Assembly: GCF_963676685.1 (NCBI RefSeq)
Contig: NC_092353.1
Location: 50,158,001 to 50,222,000 of the forward strand
Length of the DNA stretch: 64,000 nucleotides
Origin: Mytilus edulis
Lineage: Eukaryota
Direction: 5' to 3'
The notes under the pieces are model-generated. The model saw only the letters and a program-made list of their open reading frames with translations, had not been told where the DNA came from and ran no database searches. Below, piece by piece: positions 1 to 64,000 of this stretch. The position numbers were made by a program, and so were the translations under genes. How positions within the stretch are numbered: position 1 is the stretch's first letter; the number at the start of each line of letters is the position of its first letter.

Positions 1-800
1 ACTTTGTATATAATATGCCAGTTAGAGAACGTCACAGACATCTTCATATGCTTATTATTTATTCTTACAGATATAACATCTAATATTAAAATTAAGGACT
101 AAAAAAAAGGTTATCTCGATAAAAACGTTGTTATATGGACCTGCTAAATCAAATTATCAACTTCGGACTACGTTCTTTGTCGATATATCTTCAACAGGTC
201 CATATAACTACGAAATGACCTCTTCAGAAGTCTATAATTGATAAGTAATTGATGGCATTAATATTTCAGGTCGAGGTTGAAGGCTGTTGATCATTATAAA
301 AAAATAATGATTAAATCAGTTTCAACAAATTAATATTTTACAACATCAAAGGAAAAAGTAAAAGAAATGACACTGTCTGTGAAGCTTAATGCAAAATATA
401 ACTGCCATGCTGGTTCTAGAGATCTAGAGTAGAGGATTTTAATAGCTTTTTTCCAATTAGAGCTTCTTGTAATCTTCGGACTTCCACTGCTTGCAGCCCA
501 GAAAAGATATAAATTATTCATAAATTCATTGTCTGTCCCAAGTCAGGAGCCTCTGGCCTTTCTTAGTCTTGTATGTTTTTTTTATTTTAGTTCATTTATA
601 TGTTTTGGAGTTTAGTGTGGCGTCCATTTCACTGAACTAGAATAAAATTTTATTTAGGGGCATGCTAAGGACCACCTCCGGGTGCGGGATTTTCTCGCTG
701 CGTTGAAGACCAATTGGTGGACTTCGGCTGTTTTCTGCTCTTTGGTCGGGTTGTTGTCTCTTTGACATATTCCCCATTTCCATTATCAATTTTAAGCCCC

Positions 801-1217
801 AGTCATACTGTCACGTTTCAAGAGCTACGTTTTCCTACGTTTTGAAAGCGAAGCGAAACGGGAATATACGTAAGGAAGCGTATCGGAACGTAGTGATCCT
901 TTGTTCAAAACTGGACCTGCCCCGTTACGCATGTTTTGAAAATTCAACAACAAACGTAGCGAAAATTGAAACGAAGTAGAAACCTAGAAAATACGTATCA
1001 AAGCTTAGCGGAACGCAACAAAACGTGCTAACTACGTAACGAAACGTATCAATGCGTTGTGAAAACGTTGGTCCACACGTACTTATACGTAGCAAAACAT
1101 GATAAGAACGTAGCACAAACCTAATAAAACCTAGTTTTCAAAATAACGGGACATTTTTGTTGAAAACGTAGTTGAAACGTAGAATTTTTAAACGTAGTAA
1201 AACTTGACAGTTTTACT
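801..1217. mobile_element. Degenerate TIR element rich in AACGTA motifs
   Basis: agtcatactgtcacgtt ... aacttgacagttttact imperfect inverted ends. Confidence 0.5.
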
Positions 1218-1726
1218 CATAGATGCTGGTCCCAAAGATTAGTAGGCATTGATTTATATAAATTTGAATATGTATGTCCTATTCATGCTTAATGCAAAAC
1301 ATGACTGCCTCAGCATTGCTGGTTCGTGTGGAAATATTTTGCATTTGATCAAAATTGAATCTTCTATCCTTTTGATGTTTCATGCAAAATATGACTGCAT
1401 TGCTACTGTTGGTTCATAAGGACAAGACTTTTAAAGAATGTTCAATTTGAAGCTAATGTTAAACTATGGACCCCAGTTTCTTGGACCCCGGACCTTCATT
1501 AATACAAACTTGAAACATCATGCTTTCTGATGAGTCAGACAATATGACTGCTGGTTCTTAAGTTTTTTTTAAACTTTAAATTAACCTCAAGTTCTTAGAC
1601 CCCACGAATCCCCTGCTATATACCAAGGATCACCCTACCAAGTTTGGTCCAAATTGGCCCAGTGGTTTTAGAGCAAATTTTTTTTTAAAAGTGAATTGTG
1701 GACGACTGGCGCTTAGTTTAAACATA

Positions 1727-4539
1727 CAGCCCGTAACAGAGAAGTGATCGAATTGGTGTTTCTTTACCGTCAAAATTAGCTACGTTATCGACAAACTTAA
1801 TTGAGTAGTGACCGAACTATTGGAACTTTAACGTTAAAAAGATTGACAATGCTGACAGACTTTCATGTGTCGATAATCAAGTTTAATACCGATAATATTG
1901 AAAATAATTCTAATAATATGAAACAAAATATGTCCATGCACCATTTCGATTGGGTGAAAAGAAGTCATTTCTTCAAAGTCAGAACAGAAAAAAAGGTTTA
2001 TGGAAGGACGTCTTGGTAGTATTATTTCCTTTACAATTTTACCCAAAACTAAAAGAAATATACTGGTTTAAACAATTAAAAAGGTGTTTGATAGGAATGA
2101 AGTCCTTTATTTTTATGCCCCACCTACGATAGTAGAGGGGCATTATGTTTTCTGGTCTGTGACTCCGTTCGTTCGTCCGTCCGTCTGTGCGTCCGTCCGT
2201 CCGTTCAGGTTAAAGTTTTTGGTCAAGGTAGTTTTTTATGAAACTGAAGTCCAATCAACTTGAAACTAAGTACACTTGTTGCTTATGATATGATCTTTCT
2301 AATTTTAAAGCCAAATTAGACTTTTGACTCCAATTTCATGGTCCACTGAACATAGAAAATGAAAGTGGGAGTTTCAGGTTAAAGTTTTTGTTCAAGGTAG
2401 TTTTTGATGAAGCTGAAGTCCAATCAACTTGAAACTTAGTAAAATGTTCCCTATAGTATGATCTTTCTAATTTTAATGCCAGTGCAATGATAGTGCAAGT
2501 GGGGCATCCGTGTACTTTGGACACATTCTTGTTTCGGAATACAATGTGTACCGTATGTGTGATGGATTTGAATTCAATTAATAACTTTGAAATGTTTTCT
2601 CATATGTATACACAAAAGGGAGGACTGGTATTTGTACTTCTGTTAGAATATGTCTTCGTCCGTTTCACATGATTGTCAGTTTTTAACAGTGTACAAATAA
2701 AAATCGTCCGGAAATCTGCGTTTGCTGTCATTTTGATGGGTCATGCAACACTTCACCTATTACCCATAAACAACATAGGTTCTCAATTACTAAAACAAGT
2801 TCTATAAGATAGTTTCAAATCAGAGTAAACATATTCACTTCCTTATATACAGTCGAATTTGTCTATAGGTTACACAAAGCTAGTTCTTAAAACGTTTGTA
2901 TCAGGGAAAACATTTGTCTTTGACTTTTAAAACACGCAGGGGAAACGGGATTTCCTAACCATTCACTTATTTAAGTCAAGCTTTTGAAGCTCGTAATAAT
3001 AATCCAATGTCAGTTGGTCTACCATAAGTATAATACTATGTAATACTGTGATATTATATATCTATATATAATTGGTACTTCAAATGTTTTCTTTATGTTG
3101 TATTTGCATAAATTGTCATGTTTAATGTGTTTATATCTTGGAATACGCATTGTATCATATGTGCTTTGTCCAATAAAATATTTGAATTTGAATTTATACT
3201 ATTCCGTATTTCTGATTTTTTGTTCGATAACGTAAATTATACGACTTTTTTTTATGACTACGTGAACTTGTGCCATTTATTTTTGCTGGTCGTTAGGAAG
3301 ACAATTTACAATTGTGCAGTGAACGTAGGCACTTATACATAACCTTATAATTCTGTTTGGAAACAAAAATAAATTCCCAATATATACATATGTATTATAT
3401 GTCGTGTACATGATTGGATTTTGTAGATATAACTACCGCACAGAAAAAGTATCATGGATTTCGAGGCTTTCATATTCAAGGTTTTGAATTCTACCCTTGT
3501 TGAAAACCTGTGGAGTTCTATACAGTTTCTTAAAACATCAATTATTTTTTTTGTAAATTGGGTGCCGTCTCCCTGAACATGCTAACACTTAAGTCATATC
3601 TTTTCATTTTCATATTTTTTTTTTCCTGTTTGTCTCTGATGTCTTGATTGTTGGAACGATTAGTGGTATCTAACAATATTTACGAAAACTTTCTGAGAAT
3701 TATGAATATTTCTTCTCTGTCAGATATGGATCATTACCAATGATAAAATGAAATGCCGTACATCACATCTTATAGAGGTTTAAATTTCAAATATTCGTCA
3801 ATAACTTAAGATAAAGAGCAATTTTGTCTTTAACATTTCAAATTTCAAATGTTAAAGGGTACATTTGTATTTTTTGCTTCGATTTGAAAGAAATTTATTT
3901 CAGTTTTTTCTGTGACAAAGTACACGCATAACCGTACGGTTACCTATAGTTGTTAATGTACGTGTCATTTAGGTCTTTTTGTGGATAGTTGTCTCATTGG
4001 CAATAATACCACATCTTCTTTTTTATATGTCGGTATTGCAACAATGTATGATTGACATAATCCCGGGGACACAATAAACAGATAGGTATGAAAAAGAAAA
4101 GATATGGGGTATTCTGTATCAGACGAAAGAAAAACTTTTACAGTGTTGAATCCCATAAATATTCACAGTGCAAGCAGTGTATAATAAATAATCGGTTATT
4201 TCTAAAATTGAATGAACCTGTATACAGTGATGTAAATAATTCTTTATAACGACTTTCAAAGAAACAATGTATAAACTACAGCATGTACAGTGCAATTCGT
4301 TCTTGTTCTATGTAAACGTAAGCTATATTTGCCTTTTCATGGAAACGAAAGTATAGAGATTATAGACGATATAAAGAAAAAAACTTCGACTTAAAGAATG
4401 AAAACTTACACATTGTACATGAAATATTTTGTCGATGAAGAAAATTAAATTATGTCACTTCTGAAATAAGTTTGTCGATAACGTAACTTATTCTGACGGT
4501 AAAGAAACGCGAATTCGATCACTTCTCTGTTACGGGCTG
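1727..4539. mobile_element. Non-autonomous Tc1/mariner-like DNA transposon, 2.8 kb
   Basis: ~73-bp terminal inverted repeats (CAGCCCGTAACAGAGAAGTGATCGAATT...) flanked by TA at 1725-1726 and 4540-4541; no intact transposase seen. Confidence 0.85.
2110..2534 (+). mobile_element. Helentron-like non-autonomous element (HINE/MITE) with (GTCC)n and two internal core repeats
   Basis: Sub-terminal inverted repeat atgcccc/ggggcat, gtcc microsatellite, duplicated ~170-bp core, 3' hairpin and T-run. Confidence 0.65.
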
Positions 4540-4880
4540 TATTTATTCATAGTGGATTCGGAAACGAGTTATTACATCTTATATTAATCCCTTTCCACTA
4601 TGCGGGTGCGTTTGATGCCTTGAAGCGGCATTAGGCTGCTCTTTTTCGAAATCTAGAAGGGTGTCTTTTACGAGCAAGAGGTATTGCTCTCTGTTAACAG
4701 GGGTCAGCCATTTATAGTCCCCTTCCGACGGACTGTCCTCGTTTCTCAAGACCATACTCTCAAATGATGTCTAGGGAGAACCAGAAAAGTCTGTCCCTGT
4801 AATTTTCTCCCCGGAACGGAGATCGAACCGGAAACCTTTGTGTTAGTATTCCGATGCGCTAACCACTACACCACGGCTTT
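4540..4880 (-). mobile_element. tRNA-derived SINE with a Deu/Nin-like central domain; its 3' tail is at 1712-1726
   Basis: Minus-strand head GCCGTGGTGTAGTGG (A box)...GGTTCGATC (B box). TSD GACGACT(G/A)GCG at 1701-1711 and 4881-4891. Second copy at ~17056-17330. Confidence 0.75.
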
Positions 4881-5052
4881 GACGACTAGCGATTATTGAT
4901 GACAATAGCTCACATGGTCCTTCGGCTAACGGGTTAAATATTCGAATAAGCTACAATGCCAGAAAATGCAGTATATGTTTATCCTTTTGATTTATTACCA
5001 AAACAATATACGTAAAAATCAGATCCATCTTATTTTGATTAACTATTTACTA

Positions 5053-5422
5053 AAGTTGTGCGCACAAGATTAAAAGTTGTGTGCATAAGATTAAAAGTTG
5101 TGCGCACAAGATTTAAAGTCGTGCACACCAATTTGAAAAAGTTGTGTGCACAAGTTTACAAAAGTTGTTGTGCGCACAAGATTAAAAGTTGTGCGCACAA
5201 GATTTTAAGTTGTGCGCACAAGTTTAAAAGTTGTGCGCACATGATTAAAAAAGTTTTGCGCACAAGTTTAAAAAAGTTGCGCGCACAAGTTCAAAAAAGT
5301 TGTGCGCACAAGTTCTAAAAAGTTGTGCGCACAAGTTTTAAAAAGTTGTGCGCACAAGATTAAAAAAGTTGTGCGCACAAGATTAAAAGTTGTGCGCACA
5401 AGATTTAAAGTCGCGCGCACAA
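5053..5422. repeat. Minisatellite of ~21-23-nt units built on the palindrome TTGTGCGCACAA
   Basis: About 16-17 units of aaaagttgtgcgcacaagatt. Confidence 0.9.
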
Positions 5423-7546
5423 ATATATTTAATTTCATCTTTGGCACTAAAGGCGCTCCGTAAGTATCAGTGACGGATCCAAGATTTTTGAAAGGATGGT
5501 GTAATTGCAGGAAACGATACATATACTGCTATATGCGGATCCAGGGGGAGGTGCCTGGGGGGACTGGGTCCCTCCTTTTGTGGGAAAAATTTGGTTGATT
5601 ATAGGGCATCACAGAAGCATGACTGGAGCTCCTCCCTTTTTACAAAAAGTTTTGGATTCGCCACTGAATGCCGAAAACAGAGTGCAGGGCACAACTTTAT
5701 GCTAAAAATGTATATATCAATCATAGGGATACGTACGCCATCTACGCCCCCCTTTCCCTGTTTCCAATCATTGTGTATCAGATGACTTATACAGACAACA
5801 CTTTTCTATTTACCATGCAGTGAGTTCCTTTTTCTAAATAGATATAGGAAGATGTGGTGTGAGTGCCAATGAGACAACTCTCCATACAAATAACAATTTA
5901 AAAAGTAAACCATTATAGGTTAAAGTACGGCCTTCAACACGGAGCCTTGGCTCACACCGAACAACAAGCTATAAAGGGCCGCAAAATTACTAACTTAAGG
6001 TTCGAGTTTGCTGTTTAGTTTCGGTGCGTTTTATTATTTCTTTCAATTGTTGCATAATTTTCGAGGCTTTCGTACTTTTTATCAAAACCATGTAATACCG
6101 ATCTTGTTAACCGTCCGTTTTTTGTGCGTAAACATAAAGGAAGAGAATTCATACATTAAATGACCAATCAACAACATGTATATGTTCTGTGCAGAGGTTC
6201 TTTGGACACGAAAAACAGGAACATCAGCGTCAATATGATTGCAAAAGATTCATTTCGTACAGAGAACTTGGCTTTTCTTTAAAATTGACATTGGATTTAA
6301 AGAACCAAAGAGATTCAACGAAAGCACTTCTTCGAACGCATCATCTTATTGCCATGAATATCAATTATATGGTCAATTTTATAAATGTCCTGTTACAAAA
6401 CATTGAATTTTTCGGTATGAGCCAATTTGAAAGCTCCGTGTTGAAGACCGGATTTTTACCTGTAATGATGGGTTACTTTTACAAGTTGTGATTTGAATGA
6501 GTTGTCCTATTGACACTCATATATACAACATCTTCTTATATCTAGTATATATTTGTATTCCACTTTTAATTCCCATCTTTCATCTGTTTTAGGAAATTAT
6601 GCTCCAACCCTTCAAACATCCAGAATCCGTCCCCTGCATATAACATTAAACTTATGTATTGTCTGTTTGAATTCATTGTTTCCATTGAATTGTACTTGAT
6701 GTACTAGTAGTTTAGATATTACTTATCTGATCTGATACATATATGATATTTTTTGCAAAGTGAATTTTAAAAACAGAGGACAAAAAAAATATGCACCATG
6801 TACATATGAATGTAATATTTTGACTAGTTCACCATTTTGTTAGTTTTGTAGATCATGTATTGCCGATCTTTTTTGCTGGGGTGTCGGCTATATTTGACAT
6901 TGAGTGGCGGTTTTAAAGCGAAGAAAAACGATCAAGATCAGTTCAAGTATCAAAATTTCTTTTTAGAAAATTGTTAGTACCATGTAATGTATTTCACGGA
7001 AGGAACCGAAACATGGTCTATTTCCTGCAAGCAGAAGTAGTCGTTTTCAGTGCTCTGTTTTCTCGAACACTTCTGTCTATTTTTTCGTGTTGCAGATTTG
7101 GAGGCTTCATATGAAATTTCTGGATAAAAAACTACTTTGACGAAATTCCCTAGTATGATTTATATAAAATTAAATATCTATAAAGGAATTTTATCAAATA
7201 TCAGCTTTTTAGTTAAAATGTATTGTTTTTAAAACTAATTTAAAAATATAAAGTATTGCTCGGAGTGTCTGACAAAAGTCTTCAGAACCTGATTTTCTTA
7301 AATTGTAGGCACCTGTCAGATTTTCTCAATCTATCAAGATTTTCAAGATACAAGACCACACTTGAATTTTACCACTATTATTTATGTTTAGCCTTTTTTG
7401 GCCCCAGCATATATAAGTTGTTAATACATGTAAAATGATCATTGGAATTCACATAGTACGAGACGATGACATTATGATAAAATATAGTGGTCTTAATATA
7501 TATAAAATCAGTATCAAGCAAATGAGATTATAAGCAATTGTTAGGT

Positions 7547-10450
7547 TCACAATCTTTCGTAACCGGCATCACGTTTTCTGCATTTCAAAAAGTAAACAAT
7601 CATTAGTATAACAACTGATACCCCGATTCCCAAAACTATTCCTCCTACAAAACTTGCACCATTAAATCTATACTTCTTCGTAGTGGTCGGCATTGCATGT
7701 GTTGTTGGATGTGGATTCGTTTTTGGAGTTGACATTGGTGTAGACATATTACTTGGGAGAGTTGATGGTTCTACTGTAACATTTGGGTTTGTAGTTGTTG
7801 GTTCTACTGTAACATTTGGGTTTGTAGTTGTTGGTTCTACAGTTATATTTGGGTGTGTGGTTGTTGGTTCTTTTGTAACATTGGGGTGTTTCGTTGTTGG
7901 TTTTACTGTAACATTTGGGTTTGCGGTTGTTGGTTCTACTGTTACATTTTGGTTTGTGGTTGTTGGTTCTACTGTAACATTGGGGTTTTTCGTTGTTGGT
8001 TCTACTGTAACATTTGGGTTTACGGTTGTTGGTTCTACTGTAACGTTTGGTTTTGTGGTTGTTGGTTCTACAGTTACATTTTGGTGTGTGGTTGTTGGTT
8101 CTACAGTAACATTTGGGTTTGTGGTTGTTGGTTCTATTGTAGCATTGGTGTTTTTAGTTGTTGGTTCTACTGTAACATTTGGTTGTTTGGTTATTGGTTC
8201 TACTGTTATATTTGGGTTTCTTGTTGTTGGTTCTACTGTAACATTGGGGTTTGTGGTTGTTGGTTCCATTGTAGCATTGGGATTTTTCGTTGTTGGTTCT
8301 ACTGTAACATTTGGGTTTGTGGTTGTTGGTTCTACTGTAACATTTGGGTTTGTGGTTGTTGGTTCTACTGTAACATTTCGGTTTGTGGTTGTTGGTTCTA
8401 CTGTCACATTGACGTTTTTAGTTGTTGTTTCTACTGTAACATTTGGTTGTATGGTTGTTGGTTCTACTGTAATATTTGGGTTTCTTGTTGTTGGTTCTAC
8501 TGTAACATTGGGGTTTGTGGTTGTTGGTTCTACTGTACCATTTTGGTTTTTCGTTGTTGGTTCTAGTGTCACGTTTGAGGCCTTAGTTACAGGTTCCATT
8601 GTAACATTTGCAGTTGGAGTTGTTGGCTCTACAGTAATGTTAGTATTTTTCGTGGTCGTAATATTTGGAGTTACCGTTGTTTGAATGGTAACATTGGAGA
8701 GTTTGGTTGTCTGACCAGTAATGTTTGAGTCTCTTGTAGTCGTTGCAGAACTAGCTGATGTTTTTTGGTCGGTTGTTGTCTGACTGACATTTGTTGCTAC
8801 AATGCCATTGACATGCTTTGTTGCTGAAAGGTAAAAACATAACTTTAAAGAATTGAAATCTCAACTGATTGATTAACAGAAAATCTTTTTAAAACATTTT
8901 AAAAAGTCTTATACATATTTGCTGTGTCTTTTTATCCCTTCTTTAAAACAGGTAGTGTATTACTATATTTTTTCTAGTCTATGCATAATATAAAAAAATA
9001 TCTATTTTTGTATTTGTATTTAAACTAGTATCAAAACTTTCACTTAATATTTCTACATATTTGTTATTTTTCTCACCTATACACATTCAATTTTGTTTTT
9101 ATCTATTATATATATTTTATGATAAATCAACGACTTCCCATTTTCTCCGGAGAGGAGTAGGTCCAATAAAAAACCCTTTTGGCCCCAAAACATAGCAGTT
9201 TAACAAAATTGGTAAACTGTAAGATTTTAGTTATTTATTGAAAAATAGAATGCTTTTGCTACATAAAAAAATGGCTGTTTTTGACAATACAATGCAAAAA
9301 ATATCGGGTATTTGCATCATTAAGTTATGCTAAATTACTGAAATCTCCCCTTTTTAGCATTTTAGTTAAATTTTAGACGGGTGCCGTCTTCAATGAAAGC
9401 GGCTGCATTTGTGTTCATTCTTAGTTTTGAAATGAAAGTTGTATTTGATGATAATACATAACATATATAAAGGTTGAGGATGAACACGGATGCGGCAACT
9501 TCGTTTTTGACAAAAACCATCTGAAAAGTGACATTTTTTTGGCATATTTGATAAGTTTTTCAAATTTAAGCTTGAATCGGAGCGTTTTTAATGAGTAGAT
9601 TAGTTTAAATCTATCACATAAACTAATTGAATCAACTGAAATAGACACTAAAGTGTTTAAAAAGTGTCCAAAATCTTTCGTCAGATGAACCTGACATTTG
9701 AGGCCAAAATCGGCCTTTACCGGACCTACTCCTTTTAGTTTTTTCATAAACCTGTATTTTAAAAACAAGGACACTAATTTCCCCATAATTTTATTTATCC
9801 ATGCTCTATCAAAACATAATTCTATTTATGAATATTGTGCGATTTCAAATTTTACTGATGAAAATCACATGAAATTTTCTTTAATAAAAAAACCCAGAAT
9901 TAATTAAAATTCAAATCGATTAATCAACTGCATTTTAAGAGAATTGGTACGTTATTAATTTGTTTGGGGTCTAATAAAAAGTATATTCCCATAGTATTCG
10001 TGTTACAAATGTAGAAATACACCGTTTTAACCGCATACAAAACATGCTGTATCCAATTCATATATTATAGAAATTAAACGAATAGCAGTATTTCATGTTA
10101 ACAATTCAATTCAATTCAAATCTGTATTGCCATAAAACTACATATTTATAGTATGTGATACAACATAACAAAATGAAAATAAAAAATAACAACAAGATCA
10201 TTAATATACACAATATTAAAAGTAACAAAGAGTTTAAAATTGATATTGTGAGTTTACAACGATAACCCGTTTAAATAAAAAAAAAATTATCAAACGAACT
10301 TTTACTCAAGAAAAATAAAAAAATAGTGAGTTGCACAATGACTTGAAATTTGAATCTGTTCAAAACTGACCTACCAATTCTAGGTTTAGAGTTTACTGCT
10401 GCAAAGCAGACAACCACTAGCAATATGGTGCTCCTATATGTAACATCCAT
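7547..10450 (-). CDS. CD164/porimin (TMEM123)-like type I membrane sialomucin, long copy, 450 aa, 2 exons
   Basis: Exon 1 10375-10450 (MDVTYRSTILLVVVCFAAVNSKPRI, signal peptide; phase-1 GTAGGT donor). Exon 2 7547-8823 (tttcag acceptor, in frame). Thr/Pro-rich ectodomain, then FNGASFVGGIVLG (CD164/porimin juxtamembrane-TM signature), TM helix and a short tail ending YERL (YxxPhi sorting motif). Confidence 0.88.
7751..8641 (-). repeat. Coding tandem repeat, 27 x 33 nt (NVTVEPTTTNP)
   Basis: Counted from the translation; each unit starts with an N-x-T sequon. Confidence 0.92.
9153..9733. mobile_element. MITE in the intron of the long CD164-like gene
   Basis: TIR AGGAGTAGGTCC/GGACCTACTCCT; absent at the paralogous site (~14850); partial copy ending ~12556. 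Confidence 0.8.
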
Positions 10451-10539
10451 TGTCAATCGTATAGATTTCAGGACGAAAATTTTAAACTGCTATCTGAAAA
10501 CTACAAAAGCTTGTGAAGATGGGGGAGATATACATAGTT

Positions 10540-10620
10540 ATTTAAGTGTTTTACCAAGGACACATGAGTCAATCATATGTATATGAATAACTATCACATA
10601 CCAATAACGGATGACGCCAA
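10540..10620 (-). promoter_or_regulatory. Proximal promoter of the long CD164-like gene
   Basis: TATA-like TTAAATA, AP-1 TGAGTCA 10565-10571, CCAAT 10601-10605, CRE-like TGACGCCA 10612-10619; conserved with the paralog. Confidence 0.45.
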
Positions 10621-10908
10621 GTATTCATCGGAAAATCAAACAGGACCCTCAACTTGAATGATCGGTTGTCCGGTTTTACTTCAGCAATATTTTTCTAATT
10701 TGATTTGATTGCCATCCCCCTTTTTTAAAATTTTAAGTAATTTTTCTTTTGAATTCCATTCTTTTTATTTAATGTTCATGCATGTTCCTTATAAAAAAAC
10801 AATACCGGGATACAAGGAAAACAATGATACCAACAATAGAGTGATTATGACTATCATTTTTCAAATTTATCAAAAAACATTGACAATTGTTAAACGTTTA
10901 TTTTCAAC

Positions 10909-11029
10909 CATCTTCGCTAGCCAAAAGTAACGATCCACGTTCTTCCTCTCCGCCTGGATCGTTACTATTGGCTTAAGAGGTGTAGAGGAGGGCAGGGGGT
11001 CGTATCCCTTGGCTAGCCTAGCGAAGATG
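10909..11029. mobile_element. 121-bp MITE with 12-bp TIR and 9-bp TSD
   Basis: TIR CATCTTCGCTAG; TSD ATTTTCAAC at 10900-10908 and 11030-11038; empty site in the paralog (~16547-16555). Confidence 0.88.
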
Positions 11030-11393
11030 ATTTTCAACTGCCAATGTAAGAAAACGACCATTAAAGTGTTAAATTTTGAAGAAAAAAGAAATCTGAATCT
11101 GAATCTGCCGGAAAAGGAATTAATCAAATTAAAACGAGGGGATGACAATTAACTCAACAAGTACCTGTGTTGAAGAGGAAGAGACAAATAATCTATTTTG
11201 ACAAACATTAAAGTGAGATAAGTTGGAAAATCTACTTCCTCAAAAACCGACTATAGTCTACTCACGACGAACTGGCTAATTATTCACAACTGAAACACGT
11301 TTGAAAGAGAACGTTTGATTTTTTAATCAGAATATATCCAAACCGACAAAATTATAGACAACGTTGCTTGTGATTGATATCCATTGTCAATTA

Positions 11394-11589
11394 GGGAGCT
11401 ACCATTGTATTTAGAATGAAAATATTGTCCTGCATTGTTTGTTTTTTTTTAGTTGTAATCTCTGTCTTGCATTTTTTCTCACTCCACTCGGTCCTGCCTT
11501 TTTTATTAGTTTATTTTGGCTTTTGTAACATAAATTTCCATCCTACCCCCCTTTTTTTTAAACATTTTTAAAATCAAATGGTAGCTCCC
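11394..11589. mobile_element. PIF/Harbinger-like MITE (GGGAGCTACCATT TIR, TTA TSD)
   Basis: TTA on both sides; same family as 49832-50089; empty site in the paralog near 17385. Confidence 0.8.
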
Positions 11590-12876
11590 TTAAAAACCAA
11601 GTTTCTAACAACCACCATTGTAAAGATATATGTGCATCTATCCTCAGTAATGGTGTGTGTTGGGGATGTCATGGAGCGTAGAGGATTTTGTTTTAGCATT
11701 TGATCGTCAAACAGACGTTTGCCTTGCTTTGGGTGATAATTTACTGTTTTATAGAATTAATCCCTCTGTCAAACATCCTCATGATCCTGGTTTGATCCCT
11801 GCTCAAAAACAGAGAAATTGGGCACTTCAATTCTCTGTTGTATAAGTGAGGAACTGCCACTTGCTCTACCCCACCCTTTTCATATGAAACTTCAACGGGG
11901 GTGTTTAACGACTTTGAGGTTTAGAAAAAGTCGACATCTGAATAGTTGGATATACATTGTACTTATGAATCAATCAGCAACCTTTTCATACATTTCATCT
12001 TATATGGTTCGACATTATCATACACAATTCAGTTTAAAATAACGACCAATTTCAGACCAGAGATCATCCCCAGTGCCACTCGTTGTAAGATACATGCGCT
12101 ATCCCAAAGATCTACACATGTATATTAATTAAGTAATTAATCCAGGACCGCACATGTGTAGTACATTGGGAGTACTTTCAGTAATAGCTAGCATTCGTTT
12201 ATATTAGTATCAGAGGCGGATTAGAAGAGGCCAGTCCCACCCTTATATGGAAAATATTGGTTAATTATATAGGGAAACACTAGAGCATGACCGGAGCGGG
12301 TCCCCTCTTAGGCAGTCAGTGGACCCACACTTATGAACATTTCTGGATCCGCCACTGTACTGTACGAAGGAAGCCTATTGCATTTTTGATTGATATCTGA
12401 TATTCAATTCTAGAATCAGTTGAAATTTTTCATTTAAAGTAATTTAATCGACTGAAGTAGACACAAACAAGTAAGTGTATTAAAGTGTCAGAAATCTATA
12501 ATCAGGTGCACTTCAAATTTTAGGCCCAAATGAACTTTTACCGGACCTTCTCCTTTGAAACTAAGTACTGTGAGAATCAATCTTAATGTTTAATTGGTTT
12601 GATATAGCGGTACTGGCTTTGGAAGTAAACAAAATTTTGAAGGAAAAATATAATAACAGACAACAGACCGACGGACATCTGATTGTTCACATATTCGGTC
12701 AAAATTTAGTATTAAGGTATTAGAATGAACTGTCATTATAGATCTGTTACAGAATTGCATGATAAATTAAAGGACAATAATTACTGCGAAAAAGCAAAAC
12801 AAATTATGATCAAATGTTGATAACGTTATGAAGGAAAACTATACAAAGGGTGAAATAACATTATAACTTTCATATA

Positions 12877-13565
12877 ACCGCCTCAATGGTGTCGTGGTAG
12901 CGTATTTGCCTCGTGTGCGCGAGGTTTCAGGTTTGAACCCCGACCTGGTAAAACTAAAGACTTAAAAGAGGGGCGAAAGATACCAGAGGAACAGTAAAAC
13001 TCGAAAAAAGGCTAAAAATGAAAAAGACAAACAGACAAAATTAATAATAGTACACAAGAAACAACATAAAGACTAAAGACTGAGCAACACGGAACCCACC
13101 AAAAACTGAGGGTGATATCAGGTGCTCCGGAAGGGTAGGCAGATTAAAACTAATAATTGCTGCTTCTACGTTAAGCACGCAGCATTAATTAAGGAGTGTG
13201 AGCAAAAACTAGTCAACATTGAGTCAGAAGTATGTGTAAGATTAGGTGACATGTCTCCCTTTGGGCTGGATTAGGTGGTATGTCTCCCTGTGGACTGTTA
13301 CTTGTGAACTTGTTTCTCGCTCTCTGCACGTCAAGAACACTTGCGACTCTTTGAGAGTCCGGTAATTGGCCTGTTGTAAGACTGGATTTCTGTTCTTATG
13401 AAATATACCCTCATTTTCCAGTGGCATTACTATCCCATAATTTCGGATGATCCCTTACAGCAGGACTTATACCTATTGCATTTATTGTTAAATTGTTCTC
13501 GTCCTAACATGTATGAGTTATTTACCATTGGAAGACACAAGTAAAGCACACAAAATCATCAAACA
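12877..13565 (+). mobile_element. tRNA-derived SINE (Meta-SINE-like) interrupted by a retroelement fragment at ~12968-13143
   Basis: tRNA-like head (tggtgtcgtgg...ggtttgaaccc); central tgctgcttctacgttaagcacgcagcatt...aaggagt motif. Confidence 0.6.
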
Positions 13566-13999
13566 ACTATAGTATATAGTAACTGATTAAAAAGCTAACA
13601 AAACTCTGTTTAAGAAATATTTTATATAACAAAAACAAATTGTAAATCATACAAAAATAAATATATTGAAAATGTAATCTTTCACTTGTGTTCCCAAAAT
13701 TGATGTTCCATCTTGAACTTGCATTGATGTGTGAACTATGATCATGTGTTTGATGTCTCATTTTGACTTTAATATAAAGCACAAAATAAAAGCACTCTTC
13801 CTTTCCTGCGAGTTCTGTCCGTCTGCTCAAAGGATTTGTCTACTAGTAATGAAGTCCTTCTTTTACATAAATGTATAATGATCATTGGAATTCACATAGT
13901 ACGACGATGACATTATGATTAAATATAGTGGTCGTATATATAAAATCAGTATTAACCAAATGAGATTACCAAAATTATAGTTATAAGCAATTGTTAGTT

Positions 14000-15899
14000 T
14001 CACATTCTATCGTAACCGGCATCACTTTTTCTGCATTTTAAAAAGTAAACAATCATTATTATAACAACTGATACACCGACGCCTAAAACTATTCCTCCTA
14101 CAAAACTTGCACCATTAAATTTATACTTCTTTGTAGTGGTCGGCATTGCATGTGTTGTTGGATGTGGATTCGTTTTTGGAGTTGACATTGGTGTAGACAT
14201 ATTACTTGGGCGAGTTGAAGGTTCTACTGTCACATTGGGGTTTTTCGTTGTTGGTTCTACTGTAATATTTGGGTTTTTAGTTGTTGGTTCTACTGTAACA
14301 TTTGGGGTTGTGGTTGTTGGTTCTACTGTAACATTCGGGTTTTTCGTTGTTGGTTCCAGTGTCACGTTTGATGCCTTAGTTACGGGTTCCATTGTAATAT
14401 TTGAATTTTGAGTTGTTGGCTCAACAGTAATGTTAGAATTTTTCGTTGTCGATTCTTTCGTGATATTTGGAGTTATCGTTGTTTTAATGGTAACATTGGA
14501 GAGTTCGGTTGTCTGGCCAGTAATGCTCGAGTTTCTTGTAGTCGTTGCAGAACTAGCTGATGTGTTTTTGACGGTTGTTGTCTGACGAACAGTTGCTGCT
14601 TTAATGCCATTGACATTCTTTAGCACTGAAAGAAACAAAATATACTGAAGATAATTGTAATCTCAACTAAGACAAAACACGTACGTCTCAAGCATGGCCG
14701 CTGTGTCTTTTCACCCCTTCTTTAATACAGATATTTTATTACTAAAAGTACTCTTTTTGTTTTTTCTAATATAATTTTCTGACCTATACACACTCATTTA
14801 TTAATCTATTTGTTTTAAGATAAAACAACGACTTCCTTTTTCCTCCGGAATTTTCAGTTTTAGTTTTTTAAACTTGTATTCTAAAAACATGGACACGTAA
14901 TTTTATTATCCATGCTCTATCAAAACATAATTCTATTTATGAATATGCGATTTTAAATTTTACTGATAAAAATCACACGAAATTATCTTTTTAAAAAGAA
15001 CCAGAATTAATTAAATTTCAAATCGATTGATCAACTGAATTTTAAGAGAATCGGTACGTTATTAATTTGTTTGAGGTCTATATTCATTCCCATGGTATTC
15101 GTGTTAGAAATACACCGTTTTAACCCATTCCCATGCTATTCGTGTTTGAAATACACCGATTTAACCCATTCCCATGGTATTCGTGTTAGAAATACACCGT
15201 TTTAACCCATTCCCATGCTATTCGTGTTAGAAAGACACCGATTTAACCCATTCCCATGGTATTCGTGTTAGAAATACACCGTTTTAACCCATTCCCATGT
15301 TATTCGTGTTAGAAATACACCGTTTTAACCCATTCCCATGGTATTCGTGCAGAAATACACCGTTTTATTCCATTCCCATGGTATTCGTGATAGAAATACA
15401 CCGTTTTAACGGCATATAAACCATGCTGTAACCAATTTATATATTATAGAAATTAAACGAATAGCAGTAATGCATTTTAAAATTCCATTCAATTCAAATC
15501 TTTATTGCTATACGATTTATCAACTGAATTTTAAGTGAATTGGTATGTTATTTATTTGTTTAAGATCAATATTCAAATAGTATTCTTGTTGGAAATACAC
15601 CCTTTTAACCGCATACAAAATATGTTGTATCCAAGTTTACATACAGAAATTAAACGAATAGCAGTATATACTAGTATTATTTTAACAGTTTGAAATTGAT
15701 ATGGTAAATTTAAAACGAAACCTTTAAATAAGGAAGTAATCAAATAAAATTATAGTCAGGAAGAATAAAAATAGCGTTTTGCACAATCATATGAATTTTT
15801 TAAAATGTTCAAATATTACCTACCAATTCCAGGTTTAGAATTTACTGCTGCAAAGAATATAACCACTAGCAATATGGTGCTCCTATATGTAACGTCCAT
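14000..15899 (-). CDS. CD164/porimin (TMEM123)-like sialomucin, short copy, 233 aa, 2 exons
   Basis: Exon 1 15824-15899 (MDVTYRSTILLVVIFFAAVNSKPGI, GTAGGT donor). Exon 2 14000-14625 (tttcag acceptor, phase 1). Same FNGASFVGGIVLG-TM, tail ends YDRM. Clear paralog of 7547-10450. Confidence 0.88.
15085..15410. repeat. Intronic minisatellite, ~8 x 41 nt
   Basis: Unit cattcccatggtattcgtgttagaaatacaccgttttaacc. Confidence 0.9.
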
Positions 15900-15989
15900 C
15901 GTCGATCTTAAGGATTACAGGATGAAAATATTAAACTGCTATTTTCTGAAAACTACAAAAGCTTGTGAAGACGGAAGAGATATACATAG

Positions 15990-16071
15990 CTATTTAAGTG
16001 TTTTACGAAGGTCACATGAGCTTATCATATGTATATGAATAACTATCACATACCAATAACGGATGACGTCA
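15990..16071 (-). promoter_or_regulatory. Proximal promoter of the short CD164-like gene
   Basis: TATA-like TTAAATA, M-box-like GTCACATGA 16011-16019, CCAAT 16053-16057, perfect CRE TGACGTCA 16064-16071. Confidence 0.45.
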
Positions 16072-17055
16072 AGTATCGATTGGAAAATCAAAAAGGACCC
16101 TCAACTTGAAGGATCGGTTGTCCGCTAAGTGGGTCAAGTAAAGTTAAACGATTTGAATTATAAATTATTAGAACACTTTAATGATTTAATATAAGCCAGG
16201 CCATGGAAGTATTATATTCAATGTAATACTTCCATGGTTAGACGATATTTTGCTTGCTACACTCTATGACTGAGTGCATGTGTGGCTGAAACCAGTCGGT
16301 TTTACTTCATCAATATTTTACTAATTTGATTTGATTGCCCTCCCCCCCCCCTTTTTTTTTATTAAGCTTTCTTTTCCATCACTTTTATCAAATATTCATG
16401 CATGATTATTGAAACAAGTCAATACCAGTGTGTCTAGCAATTTTTTTTTAAGTACCAACAGAAGAGTGATTTTTTATTATAATTTTTCAAATTTTTCAAA
16501 GGTTTTCTACTATCTTTACTGACACATTAACAATTGTTAAAAGTTTATTTTCAACAGAACATGTAATAAAGTGCCGGAAAACTAGTTAATTAAAATAAAA
16601 CGAGGAATGGCAATAAAGTCAACAAGTACCTGTGTTTAAGAGGAAGAAAAGTATATAAGTTTTGACAATAATTAAAGTGAGATTATTTGGAGAACTTCCT
16701 TCCTCAAAAACCGACCACTCACGACGAACTAGCTAATTATTCAAAACTGACAACACGTTTGAAAGAGAACGTGGTTGCAAATTTTTGTAGTTTAACCCTG
16801 CTATGCAATGTTGTCATTTTAGCGGTATATTTAACAATGCCCTTAAGCGCGAGGTTTGGCTAGTCACAAAACCAGGCTCAATTTGACAACCCACCTTTTT
16901 TTTTCTTCATAAAATGACCTGTAAGTCAATAATATGGCAGTTGTTATCTAATAGTTCGTTTCTATGAACGTTGCATTGTCGTTTGTTCATGTTGCACTCC
17001 AGTGATCTTTTTCCGTTATTTTCCTCTTATGGTTTATGTGTATCCCTCGGTTTGT

Positions 17056-17330
17056 TTGTTTAAACATATTTATTTATAGTGGATTGGGAAACAAGTTTTG
17101 CAACTTATATTAATCCCTTTCCACTTTGCAGGTGCGAGTGCTGCCTTGTAGCGGCATTAGCCTACTCTTTTTCGAAATCTACAAGGGTGTCTTTAACGTG
17201 CAAGAGATATGGCTCTCTCTTAACACGGGTCAGCTATTTATCGTCCCCTTCCGACGGACTGTCATCGTTTCCTCAAGACCATACTCGCAGATGGTGTCAA
17301 GGAAGAGCCGAAAATTGAGTTCCTGAAATT
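17056..17330 (-). mobile_element. 5'-truncated copy of the same SINE
   Basis: Aligns with 4540-4800 and carries the uninterrupted tail gtttaaacatatttatt. Confidence 0.75.
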
Positions 17331-18318
17331 CCTCGGTTTGAGATTGTAACCGTGATTTGTTTTCTCTCAATGATCCATTGCCAATTAGAATAAATCTTAA
17401 TTATCACTAGCAACCGTCATTGTAAAAAATATATGTGTCACTACAACCGCTTCACTCAGCAATGGAGGATTCGGTTGGGGTGGGGTGGGGCTGAATATTT
17501 CTCACTGATTGAGATTAGAAAACAATTTTATGACGGATACATACAATTCAAAAAGTACATACTAGTATGTTACTGTATATAGAATATAACTGCATGTTAA
17601 AACGCGTCTGTAATGTTAAAGCAATTTAAATTGGATATCATAAATGGAAATTCCACAACCGCACTTCACCTAAATACAGTTTACAGTCTGAATTTCGACA
17701 GGATTTGTTCATCCTATATGATACTGATTATCAAGGTGAATAGTTTTTCGTTCATTTATCATTAATCTAGATAAATTGTATATCTGATAAATAAAAGATT
17801 GTTAACATCCGTGTAAAAGTCCTCTCGAAGGAGTAGTCTACCCTTGACATAATGATAAAGAAAAATGACATTGCACAACTTGACGCATGTTGATAATGAT
17901 TTCATAAAAGCAAATAAACCCATTTAAATCGTCAGGGTTATTTAAGCAACTGAAATCAAAAAGTACATCGCTAAAAACAGAACTATAATATAGACAAAAA
18001 CTCTGGTCATTTTATATCCCTGGCCAATGTTCGCTCTTTACCAAGCAGTAAGGTAGCCATGATACATGATACCTATTACAGAATTATTTCATTGCAATGT
18101 AAAAGTCGAAGCCGTTTTTTTTTAAATATCATGTCCAGAAACTCCAGATGAAAAAAGTGTGCTGTATATTTGAAGAGTTTATACAGGAAGGAATTTTGAG
18201 GATACCCTTGTATTCATCTGAATAAAGAGAAGAGTCAATGATATATACAATCAAAGTTAGACATTTTTTTAGTCAACATACGATTTTCTCAACGGTCATT
18301 GCTTATAACGTACAGCTT

Positions 18319-18471
18319 CAGTCTAATTAAAATACAGAACTCTGATTTCGTTATACTCCTTATTCCGATTTCGTTATACTCCATATTCTGACTTCGTTAT
18401 ACTCCATATTCTGATTTCGTTATACTCCATATGAGTTTAACGAAATCAGAGTTCTATATTTTGATTAGACT
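18319..18471. mobile_element. Fold-back element with an internal 23-nt tandem repeat
   Basis: cagtctaattaaaatacagaactctgatttcgtta ... taacgaaatcagagttctatattttgattagactg; four internal ttctgatttcgttatactccata-like units. Confidence 0.7.
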
Positions 18472-18839
18472 GCGGATCTGCCTAACCGTATTAATGCAAA
18501 TGCGATAGACTACATGTATCTGTAAATATATGTCTGTTTCAATAGATAATCCGTATGCACTAAGACTTCCCTATAAGAGGTCAATGTCGTCAATATTGAG
18601 GTGTTTTTATAGAGATTAAAAGTATCCTTCCTTTTTGCTGTCTAAATCAGGTAATGAGTTTAGCTTGTTAAATTTAATATTAAATGTCTTCTCTTTATAG
18701 TTTACTAATGTTAAACATTCTTCCGTTACCATGGTTTCGCCTTGACGTATCAACAAGAGCTTGGACCCTCGATTGAACTTATCCTGACAATTCTTTGTTA
18801 CTGAGGTCCCTAGCTGATGCGGGTGTCCAAATATTCATA

Positions 18840-19165
18840 TATTATTATAATGATATACGTAAAAAGTTCATCAAGAAATATTATTGGACTAGACGGCCGT
18901 CAACTTATAAATTAGTACAATTGTTTTCTGTTGAAAACACTAAGGAACTCTGTAATTTAGGAAAGTACTTACTCTATGCATTTAAGTGCAGGAATAATAT
19001 TTAAGACCTATGTTTATTATATGTAGTCTGAAACTCACAAACTGTATAATATGTAACTGATATTTCTGACGTTTGTTATTTATGTGTACAACTTATAAAC
19101 TGTATATTTATGCATATTATACCGATAAACGGTATTGTTTAAGGTAAATAAAGAATAGAATATAA
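18840..19165 (+). mobile_element. 3' remnant of a non-LTR retrotransposon
   Basis: YNDIRKKFIKKYYW..PSTYKLVQL...LCNLGKYLLYAFKCR resembles the C-terminus of LINE ORF2 proteins (RTE-X/L2-like); ends in aataaa and a short repeat tail. Confidence 0.5.
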
Positions 19166-20811
19166 TCACAAATATTTTGCCAAAATTATCACATAATCAT
19201 TAATAATTTTTTTAACCAAGATAATCCAATAATAAAAAAAAAAAACCACTCCTGAATTATCAAATAATCATATGAAACGATGGGTCTTAAAATCAAATAA
19301 TCACTATAAATATGGCAAAGAAATCACATGATCAAAAACCCCATGAGGAGGCTCGTTACTGTATGTTATTATGAGACGTACATATATTCTACTTAACAGA
19401 TCACAAGTGTTTTGAAGAAACATAGTAAATTAATTATTTATATAGAAAAACATACCAATTAAGTAAAATACATTTTGAGGAATTATTCTCAGGGCTAGGA
19501 ATTATAATTTCCACCGATGGCAGCCGTCTTTAATTTCGTATTGAAATTTTTAGATGTTAGGAATCTAATCATCACTGCAAAATACTTTTTCAATCAATAA
19601 AAGAAAATAAAGGCAATAATAAGGGAAACGTTTGATTTTGTATGTGCTATCATTGTTCATAATTATCACTAACTACCCCAAGTTAAATATGATTTAGGAG
19701 AATGTCTGTCCTACCAAACTCATAATATACCATAATGAATCAAATGGTTTAACAATCATTATAGAATCATCGGAAATCATTTATAGTTCACCCAAAATTA
19801 AAATGGAATACACAGGGAATACACAAATCATTGCTGACATTTTTTTTTGTTTAGGAAAGCCTTATATTGTAGGTGAGACATCTCCAAGTGAAAATATAGA
19901 CCAAGGAACTGTTTTAAATATTCACTTGGGTATTGAATACACAAAGCAATACACTTTTTATTAGATGCCAATCACATTTTCCAGTTGCACAATGTTTATC
20001 TTTGTACTCTTCCTGAAAATGCCGCAATGAGATTTCTTGGTGCATATGAAAACTTTGTTTTGGCCCAAATATTTCAAATTGGAGGGAATGTAACATGCTA
20101 GAGTGCCGATAAAATAATTCTTGATAACAACATTAATTTTGGTGCGGAAGATACTGCACAAAAGATTGCATTCATGTGCTCTGGAAAGATCAGCAGTTCC
20201 TGCTAAACATGTGACACCTATAAGCTTATTTTGAAAAGGTGTGATTATACTTTTATATTAAAAAAATCTTCACAGCGAACACTAGACGTAAGTTAAAACG
20301 AACGTGCAGGAAAGTTTATCCGTATAAAAGGCGAAAAAGATCTACTGGGAGGCATCGTGACTTTAATTGAGATTTTCGTTGAAATGCGGAGGATGTGAAG
20401 AATACTCTATGTACTTTTGTCGGATATTGATCGTCGTTATTTTCTTTTTTCAGCTGATTTTTCTCACGTGACCGCCAATATTTCTAAATAAAGTAAAGTG
20501 ATTTCCCTGTACAAATTGTTTATATTATAATGCAGTTATTTTTTATTTAACCTTTGTAATATTTGATGTCTTGATAAATTCATTCACTATTTCAAACTCG
20601 TGCGAATTAGAGACTATAACTAGTTGCTTATACTGTCTACTGTTGAAATCCTAAGTTAATGTCTTTTAAAAGACGTCTTTTTGGTTAATTGAGTCGTTGA
20701 GTGCTGTATTGACGTTTATCCAGCATCTCCTTTTATTTAAAGTTAAACGTTAAAAAAAAGTTAAGTTTTTGGTGAGGATTCTTCTGAAAAAGATCATGAC
20801 AATTTCTTGGT

Positions 20812-21840
20812 GTTAACTGAAAGTCCAGTACTATTGCTGTGATGTCAGAGCTTGTCCTATTGATTTTACTAGGTACATGGGTAAACAATCTCCTTGGCAA
20901 TGAGATATCATATGCCACTGCTAATGCAACTGCATACCAAAAACAATTGACTTATCATAAGAAGTTCCTTTCAAACAAACCTAAACACAAACTAATACAT
21001 GTAAACTAAGCAAAATTTCAAAGTCAATAAACCAATACTTATTGGGGGAGGGTCAAATAATCTCTATTGTAATGAGATGTGCCAATGCTTATACAACTGC
21101 ATACCAAATGTCATTGACCTACCACTAGTGGTTCCCCATAAACCGACCGAATCACAAACTAAAACATGAAAAATAAGCAAAATTTTCTAAGTCAATAGAC
21201 TATGACTGAGGGGGCAAGCCCAAATAATCTCCATGGAAATGAGATTTGCCTATGCTTATGCACCTGCGTACCAATTATCATTAACTTACCAGTAGTGGTT
21301 CCCAATAAACTGATCTAAACATTAACTGATATATGAAATCTAAGCAAAATTTTCAAAGTCAATAGACCATGACTGAGGGGTGGGGACCAAATAATTTCAA
21401 TGGAAATGAGATATGCCAATGCTTATTCAACTGCATACCAATTATCTTTAAATTCCCAGGAGTCGGTTTCACAAACAAACTTAAGACTAAGATTGATCGT
21501 AAGTATACTGTATTATTCATGACTTACGATCAATCTTAGTCGTAAGTTGTTTTGTGAAACCGACTCCAGTAGTTGTTCTCCGTAAACTGACCTAATCACA
21601 AAATAATACATGAAAACTAAGCAAAAGTTTCAAAGTCTGACAATAGATCATAACTGAAGGGTTGGGGTCAAATAATCTTCATTGTAAAATAATAAGATTT
21701 GCCAATGCTAATACAACTGCCTACCAAATTATCTTTGATTAACCACTAGTGGTTAACCAGAAACTAGACATAAACATTAACTAATACATTGTTGACACCG
21801 CCTCCAAAAATATTATATGTATATCAAGCTTTTTTTCGCT
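20812..21840 (+). mobile_element. Helentron-like element carrying ~5 tandem ~170-bp units
   Basis: Recurring aataatctccatggaaatgagat...caactgcatacc...aaactaagcaaaattttcaaagtcaata. Confidence 0.65.
21460..21566. mobile_element. Palindromic MITE with CAG TSD inserted in the 170-bp array
   Basis: gagtcggtttcacaaa...tttgtgaaaccgactc, near-perfect hairpin, CAG on both sides. Confidence 0.8.
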
Positions 21841-22516
21841 TACTGATTTGTATTTCTGATTTGGCTTAACATTTTTGCTAATTTCTCAATCTACCTTCAA
21901 AAAATATTTTAATAAACTGAATTCATAATCTGGTGTGACTTGCAGAAATATGTCAATTTTATATTTCATTTCTCAAAGAAATCATACAGAATAAATACTG
22001 ATTTAAAATGTTTAGGACTGAGTGTTATGAAGGGTGCCACATGTGGAGCAGGATCTGCTTACCCTTCTTGAGCACCTGAGATCATCTCCAATTTTTGGTG
22101 GAGTTTGTGTTGCTAATAGTCTGTATTTACCACTAAAGGTTAACCAGAAACTAGACCTAACATAAACTAATACATTGTTGACATCGCCTTTGAAAATATC
22201 ATACCTTAGTATGTCCTGCTTTTTTTCGCTTACTAATTTGTATTTCTGATTTAGCTTAACATTTTTGCTATTTTGAATTTCTCAATCGACCTGCAAAAAA
22301 TATTTTAATAAACTGAATTCATGATCTGGTGTGACTTGCAGAAATATGTCAATTTTATTTTTCATTTCTGAAGGAAATCATACAGAATAAATACGGTTTT
22401 AAAATGTTTAGGACTGAGTGTTATGAAGGTTGCCATGTGTGGAGCAGGATCTGCTTACCCTTCCTGAGCACCTGAGGTCACATCCAGTTCTTGTGGGGTT
22501 TGTGTTGCTAATAGTC
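21743..22516. repeat. Local direct duplication of ~380 bp (21743-22122 and 22129-22516)
   Basis: Two colinear copies, each including a Penelope-like repeat fragment. Confidence 0.75.
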
Positions 22517-23626
22517 TTTATTTTTATGTTGTGTTTTGTGTAATATTGTTTGTCTGTTTGTCTGTTTGTTTCTTTCTTTTGTAGCCATGACATCAGTTTA
22601 CTTTTGATCTATCAGTTTGAATGTCCCTCTGGTATCTTTTGCACCACTTTCATGAAGTTCATTTCAGAAAAACTCTTTGGAACCCACAGAATAATGCAAT
22701 CAATGTAAATCAAGACAAGGGAAGATAACTCAAATTACTATCATTCCATAGAAATGTACCAAGTATTGAACAGCAACAATAAATTGCGTCACATTGGTAT
22801 TAGTAATTGTATAATCCATCTTTTTACAACTCCCTGTAGATTTGTCAAGTGAAAGCTTTGTTATAGATAACAGACAAATACTTATAATATATTCAAAAAG
22901 TTTTATTTCTATGAAAACTTTTAGATTTTATTAAACAGATATTAACCCTGTTATAATAAATCTGATAAATTAAAAATTCATATCTACATATTTTGTCACC
23001 ATTAAAGGCACACTATAAAATTGATAACTTTTTCTTCAAAATTATATCACTTTTAACATATGTAAATGAAAAAATCTTTTGGTTTTTCAAAATAGTAAAT
23101 TAAATATTTAAAGTCATATAAGTACATATAGTCAACAAAGTAGCATTTAGATATCACAGACAATAAGCATGTACATTGCTTTAAAATTGTGTATAAAATA
23201 AGACAAAATACAAGGCCATCTTCAAGTAAAAGTGGCTGGATTTAAGGCAGATTTAAAGACTTACACAAAGTTTGCTTCGTCTGTCTTGAAATATATAATA
23301 TAAATATGTATTCAACAATATACATGAAGTAAAAGTTAAAATTGACAAAAGTGAAAAAATATTTTGTCATATTTTATAAGCCTCAGCAGTTTTAAGTAAA
23401 ATGCATTTAACTATAACCCTGATACATGAATCCTACGGCAACTGTAAATTTCACAGAAAATGCATTTATCTTTGGGTCCTGAAATAAATTTTGAACCCAT
23501 TTAAGGCAATCTGTATTTTAAATATTAAATATTACAGATAAAAAATTAACACTTAGATTTCTTTTTTAATGCAGGGATTTTACCAGCCTGCATTTAAGTA
23601 ACAATAGCTGTACATCATCCGAACAT

Positions 23627-26600
23627 TTAGAATTCGTATTTGCACACACCACAGTCCAAAATTCTGATTTCTTTCATTGGTCTTTGATTCATTGTTTCTT
23701 GTTCTTCCATCATTTTCAGTGTCTTTGTACCTTCTATGACTTGTCTGAAATGAAAATAAAAAGATTTTACTTGTGTTTGCTTGTTTTATTTTTAGCTATT
23801 ATAGTTATTTTACCAGTTGACAATGTTTAAGATTGAAAGAAGTATTGGGTATAAAATTGAGAATGGAAATGGGGAATGTGTCAAAGAGACAACAACCCGC
23901 CCAAATAAAAAACAACAGCAGAGGGTCACCAACAGGTCTTCAATGTAGCGAGAAATTCCCGCACCCGGAGGCGTCCTTCAGCTGGTATGAATACTTTGTG
24001 ACTTTGGCAGCTACTTTATAGATATGAGAAGATATGGTATGAGTGCCGTTGAGACAACTCTCCATTATAAAAGCAAACTATTATAGGTCAAAGTAAGGTC
24101 TTCAACAGGGAGCCTTGGCTCTCACTGAACAGCAAGATATACAGGGCCCCAAAAATGATTAGTGTTAAACCATTCAATAGGGAAAACCAACAGTCTCATC
24201 TATGAAAAAAATACAATTGAGATATACTTAAGAACACCCACCAACAAACAACAATTACACTTCCAAACTAATTTAATTTGTTTTCTTATCGCATTTAAAT
24301 GCTATCAAATACTGAGATATATGTATGATGATTGCATCATGTGCAAATCAAAAGACAAGTTTATTGTTGAAAAATCATGTTTTTGAAATGCTGAAAAAGA
24401 GAAAGCACATCCATAATTTAATATATGCTATTTATTATTTATTTAAAGTAAAAAAAAGAAAAAAATGCTATGTTGAATATCAACAACAGACATAAAACAG
24501 GATTGGAATAGATTTATGTGAATTTTTCCTCTACAAACTATTTCTTCAATATTTATTTACTGTTGAAAGCAAGTGAAACCATCCATTTTAATCATTGATA
24601 TTAACATGATTAAATGTAATATATTTACCCAAAAGCAACATATTTTGTATCCATCCACTTAGCAGGCTGTAATGTGATGTAGAATTGTGAACCATTTGTG
24701 TGACGATCTTTGTTTGCCATTCCAACTATTCCACGTCTGTCATGTGATACCGCAAAATTCTCATCTGAAGACAAAAATAGTAATATTCTTAAATAATTTT
24801 TATTTATACATAACCTAATTAATAAGAAGGTTACATGTTGTGTCATGTGTACTATTGTTTGTATGTTTTGTCTTTTTCATTTTCAGGCATGGCGTTGTCA
24901 GTTTATTTTTCGATTTATGAGTTTGACTGTCCCTCTGGTATCTTTCGCCCCTCTTTTACATTTTGAAGATGCAAATAGAAAACATGGTTAAAGACTTCTA
25001 CAGGCTACAGCCTATCTGAATCTCACTTGAGGGGTATAGAATTTTGAGCTCACCATTGATAACCTTCCAGTAACTTTCAAAAGGAAGAACAGCAATAAAA
25101 CCACCCTGCCTTTGATTTAATAGTTATTTCCTATATTTACATAGGATATTTTTCAAGCATGTTCATCCCTAATTTATTTCTCCAAAACTGGATGTCATTT
25201 TATTTAGAAAATCTCAATATCAATTTCAGCAGATATTTTCTACAGGCCACTCTTTCTATGCTATGAAACATGCTTGGAACTAAATTTTAAGAACTTACCT
25301 TCAAATGCTGCCCCATAAATTGATTCTCCACCATTTCCTCTGCTATGGTAAATATCTGTAAAAGGTGAACATTTATTTATTCATTGCATATGAAGTTTTG
25401 GGTAAAAATTTATACCAATATCGTAGTTTCTAAAATGTCTTTTTAATCCCATTGACTTTCTTTGTCCTATATGCTAATGTGAAGTCATTGGATGCAAAAA
25501 AAAAAGGTTTTTGACACTTCGGATAGACATGACAGAGACTTTATACAAATTGGATTTCACTTATATATTTAATTTTTTACTTGAAGAACAAAAAAATTTC
25601 TAACAAAAAAATCATTCTCTGTCTAATTTTGATACATATCTATAATTTTCAACTAGTTTTTAACTTAAATGTAAATGTTGTAGAATTCTTAGTCGAAGAT
25701 AAAACATTGCTAGACTTTTATCTTTCAATCGTAAGACATGTTTCTTGTAAAATGAAAACCAAAATCAATCAAGTTTAAGAAACATCATGCATTTAATAAC
25801 TATAATTCACTATTTTTTTTAAATGGTCCTAATATGTTCTAGTATAGAAAGTTTAATTTCTTTTCATTTCTCAATCAAGAAAGGAAACAGGCAAAATTAA
25901 GTATAAGGTTAAAGGGCACTAATGACCTAAAAATTCCAAGGGTTTTGTCAAATACAGCTTAGGTACAAAAGTAAAACCGAGTAACTTCGGACAATTCAGA
26001 GTTTTGTAAAAAGCTGATTTATAATTATGCCCAAATCAAAATAAATGTTTTGTTGTTGTTTTAAAAAAAGAATTATAAAATGTAAATTTAAGAAACACCT
26101 TAGAAAAAAATATATAATTTCTCCTATCAGATTTAAATTTGTTAAAACTAGATCCACTCTATAATACTCCAGTACATATCAAATACATTCCTTTAGTTCT
26201 TGTGAGTAAAGCCTTTTTAAAAACAATACAAATATTAATGTATGCAATACTGTGGATTCACTATTATTCATTGGATACCAATTTTCGTGCATTTAGTGGG
26301 TACAGGTGAACCACAAAATTAATTGTTCAACAAATACAAATTTTTCTATAGGCTTAGTATACAGACTTTGGCAAATCATGAAATTAAATATCCATGAACA
26401 TGCAAGTTTTCCTTAATTCATTAAAATTGGTATCCATGAAAATAAATGAATCCACAGTAGTATTTTCTTCAAACAGTTAGCATGCACAAAAATGTCATTA
26501 AAAATATAACCAATAATGGACGACTTACCCTGACCACTACCAGTGAAAAATATATCTACAAATGTATATGGTGCTCAATAACTGTCACTCTAAATATGAA

Positions 26601-29600
26601 ATGGATGATCAATGAAGGTAAATAAAAAGTAATTATAGTGGAACCTGTGTTATCCGACATACTGGGGGACCAAAAAAAAAATGTTGGATTAAGCAAGGTG
26701 TCTGAATATTTAGGGGTTTTCTGCGAGGATAGGCATATTTTAGGACCTTAGAAAGGTGTCGGTTACAGCAGGATGTTGGAATACTAAGGGTCAGATTAGA
26801 CAGGTTACACTGTAATACCCTAAAAAAGTGTATAGTGCTTCCTGGTGATGATTTGTAGTCTGATAAGTAGGAAAATAAGAACTGCAACATGAAATAAGAT
26901 TCAAGTTATTAAGGAGTTTGGTTGGTCATTTAGAAAGGCAAATGAACTGTGTTTCACAAATAGAAAGATTTTTCCAAAGAGATAGGAGCATCTTGAAATG
27001 TCAGGCAATCTTAGAATTTTTACTCTTAAAAAATACAAGGTTTCTTGGACCAATTTTAACATAATTGTATATGATATATTATGAATGTTCAATATCATAC
27101 ATTTGTAAAATAAATCATATGTCAAAGTCAACAACTCAGAATACTATATTTCTTGTACAATTGTATCTCTATAAGTAAAGCATCAGATAACATATAAGTT
27201 TTCACATACTTCTACTCATGTTTAAAACTGTAAATTCAGAAATTCATGTGTGCATTTATTATTTTGAAACACTGATAACAGGTATGAATGTGAGGTATAA
27301 TTTTAAAATGTGGTTGAAAAAATTTGTGAAGGAAAATTACCTCCCCCTTGTATCCATCCATTTCTTACTATTCTGTGAAACATTGAGTTTTTATAATGGA
27401 GATTGTAATCTGTTTCTTTAGATTTCCCCATACTTCCTGTACATAAAGCTTTGAAGTTTTCACATGTTCTGGGTACCACGTCTGAAAAAAGCTGAAATAA
27501 ACATAAAAGATAAAACATTTTAACAAATGGGAAATAACTCTAGTCAATAGACAATATTGTAAATTAAGAAATTATTGCAAGGTTTTTCCTATTCCAAATA
27601 ATGTGAATTGGTGAGTATCACAATATAAGAACTCACATTCTGAAATTGCAATAATTAGTCTCACATTTATGTTCTATCTTCAAAACTCACAATAAATTAT
27701 AATATCTGAATTAACAGTATCTGAAGATCATTTCAAACAAAATTTGTATGCATAAAAGTGATACAGAAATGTCAGTACTTTAATTTTTATTAATATTCAT
27801 GTGTTCTAAAACTACAAAGAACTTTCAAATTTTAGCCTTTAGCATCAACCTTACAATTTATCATTGAACCAAGCTTTTATTTCATGGTAGGTTTTGAACC
27901 ATGCAAACCAACAAAAACAATAATTTTAAAAGATGAACTCATATTAAATTTAGTATTTTAAAATAAATAAATACCTCTATTACTAGACGACCTGCCGATT
28001 CACCACCAATAGAAACATCCATGAAGACATACTGATGCTGAAAATAAAATTGATGGTACAATTATTTTCATTTATCTATATATTTACAAACATAATCATT
28101 AAAAATATTTCAGTTATCATTAATCTCATTTAATGTAAAATTTACTCTGGATCATGTTGCTACAATATGTTTGATATGATTCTTCTTACAATATCTGCAT
28201 TATAAACTTTTGCTGTACATAAATATATTAAAGTAATTTCATATAAAAAAATACAACTTTATTCAGTATTGTCATATTTTGCGGTTTTGCCCATATCACA
28301 TTTCACGTATCTTATTGTACTTTTGTAATTTAAAATTTTGAATTCCACATTTGCACATAAATATTCTGCATAAAATTTTGGTTTAAAAACTTTAATTGAT
28401 GTTTCTATGGAATGATCAAGAACATAAGTTAACTATGTATATACTTACATTTTTGGAATTTAAATGGGATATATAAGCTTCATCTGTTAATGTTAAATAT
28501 AATGGCAATGGTCTAAACTCTTCAAATCCATAGTTATCTTCGGCCCATACTACAAAGTTGTCTGGTCCACCTATCAGTTGACCATTGGTAAAACAAATGG
28601 CTTTCTCTTCAAATGACCAGGTTTCACCTCTTAGATCCTATTAAATAAACAAAAATAGAATTAGAAATTAATGAGAAAAAAAATTAGAAGTGGTAGGGTA
28701 GATAACTCTGACTAGCCAATTGAAACAAATTATTATCCCAATATGTTAAGATAATCATGTCAAAACTAATGAATGTATTTTTTCAGAGAATTTAAATATG
28801 GAATTTATTTTAGGAATCACAACAGGTGTTGGTCCATTCTTACACTTTCCAACACTACTCTTCATCTTCAGTACCTACATGTACATGAATCTTAAATGTT
28901 ACTTTTTTTTTTAAATTTTATAATGTTATAAACTCCAGTGTACATTTGTAGTCCAACCTTGAAAATTAAGCTGTTGTGATATCTTGAGTATAATATTCAT
29001 TCATGTTTTTCTTCATTTTGTTTTCAGCACCAATGGTCTGGCATTACTTCTTAACTTCTTTGAGCAACTATTGTTGAACTTTGTAGTCTGCACAGTTAGC
29101 CACTAGTCTAATGCCCCCGGCTAGTAAATTTGTTTAAACTTTATATAACTATATATATATATATATAGCTAGTCATAAACGCCAAACGGACAAGTTTTGA
29201 TATTTACATGTAGTATCTGTACTAAATGTAGTAGATGAAAAAGTTTTTGGTGCAGAATGACTTTGCTTAAACACCAATTTTCAAACTTTACATCAGACAA
29301 ATATGCAGCTACTTAAATCAAATGGTTTCAAAACGTTATATTTAGATTCAGGGTTGGCAAAAACCCGGGTTTTATGAGTATTGCCCAGCCCAGTGGGAAA
29401 TACTGGGAAAACCCGGGTTTTACTGGGTTTTAGTGGGTAATACTGGCCAATACTGGGTAATATAAAATATTTGTCTGAGTTTTAAAGAGGATTCAGTGAT
29501 AAACACAAATGCAATACATTTAATAAGATATTTATACTCTATTTTGTTTGTTTAGCATTTGTCTAGATTGGCAAACTGTAAATAGAAAACAAATAAATCA

Positions 29601-32052
29601 TTTTTTTCAAATGAATATAGCTCCTATTAAGAATTAACAATTACATGTATTAAAGAAAAATCACATTTAAATAATGTATATGTACTGTCACTAATTAATA
29701 AGTAATTATTCAGATTAGAACGCAGATTTGTTTATGTAACAATAATCAGTCCTTTCAATTTTATAAGTGTTAATGGCATGACCCTGTAGGGTGTTTATTT
29801 AGCAATATGAATGTATAACAATTAAAATTAACAATTCACTTAAACACTGCAATAAAATGCATTTTTCAAAGTTTGGATTATTGAAACAATACATGTACTT
29901 GGTAATTAAAAGGTATCTTTAAATGTGCAAATCTTGCATTCTGCCTACATATAAAATTAATAGAGAAGAGAATGAAATTGAATTTTCTAGAAATGACTGT
30001 CAACATGGTCAATGGTTATCTGTATAAAATGTATATACATTTAGCTTTTATACAATGAAACTATAACAAGTATTTACTATATTGTGTTAAAATAAGCTTA
30101 AAAAATCATATTGCCCAGTAATGCCCACTATTACCCATTTCTTGGAGTATTGCCCAGCCCGGGAAAACCCGGGTTTTCCCACCCGGGAATTCCCGGGTGG
30201 GTAATACTTTGCCAACCCTGTTTAGATTACATATGTGTTTTGCCTTCAACATTTATTTGCATTACAATACAATTCTCAGAACATACATGTATGACTTTGG
30301 ACTCAATTGTGATTATAAAGTAAAACTTTAACACTGTCACATATTAGTTTTTTTTAATTTCTGATATATCACATACATGTATATATAGATTTAAGCAAGT
30401 TTGAACTGAAAAAAAAATTGTTAATCAACATAAAAATTAATTTGAACTAAGTTCAGGGATAAAAAAAGTATACCTTTCTTTTAGCATCAATGAATAAATC
30501 CCATTCAAATTCTAACATTCCATTGACCACTGGATCTGGGAAAGTATTTGGATCTTTCTTCCACAAGTCCTGAAATACAAACAACATACATGTACAAAAT
30601 GTAGTTTAACATTATTGTCTATTAATAAAGGTGTTGATTGTATCATTTTACAAAATGATGTGGTAAAATGGTGTCACATGTCACCTAATGGATTTATTTA
30701 AGACTTTTGTGGTTATGACAAAGTTTTTTTTTAAATCTGCTCAAAAGCAAGAAAAATCTCTGAAATTTGATAAAACTAATTGAATTGAAGTAGGTGCTAC
30801 AAATGTAGTGTTTCAAGCATAGTTTTACGCCTCTATTTTTTCTTTTTAAGATGGACCAGAAAAGAAAACTGATGCTACCAAGAAATAAATTAAATAAAAA
30901 AAATTCTGATTTTAGTCCTTATCCTTCAACTAGACACTCAGACAGGTTGGTTAACTAGTGTGAAGCAGCTTTTTTTTTTGTGGGGCAAATTGGGAAACTA
31001 CAGTGGGGCGATTAAATAACAAGTGGGGTGAGTTGAAGTCTTATAGTATATGCCTTCACATTATATATTCACTATTTAACGTTTTGATGCTAATATTTTC
31101 ATGCACATTGATAATATGGGGACGAAGTCCCCAAAAACAGTAGAAAATTCAATAAAAAAAAAAATCGGGAAAATTTCCCGAATTTTTCATTGTACTAATG
31201 AACTCAAAATCGTTCAATTTTTTTTATGTCATGTTTTGAAATCCCGGACCTGCGCAGAAATGTACAATATACTTCCTTTTTCCGGTCTCGTTTGTATGAA
31301 ACTTTGAGTAAAATATATATTTATCAGTCTAGTATAAAATAGGAAGAAACGCGCAATACCAATTTCATTTTTAATAATTCCTTGATATGAAAAAACGTTA
31401 CCTGATGATAGCGTTTCTTTGTTTACATTGCATATGACGTCATAATTTAAATAACGTCACAACTAAAATCCCTAACAACAGAACCAAAATCGGAAACGTT
31501 ACGGTATTTCCGATTCTTTTTTTTTGACAAATAATTAAGTTACAAAAAAATAATTCATACAGACTTCGTCCCCATTTACAGGTAATGCCTGCCTCATATT
31601 AAAAAAATTGCATAATCAGTAAAAAGAAAATAGAAATAGAAAATAATGCCCCCGAGATCATATATTATAGGACTACATGACTAGGGCAATTTCTGCCAGT
31701 GGGGTGCTTTTGATTGTATCTGTATCTGTCTGGTAAAACTATGCAGAGGTCTATACGACCGTCCAGCTTGTGAACAGTATATCTACATATGTACCTGGTC
31801 CAGCCAACCTTATATAAAACAAGTATCTTACACTGTTCGAACTGTTTTCATAATTTTCGTTAAAGAAACATTATAAACAAACGGTAGATTTCCACTGAAT
31901 TTTTCACGACGCCAACATTTTGTGTTTGTTTTATTAATGCAGTCTTACAACTCTTATTGAATACACACCTCTGCACAGTAACGGGCTCTTTGGAAGTTAA
32001 CATCGTTGATTAAACCATAAACTTCTAATTTTTGAGGTACGATGCCCGCCAT
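23627..32052 (-). CDS. PPIL6: Peptidyl-prolyl cis-trans isomerase-like 6 (cyclophilin family), 297 aa, 8 exons
   Basis: Exons 31969-32052, 30474-30569, 28449-28637, 27975-28037, 27341-27491, 25299-25355, 24629-24764, 23627-23744. All GT-AG with compatible phases; 894 nt total. N-terminal extension, then cyclophilin motifs [91 protein letters not shown] and the N-terminal extension are typical of PPIL6. Confidence 0.93.
26250..26457. mobile_element. Tc1/mariner-like MITE (CTGTGGATTCA TIR, TA TSD) in a PPIL6 intron
   Basis: TA on both sides; partial copy at ~53330-53375. Confidence 0.8.
26636..26812. mobile_element. Tc1/mariner-like MITE in a PPIL6 intron
   Basis: tagtggaacctgtg...gacaggttacactg imperfect TIRs with TA flanks. 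Confidence 0.65.
29349..30220. mobile_element. hAT-like non-autonomous transposon in PPIL6 intron 2
   Basis: TIR CAGGGTTGGCAAA; perfect 8-bp TSD TTTAGATT at 29341-29348 and 30221-30228; subterminal CCCGGG/ACTGGG motifs. Confidence 0.9.
31114..31600 (+). mobile_element. Helentron-like non-autonomous element in PPIL6 intron 1
   Basis: Asymmetric inverted repeat atggggacgaagtc/gacttcgtccccat followed by a short 3' hairpin. Confidence 0.6.
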
Positions 32053-32201
32053 GACTGTTTTCCTTGGAGATTACAACTTCCGGTACAAATATAAGATAGA
32101 TAACTCCTTTCTCCCGCCATAAAAAAAAAACTTTGTTATGGCGGTTACGTTTTCTTTGATTTCTCTGACTCTATCGTTAAAAAAGTTATGCTCACAGCTA
32201 A

Positions 32202-32448
32202 GGCAGCAACAATTTGATTTTCTGGGGGGCGGGGGGGGGGGGGGGGGGTGCTATGGTTTTTTTTCTGAACAAACTTTTTTTTTCGCCTGCGTTTACATAT
32301 AGTCGCAGCTGAGGGTGAAACAAACAATTTTTTTTTCTCAGAATCAAAAACAAATTATTTTTTTCTCCAAAAACTGGAAACAAACTTTTTTTTTCAAAAA
32401 AAACCATCCCCCCCCCCCCCCCCCCCCGAAAATCAAATGGTTGCTGCC
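32202..32448. mobile_element. PIF/Harbinger-like MITE with poly-G/poly-C arms, 150 bp upstream of the PPIL6 ATG
   Basis: TIR GGCAGCAAC.ATTTGATTTTC; TAA TSD. Confidence 0.8.
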
Positions 32449-32586
32449 TAAAGTTCATTTTTAATGCGTATATAAAAGTGACTATCTTTTTTTTTATTAA
32501 AGCGAATTAATTTGTCTTTTAAAGTGAATTTCATTATTCTCTTGTTTCAAATTTCATAATACTGAAGTTTTTATTAAATTTTCAAT

Positions 32587-32804
32587 GAGGGTTTGGATGG
32601 GAACGGTTAAATGATTAAAGAATAATGCCCTTAAAAAATGAAGATTAGAGAATAACGGGCAAAAAAAATGAAGATTAGAGAAATGCGTGGTCTTATTTTT
32701 TGAAGATTAGAGAAAAAAGGGGTTAATTTTTTGAAGATTAGAGAAAAAAGGGGTGAAAATTAAATGTTTACAGAATAACAGCCCCCCTCCCAATCCAGAC
32801 CCTC
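32587..32804. mobile_element. MITE with GAGGG termini and 6-bp TSD
   Basis: TTCAAT at 32581-32586 and 32805-32810; internal tgaagattagagaa repeats. Confidence 0.7.
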
Positions 32805-33250
32805 TTCAATGGCTTGCGGTTTATTGAAGACTTATGATATTTGTATATTTGGAGTATTTGTTGTAGAGAATTGACCACTGTTAGATGCTTTGACCATTGA
32901 CCTTTTCTAAACCATCCGTTAACTTTCTTAATTAAATAATACATTCAGTGTCACGAAAAGCATTTAGAATATTATAATCATTTATGAGGTGAAACCTTTG
33001 TGTTATTTCGATCGATTATAAATTTAACTCCGGCATTTTTTATTCAAATAATTGCTTATATTAACAGGGTAAAACCGACTGTGATATCGTTATCAACGGT
33101 TTTTACTGAAAAGTAACTCGAGGAAGAGGTAGATATGAATGTAGACTAGTCACAGTAATATGTAATAAAACAAGCTATACTAAATTATTTGTCACGGTGA
33201 AATATAGCTGATTTACAATGTAAGCTAGAAAGATGACAAGAACTGAATAA

Positions 33251-33717
33251 GACCCCGTTCACACTAGGACATTTTTATCGATCTTGCGAAATCTGTGTCT
33301 TCTTTTCTTATGATGATTTTTTTTTCTTTTCAGGAACCGCAATACTTCGTCGTGTTGTAACTTCGTTACTACAGATATTTTTTTTCAAAATTAAAGAAAA
33401 CGGCAATAACACCTGTACCAAAATGTTAACTTTTGATTCAGGAGAAACAATAACTTTATCCATTTTTTTTCAAGTGTGTGTGTCAGTGTATCAATAGATG
33501 AATTTAATAAATCAGTTCTATTTATACACAATGTTTACACTGAGTTTTACGGGTAAAAAGGTTAGATCGATTGCGTTTTTAATTGTAGTGTGAACGCAGT
33601 GGATCGGTTTAGACCGATAGAGATCGTTATGATTGAAGATAATGTGAACGCTAACTGGTTTTATTTAGATCGATTCAAATTAGATCGAGTAAAAAAAATT
33701 CTAGTGTGAACGGGGTC
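33251..33717. mobile_element. PIF/Harbinger-like MITE
   Basis: TIR GACCCCGTTCACACTAG; TAA TSD. Confidence 0.82.
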
Positions 33718-34915
33718 TAAGGCTCTAAATTTCTATTTCAGCACCACACCAATTCAGTTTAAGGATATCCTGAAATATGTTAGGACCTTCATTATTTAAT
33801 TTCAGGAGGTTCTTAAATATATTAGGATTTTATTAATATTTAAGGAGCTCCACAATCATAATTATATACTTCAAGACCTCTATTAATTTATTTCAAGATA
33901 TCCCTAAATGTCAATGGAGGTTCGCAAATGTTGCAGGAACTCCACAATTGATTTATTGTAAATTATATCCTCAAATGCGTTGTGCAGGTTCACAAACATT
34001 TCAGTATGCTCAATGATTCATATTTATCTCCCAAATTATAATTCGTGAGGTGCTGAAATATTCATTGAGCTCCTTGAATACAAAATCTTTGACTCAGTAA
34101 TCTAAGTCTCGTGAGCTGCCGCGGATTGAGTACTCCTCTCTACCTCTTCCTCAGTGAAACGTTGATAACAATGTGACAATAAACATTTTTTTAACCCTTA
34201 CGTGAGAAACTAAGAGAAACATTGTGTATAAAAAACATATAAAGGGAGACATACTATGGTTTGATCATATTGATCGCAAACGTGGATCATTCCATCCAAG
34301 ATAATGTTACTAGAAATGTTAAATTCTCACTTTAAAAATTGAAACATAATTTGTATGGCTCAATGTTACCTCTTTGTAAGAAAATCTATCAGTACTGCTA
34401 TCGATCGAAATCATAATTTCTAATTTTTATCAGAACTGTTTTTCCCAAGAACATCTTGCGTTCCTGAAAATACTTGTTGGTTATTGACCAGACGATATTT
34501 TCCTGTTTCTTATGATATCATTATATAATTAAATATGAACTTGATGATGCTCTGTTACAAAAAACTGCTTGTGTAATTGGTTACCATAAAAAGACCTTAA
34601 AATTGTTTACAGGAAAAAACAAAATGGCACGGTTTCAGATTACATCTGTATTGGTAACTAATTTAAAACACAAGTCAAACTTACTGGAATGGATCAATGC
34701 ATATTCTTCTAATATTGTTTAGACAACAAATAAACACTTTTGGTCAACTTTTTATCTGCGATTTTGTGCGTCATTATAGTCATGTTCGTTTTAGTGTAGA
34801 TTATATTTTTTATTTGTTGGATCACACTGAATTCTATCCCTTTGTGGAGATTTTACTAGGATTTAGTCTCTTCCACATACTAGTAAGTTTTAAAATATTG
34901 AAAAGTGAGAAAAAA

Positions 34916-35494
34916 ATGTCGAATCACAAAGTACTAGACAATATAATGGACACCGTTTTAGAACGGAGAGGATCAAAATCTGTAGCAAAATCAGACTGGA
35001 AAAAGTCTACTGGTAAAAACTCGAGAGCAAGAGGGACAGGAAGCAAACTGAGTATCCATGCACAGACAAGAGAAAGGTCAATGTCGTCTGACCTAGATAG
35101 TATGGACATGCTGAGGTCAATCAAGCGTGGAGTTAAGTACGAAAATACTTTCCGTCTAGAACCAAAGGACGACGAACTATTTTCATGTTCTAAGATGGAA
35201 AAAGCAATGCAAGAGATTATGGAAGAAGTAATCGGCGACGCACCTTACGACTCCGTCACGTGCAATACTCTAGTTCATACCGTATCCAATCAGATCAAAG
35301 ATAGAGCAAAAATATTCCCATGGAAACGGTATAGGTTCATAGTTCATGTTATCCTAGGACAGAACACGAATACATCAATAAAGGTTGGCAGCAGATGTAT
35401 ATGGGATGAACATCGGGACACTTTTGCTACTGCCTCATATGAGAACAAAACAATATTTGCCATGGCAACATGCTTTGCAGTGTATTTGGATTGA
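34916..35494 (+). CDS. Tctex1 domain-containing dynein light chain (DYNLT/TCTEX1D-like) A, 192 aa, intronless CDS
   Basis: YENTFRLEP...RYRFIVHVILGQ...VGSRCIWDEHRDTFATASYENKTIFAMATCFAVYLD. The probable ATG is 34916; the upstream part of the ORF track is low-complexity and UTR-like. Confidence 0.9.
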   Translation: MSNHKVLDNIMDTVLERRGSKSVAKSDWKKSTGKNSRARGTGSKLSIHAQTRERSMSSDLDSMDMLRSIKRGVKYENTFRLEPKDDELFSCSKMEKAMQEIMEEVIGDAPYDSVTCNTLVHTVSNQIKDRAKIFPWKRYRFIVHVILGQNTNTSIKVGSRCIWDEHRDTFATASYENKTIFAMATCFAVYLD

Positions 35495-36074
35495 TTATTT
35501 CAATTTTTCCACGTGTTAAACCTTGACAGAAAATGGCACCGCGGCTGTTGAATTTTCCAGTTTATTTGGATAGGTCAAATTCATTTTTTTTCACGTTGAT
35601 ACCCTGACAAAAGAATGGCTGTGCGACTGTAGACTATGGTAGGATCAGAGACATATTCGTTCATATTTTTCTTGTGTTATTACTAAAAACAGAGATGTAT
35701 CGAATTTTCTTTAAAATGGAGAATGTACTCATCAGTTTCAAAAGTTTTCGGGTCTTGATGTTCACACCAGAGCGATAGACCTTTTTTGTAACAATTGCTG
35801 TAAACCAAAACTAAAAGAAAGAAGAAAAAACAAATACCGAAATAAGACGATAAGCTCAACGTTATTGGAAAAATGAAGAAAATATACATGTATGTTTTGA
35901 AATATGTAAATATAATGATATTGTTATGAGCTTAGAACTGTCATAAGCATACTTTATCAGAATAAATGAATACCAAATTGTGTGATGTTGTAGTGACCCC
36001 ACACACCTAAGACTAAGTGTAACATCCGACATTTGTCAGTCAAAATGGATCACAAATTTCGTATGTAACACTAA

Positions 36075-36215
36075 ATATTGGATTGATTGTTAGTCCAGTG
36101 GCATATATTTCACCAATTTTGTTGATCTTTTTTTTTTTGATAGTCTGTTAAAAGATGAAAGTGTCAACAAAATTGATGAAATATATGCCACTGGACTAAC
36201 AATCAATCCAATATT
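36075..36215. repeat. Inverted repeat with ~50-bp arms
   Basis: atattggattgattgttagtccagtggcatat... and its reverse complement. Confidence 0.8.
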
Positions 36216-36502
36216 CAGATTATCCATTACATCTAAAAAGAAATAAATTTGTCTTCTCAGTTCGGGTTTTTAGATTATTTGCAAATCGACAGTTGGCAAA
36301 CTGATCAGAGAATTTTATGTTGTTAAATTATACCAAACATGCAGCTCTGATATGTTTTTAAAAATTTCATAAAAAAATGGTGAGTGACTAAACTATATTC
36401 TCTTCAACCATTCAGAAATTTTCAATTGGAATGTTCTTTACCTACATTAAACCTTTTATAACTTTTCATATTAAACATACATTCAAATAAGACCAATCTA
36501 AA

Positions 36503-36602
36503 TTAAAAACCGATCTCTCATCGCTCCTGTTTTCTGATATGTCGCGTACCACGCGCCACGCAACATATGAGAAAACGGGTGCGATGAGAGATCGGTTTTT
36601 AA
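36503..36602. repeat. Hairpin / fold-back element
   Basis: ttaaaaaccgatctctcatcgc ... gcgatgagagatcggtttttaa. Confidence 0.8.
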
Positions 36603-36811
36603 CGACATTCACGAGATCTGTTCTTGGACGTTCAAAAGTAACATTTTTGTGAAAGTATAATAATTAGACCTTTACTTTTATTACAGTTCTCATAAAGGTG
36701 TCTTCAACATTTTATCAACAAATCTCATATTGATAATACTGACATTTAAAATGTAACTGTCGGACAGAGGACATTTAAAATCATATGTCAATTGTCAAAG
36801 TTATGGCATTA

Positions 36812-37620
36812 TATTGTGACCCTGCCACGGCTTTCTATATACAGTCAGTTCTTTAATGAAATAACCTTGTGACCTTGCCATGACTTTCTATATACAGTCA
36901 GTTCTTTAATGAAATAACCTTGTGACCTTGCCACGACTTTCTATATACAGTCAGTTCTTTGATGAAATAACCTTGTGACCTTTCCACGACTTTCTATATA
37001 CAGTCAGTTCTTTAATGAAATAAATAACCTTGTGACATTGCCACGACTTTCTATATACAGTCAGTTCTTTAATGAAATAACCTTGTGACCTTGCCACGAC
37101 TTTCTATATACAGTCAGTTCTTTAATGAAATAACCTTGTGATCTTGCCACGACTTTCTATATACAGTCAGTTCTTTAATGAAATAAATAACCTTGTGACC
37201 TTGCCACGACTTTCAATATACAGTCAGTTCTTTAATGAAATAACCTTGTGACCTTGCCACGACTTTCTATATACAGTCAGTTCTTTAATGAAATAACCTT
37301 GTGACCTTGCCACGACTTTCTATATACAGTCAGTTCTTTGATGAAATAACCTTGTGACCTTTCCACGACTTTCAATATACAGTCAGTTCTTTAATGAAAT
37401 AACCTTGTGACCTTGCCACGACTTTCAATATACAGTCAGTTCTTTAATGAAATAACCTTGTGACCTTGCCACGACTTTCTATATACAGTCAGTTCTTTAA
37501 TGAAATAACCTTGTGACCTTGCCACGACTTTCAATATACAGTCAGTTCTTTAATGAAATAACCTTGTGACCTTGCCACGACTTTCTATATACAGTCAGTT
37601 CATCACTGAAATAACCTTGT
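36812..37620. repeat. Minisatellite, ~15 x 53 nt, with degenerate units to ~38010
   Basis: Unit ccttgtgaccttgccacgactttctatatacagtcagttctttaatgaaataa. Confidence 0.93.
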
Positions 37621-38359
37621 CTACTTACTACTTAATATAATCAGTCTGCTGACTTATGCCACATACCACAATCTTATGCCAATGGTCAAAGTTATGGCCT
37701 TATATTGTGACCTTGCCACGAATTCCTATATACAGTCAGTTCTTCACTGAACTAACCCGGTCTACTTACTACTTAAAATAAAGTTATGGCCTTATATTGT
37801 GACCTTGCTACAGTGGCGGATCAAGAACTTTTCATAAAAAAAGGGGGGGGGGCGCTGACTAACCTAAGGGGAGGGGGCCGCTCTAGTCATGCTTCAGTGA
37901 TTCCCTATAAAATCAACAATTTTTTTCCCACGAAAGGGAGAGGGGCGCGAGCAACCTCGATCCGCATATGTACAATAGATATTATAGATACAGTTAGTTC
38001 TTCACTGAAATAGCCCAATCTATAATTTACTTTACTCTGACTTATGTCATATAACATATGATCATTTTGATATTCACAGTCATTGACAATCATCTGCGTA
38101 TAAACAAATGAACCTTTCTAACCAAATCACTACACCAACTTAATGCAACCAATATAATTTAAGAATTCTGTCATGGTGTTCTGGATAAAAGGTTATTTTT
38201 TTTATTACGATCAATGGATATGAATGGGGACATATGTTTCCCTCTCCCTTATCTTGGGTTTGCAACCCCCTTACAAAATGGCTGGATCCGCCCCTGTATT
38301 CGAACACTCATAAGTTAAAAGTAACTCTTTTTCCCTTTTACGCATTTTTTAAGTTACAT

Positions 38360-38791
38360 CAATTTCATGTGAATTTCAATTCATGTGAATCTCACGTGCA
38401 ATTCACGTGAAATTCACATGAATTTCATCACAAACGAGCTTATACGTGAAACTCACATGAAATCAGTTCATGTGAGTTTCATGTGAATACCATGTGAAAC
38501 TAACATGAATTCTACGTGAAAATCACATTATTGTTTTTTCACATGAAATTCACGTGAATATCTAAAATAAAGTAATTCAAATAACATCTGAATTTTCAAA
38601 CAAAGGGAAATCATGATAAAAAAAAAGTTCACGTGAAATTCATGTGAAAATTTTCGCGTGACATTCATGTGAATCTCAATTCACGTGAAATTCACATGGA
38701 GATGCATGTGAGTTTCATGTATAAGCTCGTTTGAGGTGAATCTCACATGAAATTTCATGTGAAATTCACGTGGGCAAATTTTGCCTGTGTA
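38360..38791. repeat. TTCACGTGAA/TTCACATGAA-rich repeat, probably a truncated MITE
   Basis: Dense palindromic E-box-like decamers ending in gcaaattttgcctgtgta. Confidence 0.7.
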
Positions 38792-39234
38792 TAATTGGGC
38801 GAGTAAGGAAAACTACAAGTGTGTGATCTAAATAATCTGCTTTCAATGGTATATTTATACAATGTGAAACGACGTCATCCGTTATAGTCCTAAGACGTAT
38901 TTTGTTATTATACCCGAGGACAATACTGCATTTAACCTGTCAATAATATTTGAGGCATGAAAAAAAACTTAATTAATAATAACTACGGAATAGAGGAATC
39001 TCAAATCAAAAGTTCGAAGCAGGGGGTAAAAATCAATTTCACTATAGAGACTATGATCATTGTTATTTGAATACATTCAGAATTCATTAATATAGACACA
39101 GTATTACAAAACAATTAAATCTAATTTACCTAAAATAGAAATAACTAATAGGCATAAGTGTTCAATGATTTTAATGTTTTAATGAATTTTGGTCTAGATG
39201 AATTTCCTCGAGATACAAAAATAGTCATATTTAA

Positions 39235-39515
39235 AAAATTGAGAATGGAATGGGGAATGTGTCAAACAGACCACAACTCAACCAAAGAGCAGACAACAGC
39301 CGAAGGCCACACATTGGTCTTCAATACACCAAGAAAATCCCGCACCCGGAGGCATGCTTCACCTGGCCCCTTAACAAAAATATGTACCAGAGAAGTGAAA
39401 ATGAACGTCATACTAAAATCCGGAATCAATCAAAGAAACTAAAATTAAGAAATCATACTAACAAAGACTAACAAAGGCCAGAGATTCCTGACTTGGGACA
39501 GACGCAAAAATGCGT
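39235..39515 (+). repeat. High-copy interspersed repeat (aaattgagaatgga...gtcaaagagacaacaacccg family)
   Basis: Copies at ~530-795 (-), 23850-23985, 43520-43605, 51625-51720 and 52275-52555. Confidence 0.75.
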
Positions 39516-39896
39516 CATGTATGGATTCGATGAAACAACTATGTAAGGATAATTAAGATGTGTTTTATCAAGAATTAGGGATTACATATTTTTTATCCAG
39601 ATGGCAGAATTAGTTTACTGATATAAACCCCAAAATAGGATTTTGTTCACTAACAATTAATATGTGTTAATGTACACATACACGCCCTGCCTGATCTTTA
39701 TGTCGTAAGAGGCTCGGGGCCCGAGTCCCCTTTTCAGGGAAAAAATGGTTGATTATATAGGGATTCACTGGAGCATGACTGGGGCGAGACCTCTCTTAGA
39801 CAGTCAGTAGGCCACGTCTTATGAAAAATTCTTGATCCGCCACTGTTGTTGCATATACATGCATTTCTTCGATTATTTGTGTTAAGATATCACTGG

Positions 39897-40034
39897 CAGG
39901 GGCGGATCCAGCCATTTTAAAAAGGGGGGGGGGGGGTTCCAATTACATGTCCCCATTCAAATGCATTGATCGTCCAAAAAAAAGGGGGGTTCCAACCCCC
40001 GGAACCCCCCCCCCCCCTTCTGGATCCGCGCCTG
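39897..40034. mobile_element. Short GC-rich MITE (CAGG/TGGCGGATCC TIR family)
   Basis: caggggcggatcc...ggatccgcgcctg flanked by ACTGG; relatives at ~5530-5667, 12211-12357, 37811-37970, 39710-39845, 42399-42515. Confidence 0.75.
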
Positions 40035-41342
40035 ACTGGTTCAATGGTCCAATCGTATGACAGAAACAGCATGATGTTGCAGTTTCGACAGTGGTAGATT
40101 AAAGGCCGTGTACTAGTGGTTGTCGCAACACATCCATTTTTCTTTAAGCTACTTTAATAACGTAAAATATTAATAAAATGATGATCGATAAAAAAGGATA
40201 AACTCTCTAAGCTCCTAGATCCCTTCTGTCAAAATTTGAAGTTATTAGATTCACCCCTGTTGAACACCTATTAAATACGTCAGTGTCGATTTCATCAAAC
40301 TGATCTGGCTACATCACGTGACAGTATTGAAGAAGTATGATATTATTTATAAAAGAGAGACGAAGATACCAGAGGGACATTCAAAAGCAAAAGTCGAGAA
40401 AACAAACTGACAACGCAATTGTTTAAAAAAGAAACAGACAAACAGAAGTACATAAAACACAACATACAAAATTAAATACTAAGCAACACGAATCCCGCCA
40501 AAACGGGAGGTGATCTCAGCTAGGCGTTCTGGAAGGGTAGACAGATCCTGCTCCATATGGGGCACCATCCGGTGTTGCTCATGTCAGTACAAACCTGGAA
40601 ATAAGTCTAAATGCATCAGTGCATAGAAAACTGGAAGAAAAGAGAGAAGACCTTGGTGTCCTTTTTTGTGCAATGCCCGGATAAGAGACCTTAGTCTGCA
40701 ATAAGTTCAAAGTATTTGTTTCAGGCATGCATGCAGCTTCAAGCGAACCATTACACACTATAAACGGAAATGTGCATTATTGAACCATTTAATCAACAAA
40801 ACCCACATATTTATGAAACTTTAATACAAATGTAGTTGAATGACGTATTGCAATGAAAAAAAAGCAGAAAAAGTCGTGTTTATTAATTACTAGCCAATTC
40901 AGAAAATAACAATTGTCATTGTACACACACGAAAAAAAATCTATATTCTTATAATTATCTCTTTACCTGAGTAGAAAATGAGATTTAACAGTAAGAAACA
41001 ATCTCAATCTGTAAAATAAGATAATGTATACATTTCAACTAAGTCAATATAATTAAGGCTGTCATTCATAAATACTTCATAAAACCCATTTGTATCGTCA
41101 AATAGAAGGCTGTGATCACGAATTGAGGATCAGAATCGATGATTGTGCGCCAGCTTTTCCATAGGATATTTATCGGGTAGAATTCTCAGTAATCCACAGA
41201 TATTTATAACGTAGGTACGGTGAATGGATGGATTTAATCAATGTTTGACACGCTTTTAGATAAAATTATCTAATTGCGAAGTTCATTCTGGTTTCCGTTA
41301 TAAAGTGAATATTGACTAAGTATTTGTTTATTGCGGAAAAGC

Positions 41343-41897
41343 ATGACGATGGATTCTAGGAGGATACGGAGAACACACGGACATGGCGGTGGTCATATAC
41401 CTGGGCATGGACAGAACCTGACTGTGCCGGGCAGGCTTACAAAAGCCCATGGGCATACTTTAAGGGATCACAAAGGAAACGATAGTAAATCTGAAAGCTC
41501 TGATCATGACAGAGGGAAATATTTTCATGAACATGTCAGACTTGAAAATACATTCCAACTGAATCCATGTGAGGATTATAAGTTTTCTAGCAAACAGATG
41601 GAAAGAGCAATGAAAGAAATATTAGACAAACAGTTAACCGAGACGGACTATAACGGGAAAATATGCCCGACAGTTGCCGCAAACTTGTCATCCTTAATAA
41701 AAGAACGAGCTAAGGAGTTTCCATGGAAACGGTACAGATATGTTGTACAAGTTGTAGTTGGAGAGAATTCTGAGCAAGCAGTACAGATAGGTAGCCGCTG
41801 TATATGGGATGAAAAGAACGATAATTTTGCATGTGTTACTTTTAAAAATAAAACTGTGTTTGCCGTAGCTGCATGTTATGGGATTTATTTAGAATGA
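41343..41897 (+). CDS. Tctex1 domain-containing dynein light chain B, 184 aa, intronless CDS
   Basis: LENTFQLNP...FPWKRYRYVVQVVVGE...GSRCIWDEKNDNFA...FAVAACYGIYLE; first ATG at 41343. Confidence 0.92.
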   Translation: MTMDSRRIRRTHGHGGGHIPGHGQNLTVPGRLTKAHGHTLRDHKGNDSKSESSDHDRGKYFHEHVRLENTFQLNPCEDYKFSSKQMERAMKEILDKQLTETDYNGKICPTVAANLSSLIKERAKEFPWKRYRYVVQVVVGENSEQAVQIGSRCIWDEKNDNFACVTFKNKTVFAVAACYGIYLE

Positions 41898-44800
41898 TTT
41901 CATTTCGGAACATTTGTTAATTTGTTATTATTAGTAATAAAGGATTCTACGGGATTTAAAAGTTTGCAGTATTTTCAGTTTCTATGGAAACGGTTTGTTT
42001 ATATTTTCTGTAACGAGACTCTTATCAAATATACACAGTTTCATGTTTCAGATCTTTAATTTAATTTTAAATTCTTATTCAAGATGGTGAAAATGTACGT
42101 TTTTCTTTTCTTTTGATTTTATTCAACCTTTCAAACAGCAAGCAGAAATAGGGAATACAAGACATATAATCCCCCCCCCCCCCCCCCGAAAAGCCAAAAG
42201 TTGCATCCTCAAGGTCTTATTTCAAGAACATATTGCAGAGAACATGTACATGTATGACGCACAAATGTACTATGTGTGTATGTATGGAAAGAACCTTTTC
42301 AATGGTTGTTTTTATCATGTGTCTTTGATTTTTGTTAATTTGTTATTTTGGTTTTATGGAATATCTTTTAAATTCTCTGTAAAAAATCATTTCCAACTCA
42401 GTAGCGGATCCAGGGGGGGGGGGGGGGGGGGGGGCTAGGTAATATTAACGATCAATGCTTTTGAATGGGAACATATGATTGGAATCCACTTTTAGAATGG
42501 CTGGATCCCCCCCCCTACAACTGTTCTAGACCCCGGGCGATTTCGGGCCTGACAGATAGAATATAGTGACTATACACCTGATTTTGTTGAATATTGTATT
42601 CTGAACGTCTTCGATTATTTGTCAGTTTTATCTGGTAGTTAGCTAGTTGACTTCAAGCAATTTTACAATTATACTTTAATTCGGACGAAACACTTCAGAT
42701 TTAAAATTCATTCATTTTATGTCTAGAGTAGTTGGCAGATATAGACGAGTAGACCAATTAATGAAAGTTAATTGTTAGTACTTAAAATCGATGACTGAAT
42801 CTAGGAACAATTTAAATTTAAAATGTATTTAGCTTTTTGTAAACAATTTAAATAACGTTATTAATGGTGATACAAATAATTGATTTAAATCATCAGTTTT
42901 ATAATACTAATAAATATATTTGAGTGAGTGAAAGAATTTTTCCCATGCAAATATAAAACATTGTTTCGCATGGTCTATAAAACAATATAAATTCAATTCA
43001 TGAAATAGATAATTATATGCAGATTTATTTAAATTGTTCATAGATTCCATGTACAAATATACGAAACCGTGTTACTTTATTATTGTTTGATGTGTCCATG
43101 GCAAATTTTAAACATAACAGATACAAAGAGAAAATTAAAGAATTCATGGTAAATTATTGTCGTAATGAAATTTATATTGCCCTCTTGTAGTATTGTCTTT
43201 GTTTTCTTTGATAAATTTTATGGATTTTTGAAATTACATACCTTTGAACCGCAAGGAACAATATGATTTATAAACCCAATGTTTTGTTTTACAATTGCCT
43301 TTGTCTATGGTGTTGTTAATATATAATAGAACTAACATTTAAACGAATTTTTAAGTGGGTTTCTTAAAGACTGTTGTTGTTTCTTTTCATTATGAAATAA
43401 TACAAATAAAAGTTGATTTAATTAAAAATATACAACTGTCATTCACGGTAGGGGAAAAGCATGTATACCTACAATGTATATATAAAAAAAGATATAAGTT
43501 GTTGAATGCTTTAATTCAAATTAAAATTGAGAATGGATATGGGGAATATGTCAAAGAGACAACAACCCGCGACCAAAGAGCATAGAACAGCCGAAGGCCA
43601 CCAATTCTTTTATAAATCACAATTGTAATGCACTTTTTTGCTGCGTTCTAAATCTTTTATCCAAAGAAATGAAACATGAAATAAACTTTGTATTTAAAAT
43701 TATTGACATGTTTTTATTTCTTTGAAGTAAAATTCGTCTGACAGTTAAAATCTTCATATATATAATGGATCTTTTATACAAGACAAACGTTGGTATTACA
43801 TGTATGTTTGTGTTATGAACTTCTTGCCTAGTAGTTAAATTATTTCTATTGATATGACAAGTTTTCATATGCATGCAGATTGACAAATGAATTAAGTTTA
43901 ATGTACATATTCAAGTTATTCTATACTATTAATGATAATACAAAACCCATGTTGAAAAAATGAATCAATTTGCTTAGCGATGGAAAAATGTAAGTGTGAT
44001 AAAAAGCAAACAGTATAATATGCATTTTCACCTCATGTGGTTACGTGTAAAAAAATGACATAACAGAGGGTCGAAATAGGGATAGGGGCACCGAGTCCCT
44101 TTGACGACAAACATATTCCGTACATTTATGTCTATACTATTTAAAAGTAGATATAAGAAGCCTCATGATGTGGGATAAGTGCCAATGAAACAACTTTCCA
44201 TCCAAGTCCCAATTTGTAAAAGTAAACCATTATAGGTCAAAGTACGGTCTTCAACACGGAGCCTCGGCTCTCACCGAACAGCAAAGCTATAAAGGCCCCC
44301 AAGTGTATATTATCTGAATATTTATGTCTATATTCTATTTGGATGTCTTACAAATTTTAAAATTTGAAAGTATTTTTATTAACAGCAATAAATCTTTTTC
44401 AAAAGTTATATAATTTTAACTGCTGGTATTTTTGTATCATAAAAATTGGAATTAAAGGTTTTTTCTTTCTTGAGAGAGTTATATAAGATCATATAATCCT
44501 CTTGATTTTATGATTTTTTTTGTATGTTTTATGCAGCGACTCCGTCATCTCGAACCTCTTATACATTGCAAATTTAAGTATATAAAAAAGAAGACGCATA
44601 AAAAAACATAATTTGATTTGACTTCCGAATTGGTCTCCTATTTCAGATAAAAAAATTACTTGATAGTTTCAACAATCAGTTAAAAGAACAATGATATACT
44701 TGTTGTATTCATCGGCTTATCAAATAACAAACATTGATATCTTGACCTTCTACTCTTACACCGAAAATTGATTTTTTTCGCATAGTGATGATTCAGCAAT

Positions 44801-45019
44801 ACAAAATTTTCTGAATCTTTATCAAAGCAACCCAAGCAATGTTTGTCACGCGATTGCGTTTCTGTTTTTTTACTTTGCTTTTGTGAGTCCCAAACAACTT
44901 TTCCAAGAATTTACAATTTCTAAATCATTTCTTTTCTTGTTACTATTATATATCCTTTTTGTCAACTCTTTTTGTTGAGGAGATCGGAGTACCCGAAGAA
45001 AATCACATAACTTCAAAGG

Positions 45020-46096
45020 ACAAGAGTCCACACGCTGAAATGTCTCGCCTTCTTTACTTACCTTTGATATAATGTTGATATTCCTTAATATGAATCTTTA
45101 CTACAACTATCACATAAACTTAATATGATCCAAAAAAATGTGGTCAAGGTCATACATACAAAACGAGAAATACATGTGCACCTAACCAGCATAAAATACA
45201 ATAAATGTACTTGACCTATTGCTTATATTTTGTAAGAATCAAACTTTATCAAGAAAACTAAACATTGACCAATGAGCCACGAAAATGAGGTCAAGGTCAG
45301 ATGAACCATTCCAGGCAAACATGCACCGCTTACAATCCTGCCATTCAACACATATAGTTGACCTTTTGCTCGTAGTTTAAGAAAACCGACTAAAACACAA
45401 AACTTAATACTGAGCAATGAATCGTGAAAATGAGGTTAAGGTCAAATAAACCTGTGAGACTGACATGAACATCATAAAATATTTCCATACACCAAATATA
45501 GTTGACCAATTGCATAATGTATTAGAAAAAAAACCCACCAAAAACTCAAAAACTTAACTATAAACTTCTGAACCATGAAAATGATGTCAAGGACAGATGA
45601 CACCTGTCAGTTGGACATGTACAAATTACAATCATTCCATAAACCAAATAAAGTTGACCTATATTGCTAACAGTATAAGAAAAACAGATCAAAACACAAA
45701 AACTGAACTATAACCACTGAACCATGAAAATGAGGTCAAGGTCAGACGACATCTGCCAGGTGAACATGAATACCTTACAATCCTTTCATACACAATATAC
45801 TAGACCTATTGCTTATATTATCTGAGTTTTGAACTTGACCACCAAAATTTAACCTTGTTCACTGATATGAGGTCGATATCAAGTAAAAACTGTCTGAAGA
45901 CACGAGGACCTTGCAAGGTACGAACATACGAGTTATAGTGGGAAAGACGGAAACTTCGTAACATTAGAAATCTATATACAAAGTATAAAACCTCCAGGTC
46001 TTCCACCATCTAAAATATAAAGCTTTTTTAAAAGAAGTTCACTAACGCCGTCGCCGGATCACCATCCCTATGTCAATCTTTCTGCGACAAAAGTTG
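45020..46096 (+). mobile_element. Helentron-like element with ~145-bp internal tandem units
   Basis: Starts acaagag; repeated aaaatgaggtcaaggtc units; 3' cgccgtcgcc microsatellite and hairpin. Confidence 0.65.
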
Positions 46097-47009
46097 TAAA
46101 TAACATTTTTTGTTGGTTTTGGTCAATCCAAGGTAAAATGCCACTTATTATGACATTGGTCTACACATTCCCAATTTTGTTTTTCATTTCAATATTACTT
46201 TTTTTTTTACAATGCTTGAATGACAATAAGGCACATTCCAGTCCATAAGGTAAATACGTTTGCTTCATAAATATAAACACTGTTGAGATTGCTCGTTTAA
46301 TTTTAGACTGTTTCAAGTAGTCAGCCGAGAACCAGCTTACATGCACGCTTCGTCGGTAACGTCAGGATTTGTGTTCGCAGCAACTTTATAGTGCAGTAAA
46401 AAGTACATCAACCATGCAGTTAGTTAAATTAGGTACAGACATTTGACTTTATTAAAAGCAATTAAAAATCGATTTTAATAATTCCAAAAGTTAAATCAAT
46501 TTCACGAACAAGAAGAACTTTCGCTTCAAAATAAATGGCACAAAATATAATTAATAAAAATGTAAATAATTTCAATAAGCACTGAAAATAATGATTCCAT
46601 TATAACTAAGGATAATTGCAACTTGGCAGTGATAACAAAACATAATATGCATTTTATTGAAAATTAATCGAGACTTTGGATCTTCTCACTATTAATAATA
46701 CAGTTGAATTGAATGCAGACATTAGTCAATGATACATCCGCCATTATAATTTAGGTATGTATAGCATTGAACAAGATTTAATTAACTATAAGCAATTGTG
46801 TTCATTCATCTGTCATGTATTGGTTGTCAAGCAAGTTCAATTAAACAATAGAAAAATCTAAATCATTTTAGAAAGTCTTTAATTCGATTCACTGGTTCCA
46901 TTAATTCAAAACTTGCAAATTCATTTTTGACTTTATATAACATTCTGTAATATTTATTCTTGTTGAGAGACATTGTAAATAGAAATTTGTGGATTTTACA
47001 ACAAAAGCA

Positions 47010-47510
47010 ATGGATAAAGCATATCTACAGAGACCAACAGCTAGAGCAGCTCAGCTTCGTGCTGCCACCAAAAGTCAAACACCGTCAGGACGTCGAGACG
47101 ATGAAAGCAACTGTCGATCTGAAACTACAGACGAACTTAATAAATTCAAATGGGAAAATACATACAAAATGGATCCTGACAATTTACTCTCGGAAAATAC
47201 AATTCAAGGCACAATGAGACAGGCAATTAAAGAACTCATTGCCGGTGAAGACGACGATTTTCTCGAGTCAGAGGGCAGGGGTCATTTGTGTGCGAAACTA
47301 ACAGACGACATCAAGCATCGAATAAAAACGGAATATGCTAATACTAGGTACAGATTTATAATTCATGTAACTATTGTTCAAGATTTTGCCACTTTTTCCA
47401 TCGGAAGTAGATGTTTATGGAACGATAACACAGACAATCACATGACAGTTTCCATACCTTTTGGTGATAGTTATATTGTATCAACTTGTTATGCTGTTTA
47501 TTTTGAATAA
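47010..47510 (+). CDS. Tctex1 domain-containing dynein light chain C, 166 aa, intronless CDS
   Basis: WENTYKMDP...RYRFIIHVTIVQ...GSRCLWNDNTDNH...CYAVYFE; first ATG at 47010. Confidence 0.9.
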   Translation: MDKAYLQRPTARAAQLRAATKSQTPSGRRDDESNCRSETTDELNKFKWENTYKMDPDNLLSENTIQGTMRQAIKELIAGEDDDFLESEGRGHLCAKLTDDIKHRIKTEYANTRYRFIIHVTIVQDFATFSIGSRCLWNDNTDNHMTVSIPFGDSYIVSTCYAVYFE

Positions 47511-48913
47511 GTGAATCATTAAATCAATATTGTGTTCTTATTTGGTAGTCACATTTTAAACACTATTCTGAAAGAGAGGCGAAAGATACCAGAGGTATAT
47601 TCAAACATATAGATAGAAAATAAAATGACAACGCCATGGTTAAAAAAGAAAAAGACAAACAGACGAAAGTACACACGACACAACATAGAAAACTAAAGAC
47701 GAAGTAACACGAACCCAACCAAAAAGTGGGGTGATCTCAGGCGCTCCGGAAGGGTAAGCAGATCCTGCTCCACATGTGTTTGACACCCGTCGTGTTTATA
47801 TTATTCTGAATTTTAAGTAAGAGACAAGTTTTTGAATGTTGCCTAATATTTATTGTGTCTATTTTTTGCAAATAAGTTATTTGAAAATCGAGTGCTCGAC
47901 AATCTCGGTCGTCTCGAACGACGTCTTGATTGTTTACTTTTCTATAAAGGACTAACTGCATCTATATTGAAGGTTTGTTTAAAGTCTAGAATAGGTTTTA
48001 TTCTTGTCAATTCTAATGGACAGACAGAACTATTGAAGAAACCTTGGGCCATGACGATACTTTATCTAGAACTCAAGTTTTCTTTTTTAATACTTGAGTG
48101 CACGTGAGTGGGACAACTACATATTTATTTTTGACTCTTGGTTTATAGTGCGTTCTGTCTTTTAATTGGAATCATTGAAAATTGTTAATCATTAATTTGG
48201 CATTACTAAATTGCTATTCATTTAGTTTGATTTGAACTTGGTTAAGTGGTTCCACACGAAAAACATTACAAACATGAAAAGCTTAGATACTGCCTTGGTC
48301 CACATTTATTACAAAAGTATGATAAAACCTATAGAAATAACCCTTTTGAAATATTTTTATATGCATATTACAACTTAATTGAATTTGATTGGGTCGTTAG
48401 GATATTTCCCTTGTTGTAAATTCGGTAGACCATGTTGTCACTGTGACAACTAACACCCCCCCCCCCCCCCTATACATATAAATGGAATACTGGGGTCCAA
48501 AAAAAAGTTGAAATTGAAATTTAAAATGGTTTCAGAATTATAAGGATTAAAAACAATTTCTCTAGATGTTTTTGACGTGTAAAATGAAGATCTAACTTTA
48601 CATAGAAGTCCTTCTGACTTTTGTTATTTTTAGTAAAATTGAGACAGACACAATTGTGAGGGATGGAAACGTTTGACTGTATTATAAATATCAATTATAT
48701 TTATAAGATCTGGAAACACAACGCTATGTTTTTGAAAATTTATACGAAATGAAAGTGACTTCAGAAAAATAAAGTATTGAAAATGTAAACAGGGAATGTG
48801 ACTCACTTTCGGCATTTCGTATAAATCGAGAAAAAAACCAAATAAACACCATTCAATTCTTTTTTATTTGTGTGTCATATATGTAAGGATTATCGCTACT
48901 GGTTGAGTTTATG

Positions 48914-49760
48914 CACTTATATGTTTTTACTCTTTATGCGAGTTTGGTATTGACGGTAGACACTTTTATGTTTTTACTTTTTATGCGAGTTTGGTATTGA
49001 CGGTAGACACTTATATGTTTTTACTCTTAATGTGAGTTTGGTATTGACGGGAGACACTTTCATGTTTTTACTCCTTATGTGAGTTTGGTATTGACGGTAG
49101 ACACTTTTATGTTTTTACTCTTTATGCGAGTTTGTTATTGACGGTAGACACTTATATGTTTTTACTCTTAATGTGAGTTTGATATTGACGGAAGACACTC
49201 TTATGCTTTTACTCCTTATGTGAGTTTGGTATTGACGGTAGACACTTTTATGTTTTTACTCCTTATGTGAGTTTGGTATTGACGGTAAACACTTATATGT
49301 TTTTACTCTTAATGTGAGTTTGGTATTGACGGTAGACACTTTTATGTTTTTACTCTTTATGCGAGTCTGTTATTGACGGTAGACACTTATATGTTTTTAC
49401 TCTTAATGTGAGTTTGGTATTGACGGAAGACACTTTTATGCTTTTTCTCCTTATGTGAGTTTGGTATTGACGGTAGACACTTTTATGTTTTTTACTCCTT
49501 ATGTGAGTTTGGTATTGACGGTAAACACTTATATGTTTTTACTCTTAATGTGAGTTTGGTATTGACGGAAGACACTTTTATGTTTTTACTCCTTATGGGA
49601 GTTTGGTATTGACGGTAGACACTTTTATGTGTTCACTCTTAATGCGAGTTTGGTATTGACGGTAGACACTTATATGTTTTTACTGGTTATGTGAGTTTGG
49701 TATTGACGGTAGACACTTTTATGTTTTTACTCTTTATGTGAGTTTGGTATTGACGATAGA
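48914..49760. repeat. Minisatellite, 18 x 47 nt
   Basis: Unit cacttttatgtttttactctttatgcgagtttggtattgacggtaga. Confidence 0.93.
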
Positions 49761-49831
49761 TTTTGGTGCTAGACGTCTTTTACAACTTTGCTTGACTCTT
49801 TGCAATTAAGAACTTGTTTATTGTTGTATTA

Positions 49832-50089
49832 GGGAGCTACCATTTGATTTTTATGGGGGGGCTAGAATGAAAAATTTTGTCCTGCAATTTTTTTTTTAGT
49901 TGTAATCTCTGTCCTGCCTTTTTATTTTTCACTCTGTTCGGTCCTGCCTTTTTTTTTTTTTAGTTTATCCTGACTTTTTTTTTTGCAAGTGTCTCATCCA
50001 GCCTTTTTTTTTACTCAAAACTCCTGTCCTGCCTATTTATTTCAAATTTCATTCTAGCCCCCCCCCATAAAAATCAAATGGTAGCTCCC
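49832..50089. mobile_element. PIF/Harbinger-like MITE
   Basis: TIR GGGAGCTACCATTTGATTTTTATGGGGGG; TTA TSD. Confidence 0.85.
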
Positions 50090-51820
50090 TTACATTCTTG
50101 ATTTTTTTGAAAGTGTTGTTCAATGTTGCTATCCTTTTGACACAAACCACATTTCCTTTTGTTCGGAGAGCTTTAAATCGGAATTCATACTATTAAATCG
50201 TTCATCAATGGCAGCCTCAATAACTATTTTTCTCGCTTGAAAACATTTGACCACCGGTATAAAAAATAGATAGTGGATGCGATTAAGAATAAATCAGTCA
50301 ACAGTCGACTGGTGGAAATCGATTTACTACTCATGACAATAAAGAAATCCATTGGTGAGACGCATTCGATAAAAATAGGTAAGTAAATTAGCTTAAACAA
50401 TATAATAGCACACGTTATTAATTTTTGGCAAAGCTATTGCGAAAATTGAATCAAATCATGGTAGGGTCTGTAAAAACTTTTAAGTTCGATATGTTCCTTG
50501 AAAAAAAATCATCCGTCAAGGAAACTGATAAATTGGAATTTCGAAACAAGTGGAGGGGGATCATTACTTCGCATTGAAAGTGCTGCTGGAATGTTCCTGC
50601 AAAAAAAAGGAAAGGTCTTTATGAAAATTGGAGACGTCTCTTTTGTCAAAAAAACGATCAAACATCTTGATAGTGCCAGACTTAGACATAAAGATGCTAA
50701 AAAAAAAATTTTTTTTAAGATACGCAATTTGTTTCGAATTCGATCAAAAGAAGGTTTTAAGATCCCTGCTTCAAAGGAGGATTGACAATTGTAGTTGTTA
50801 GAATGAATAAATACACATGCTCTCTCCTTCAGTGTTATTGGGGTTTCCCGTGAGGGTAAAGATATTCATTTATCAAACATTTTTGAATATAAAAGAAATA
50901 TGCTTAATCTCTTGAGAAGACAGTGCCAAATGTTAGAAAAAAAACCCATCTTTTATATCTTAATGCATAGGTATTATTTATAAAAAAAACTTTGATCGAA
51001 TCTTATAGAAAAAGAAAAAAAAAGAAAATCATTTCACATTTGCTTTATCGGATTTCTTCAAAGGTTGGACAGTTTTTCATCGAAGCAGATTCCGTCGTAT
51101 TTGTTGAATTGAAAACACCATCGTCAGTGCAATAGCTTTACATAAAATGTGAGTTGGTCCATTGTGCACGTAACTATATAACTCAACTTGAAAATTTTAA
51201 CGATGACCTTATTAACCTTTTTGTGGGGGTAACACATTTATTTCATTCATACCCCTTGCAGGTTTTTTTAAAACAAATATATTATATAATCGGATAAACT
51301 AAAAAGATACTAAATTACCAAATAGTTTGTAACATGTAATGCTAAGTACAATCGGCATGTTATTTGGATAATAAATCTTTCATTTATAATGTGTCATTCT
51401 TCTTGTCAAATATTAAAACATGCTTCATCAGCAATTCATAAGATTAAAAGGATTAAGCCATTACCACGTTACCAAGCAAACAAAAGTTTATGTCAGATGA
51501 GACATGCATTATTTAGCTTAGTTGCTTAGGATATGGACCCCCTTTTTGTACCCAAACATACAATATTACAAAAAAGTCTTTTATAATTGCCACTGCAGAA
51601 GAAAACATGCTTTCTTTACATTTATAAAATTAAGAATGGAAAGGGGGAATGTGTCAGAGACAACAACCCGACCAAAGAGCTGATAACAGCCGAAGTCCAC
51701 CAACGAGTCTTCAATACATAAATCTTTATTGCAAAATTACACCCATAAGGGTCAAGCAATACAATCAAGCAATAATTTTATACAATACAATTGCAATACA
51801 GTGAAATACAATGTAATACT

Positions 51821-52117
51821 ATAGGGTTATTGCATGAATATTGGGGAATATTGTCCCGAGTAGAATTTTATATTGCACGAGCTTGCGAGTGCAATATATG
51901 TTCTACGAGGGACAATATTCCCCAATATTCATGCAATAACCCTTTTATTGTATAGCAATATAATATTTCAAAGTAAAAATTGGTTTAAACTAAGATTTTG
52001 TCGTTGATGACGTCATGAATGTTTACGATTTATTGTACTAGTGCAATATTAGAATTTATTGCACGCTAACTTTTGGTTACTTTCTGTGGGAAATATTATA
52101 TTGCTATACAATAAAAT
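51821..52117. mobile_element. Double-hairpin non-autonomous element (possibly Crypton-like) inside an (AATAC)n tract
   Basis: gggttattgcatgaatattggg/cccaatattcatgcaataaccc hairpin, then ttttattgtatagcaatataatattt/aaatattatattgctatacaataaaa. Similar architecture at ~59715-60020. Confidence 0.6.
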
Positions 52118-52763
52118 GCAATACAATGAAATTCAATATAATACAATACAATATAAAGAATAATAGAACATTAAGAGTTCAATTATAAATGTATATTAAA
52201 AACACCATCATAACCATGATAACCTTGCCTGACACGGGTCCGACTCCCTCAGTTCTAAAGACTGTTTAATGATAGCCAGAAAATCCCGCACACGAAGACG
52301 TGCATCAGCGGCTCCCTAAACAAAAATATGTACTAGTTCAGTGACAATGGACGTCATACCTAACTCCAAAATATATAAATGAACTAAAATTGAAAAATCA
52401 TACAAGACTAACAAAGGCTCCTGACTTGGGACAGGAGCAAAATGCGGCGGGGCTAAACATGTTTTTTGAAATCTCAACACTCCCCCTATACCTCTAGCCA
52501 ATGTTGAAAAAACACACAGCAATACGCACAGTAAACTAGGTTAAGAAGAATTCATGCATAGTCTATTGTCAGCTACGATATTTGATTGTTTTCTATTAAG
52601 TAACGAAACACAAACTAAATTCATGGGTTGACTTGTCACTGTTCTATCTTTTGAATGATTAACCTTTCACACTAAAAACAAAAGATTTAATTGTCTGTTA
52701 ATCGTTAATTACTTAGTACGTTTAACCCAAGTACATTATGTGTGTATATCTTAACAAGACAAA

Positions 52764-53252
52764 ATGGAAACGCGTCTCCCAAGACTTAGTAGATTTTCTA
52801 ATTTAGTGAGAAACGTTATCAAGTCTCCTCACATCTTTAAGCGAGAAGATGACAGCAGCCGAACTGAAACGAGCGAAGAACCTAAAATTCGTTATGAGAA
52901 TACATATAGGATAGCACCAGATGACACTATCGCAACCAAAATTGTCAACAGTATCATGAACAATACAATACTGGAGGTGGTTTCCGGAGAGGAGGAAGAT
53001 TTCTTGGATAAAGAGGGGCGTGGTTTTCTCTGCACGCGACTGAGTGATGCTATCAGACAACGAATCAAAGCGGAGTATTTTAACAGTCGTTTTAGAATAA
53101 TTGTACACGTAACTATTGTTCAAGAAAACGCTACAATTTCTGTTGGAAGTAGATGTCTATGGAATGATTCTACAGATACACATACATCTGTGACTGTACC
53201 ATTCGAGGATAGTGTGATCGTGGCAACTTGCTACATGTTATACTATGAATAA
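52764..53252 (+). CDS. Tctex1 domain-containing dynein light chain D, 162 aa, intronless CDS
   Basis: YENTYRIAP...RFRIIVHVTIVQ...GSRCLWNDSTDTH...CYMLYYE; closest paralog of C. Confidence 0.9.
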   Translation: METRLPRLSRFSNLVRNVIKSPHIFKREDDSSRTETSEEPKIRYENTYRIAPDDTIATKIVNSIMNNTILEVVSGEEEDFLDKEGRGFLCTRLSDAIRQRIKAEYFNSRFRIIVHVTIVQENATISVGSRCLWNDSTDTHTSVTVPFEDSVIVATCYMLYYE

Positions 53253-54535
53253 GACAACAACAATGTCATAGCAGTTCGAAGACTAGTTCGTCTTATATGT
53301 TGCACATCATATAATAATATCATATATCGGTATCCACGAAAATTGGTACCCACGAAAATAATATAATCCACAGTACACAAAATTCTTAATATACGAATTT
53401 AAGATATATATATTGAGTAAGTAAAGACGTGTTTTGTTTTTCTCATTTCTTTTCAGTATAGTTGTAAATTATTGATGCACACATTTGTATATAATAGCAA
53501 TCATCGAAAACATCCATATTTGTAATGGTCAAAACTGAATAAAGCCTCGTTGGTGAGTAATTTATATCCGTATGCGTATACTGAATGGGATATTTCAGTA
53601 CTAGTATACATAAGACCGTAATGAATCTTGTACTAAATATAACCTTATAAATCTTGGTGCTAGCAGTAGTTTTTTTATGACAATTTATCGACTGGAAATA
53701 AGATAATAAACGATTGTTAAAAATAAATTGTCCAGTAACCGAGTCCATTTGGATAGTTTCCCCGATTTATTTTAAAGGCGTTTTAGATCATGATTATGTT
53801 TGCATGAACGGCATAAGGGATATAACTCGGAAGAAATTCTGAATTCCGAGTACACAGTTATCGTTCATTGTCTACACACAAATATATTCCCTAGTGTGGA
53901 CAGTGTATAACTTGCGTATATTTTCATAAGCTTTCCTAATTTATTTCTATAGTTATTGTATGCGTGCATCTTTAAGTAGAGTGATAAAAATACATATTAA
54001 GAAAATTTGGGATGAAACAAATAAACTCATCATAGATACCAGGATTGAAATTTTATATTTGCGCCAGACGCGCGTTTCGTTTACAAAAGACTCATCAGTG
54101 ACGCTCGAATATAAAAATGTTAAAAAGGCCACAGTAATCCCATTGAAAGTTAAAATCTAGGTTGCGGATAAAGAATTTGGGATTTCTTTTTGTAAGTGCA
54201 TAATAGTCCGAGATTGCTCAGACTTTTGACGACCAGACCGTGATGTGTATCAAACAACTAAAAATGGAATCAGCATGATCCGTATGAAAGGAGAAAAGAC
54301 ATAAAAAAAAATACAAAACGATTAGTTGAAGAAAGACAGACACTGCCAAAGAAAAACATACAAATCCGAAAGTCCACTAAATACAACATCTATAGTTTAG
54401 TGCTCCGGAAGGGTAAACAATTCCTGATTAACGAGCGACACCTGTAGATTTCCTCATGGCGATTAAAAATCCGTAGATCAGCTAGTTTTTTTTTCGAGTC
54501 ATAAACGACACAAAGAGGATAAGATAGTAGCCTTA

Positions 54536-54943
54536 GAGTGCATTTGTTTCTAACCCGAAATTTTGTCATCGATGACTATCGTTTAGTAAACGTTGAGCTG
54601 CTAGAAACAAATACATCGTTTAATAAACTTTACCGACCCCACGTTGTCAGACAGAAATAGATTACACTCACGCACTGTAAACAAACAGGTAAAAGTGCGG
54701 GAAATAAATAACCAGGACTTTGCGAAAACAACACGTGCTCGTAATTATTTAAACGACAGATGCAGAAACAAATGTATCGTTTACACGTCTCAACGATAAA
54801 CGATCAACGACTACGCGACTATTTTGCGCGTACATCGTTTACGTGAACGATGTCAACGTTGACCAAAAAATGTAAGAAACAAATGGATTAAACGACTACG
54901 CGCGTAATCGTTTACATCGTTTAGGTTAGAAACAAATGCGCTC
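54536..54943. mobile_element. PIF/Harbinger-like MITE
   Basis: TIR GAG(T/C)GCATTTGTTTCTAACC; TTA TSD. Confidence 0.8.
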
Positions 54944-56878
54944 TTAATTGTGCGGGCCATCTTTGACACTGATATTCCATAATTTTCAACCCAATCATGC
55001 TGGCATCTGTTTAACTTTTGAAGAGCTGACCTCGACTTTACCATCATGAACCAAATTGGTTCAAAGGTGACAACAACAACCTCCCTTGAAGGCAATCATG
55101 ATAAGATACATACAATTTACAATATTGTATGAACTGCGGTTGATTTTACTCCATTAGAAGATATTGTTTGATTTATTTATTTTTTTGGATAGAAATGGTG
55201 AGTTCACGAAAGGAAATATAAATTTTTCTTTTGTTGTAAATTTTACTTGCATTACGAGGAGATGGCCTTACATGTTGTATGTAGCTCTAACGAGTCTTAG
55301 TACCTACAATGTATATCTAATCCCCACCTTCCTGAGAGTGAAGAAGTTTCACATTAATTTAGAGGAGGGGTTTTCATTGCTGGTATTAAATATAGAAACT
55401 TTCATTTAATGTTTTCGTGGCGCATATGACAGACAAATCAATATAATAAAACATAATTTGTTATGACACGCCGCGATATGGATAAGAAATATAATATTAT
55501 TGACTGATTGTTTGTTGCTTGACGTCCATTGGCAAATATTTCAGGGAAGATCCATAAGTTGGGAATATGATTTAAAACGGACCAAATATTATTTAGTGTG
55601 TATCGATAGACGTGGAGTATACGTTTCAAGTTTCCTTGTGAATTTTTATTATTATATTAACGAACAGGAGAGACCAATATTTGTTCTATGACACCCACAC
55701 GAAGCGTTAATATAAATCAAAGTATGTATACCAACTTTATAAATTATACAACATCATAAAAATTTAAACAGTAGGACAGAGTTATTCTATATTTACTTAC
55801 ACTCCATTCACTTTTAATACTTGAACTTTTTTTAAAAAGGGAAGTGAAATCGAGTCAAGGGTGTAATATCAGTTTTAGTGATCAATGATTTCTTTTAAAG
55901 TGTAATTTTCTTATGTGAAATTGGGCAATAATCATAAATCCATATACTAGTGTATGAAGTTTACGATCGTACCCACAACTGTCACTTCTTCAAGGTTATT
56001 TTTTTAAGATTTGGGGTCAATTGTTGAATACCTATAAGACGCCAGTAAAAAATTACACTTCTTGAAATAGTCAGTAAACAAATAGTGATTGTGACATTTT
56101 TCTTCAGAAAAAAAAATGTTTATAAATATAAGCAACCCGGCGAAAATAGTTCTTCGCTGTAGACTAACTTACATGGGGAGCAGAAAGAAGACAAACGGGC
56201 TTTCAAACTCACAAGTCGAAGTAGTCCGCGTTTGTTCTGACGTCTAACAACTGTTTTGCCAGACAAGGCAGCTAGGCAGTGACTCAAGTCAAAAATAAAT
56301 TAAACTTACAACGCAAATGAAAGAGAACAGTTAAAAAGTAAAAACAACAGTATACTACACACGTTCTCCCTTTCTTTCCCAGATCCCTGTTTCTATTTAC
56401 TCTAATAACCGACATCCAACTTTTTATATATATCCCGCATCCCAAAATATTCATAAACACTCATACTTGCAATAAATATATAAAAAAAAAACTGTATTTT
56501 TGTATACAATAACTTTATCTTAATTCACGTTAACCCTCAAAAAGTCAAGTAAATATCACAATTACAGCACATAATAATTTATACAAAAACATATCATTTA
56601 CAACAAATGCTTCATGTTTTCAAGACTACTCATATAAAAGTATTTATTATTTAACTGTATTAATTTGCAATCTTTCACTCCTAAAGTCAACTTATTCCAT
56701 ATGTATGCAAAAGAAAAACATAAAAGTTTTCTAAAGTTTTTTTTCTCACTTTTTTTGTGTTATCTTTGGCTTTGGCAGGCTAAACAATTTCTCAACTGTT
56801 TGAAATTTGTTCTTTAAAATGCAAAACCTCAATGAGCTCTCTGACTACTATGTACAATATTTGAGGCTGGTACTTGTA

Positions 56879-59800
56879 CTATTGAATACTACAACCCCTA
56901 CGCCGGGATTTTATAGTTTTTTCCTTAGAGTCCTTTTTAATTAATTGCTCAATTCCATCGACACATGTATTATTTAAGTCTTCATTCTGACACTGATGTT
57001 TTTGTTCAAGGTGCGCATATGCTTTTACTGAATTTACTGTAGCGGTAATTGGTGCAACACGTGCTACTTGTAGTCTAGATTCATCTGAACTCCATTGAGA
57101 ATCGCAGCTTTCATCAGTTAATTCAACAGGGAAACGGATTGTCGGTATATTTGGCATAGAACCTACAATAAAATGATAACTTTAAGATCTTTTAACCCAC
57201 ATGCAATATTATTTTTAATGTTATCAATATTTCTTCACGGTTATAGCTAATACATTATCTTATCGAAAACATTCTCATTTTAAGAGATGATTCAAAGGGG
57301 GAAGAGGTCGCAATGTTTTTCAGCATAAAATCTTCAAAACAAATTTAAACTCGCTACGCTTCTCGTTTTTTTTCTTCGTCCCGATTTAATGGAATTACGC
57401 CCCCTTATGAAAAATCCTACATCCATCCCTAAATGTAAGAGCACATAAGCACACTGGTCCCCTGTTGTATTCAGTTATTGCTACGCTTCGGTGCGGAGTT
57501 TAGTTGGAACGGGGGACCAGCTTACTCCGTAGTATATCTGAGGTAGTTAAAGCAGACCCACGTTTGCCTACTTTGTCATGTGTCAATATATATACTCACG
57601 TGATATCTCGTCTGCTATAAATTCCTGATTTGTATGGGTAAGGGCATTACAGAGGGCCTTAATTCCATAGTGTTTTGTTGTGAGAACATTGATTAAACGT
57701 AATAGTCTTTCCTCCTTATTCCTAGGTTCTCTGATAAACATCTCAGTCACGTGCGTTAACACGTGCTGAGATATCAGGTATGGTATCAAGTCATTTACTT
57801 GGTAAATATTGTTCAAGATGAAAGGAATCTTCTCATGGAGTATTCGCACTTCTGTCTTTGACATTGGCTTTCCTAAATAGATATCAAACAGTCGTGTATA
57901 TTATTTAATTTCTGAAAAAGTTGTTAAGCTTTTAAATTGTATTATCAAACGTGTTTGAAATTGCCATACTCATCTCTAACTTTGTAGATAGATATATAGG
58001 AAGATGTGGTGTGAGTGCCAATGAGACAACTCTCATAGTCATTCAAATAACAATTTAAAGAATGTAAACCGTTATAGGTCCATGTACGGCCTTCAACACG
58101 GAGCCTTGGCTCACACCGAACAACAAGCTATAAAGGGCCCCAAAATTACTAGTGTAAAAGCATTCAAACGGGAAAACCAACGGTCTAATCTATATAAAAA
58201 ACGAGAAACGAGAAACACGTATAAACTACATAAACAAACGCAACCACTGTACATCAGATTCCTATAGCAAACAAGTCCAAACAAAGCCGGCATGACAAGA
58301 CACCACTGCGAAATATTTAAACCTTCGAAAATATTCACTTTAGAAAAAAACCGATTTTAATAATACAGGTAAATCTTGAAGTTTATACAAATTTAGTAAG
58401 AAGAAGTGAAAATTTATATAAAATAACAAAAAAGCATTATAAACAGTATCAACAGGTCAAATTAACAAAAAAAATACGATTTGAGAGTACTCGCAGTTAC
58501 TGACAGCTAGTTAAAAGCCAAACACATGTACAATCAATAATAAAAAATCATGCATCATGCAGACTAAGTAGAGTTTACTATATCTATATATATATGCGTT
58601 CTTGCGCAGCTTCAATAATTCATATAAGTATTAAAGTTACCTCCGATATCAACACCAATGTCTTCTAATGCATTCAGTAACGTCACAAAGCTTTCGTCTG
58701 AGCTTTCATTTGACTGCCAAAACTTTATCGTCTGCCAAAACATTTCAACATAACCGTACTCCCTGCATTCTTCTACCTTTTCTATCTGGTGATTTGATAA
58801 ATGCAGTAATCGTCCCAGTCGACAAATATTTGGACCTGGGTGACAAAGTTTATTTAGATAACTTATTACAGTTTTTTTTTGTTGTTTTTAAATCAATGGA
58901 TTTGAAATTGGATATTTGATGATTTAAAGACAAATTAAAGAACTCTTTTCGAAAATTTTATGTGATTTCTTTACAAATGTTTACCAAATTTGAAAGATTT
59001 CAATCAGTCATGTTCAGAAGTAAACTAGATTAATGCAACTTTTTCTTTCGATTTTCAGGCAGTTCAATGAGCAAAGGATGTGTGCAACTTTTTTCCAAAA
59101 TCTGAAACATAGCCCATATATTGTTCCTTGTCCTTAACATCATCACTACGACATCTCAAATAAAACCTCTAAACTAAAGTTACTAGGCATTTTCAAGTTA
59201 TCTTCCAATGGATTTTTCCATCTATTTCAGTTCTTACCAGGCCAAACATTCATTTACAAAATCATCCTGCCTCTCCCCTCTGAGGCTCACGCTAAAAAAA
59301 TCAAATCGGCGTCCCTTAGGCCTTAAACGGTTTACAAATTTGTATACATACCAATCATTTCCTCATATTTTTGACAAAAACATTTCAATTCAGTCGGCAT
59401 TCTGTAGAATGTAGTATTCGTATCCACGTTGTCTACATTCTTATGACTCAGATTTGATATTTCAATCAAAACCTGATTTATCTGTTTTTGAATTTCTTGA
59501 AATGGAGTTTGCTGTGAATTTCTCTCAACCATTGGACTGACAGAAACCTAGAAGTAAAACACACCAATACATTAAACGTGTGCCTTCTTTTTGTATATGC
59601 AATTGAAGTAAAGCAAACAAAGCTATGACATAACATAACAAAATACAAAAGAGAAGACTTCGTCTCAGAAATGTTTTCCTATATACCTCAAAAATTACAT
59701 TAGATGTATGTTTCATTATAATATTTTATTCTGATTGGCTAACTGCACATCACGTGTTATTCCGTAAGCAGTTGCATTGCTCAATACAACTTTTCACTCA

Positions 59801-61426
59801 TGATAACACGTGCTCCAACAATAAAGTGCACAGGTGAATTAAATAATAAAATTCGTGTTTTCACGATCATAGCTAAAAAATGTAATTATAAGTATTGAAT
59901 GCTTCTTTTTGTAACTTTATAGGGTTGTAAAAGCGTTGACCGTGCGTACATTTTTAGTACTTCGGTCAACGTTTTGACACCCCAATAAATTTACAAAAAG
60001 AAGCATGCAATTCTTAATATAATGGTTTATCATGAAATTTAAGAATTTATTTCTGTGACCTGTGTTGGGAACTTACCACTGGCTGCTTCAGCATAACGTT
60101 TTCTCTGCTGAGTGTCTGTATATGGTTCTCCATTTCTCTGATTCTTTTCTCCAACTGGTATCGTATTGTTTGTTCATGGTGATAGTTGTTAAATGCTCTA
60201 TCTCCATCTACAATCGCAATGTGTTTAGCTATTTTCTTGTCTCTTTGAGTTTGCGTCAGTTGAGCCTGGAGTCTGAGAATCTGGTTTTGAAATTCTTGTT
60301 CATTTTCTAAAGTAGCTGTTCGTTCCACTTCCCTGATATATACCTGTGCATCGTCTTTCCTATTCCTTGATTGGTTTTTTTCTGTTAAAATTTTGAACAA
60401 AATACACGATTGATTGTTGGTTACTATAGTACTTAACGTTCAGTGGCAAATATTTCATGCCGGAATAAAATATACGAAGAATTTAAACTAATACACCATA
60501 TCGCTTTTTACTCCAATCCGAATAAGATCTGAAATTACACAACTTTTACACCCATTTGACATCTATCTGGGGCCCAGTTTAAACAATGTATTACGCATAA
60601 ACCTTTTTATTTATAAAAAAATATTTTTAAACAATCATAAAAAGCTTCAAAAAACTGTTATGATTTTAATATATATATATATTGTTTGCTTTCTATACAA
60701 TTTCTTTCCTTAACTTGAAACAGTTGACGTTTGTTGTTGCAATGTTTGAACCAAACAGGAATTTGTCTTAATTACGATAAATAGCGATAAGGTGTATTCT
60801 ATATACCCATTCAAAAATAAAAGCGTTTTTTAACAAGACATAGACATAAACAAAAGTAATCCAAATCCATTCCAAGCAACATCGTCGCATATATTGATGA
60901 AAAATCAATAAAAAGCATACACAAAACTATGAAAAGACAAAAATCTAAAAACCTTTCGGAATTGAAACAGCCTTTTTAAAAGAGAAGGTACAAGTCTAAA
61001 ACAGAACTTACCTTCTGCATAATACCCATCAACCATTCGTTTCAGCTTTTGTAACACTTTGACAAAGTTTGTACGTCCTTTTATCTTTGGCAATTCATTT
61101 AATAATGGTGGCATTCTTCTTAGTTTTCTGTTGTCTATTATAATAATGTGTCTTTCTAGACAAATTGCCAAAGCAACATCATAAACACATTCAGTCGAGT
61201 CTATAAAGCTATCGGACAAAAGTACCACCACTAAGTCTGACTTTAGAACCGCATTTCTTTTGTTGTCTAGTATCATACATCCGGGTATAAAATCTCTGTC
61301 TCCGTATATAATTCCAATATTAGAATCTTCCAAGCGTTCGATGATTCGTTTCGATTTATTTCTTTCGTCTTCATCTCCACCGTCAGACAAATAAATGGTA
61401 AAGTTACCGCTTACGTCCATTACCAT
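56879..61426 (-). CDS. Multi-domain adaptor-like protein: TIR - coiled coil - Death domain - CARD - polybasic CaaX, 555 aa, 6 coding exons
   Basis: Exons 61012-61426 (TIR: DRDFIPG, VVVLLSDSFIDSTEC), 60077-60381 (coiled coil), 59352-59547, 58641-58835 (Death domain: IGPNICRLGRLLHLSNHQIEKV...MFWQTIKFW...TLLNALEDIG), 57600-57872 (CARD: LIPYLISQHVLT...RLLRLINVL...LCNAL...QEFIADEI), 56879-57162 (ends KSRRRGCSIQ*). All introns GT-AG, phases 1,0,1,1,1; 1668 nt, open. Possible polyA signal at 56643-56648. Confidence 0.8.
57995..58265 (+). repeat. High-copy interspersed repeat (aagatgtggt...gccaatgagacaactc family)
   Basis: Copies at ~5845-5990, 24025-24260, 44160-44300; fragments at 3935-4030, 6430-6545, 62280-62560. 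Confidence 0.75.
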
Positions 61427-62986
61427 TTAATGTCATTTAATCTAAAAGGAAATGGGAACATATCTTTTAAATTAATGTACATGTATAAGCAAAGCGCAAT
61501 TGTTCTTCGACCCTTAGCGATATACTGACTAGTCTTGGTGGTTTACTAAACTGTCAACTCTATGGTTGGAAGTTCTATCTTGAATGAAAAGCATTGGCAA
61601 TTTGCCGCCCCTTTTTACCATCAGGTACTCTGGCTTCCTCAAATTATAAAGTCCGTAAATATATATATGACATAACGCTTAAACACAAACAAACAAACAT
61701 TTTGTTCACATACATTATACGGTTATTTACAAGATGCAATTTTGAACGTTAATATAAGAGTTACAAAAGTTAAGTAGGATTGTAGTTTATCTAAGTTTTG
61801 TGTGAAATTGTGGCTTAAACCTGTACGAATCTAGATTTTCCTTTCGAAGTGATATTTATTGTGAACCGTTTCGAACTTCTAAGCTCCGATCGAATATTAA
61901 CAGCTTTCAGACTGTGTTTTATTATGTATCAAGACTACACAATCTTAAATTGAAAAAAAAGTTGTTCTGTGATTTTCATGCTTACCCTATGACGATAACC
62001 TTTTAAGCAGCATCTCATTAAATTAATGGCTCTCCAACCTCCATGTAAACAGGAAGTTTTTGTATGTATTTATGTTTACATGACACTGGGAAACCCTGAT
62101 TTTTATATATCTATAAAAAGTATTTATTAAAATGTCTAAATTGATTCGGATGTAGGTCAATGTATAAGTAAAGGTTCTTGTAATCACTTCCTTAAGGCTT
62201 TTATATCTTCTTCTGTATACATCTTTTGTCCACAAGTTAAAAAACAGGACATCTTTGAATATATAATGGTGTTGAATTTTCTGTGTTGATTGTTTTGACA
62301 CAGGAAGTTTATTGGCCTGTTACCCAGTGGTTGTCGTTTTATGCTGTGTTGCATATTTGTTTTTCCTTCATTTATTTTGTACATAAATCATTTACTTTTC
62401 TCGTTTGAATTGTTTTATAATTGGCATTTCGAACTGTTTATAGCTGACTATGCGGTATGGGATTTCGGTGAACTATGGTTGTTAATATCTGTGTCATTTG
62501 GTTACTTGTGAAGAGTTGTATCTTTGAGAATCACACCACCATGACCTCATCTTTTTTCTGTATATTAACAGACTGAGTGTGATAATATAGGTGAAGGGAA
62601 AGACCAGCATCTGTTTTAGTTTATAGTTTTGATACACTGAGCCAAGCAGGGTCTAAGGGATCAATCCATGATAGTAATATGAAAGATTCTAATCTTCAAT
62701 CGATATATCAGAAGTCATCATATTGCTTTTTAAAGCTACACTCTACATGTTCTTTTAAAAAATACCAGAGGGACATCCAAAACTGATAGATAAAAAATAA
62801 ACTGACAATACTGACGAACATACAAATTATAGTACACAAGACTCAATATAGAAAACTATAGACTAAGCAACACGAAACCACCAAAAAATGGGGATGATCT
62901 CAGGTGCTCCGGAAGGGTAGGCAGAATGCCGATCCTGCTCCACATATAAACTTTTAATTATTCATACATGTAAGTTTTATACTTAC

Positions 62987-63146
62987 CATATACCGGTTAC
63001 GTTTTAAACAACATCAAACTTGTGTACGCTCTACATCTGCCTGGTATAAACAGGAAGCTTGTTTATGGTTAGGTGACAGTGGAAATACCCGTTTTTTTTG
63101 TATATTTAAAAAGTCTTTTAAATGTCTTTATTGATTGGTTGAGTCA
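62987..63146 (-). promoter_or_regulatory. Putative 5' non-coding exon and promoter of the TIR-DD-CARD gene
   Basis: GTAAGT donor at 62986-62981 that could pair with the ccttttag acceptor at 61442. Upstream cluster: ETS CAGGAAG 63051-63057, kB-like GGAAATACCC 63081-63090, CCAAT 63134-63138, AP-1 TGAGTCA 63140-63146. Confidence 0.45.
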
Positions 63147-63714
63147 CTGTGTAAGTATAGTTTACTCTCACCCATATGGAATTTACTGACCCAAATAAAT
63201 CGTATTTAAATTCACTAAGACACTGTGTAACTAATAATACTTATTTGTAATCGCTTTCTTGCATTTCTTATCTTATTTCCTATTCGTATGTTTTCATCTT
63301 TTGTGGTATACAATATAAACATAAATGGGACATAGCTTCATGTTTTTTTTATTGTGTTAGTTTTTTATTTACTTTATATTTCATTTTATTTTCTAAAGTT
63401 TATTGATATCGCTGATACTCTGTTTTTATGGGGGCGATTTTCAAAGTTTTTATTTTCTATTACTCAACATGTCAATATATCGGTTTATTTTTTCTCTAAT
63501 TTATAGACTTACCATAGCGAAACAATACATACATTTCCCGATTAATGTTTACCAGAGAAAAAAAAAGAATCTGTATTATATATAGTTAATTATGTTTTTT
63601 TATTTTTTAAATAGGATACAGTTTTTGTCCAGTCTGTACATCTGTTGCAGAAAGCGAAACATAAGGAAAGTGATCCGACTGCGTCTACAAACTTCTAGTA
63701 CTTTTAAATATCAC

Positions 63715-64000
63715 CCAATTGATACGATATTCCCGTGCTTGTATTTCCTATCATGATTTTCTTGATAGAGGGTTGTGCCGTCACAAGGAAGCTATTAAAC
63801 CAAGAGTTCCAAATGTTGAAGTTGAAATCATCCCTTCGTAAATTTTACGGACGCCATCACGAATTGGTTGACCGTTATGGAATAACCGTTTCACAGATGA
63901 TATCGGATATGTTCCTTACGTCGTAACTACAATCCCCTTCCCTTTCATAAATGTGACCTACCGAATTAGTCTATTTACCGGATTTGTTACAACATGAGCA
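63715..64000 (+). mobile_element. Penelope-like retroelement 3' fragment (RT C-terminus plus UTR)
   Basis: LIRYSRAC and (after a frameshift) KLLNQEF...LKSSLRKFYGRHHELVDRY. From recall of this family, the ggagcaggatctgcttacccttc repeat at ~12968-13143, 22030-22650, 24830-24955, 40355-40610, 47573-47795, 62760-62945 is its downstream continuation. Confidence 0.6.

Follow-up and report, generated by a model that had tools for sequence, protein, structure and literature searches.

TIRAP/Mal and Drosophila dMyD88 are TIR adaptors that are pre-positioned at the plasma membrane, and dMyD88 possesses a death domain (DD), as does the mussel TIR protein described here. Both bind PI(4,5)P2 electrostatically, but no prenyl group is reported for either in the passages of PMC6901815 on these anchors, and their domain order is different from that of the mussel protein. 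TRAM (TICAM2), the sorting adaptor of mammalian TLR4, resembles the mussel protein in having a TIR domain, no transmembrane helix, and a covalent lipid with an adjacent polybasic region (PMC6901815). However, TRAM is N-myristoylated and consists of a TIR domain alone, while in the mussel protein the lipid is a predicted C-terminal prenyl group and the TIR domain is accompanied by a coiled coil, a DD and a CARD; orthology is not implied. The anchors listed in the same passages are PIP binding in TIRAP and dMyD88, a myristoyl group with a polybasic region in TRAM, and transmembrane segments in MAVS and STING, prenylation being named there as a general mechanism only (PMC6901815), so that the preliminary description of this DNA undercounted when it presented a prenyl anchor as a third way of holding such proteins at the membrane. 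If the prenylation predicted below is true, it would join the anchors used by TIR adaptors.

The MyD88 family, like the mussel protein, combines a TIR domain with a DD, and it is the nearest Atlas cluster at 0.75, which is a lead only, as all Atlas structure rows for the mussel family are under the bar. Membership in this family was rejected on domain order, since MyD88 has an N-terminal DD and a C-terminal TIR domain, while in the mussel protein the TIR domain comes first, followed by the DD, a CARD and a CaaX tail.

In Ras proteins the CaaX lipid acts with a second signal, either a basic patch or a palmitoylated Cys. The second signal of K-Ras4B is an unbroken lysine run adjoining the CaaX box, while a CaaX box with an upstream Cys is the pattern of the plasma-membrane Ras isoforms. 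The Ras-family anchors (K-Ras4B, CVIM; H-Ras, CVLS; Rap2A, CNIQ; Rap2B, CVIL) are similar to those of the bivalve family in containing a CaaX box and a candidate second signal; the protein from Saccostrea echinata ends with the H-Ras box CVLS, and one oyster paralogue group with the Rap2B box CVIL. Unlike the mussel protein, Ras proteins have a GTPase domain, and the mussel basic patch is interrupted. Prenylation is also found in innate-immune proteins such as GBP and ZAP-L. OAS1 p46 is an immune protein with a CaaX box which, as in the bivalve family, is kept across species without similarity of the tails, according to the relevant part of PMC8357416. OAS1 p46, GBP and ZAP-L are, however, sensors or effectors and not TIR/death-fold adaptors.

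TIRAP is unexpected in protostomes, and it has been suggested that uncharacterised TIR proteins take the place of TIRAP, TRAM or TRIF in mussel and oyster (PMC3308963, PMC4346834), with no candidate named in the sections of these two papers on the proposal. The family with the TIR-DD-CARD-CaaX architecture provides a named candidate. The invertebrate ecTIR-DC families (Gerdol et al. 2017, PMID 28109746, as cited in PMC6321704) comprise TIR proteins of the bivalve cytosol for which an adaptor or regulatory role has been hypothesised, and this main survey of bivalve TIR proteins may already have catalogued the TIR-DD-CARD architecture. The literature searched, which lay mostly outside subscription journals, contained no report of a prenylated TIR/death-fold adaptor, of this architecture or of six of its gene ids. 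No TIR-DD-CARD-CaaX protein is described in the pertinent parts of PMC3308963, PMC4346834, PMC6321704, PMC5549309 and PMC9334734, and the terms “prenyl” and “farnesyl” are absent from the main text of a 2026 review of MyD88-family adaptors (PMC13564108, term search). The parts are all known, while their combination appears to be undescribed.

The window, a 64-kb stretch of Mytilus edulis DNA, contains the gene on its minus strand. Its six coding exons, defined by translation and splice joints, are connected in frame with GT-AG ends and encode a protein of 555 amino acids, 100% identical to XP_071135180.1 of M. edulis (P0008), which NCBI names uncharacterized. The exon 61012..61441 contains the ATG at 61426 (coding part 61426-61012) and codes for the TIR domain (residues 1–138), recognized by Pfam, by alignment with the TIR domains of TLR2 and TLR15 and by a fold match. 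The exon 60381-60077, placed by its joints and by the helices of the structural model, encodes the long helices of a predicted coiled coil (residues 139–240). The linker exon 59547-59352 (residues 241–305; joints and model) ends within the first death-domain helix, and the exon 58835-58641 encodes the death domain identified by Pfam (residues 306–370). The CARD exon 57872-57600 (residues 371–461), assigned by fold match, has phase 1-1 and can be skipped in frame, as in several gene models. The coding part of the last exon, 57162-56879, corresponds to a low-confidence and likely disordered tail (residues 462–555), and is followed by a 3′ UTR (56544..56878, from contig cover and a motif scan) with an AATAAA at 56648 and an end that is not fixed.

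None of the runs listed as containing the sequence is recorded as RNA, and splicing was judged from spliced joints and not from run labels. In contigs of run X1, each of the five introns between coding exons, and one on the 5′ side, appears as a CT..AC joint, and raw reads of the RNA run X24 span four of those joints, the last of them by one read. The joint between the CARD exon and the last exon (57160/57598, CT..AC) is present in 6 of the 8 runs examined, namely in contigs of X1, X2, X3, X4 and X14 (listed “RNA?”) and in X24, while the RNA runs X21 and X22 gave no depth over the last exon in the 6% of each run that was read. A different last exon in transcripts had been named beforehand as a finding that would refute the proposed anchor; none was seen in the 8 runs, where the sole other joint, at 57164, corresponds to skipping of the CARD exon. 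CARD-skipped forms retaining the tail are found in the models P0006, P0009 and P0019 (M. edulis and M. galloprovincialis) and at the end of an X4 contig. On the 5′ side, the joint 61441/62987 (CT..AC) in an X1 contig has 85 letters on its upstream side and defines a non-coding exon of at least 85 nt (62987..63071), the 5′ end of which is not fixed. The leader contains two upstream ATGs on the minus strand, one opening a 3-codon frame across the first intron (62989-62987 joined to 61441-61433) and the other an out-of-frame 10-codon frame from 61434 that overlaps the main ATG.

The protein contains, in this order, a TIR domain, a coiled coil, a DD and a CARD, followed by the CaaX tail. The Pfam matches to TIR (E 1e-6) and Death (E 1.4e-6) are both above the cut-off, while that to CARD (E 0.005) is below it. 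The AlphaFold model has a mean pLDDT of 61 and a pTM of 0.33, with the domains mostly at 70–90, and two long helices (residues 144–194 and 200–235) separate the TIR domain from the DD. Residues 374–466 of the model superimpose on CARD-complex chains of Apaf-1/caspase-9 with a Z-score of 16.3 and an rmsd of 1.4 over 92 residues, and residues 8–134 match the TIR domain of Hydra TRR-2 with a Z-score of 16.0. The best match of the family-profile DD among solved chains is the FADD death domain, which is weak (E 4e-4), and that to RIPK1 is also weak.

By sequence, the TIR domain is closest to those of TLR15, TLR2, TLR6 and TLR1, and its BB-loop, RDFIPG, is that of TLR2; in M. coruscus the BB-loop Pro is replaced by Leu. 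The position in the αC helix which we take to be that of the catalytic Glu of SARM1 is occupied by Asp in all five mussel-type TIR domains aligned, and by Glu in the matching TLR domains. An NADase activity of the mussel protein was rejected on account of this Asp. A membrane-tethered, NAD+-cleaving TIR enzyme with its death folds used for oligomerisation is a very unlikely alternative: SARM1 and SPARTA TIR domains are among the fold matches and the Glu is kept in the oyster TIR domains (YELSLAL), but the mussel domains lack it and the best sequence matches are TLR domains, which also have that Glu.

The minus strand from 56938 to 56879 reads KKDSKEKTIKSRRRGCSIQ-TAG, and the protein accordingly ends with KKDSKEKTIKSRRRGCSIQ. 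The CaaX box C552-S-I-Q and the stop occupy 56879..56893 (Cys codon 56893-56891, stop codon 56881-56879). The early reading of the final exon as one that ends in a CaaX box with X = Q is thus borne out: it is the true last exon, and the Cys is at position −4 of the actual C-terminus. Residues 467–555 have a pLDDT below 50 and are unstructured in the model, which means that the motif is likely exposed. The preceding basic patch, K537–R550 (56897..56938), contains 8 Lys/Arg and 2 Asp/Glu by residue count, and its net charge is +6 in this allele and +5 in the common allele. All four further runs have a deletion of 3 nt at 56901, which gives the tail KSRRGCSIQ with two Arg instead of three. Two Arg are also present in every other Mytilus protein that extends to the end, which makes +5 the usual charge.

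Canonical-looking CaaX ends are found in 14 of the 2102 stop-ended segments (0.7%) in the six frames of the window, and a Cys at −4 in 80 of them, so that the motif alone is weak evidence. The tail exon used as a query against the mussel genome found two genomic copies only. Two word-based searches with mussel queries reached Mytilus alone, and a profile search of representatives opened the set of oyster homologues, which a further search then completed. The Cys at −4 is present in ten named species, which are five Mytilus species, Magallana gigas, Magallana angulata, Crassostrea virginica, S. echinata and S. cucullata, and Logan proteins are also among the oyster-type homologues found. Among the matches listed, it occurs in 53 of 57 clade proteins of at least 440 amino acids, many of them near-copies and with shorter exon fragments excluded. 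The four exceptions are P0022, which is labelled partial, P0133 and P0134 from Magallana gigas, and P0029 from Pinctada. The latter, a pearl-oyster TIR-DD-CARD model of the same clade, ends without a CaaX box, as does the fragment P0024, and the ends of all five CaaX-less models may be mis-modelled. P0134 (UniRef K1Q2N1) is an old Pacific-oyster model in which two tandem paralogues of the family are fused and both CaaX ends dropped; of its two units, the second clusters with the CVIL/CIIL paralogues. A metagenome scan for further bivalve loci found none.

The five Mytilus species end in GCSIQ within tails that are 76–88% identical overall. The oyster proteins end in eight other boxes, CSLS, CVLS, CVIL, CIIL, CMIS, CILS, CIIS and CVLM. 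In a gapless alignment of 14 representatives anchored at the C-terminus, −4 is the sole invariant column among the last 20; position −2 (a2) is Ile or Leu in all 14, and position −1 is Gln, Ser, Leu or Met. The 25 residues just before the Cys share only 2–6 identities between mussel and oyster, as against 27–29 of 82 in the DD and 31–36 of 91 in the CARD. Selection acting on a prenylation signal would leave this picture: a fixed Cys, few residues allowed at a2 and X, and neighbouring positions that vary freely. That the box is an unused chance ending is extremely unlikely, for the conservation in oysters puts it beyond chance: barely alignable tails end in eight different boxes, all with Cys at −4 and Ile or Leu at −2. 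The similarity of the Mytilus tails regardless of function, the background frequency of such ends in the window and the Pinctada models without CaaX would fit an unused ending. The deep comparison spans two lineages, Mytilus and Ostreidae, and within it the conservation of the Cys in orthologs, on which the preliminary description had made its proposal depend, extends well beyond Mytilus.

The DD and the CARD are the best-conserved parts of the protein and stay adjacent. In a DD-CARD tree rooted at the midpoint only, a 100/99 branch, at which long branches meet, separates the mussel, oyster and Pinctada proteins from five DD-CARD paralogues that lack a CaaX box and come from Mytilus, scallop and one further source. 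The best match of an oyster CARD in the mussel genome is this gene (E 9e-11), the next one having an E of 1e-5. The TIR domains of mussel and oyster share 17–27 identities in 138 positions, with an hhalign probability of 42%; the oyster domain has no RDxxPG loop, and no TIR domain can be recognised in the S. cucullata model. A search of the mussel genome with the oyster TIR exon gave no hit at E 0.01, and no solved chain was matched by the profile of the oyster TIR domain. The constant core of the family is DD-CARD-CaaX. Five CARD loci on contig C8 (40.89–40.93 Mb and 43.17–43.18 Mb) match the P0098/P0032 type of DD-CARD paralogue, the database proteins of which have neither a TIR domain nor a CaaX box. 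The chiton protein P0036 (XP_064612480.1) is more distant and has TIR and CARD matches, a DD-CARD-like region and no CaaX box at its modelled end.

The membrane anchor had initially been called K-Ras-like, a term which fits loosely: basic residues do stand beside the CaaX box in mussels, but the patch is interrupted. Of the 15 residues that precede the Cys in mussel tails, 7–8 are Lys/Arg, and two or three acidic residues interrupt them. The acidic residues of the present protein are D539 and E542, and its longest Lys/Arg run is three (two in the common allele). The expected conservation of the basic residues in orthologs holds for a cluster at −18, −17 and −15, with Lys/Arg in 11, 11 and 10 of the 14 representatives, respectively, but not for the local charge, which is lower in oysters. 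A strict K-Ras4B-type polybasic anchor was rejected, as there is no unbroken run and the oyster cluster is located 13–19 residues from the end.

In oyster members with X = Ser or Met, the net local charge is +2 to +4 and an upstream Cys occupies position −8, or −5 in S. cucullata. The CVIL/CIIL paralogue group has no upstream Cys, and M. coruscus combines its basic patch with one at −8. The Cys at −8 or −5 in most oyster members is a candidate palmitoylation site, and across the family an upstream Cys is likely to be a commoner second signal than a basic run next to the box, which makes “Ras-like two-signal anchor” the better description. By the Ras rule, three combinations may be expected: farnesyl with a basic patch, farnesyl with palmitoyl, and, for CVIL/CIIL, geranylgeranyl with a basic cluster.

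It is unlikely, though possible, that the protein is prenylated and resides on endomembranes (ER, Golgi or endosome), similarly to OAS1 p46, serving an intracellular sensor or a death platform. The Asp/Glu interruptions of the basic patch and the net charge, which falls to +1 to +3 in several oyster members, are consistent with such a location, but Lys/Arg in mussels are concentrated beside the CaaX box (7–8 of the last 20 residues vs 4–6 of the roughly 70 other tail residues), and most oyster members with X = Ser or Met add the upstream Cys typical of plasma-membrane Ras. A CaaX box alone directs OAS1 p46 to the Golgi, as stated in the corresponding part of PMC8357416.

Tetrapeptides of the family were compared with published prenylation data. 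In a yeast Ras-recruitment screen, where about 6.2% of 8000 Cxxx motifs pass a cut-off of 3 (PMC4358939), CSIQ has an enrichment of 3.22, just above the cut-off, and CVIM of K-Ras4B has 3.37. The values for the oyster boxes are 11.8 for CVLS, 10.3 for CIIL, 9.0 for CIIS, 8.9 for CVIL, 7.1 for CILS, 6.9 for CMIS and 6.7 for CVLM, while CSLS of Magallana gigas has 2.71, just below the cut-off; eight of the nine family tetrapeptides are thus above it (all from the S2 data of PMC4358939). Since the yeast reporter has palmitoylated cysteines of its own, these values concern the tetrapeptide and not the mussel tail (PMC4358939). In file 7 of PMC9231725, each of the four columns on prenylation and the two on cleavage is positive for CSIQ, but the predictors used there were trained on the same yeast screen with CSIQ in the training set and are hence not independent of it. 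CNIQ of Rap2A and CCIQ of PDE6A are farnesylated and CVIL of Rap2B is geranylgeranylated (table in PMC7674641), and CNIQ has been observed bound to human FTase (PMC3188499). The classification of the mussel box as a farnesyltransferase-type motif, made at the outset from its pattern, agrees with its positive membrane recruitment in the yeast data (PMC4358939 S2; PMC9231725). The mussel genome contains ICMT-family and three Prenyltrans-family (prenyltransferase-beta) loci, in which FTase and GGTase are not separated. By analogy with these motifs, prenylation of the mussel protein is predicted as very likely.

The explanation that accounts best for these observations is that the TIR-DD-CARD protein with its conserved CaaX box is probably farnesylated and held at a membrane, where it would serve as a pre-positioned adaptor. 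From CaaX biochemistry, Cys552 would very likely receive a farnesyl group, after which SIQ would be removed and the new terminus methylated. Stable membrane binding would then probably depend on the lipid together with the second signal, which would be the Lys/Arg patch in mussels and palmitoylatable Cys at −8 or −5 in most oysters. The protein would be held on the cytosolic face, with the plasma membrane or the endosome as the likeliest site, at about even chances. In the next step, which is the most speculative and only tentatively proposed, the TLR-type TIR domain might dock on the TIR domains of activated Toll-like receptors or of MyD88, after which the DD and the CARD might bring in a partner with a death domain and a caspase with a CARD. 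Skipping of the CARD exon would drop the CARD output and keep the anchor. We infer the plasma-membrane location and the role of a TLR sorting adaptor, and a TLR-binding role shared by the family is not assured, given that the TIR domain is poorly conserved, lacks RDxxPG in oysters, has the loop Leu in M. coruscus and is not recognisable in the S. cucullata model.

Conversely, the protein may be a membrane-tethered decoy or brake, which sequesters TIR, DD or CARD partners and dampens Toll or caspase signalling. With three interaction domains, no catalytic domain and a TIR domain that diverges fast between lineages, the protein could act in this manner, and TIR-only MyD88-like genes of oyster have been proposed as competitors in a section of PMC4346834. 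We consider this improbable, as the DD and CARD, best conserved and adjacent, suit an ordered relay.

An extension of the adaptor explanation, which is doubtful at present, is that mussels and oysters have a prenylated sorting adaptor by which, within one polypeptide, TLRs at the membrane are wired directly to a partner with a death domain and to a caspase with a CARD. Its anchor would be tuned in the manner of Ras isoforms, with farnesyl and a basic patch in mussels, farnesyl and palmitoyl-Cys in most oysters and geranylgeranyl without an extra Cys in one oyster paralogue, and CARD skipping would turn the death output off. If the proposal of a prenylated adaptor is right, bivalve Toll or death signalling would be tied to the mevalonate pathway, and the family would provide naturally occurring paralogues with different predicted lipids.

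The gene has an inverted second copy about 375 kb away, within a segment of at least 39 kb (C10:50579100-50618700) that is 93–99.9% identical and repeats the TIR-DD-CARD gene, with the tail KSRRGCSIQ, and the neighbouring Tctex-1 region. The segment is either a haplotype left uncollapsed or a segmental duplication of recent origin. In the window, the plus strand carries a tandem array of four genes for Tctex-1 (dynein light chain, PF03645) at 34667-35494, 41316-41897, 46983-47510 and 52755-53252, and in each of them a single open frame contains the domain. Two genes on the minus strand, at 7547-8860 and 14000-14662, encode MGC-24/CD164-type sialomucins that combine Thr/Pro-rich repeats with a transmembrane helix and have Tyr-based motifs in the tail.

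What the first reader, a model, noticed from the sequence alone, without database searches (positions are those of the whole stretch)
56879..61426. Hidden six-exon gene encoding a TIR - coiled coil - Death domain - CARD adaptor
Seen: five short minus-strand ORFs from the track, plus an exon the track misses (58641-58835), join through canonical GT-AG sites with matching phases into one open 555-aa frame. The exon 3/4 junction rebuilds a recognisable Death domain (ELKCFCQKYEEMI|GPNICRLGRLLHLSNHQIEKV...MFWQTIKFW...LLNALEDIG). Known: MyD88 is DD-TIR, RAIDD/CRADD is CARD-DD and FADD is DED-DD. I know of no characterised protein with N-terminal TIR, then coiled coil, DD and CARD. Inference: a single-chain bridge able to link Toll-like receptor TIRs to both DD partners (IRAK/RIPK/FADD-like) and CARD caspases, in effect a fused myddosome/PIDDosome adaptor.
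Basis: partly seen in the sequence, partly recalled or inferred. Interest (0 to 1): 0.88.

Follow-up and report, generated by a model that had tools for sequence, protein, structure and literature searches.

The report
Mussel TIR-Death-CARD adaptor gene
This is a real, transcribed six-exon blue-mussel gene whose protein joins a Toll-receptor docking domain, a dimerising coiled coil, a Death domain, a CARD and a likely lipid anchor; databases already list it as "uncharacterized protein" and nobody has tested what it does.

Summary
Six minus-strand exons (61426-61012, 60381-60077, 59547-59352, 58835-58641, 57872-57600, 57162-56879) join through GT-AG introns into a 555-codon frame. Spliced contigs from three small, RNA-like public runs carry all five junctions, and one 2037-nt contig spans all six exons.

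The gene is not hidden in public data.

- **Domains:** TIR and Death pass Pfam's cut-offs. CARD is just below its cut-off but aligns to a genuine mussel CARD.
- **Coiled coil:** it models as a parallel homodimer.
- **C-terminus:** a polybasic stretch ending in GCSIQ, a CaaX-type motif, is invariant in five Mytilus species.
- **CARD exon:** it is a phase 1-1 cassette that an annotated isoform of the twin copy skips.

Full-length relatives were found only in Mytilus. Three single-exon fragments about 50% identical come from unnamed species.

A near-identical inverted twin lies 374 kb away. This scan had already examined that twin (s1-834638). Its claim that oysters have the gene was not reproduced here.

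The function, a membrane-tethered TIR-to-death-fold adaptor, is inferred and untested. This is a new variant of a known kind, of moderate interest.

The parts
61427..61442 (-). 5' untranslated start of the first coding exon. An acceptor AG lies just upstream. At least one further 5'UTR exon lies outside 56300-62250.
   Evidence: Contigs align up to 61442 and carry 70-84 further unlaid 5' letters. The sequence reads ttttag|attaaatgacattaa before the ATG, with an in-frame TAA at 61429-61427.
61012..61426 (-). Exon 1: start codon and the whole TIR domain (residues 1-138). It has an RDFIPG BB-loop. Asp83 sits where NADase TIRs have the catalytic Glu.
   Evidence: Pfam TIR 1.2e-7, 32.2 bits, above the 21.3 cut-off. 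The AF2 TIR region has pLDDT about 80, and Foldseek's best hits are MyD88, Hydra TRR-2 and MAL TIRs with TMt 0.70-0.77. HMMER alignment to the TLR2 and TLR15 TIRs.
60077..60381 (-). Exon 2: coiled-coil region (residues about 139-240).
   Evidence: Only coiled-coil-type weak Pfam hits. Long helices in the model. A two-copy model gives a parallel in-register dimer over residues 162-237 with ipSAE 0.50 against a best control of 0.11.
59352..59547 (-). Exon 3: linker plus the first helix of the Death domain.
   Evidence: Translation. In the full-length orthologue the Pfam Death match starts at residue 302, in this exon.
58641..58835 (-). Exon 4: core of the Death domain.
   Evidence: Pfam Death 3.3e-5, 24.4 bits, above the 22.6 cut-off. 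A 54%-identical exon-sized fragment, P0088, from an unnamed species ends at the same ...VDIGG border.
57600..57872 (-). Exon 5: CARD-like domain. It is a 273-nt phase 1-1 cassette, so skipping it keeps the frame.
   Evidence: Pfam CARD 4.9e-4, 20.5 bits, below the 23.9 cut-off. 26% identity, E 6e-13, to a mussel CARD ORF that scores 28.2 bits. Atlas structure neighbours are CARD and caspase-2 clusters. Eight synonymous and no non-synonymous differences from the twin copy. RefSeq isoform X2 of the twin (P0075, 463 aa) lacks exactly this exon.
56879..57162 (-). Exon 6: a tail predicted to be disordered, then a polybasic stretch, the GCSIQ C-terminus (CaaX-type; Cys codon 56891-56893) and the TAG stop (56879-56881).
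   Evidence: Translation. GCSIQ and the basic residues are invariant or conserved in M. edulis, trossulus, californianus, coruscus and galloprovincialis, while the rest of the tail is 79-88% identical.
56593..56878 (-). 3' untranslated region, at least 286 nt, with an AATAAA near 56641-56646.
   Evidence: The X3 contig runs to 56593. Sequence.
57892..58289 (.). High-copy repeat, very abundant in the RNA-like runs, inside intron 4. It is part of an insertion of about 600 nt (57989-58594) that the twin copy lacks.
   Evidence: Summed depth reaches about 1e4-1e5 with many loose ends. The twin has 119 nt at this place.
59683..60080 (.). Second high-copy repeat inside intron 2.
   Evidence: Summed depth about 1300-5900 against 25-170 for the exons.

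Best explanation
This is a genuine, spliced, protein-coding gene of Mytilus edulis. Its 555-aa product is most likely a membrane-tethered signalling adaptor of innate immunity and cell death.

Shown here: the exon structure, the transcripts, the domain order, conservation across Mytilus, and the annotated CARD-less isoform.

Inferred working model:
1. The C-terminal polybasic stretch plus CSIQ is farnesylated and holds the protein at the inner face of a membrane, much as lipid or PIP2 anchors hold TRAM and TIRAP.
2. The coiled coil makes it a parallel dimer.
3. The N-terminal, TLR-like, probably non-catalytic TIR docks onto activated TIR receptors. Mussels have very many TLRs.
4. Clustering then nucleates death-fold assemblies through a CRADD-like pair of domains in reversed order. 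The Death domain would recruit DD partners such as IRAK-, FADD- or PIDD-like proteins, and the CARD would recruit CARD caspases or other CARD proteins.
5. Skipping the CARD cassette would give a DD-only variant that changes or damps the output.
For: - **Gene and transcripts:**
- **Domains:** Pfam TIR and Death are above their cut-offs, and CARD has E 4.9e-4.
- **TIR fold:** it is closest to the MyD88, Hydra TRR-2 and MAL TIRs. By sequence it is closest to the TLR2, TLR15 and TLR6 TIRs. Its nearest paralogues in the genome are TIRs at 33-36% identity that sit in long open frames of about 850-900 aa. The one I checked, 897 aa, is a TLR with LRRs and a TIR.
- **BB loop:** the box-2 motif RDFIPG is present.
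- **DD-CARD half:** its nearest Atlas clusters are CRADD families (0.84-0.86), and a CARD-only cluster matches with TM 0.82.
- **CARD:** the exon aligns to a genuine mussel CARD.
- **Coiled coil:** homodimer score 0.50 against a best control of 0.11. The runs agree in at least 98% of contacts and the pLDDT is at least 84. The tool's own mark was reached by 21 of 30 true homodimers and 0 of 23 single chains.
- **Selection:** TIR, DD and CARD are 91-98% identical between Mytilus species, against 79-86% for the coiled coil, linker and tail. The CARD exon shows 8 synonymous and 0 non-synonymous differences between the two genomic copies.
- **C-terminus:** GCSIQ is invariant. From general knowledge, CaaX boxes with an aliphatic a2 residue and X = Q, S, M or A are farnesyltransferase substrates; examples are PRL-1 (CCIQ) and lamin A (CSIM).
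- **Context:** molluscs lack APAF-1, and CRADD has been considered their only CARD-containing caspase activator (PMC11463336). A second DD+CARD protein is therefore a plausible caspase recruiter.
Against: - There are no functional data of any kind.
- CARD is below Pfam's gathering score. Its exon has no PDB sequence hit.
- The DD and CARD regions of my AF2 models are of low confidence: pLDDT mostly below 50 for the DD and about 37-72 for the CARD. The single-sequence fold of the CARD exon failed.
- The BB-loop proline is Leu in the M. coruscus clade.
- Raw RNA-seq run X21, with about 6% of the run read, had no exon reads, so expression may be low or conditional.
- Runs X1-X3 are only guessed to be RNA.
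- Prenylation and all partners are inferred.
- The family is narrow: only Mytilus has full-length members.
Confidence: 0.6

Rival explanations
1. It is a negative regulator or decoy. By carrying TIR, DD and CARD without any enzymatic output domain, it would sequester receptors, MyD88/IRAK-like proteins and CARD caspases at the membrane and damp signalling. TIR-only MyD88 variants, SARM in some settings and CARD-only proteins work this way.
For: There is no effector domain. Oysters are reported to have TIR-only MyD88-like competitors (PMC4346834; PMC7381170 title). A CARD-less isoform exists. Expression appears low, with no reads in X21.
Against: Nothing distinguishes this reading from a positive adaptor at the sequence level. 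Dimerisation plus three homotypic-assembly domains is the layout of nucleating adaptors such as MyD88, CRADD and ASC.
Confidence: 0.2
2. It is a TIR enzyme effector. The TIR would be an NAD+-cleaving domain, as in SARM1 or the bacterial and oyster TIR-STING type. The DD and CARD would be the input modules that cluster it, so that death-fold filament formation triggers NAD+ depletion or signal-nucleotide production.
For: The TIR fold also resembles the TIR of TIR-STING, the SPARTA TIRs and nucleoside 2-deoxyribosyltransferases. Weak Pfam hit to Nuc_deoxyri_tr3, E 0.044. Oligomerising domains flank the TIR.
Against: The position of the catalytic Glu (SARM1 E642, aligned with the E in the TLR2 'YEL' motif) is Asp83. 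It is Asp in all orthologues and in the two distant fragments. The closest sequence matches are scaffold TIRs of TLRs and MyD88, and the BB loop is the canonical RDFIPG.
Confidence: 0.12
3. It is a young, lineage-restricted chimeric gene with no selected function: transcribed noise or an annotation artefact of exon shuffling.
For: Full-length members occur only in the genus Mytilus. The symmetric phase 1-1 exons are typical of shuffled modules. The gene sits in a large duplicated, repeat-rich block.
Against: The frame is intact in five species, including M. californianus and M. coruscus. Domains are more conserved than linkers, and the CARD exon shows 8 synonymous and 0 non-synonymous differences. 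The same splicing appears in runs of three studies. TIR- and DD-exon fragments about 50% identical, with the same exon ends, in unnamed species imply an older origin.
Confidence: 0.05

Closest known systems
MyD88 (DD - intermediate domain - TIR)
   Same: It combines a scaffold-type TIR with a Death domain in one chain. The TIR model superposes best on MyD88 TIR structures, TMt 0.70-0.73. The nearest Atlas cluster for the whole protein is MyD88, at 0.75, which is a lead only.
   Different: The domain order is reversed, with the TIR N-terminal. There is a 100-residue dimeric coiled coil instead of the intermediate domain, plus an extra CARD and a CaaX tail. TIR identity to MyD88 is only about 19% in the structural alignments. 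It is not an orthologue.
CRADD/RAIDD (CARD - DD), the PIDDosome adaptor for caspase-2
   Same: The C-terminal half has the same two death-fold domains. Its nearest Atlas clusters by features are CRADD families, 0.84-0.86. Molluscs keep CRADD as their supposed sole CARD activator (PMC11463336).
   Different: The order is DD then CARD, not CARD then DD. The protein is 555 aa against about 200 aa. It has a TIR, a coiled coil and a lipid-anchor motif. There is no significant direct sequence match to CRADD: the best PDB death-domain hits are FADD at E 0.16-0.9, which is not significant.
TIRAP/Mal and TRAM (membrane-tethered 'sorting' TIR adaptors)
   Same: It has a TIR plus a membrane-targeting element. 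The TIR model also matches the MAL and TRAM TIRs.
   Different: The tether would be a C-terminal farnesyl group plus a basic patch, rather than an N-terminal PIP2-binding motif or a myristate. TIRAP and TRAM have no death-fold domains.
Invertebrate 'direct-connection' TIR hybrids: amphioxus TIR combinations (PMC2575513), placozoan TIR-CARD 'MyD88-like' proteins (PMC6321704) and the bivalve TIR-DC families of Gerdol et al. 2017
   Same: It follows the same evolutionary theme, in which domain shuffling puts a TIR next to death-fold or other signalling domains in animals with expanded innate immunity.
   Different: I found no description of TIR - coiled coil - DD - CARD with a CaaX end. The Gerdol 2017 catalogue is not held in the library, so I could not check whether this family is listed there.

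Membership tests
TIR domain (Pfam PF01582/PF13676) | Profile score above the gathering threshold | tested here: met
   Exon 1 scores 32.2 bits against 21.3. TIR_2 scores 27.6 bits against 28 for the exon, and 28.6 bits in the orthologue P0001.
TIR domain (Pfam PF01582/PF13676) | Flavodoxin-like TIR fold | tested here: met
   AF2 pLDDT is about 80 over residues 10-140. Foldseek probability is 1.00 to the MyD88, TRR-2, MAL and TLR TIRs, with TMt up to 0.77.
NADase-type TIR (SARM1, plant and bacterial TIR enzymes) | Catalytic glutamate in the alpha-C region (SARM1 E642 equivalent) | tested here: not met
   The aligned position is Asp83, invariant in all 12 aligned sequences. Activity itself was not tested.
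Death domain (Pfam PF00531) | Profile score above the gathering threshold | tested here: met
   Exon 4 alone scores 24.4 bits, and full-length P0001 scores 25.6 bits, against a cut-off of 22.6.
Death domain (Pfam PF00531) | Six-helix death fold | tested here: inconclusive
   The model is helical over 292-364, but pLDDT is mostly below 50. The Atlas model aligns residues 291-465 to a CRADD-named cluster with TM 0.54 by query.
CARD (Pfam PF00619) | Profile score above the gathering threshold | tested here: not met
   20.5 bits (exon) and 18.6 bits (P0001) against a cut-off of 23.9, although the E-value is 4.9e-4.
CARD (Pfam PF00619) | Homology to accepted CARDs and a death fold | tested here: inconclusive
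   BLASTP E 6e-13, 26% identity over 86 aa, to mussel ORF L015:166-558, which scores 28.2 bits for CARD. A CARD-only Atlas cluster matches with TM 0.82 by row. My own single-sequence fold failed and there was no PDB sequence hit.
MyD88 family | N-terminal DD, intermediate domain, C-terminal TIR | tested here: not met
   The order is TIR ... DD-CARD.
CRADD/RAIDD family | Two-domain protein of about 200 aa with N-terminal CARD and C-terminal DD | tested here: not met
   The order is DD then CARD, inside a 555-aa TIR protein. There is no significant sequence hit to CRADD.
CaaX-prenylated proteins | Cys at position -4, aliphatic a2, X that fits farnesyltransferase, at the true C-terminus | tested here: met
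   The protein ends ...GCSIQ followed by the stop, preceded by K/R-rich residues. The motif is invariant in five species.
CaaX-prenylated proteins | Actual farnesylation and membrane binding | not testable with these tools
   This needs metabolic labelling, a mobility shift, or localisation of wild type against a Cys-to-Ser mutant.
Dimeric coiled coil | Heptad-register self-association | tested here: met
   Two copies of residues 121-240 score 0.50, with controls at or below 0.11. Contacts follow an a/d pattern over 162-237 in a parallel, in-register arrangement. This is a model only, not a measurement.

The most novel reading that the evidence does not exclude
Mussels possess a farnesyl-anchored, dimeric 'all-in-one' adaptor that couples TIR receptors directly to CARD-caspase activation, a TLR-to-caspase shortcut that bypasses the separate MyD88 and CRADD/PIDD hubs. 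Inclusion of the CARD cassette by alternative splicing would decide between a death or inflammatory-caspase output and a DD-only output. In animals that lack APAF-1, it would be a second CARD-caspase activator beside CRADD.
Probability: 0.25. Interest if true: 0.7.

Novelty: new variant of a known kind. Interest (0 to 1): 0.5.

Why it matters
Bivalves have very large TLR and TIR-adaptor repertoires whose wiring is almost unknown. They also lack APAF-1, so how their CARD caspases are switched on is an open question (PMC11463336). A conserved, expressed protein that physically joins a TLR-type TIR to a CRADD-like DD/CARD pair and a membrane anchor gives a concrete, testable candidate link between pathogen sensing and caspase activation in mussels. 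It is also a clean example of exon-shuffled innate-immune architecture, with the CARD carried on a single symmetric phase 1-1 cassette exon. This matters to comparative immunology and to research on mussel disease and aquaculture. It does not change any general principle.

Tried and rejected
- **Joined translation:** I searched exon by exon by reference and used database proteins (P0001, P0074) returned by the tools.
- **The look-up of encoding contigs:** The contigs and species of the distant fragments P0002, P0003 and P0088 could not be examined.
- **Relatives outside Mytilus:** I ran an exhaustive HMMER search with the TIR exon, word-based searches with the whole protein, with the DD-CARD region and with the alignment profile, and a Pfam scan of ten weaker hits, most with an N-terminal TIR. 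None showed the DD/CARD architecture outside Mytilus. The earlier agent's statement that oysters have the gene (s1-834638) was not reproduced, and it was not disproved either.
- **Structure of the DD and CARD:** the full-length AF2 model had a shallow alignment and low confidence outside the TIR. The single-sequence fold of the CARD exon failed with pLDDT 44. phmmer of the CARD exon against the PDB found nothing.
- **Identity of the nearest CARD paralogues on contig C8:** ORFs downstream of them gave no Pfam hit, so I dropped this line.
- **Raw-read RNA run X21:** it gave no exon reads at about 6% sampling and covered only the intronic repeats. This is uninformative on expression level.
- **Rfam and tandem-repeat scans of the locus:** nothing found.
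- **Gerdol et al. 2017, the catalogue of bivalve TIR-DC families:** not held in the library.
- **CARD-skipping joint (57162 to 58641):** it was not among the joints listed, and 41 joints were not shown. The isoform therefore rests on RefSeq model P0075 of the twin copy and on M. galloprovincialis model P0072.
Full report
**1. The observation**

- E1 runs 61426-61012. Its ATG has A at -3 and G at +4, and an in-frame TAA lies immediately upstream.
- E2 is 60381-60077, E3 is 59547-59352, E4 is 58835-58641 and E5 is 57872-57600.
- E6 is 57162-56879 and ends in TAG.

All five introns are GT..AG. The phases are 1,0,1,1,1. The exon lengths add to 1668 nt, which is 555 codons plus the stop. Each exon's internal codons translate without a stop.

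Searches used single exons by reference or database proteins returned by the tools.

**2. Transcription and splicing**

Fourteen small assemblies (42-189 million letters) hold 33-41% of the sampled words of the 5.1-kb stretch. That share is about the exonic fraction. They are labelled "RNA? (a guess)".

I laid X1, X2 and X3 on 56300-62250. These come from three studies and two species labels.
- The joints skip 630, 529, 516, 768 and 437 nt, exactly the five introns, with CT..AC ends on the + strand.
- One X3 contig of 2037 nt crosses all six exons, from 61442 to 56593. A 1212-nt X1 contig crosses E1 to E4.
- Depth is 25-170 in exons and close to zero in non-repeat intron bins.
- The contigs carry 70-84 further 5' letters that do not lie in the stretch, so at least one 5'UTR exon lies further upstream.
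- A raw-read RNA run (X21, about 6% read) showed no exon reads. It covered only two very abundant intronic repeats (57892-58289 and 59683-60080).

**3. What genome, and is it "hidden"?**

The window is G000:C10:50158001-50222000, on a contig of 84,842,022 bases. That length matches the record that encodes the Mytilus edulis RefSeq proteins found by the searches.

P0074 (XP_071135180.1/XP_071135181.1, "uncharacterized protein [Mytilus edulis]", 555 aa) contains the six exon translations at residues 1, 140, 241, 307, 372 and 463.

Orthologues of 550-554 aa are annotated in four other species:
- M. trossulus (XP_063403437.1);
- M. californianus;
- M. coruscus;
- M. galloprovincialis, where the models are truncated.

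All are named "uncharacterized", or automatically "TIR/Death domain-containing protein".

**4. Domains**

- **Pfam, exon by exon.** E1 is TIR (1.2e-7, 32.2 bits, above the cut-off). E4 is Death (3.3e-5, 24.4 bits against 22.6). E5 is CARD (4.9e-4, 20.5 bits, below 23.9). E2 gives only coiled-coil-type noise, and E3 and E6 give nothing. The full-length orthologue gives the same picture.
- **TIR fold.** The AF2 model is confident only for the TIR, with pLDDT about 80. That part matches the MyD88, Hydra TRR-2 and MAL TIR structures with TMt 0.70-0.77.
- **TIR sequence.** It is nearest to the TLR15/TLR2 and TLR6 TIRs. Its nearest paralogues in the same genome are TIRs at 33-36% identity that sit in long open frames of about 850-900 aa. 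The one I checked is an 897-aa LRR-TIR protein. It has the box-2 motif RDFIPG. At the position of the catalytic Glu of NADase TIRs it has an invariant Asp.
- **CARD.** The assignment is supported by a pairwise E of 6e-13 to a mussel CARD ORF that passes Pfam and by CARD and caspase-2 structural neighbours of the Atlas model.
- **DD-CARD half.** Taken together, this half is nearest to CRADD clusters, with scores of 0.84-0.86, which are leads only.
- **Coiled coil.** Two copies of residues 121-240 model as a parallel, in-register coiled coil. The score is 0.50 against a best control of 0.11. The runs agree in at least 98% of contacts and the pLDDT is at least 84. The tool's mark was reached by 21 of 30 true homodimers and 0 of 23 single chains.

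**5. The tail**

The last exon is predicted to be disordered. It ends in a basic stretch followed by GCSIQ and the stop.

That ending is invariant in all five Mytilus species, although the rest of the tail is the least conserved part of the protein. From general knowledge it has the form of a farnesyltransferase CaaX box.

The window copy has one more Arg than the twin copy (KSRRRG against KSRRG), and all three RNA-like runs lack the same three letters at 56901.

**6. Selection and exon logic**

Between Mytilus species, TIR, DD and CARD are 91-98% identical. The coiled coil, linker and tail are 79-88% identical.

Between the two genomic copies, the CARD exon has eight nucleotide differences, all synonymous.

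The CARD exon is 273 nt long and is flanked by phase-1 introns, so skipping it keeps the frame. RefSeq isoform X2 of the twin copy (463 aa) and an M. galloprovincialis model lack exactly this exon.

**7. Range**

An exhaustive HMMER pass with the TIR exon over 1.84 billion cluster representatives gave only three hits below 1e-10. One is the Mytilus protein. The other two are TIR-exon-sized fragments, 51-52% identical, from unnamed Logan and ENA contigs.

A DD-exon fragment 54% identical, also from ENA, ends at the same exon border. Relatives therefore probably exist outside Mytilus.

An earlier agent working on the twin copy wrote that oysters have the gene (s1-834638). My searches did not reproduce that.

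**8. The twin**

The same contig holds a second copy at C10:50593041-50597609, on the + strand. It is inverted and lies 374 kb away.
- Identity is 97.8-99.8% across the gene and upstream flank. Further 3' of the gene the blocks are mostly 96-99% identical, lower in a satellite stretch. The matching block runs from window position 40488 to at least 7.5 kb past the window's end.
- The copies differ by insertions in introns 3 and 4, by seven amino-acid replacements and by one codon deletion.
- The RNA-like contigs are mosaics of variants of both copies.

The two "copies" could therefore be a recent inverted duplication, or two haplotypes placed apart by the assembler.

**9. Interpretation**

The best reading is a membrane-tethered, dimeric adaptor. 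It would dock through a scaffold-type TIR onto TIR receptors and nucleate death-fold assemblies through a CRADD-like DD/CARD pair, with CARD inclusion regulated by splicing.

Only the architecture, the expression and the conservation are shown. Anchoring, partners and output are inferred.

The rivals are a decoy or negative regulator, an enzymatic TIR effector (disfavoured by Asp in place of the catalytic Glu), and a functionless young chimera (disfavoured by conservation).

**10. Novelty**

TIR joined to death-fold domains is a known invertebrate theme (PMC2575513; PMC6321704; PMC4346834). In the papers I could search, I found no description of TIR - coiled coil - DD - CARD with a CaaX end. 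The key catalogue, Gerdol et al. 2017, is not held.

Molluscs lack APAF-1, and CRADD has been considered their only CARD-bearing activator (PMC11463336). This gives the protein some relevance.

I rate it a new variant of a known kind, already annotated but uncharacterised, and of moderate interest.

Noticed in passing
window 40488-64000 and beyond, against G000:C10:50583000-50612999: A large inverted duplicate of this region, at least 31 kb, lies about 374 kb away on the same contig. Identity is mostly 96-99.8%, lower in a satellite stretch. It includes a full second copy of the gene (C10:50593041-50597609, product XP_071135203.1, 554 aa). RNA-like contigs mix variants of both copies, so it may be a true inverted segmental duplication or an uncollapsed haplotype.
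   Followed up: partly
window 57892-58289 and 59683-60080: Two intronic repeats have very high summed depth in the RNA-like runs and in raw RNA-seq: up to about 1e5 in the contig runs, against 25-170 for the exons. They show many loose ends, as high-copy transcribed transposable elements would. The first is part of an insertion of about 600 nt that the twin copy lacks. Neither was classified.
   Followed up: no
window 34697-35494, 41331-41897, 46989-47510, 52764-53252 (+ strand): Four tandem single-ORF genes each carry a Tctex-1 (dynein light chain) domain, with Pfam E-values from 3e-13 to 1.5e-25. This is a local expansion next to the adaptor gene, and it is partly inside the duplicated block.
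   Followed up: no
window 7547-8599 and 14000-14638 (- strand): Two ORFs have MGC-24/CD164 sialomucin-like C-terminal domains (Pfam E about 1e-10). A long ORF overlaps the first on the opposite strand, which suggests low-complexity, mucin-type sequence.
   Followed up: no
window 48924-49713: Staggered self-matches at offsets of about 47 nt indicate a satellite-like tandem array. Its copy number differs between the window and the inverted twin.
   Followed up: no
G000:C8:40904700-40905450 and 40931300-40932050 (L015, L014): Two neighbouring genes about 27 kb apart carry CARD exons (Pfam 28.2 and 26.7 bits). They are the closest CARD relatives of exon 5 in this genome. Their other domains were not found in 10 kb downstream.
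   Followed up: partly
P0069/P0082-P0084 (M. coruscus clade), alignment A2 column for residue 48: The BB-loop proline of the TIR (RDFIPG) is Leu in the M. coruscus-type orthologues. That clade also has a second Cys just upstream of the CaaX box, a possible palmitoylation site.
   Followed up: no
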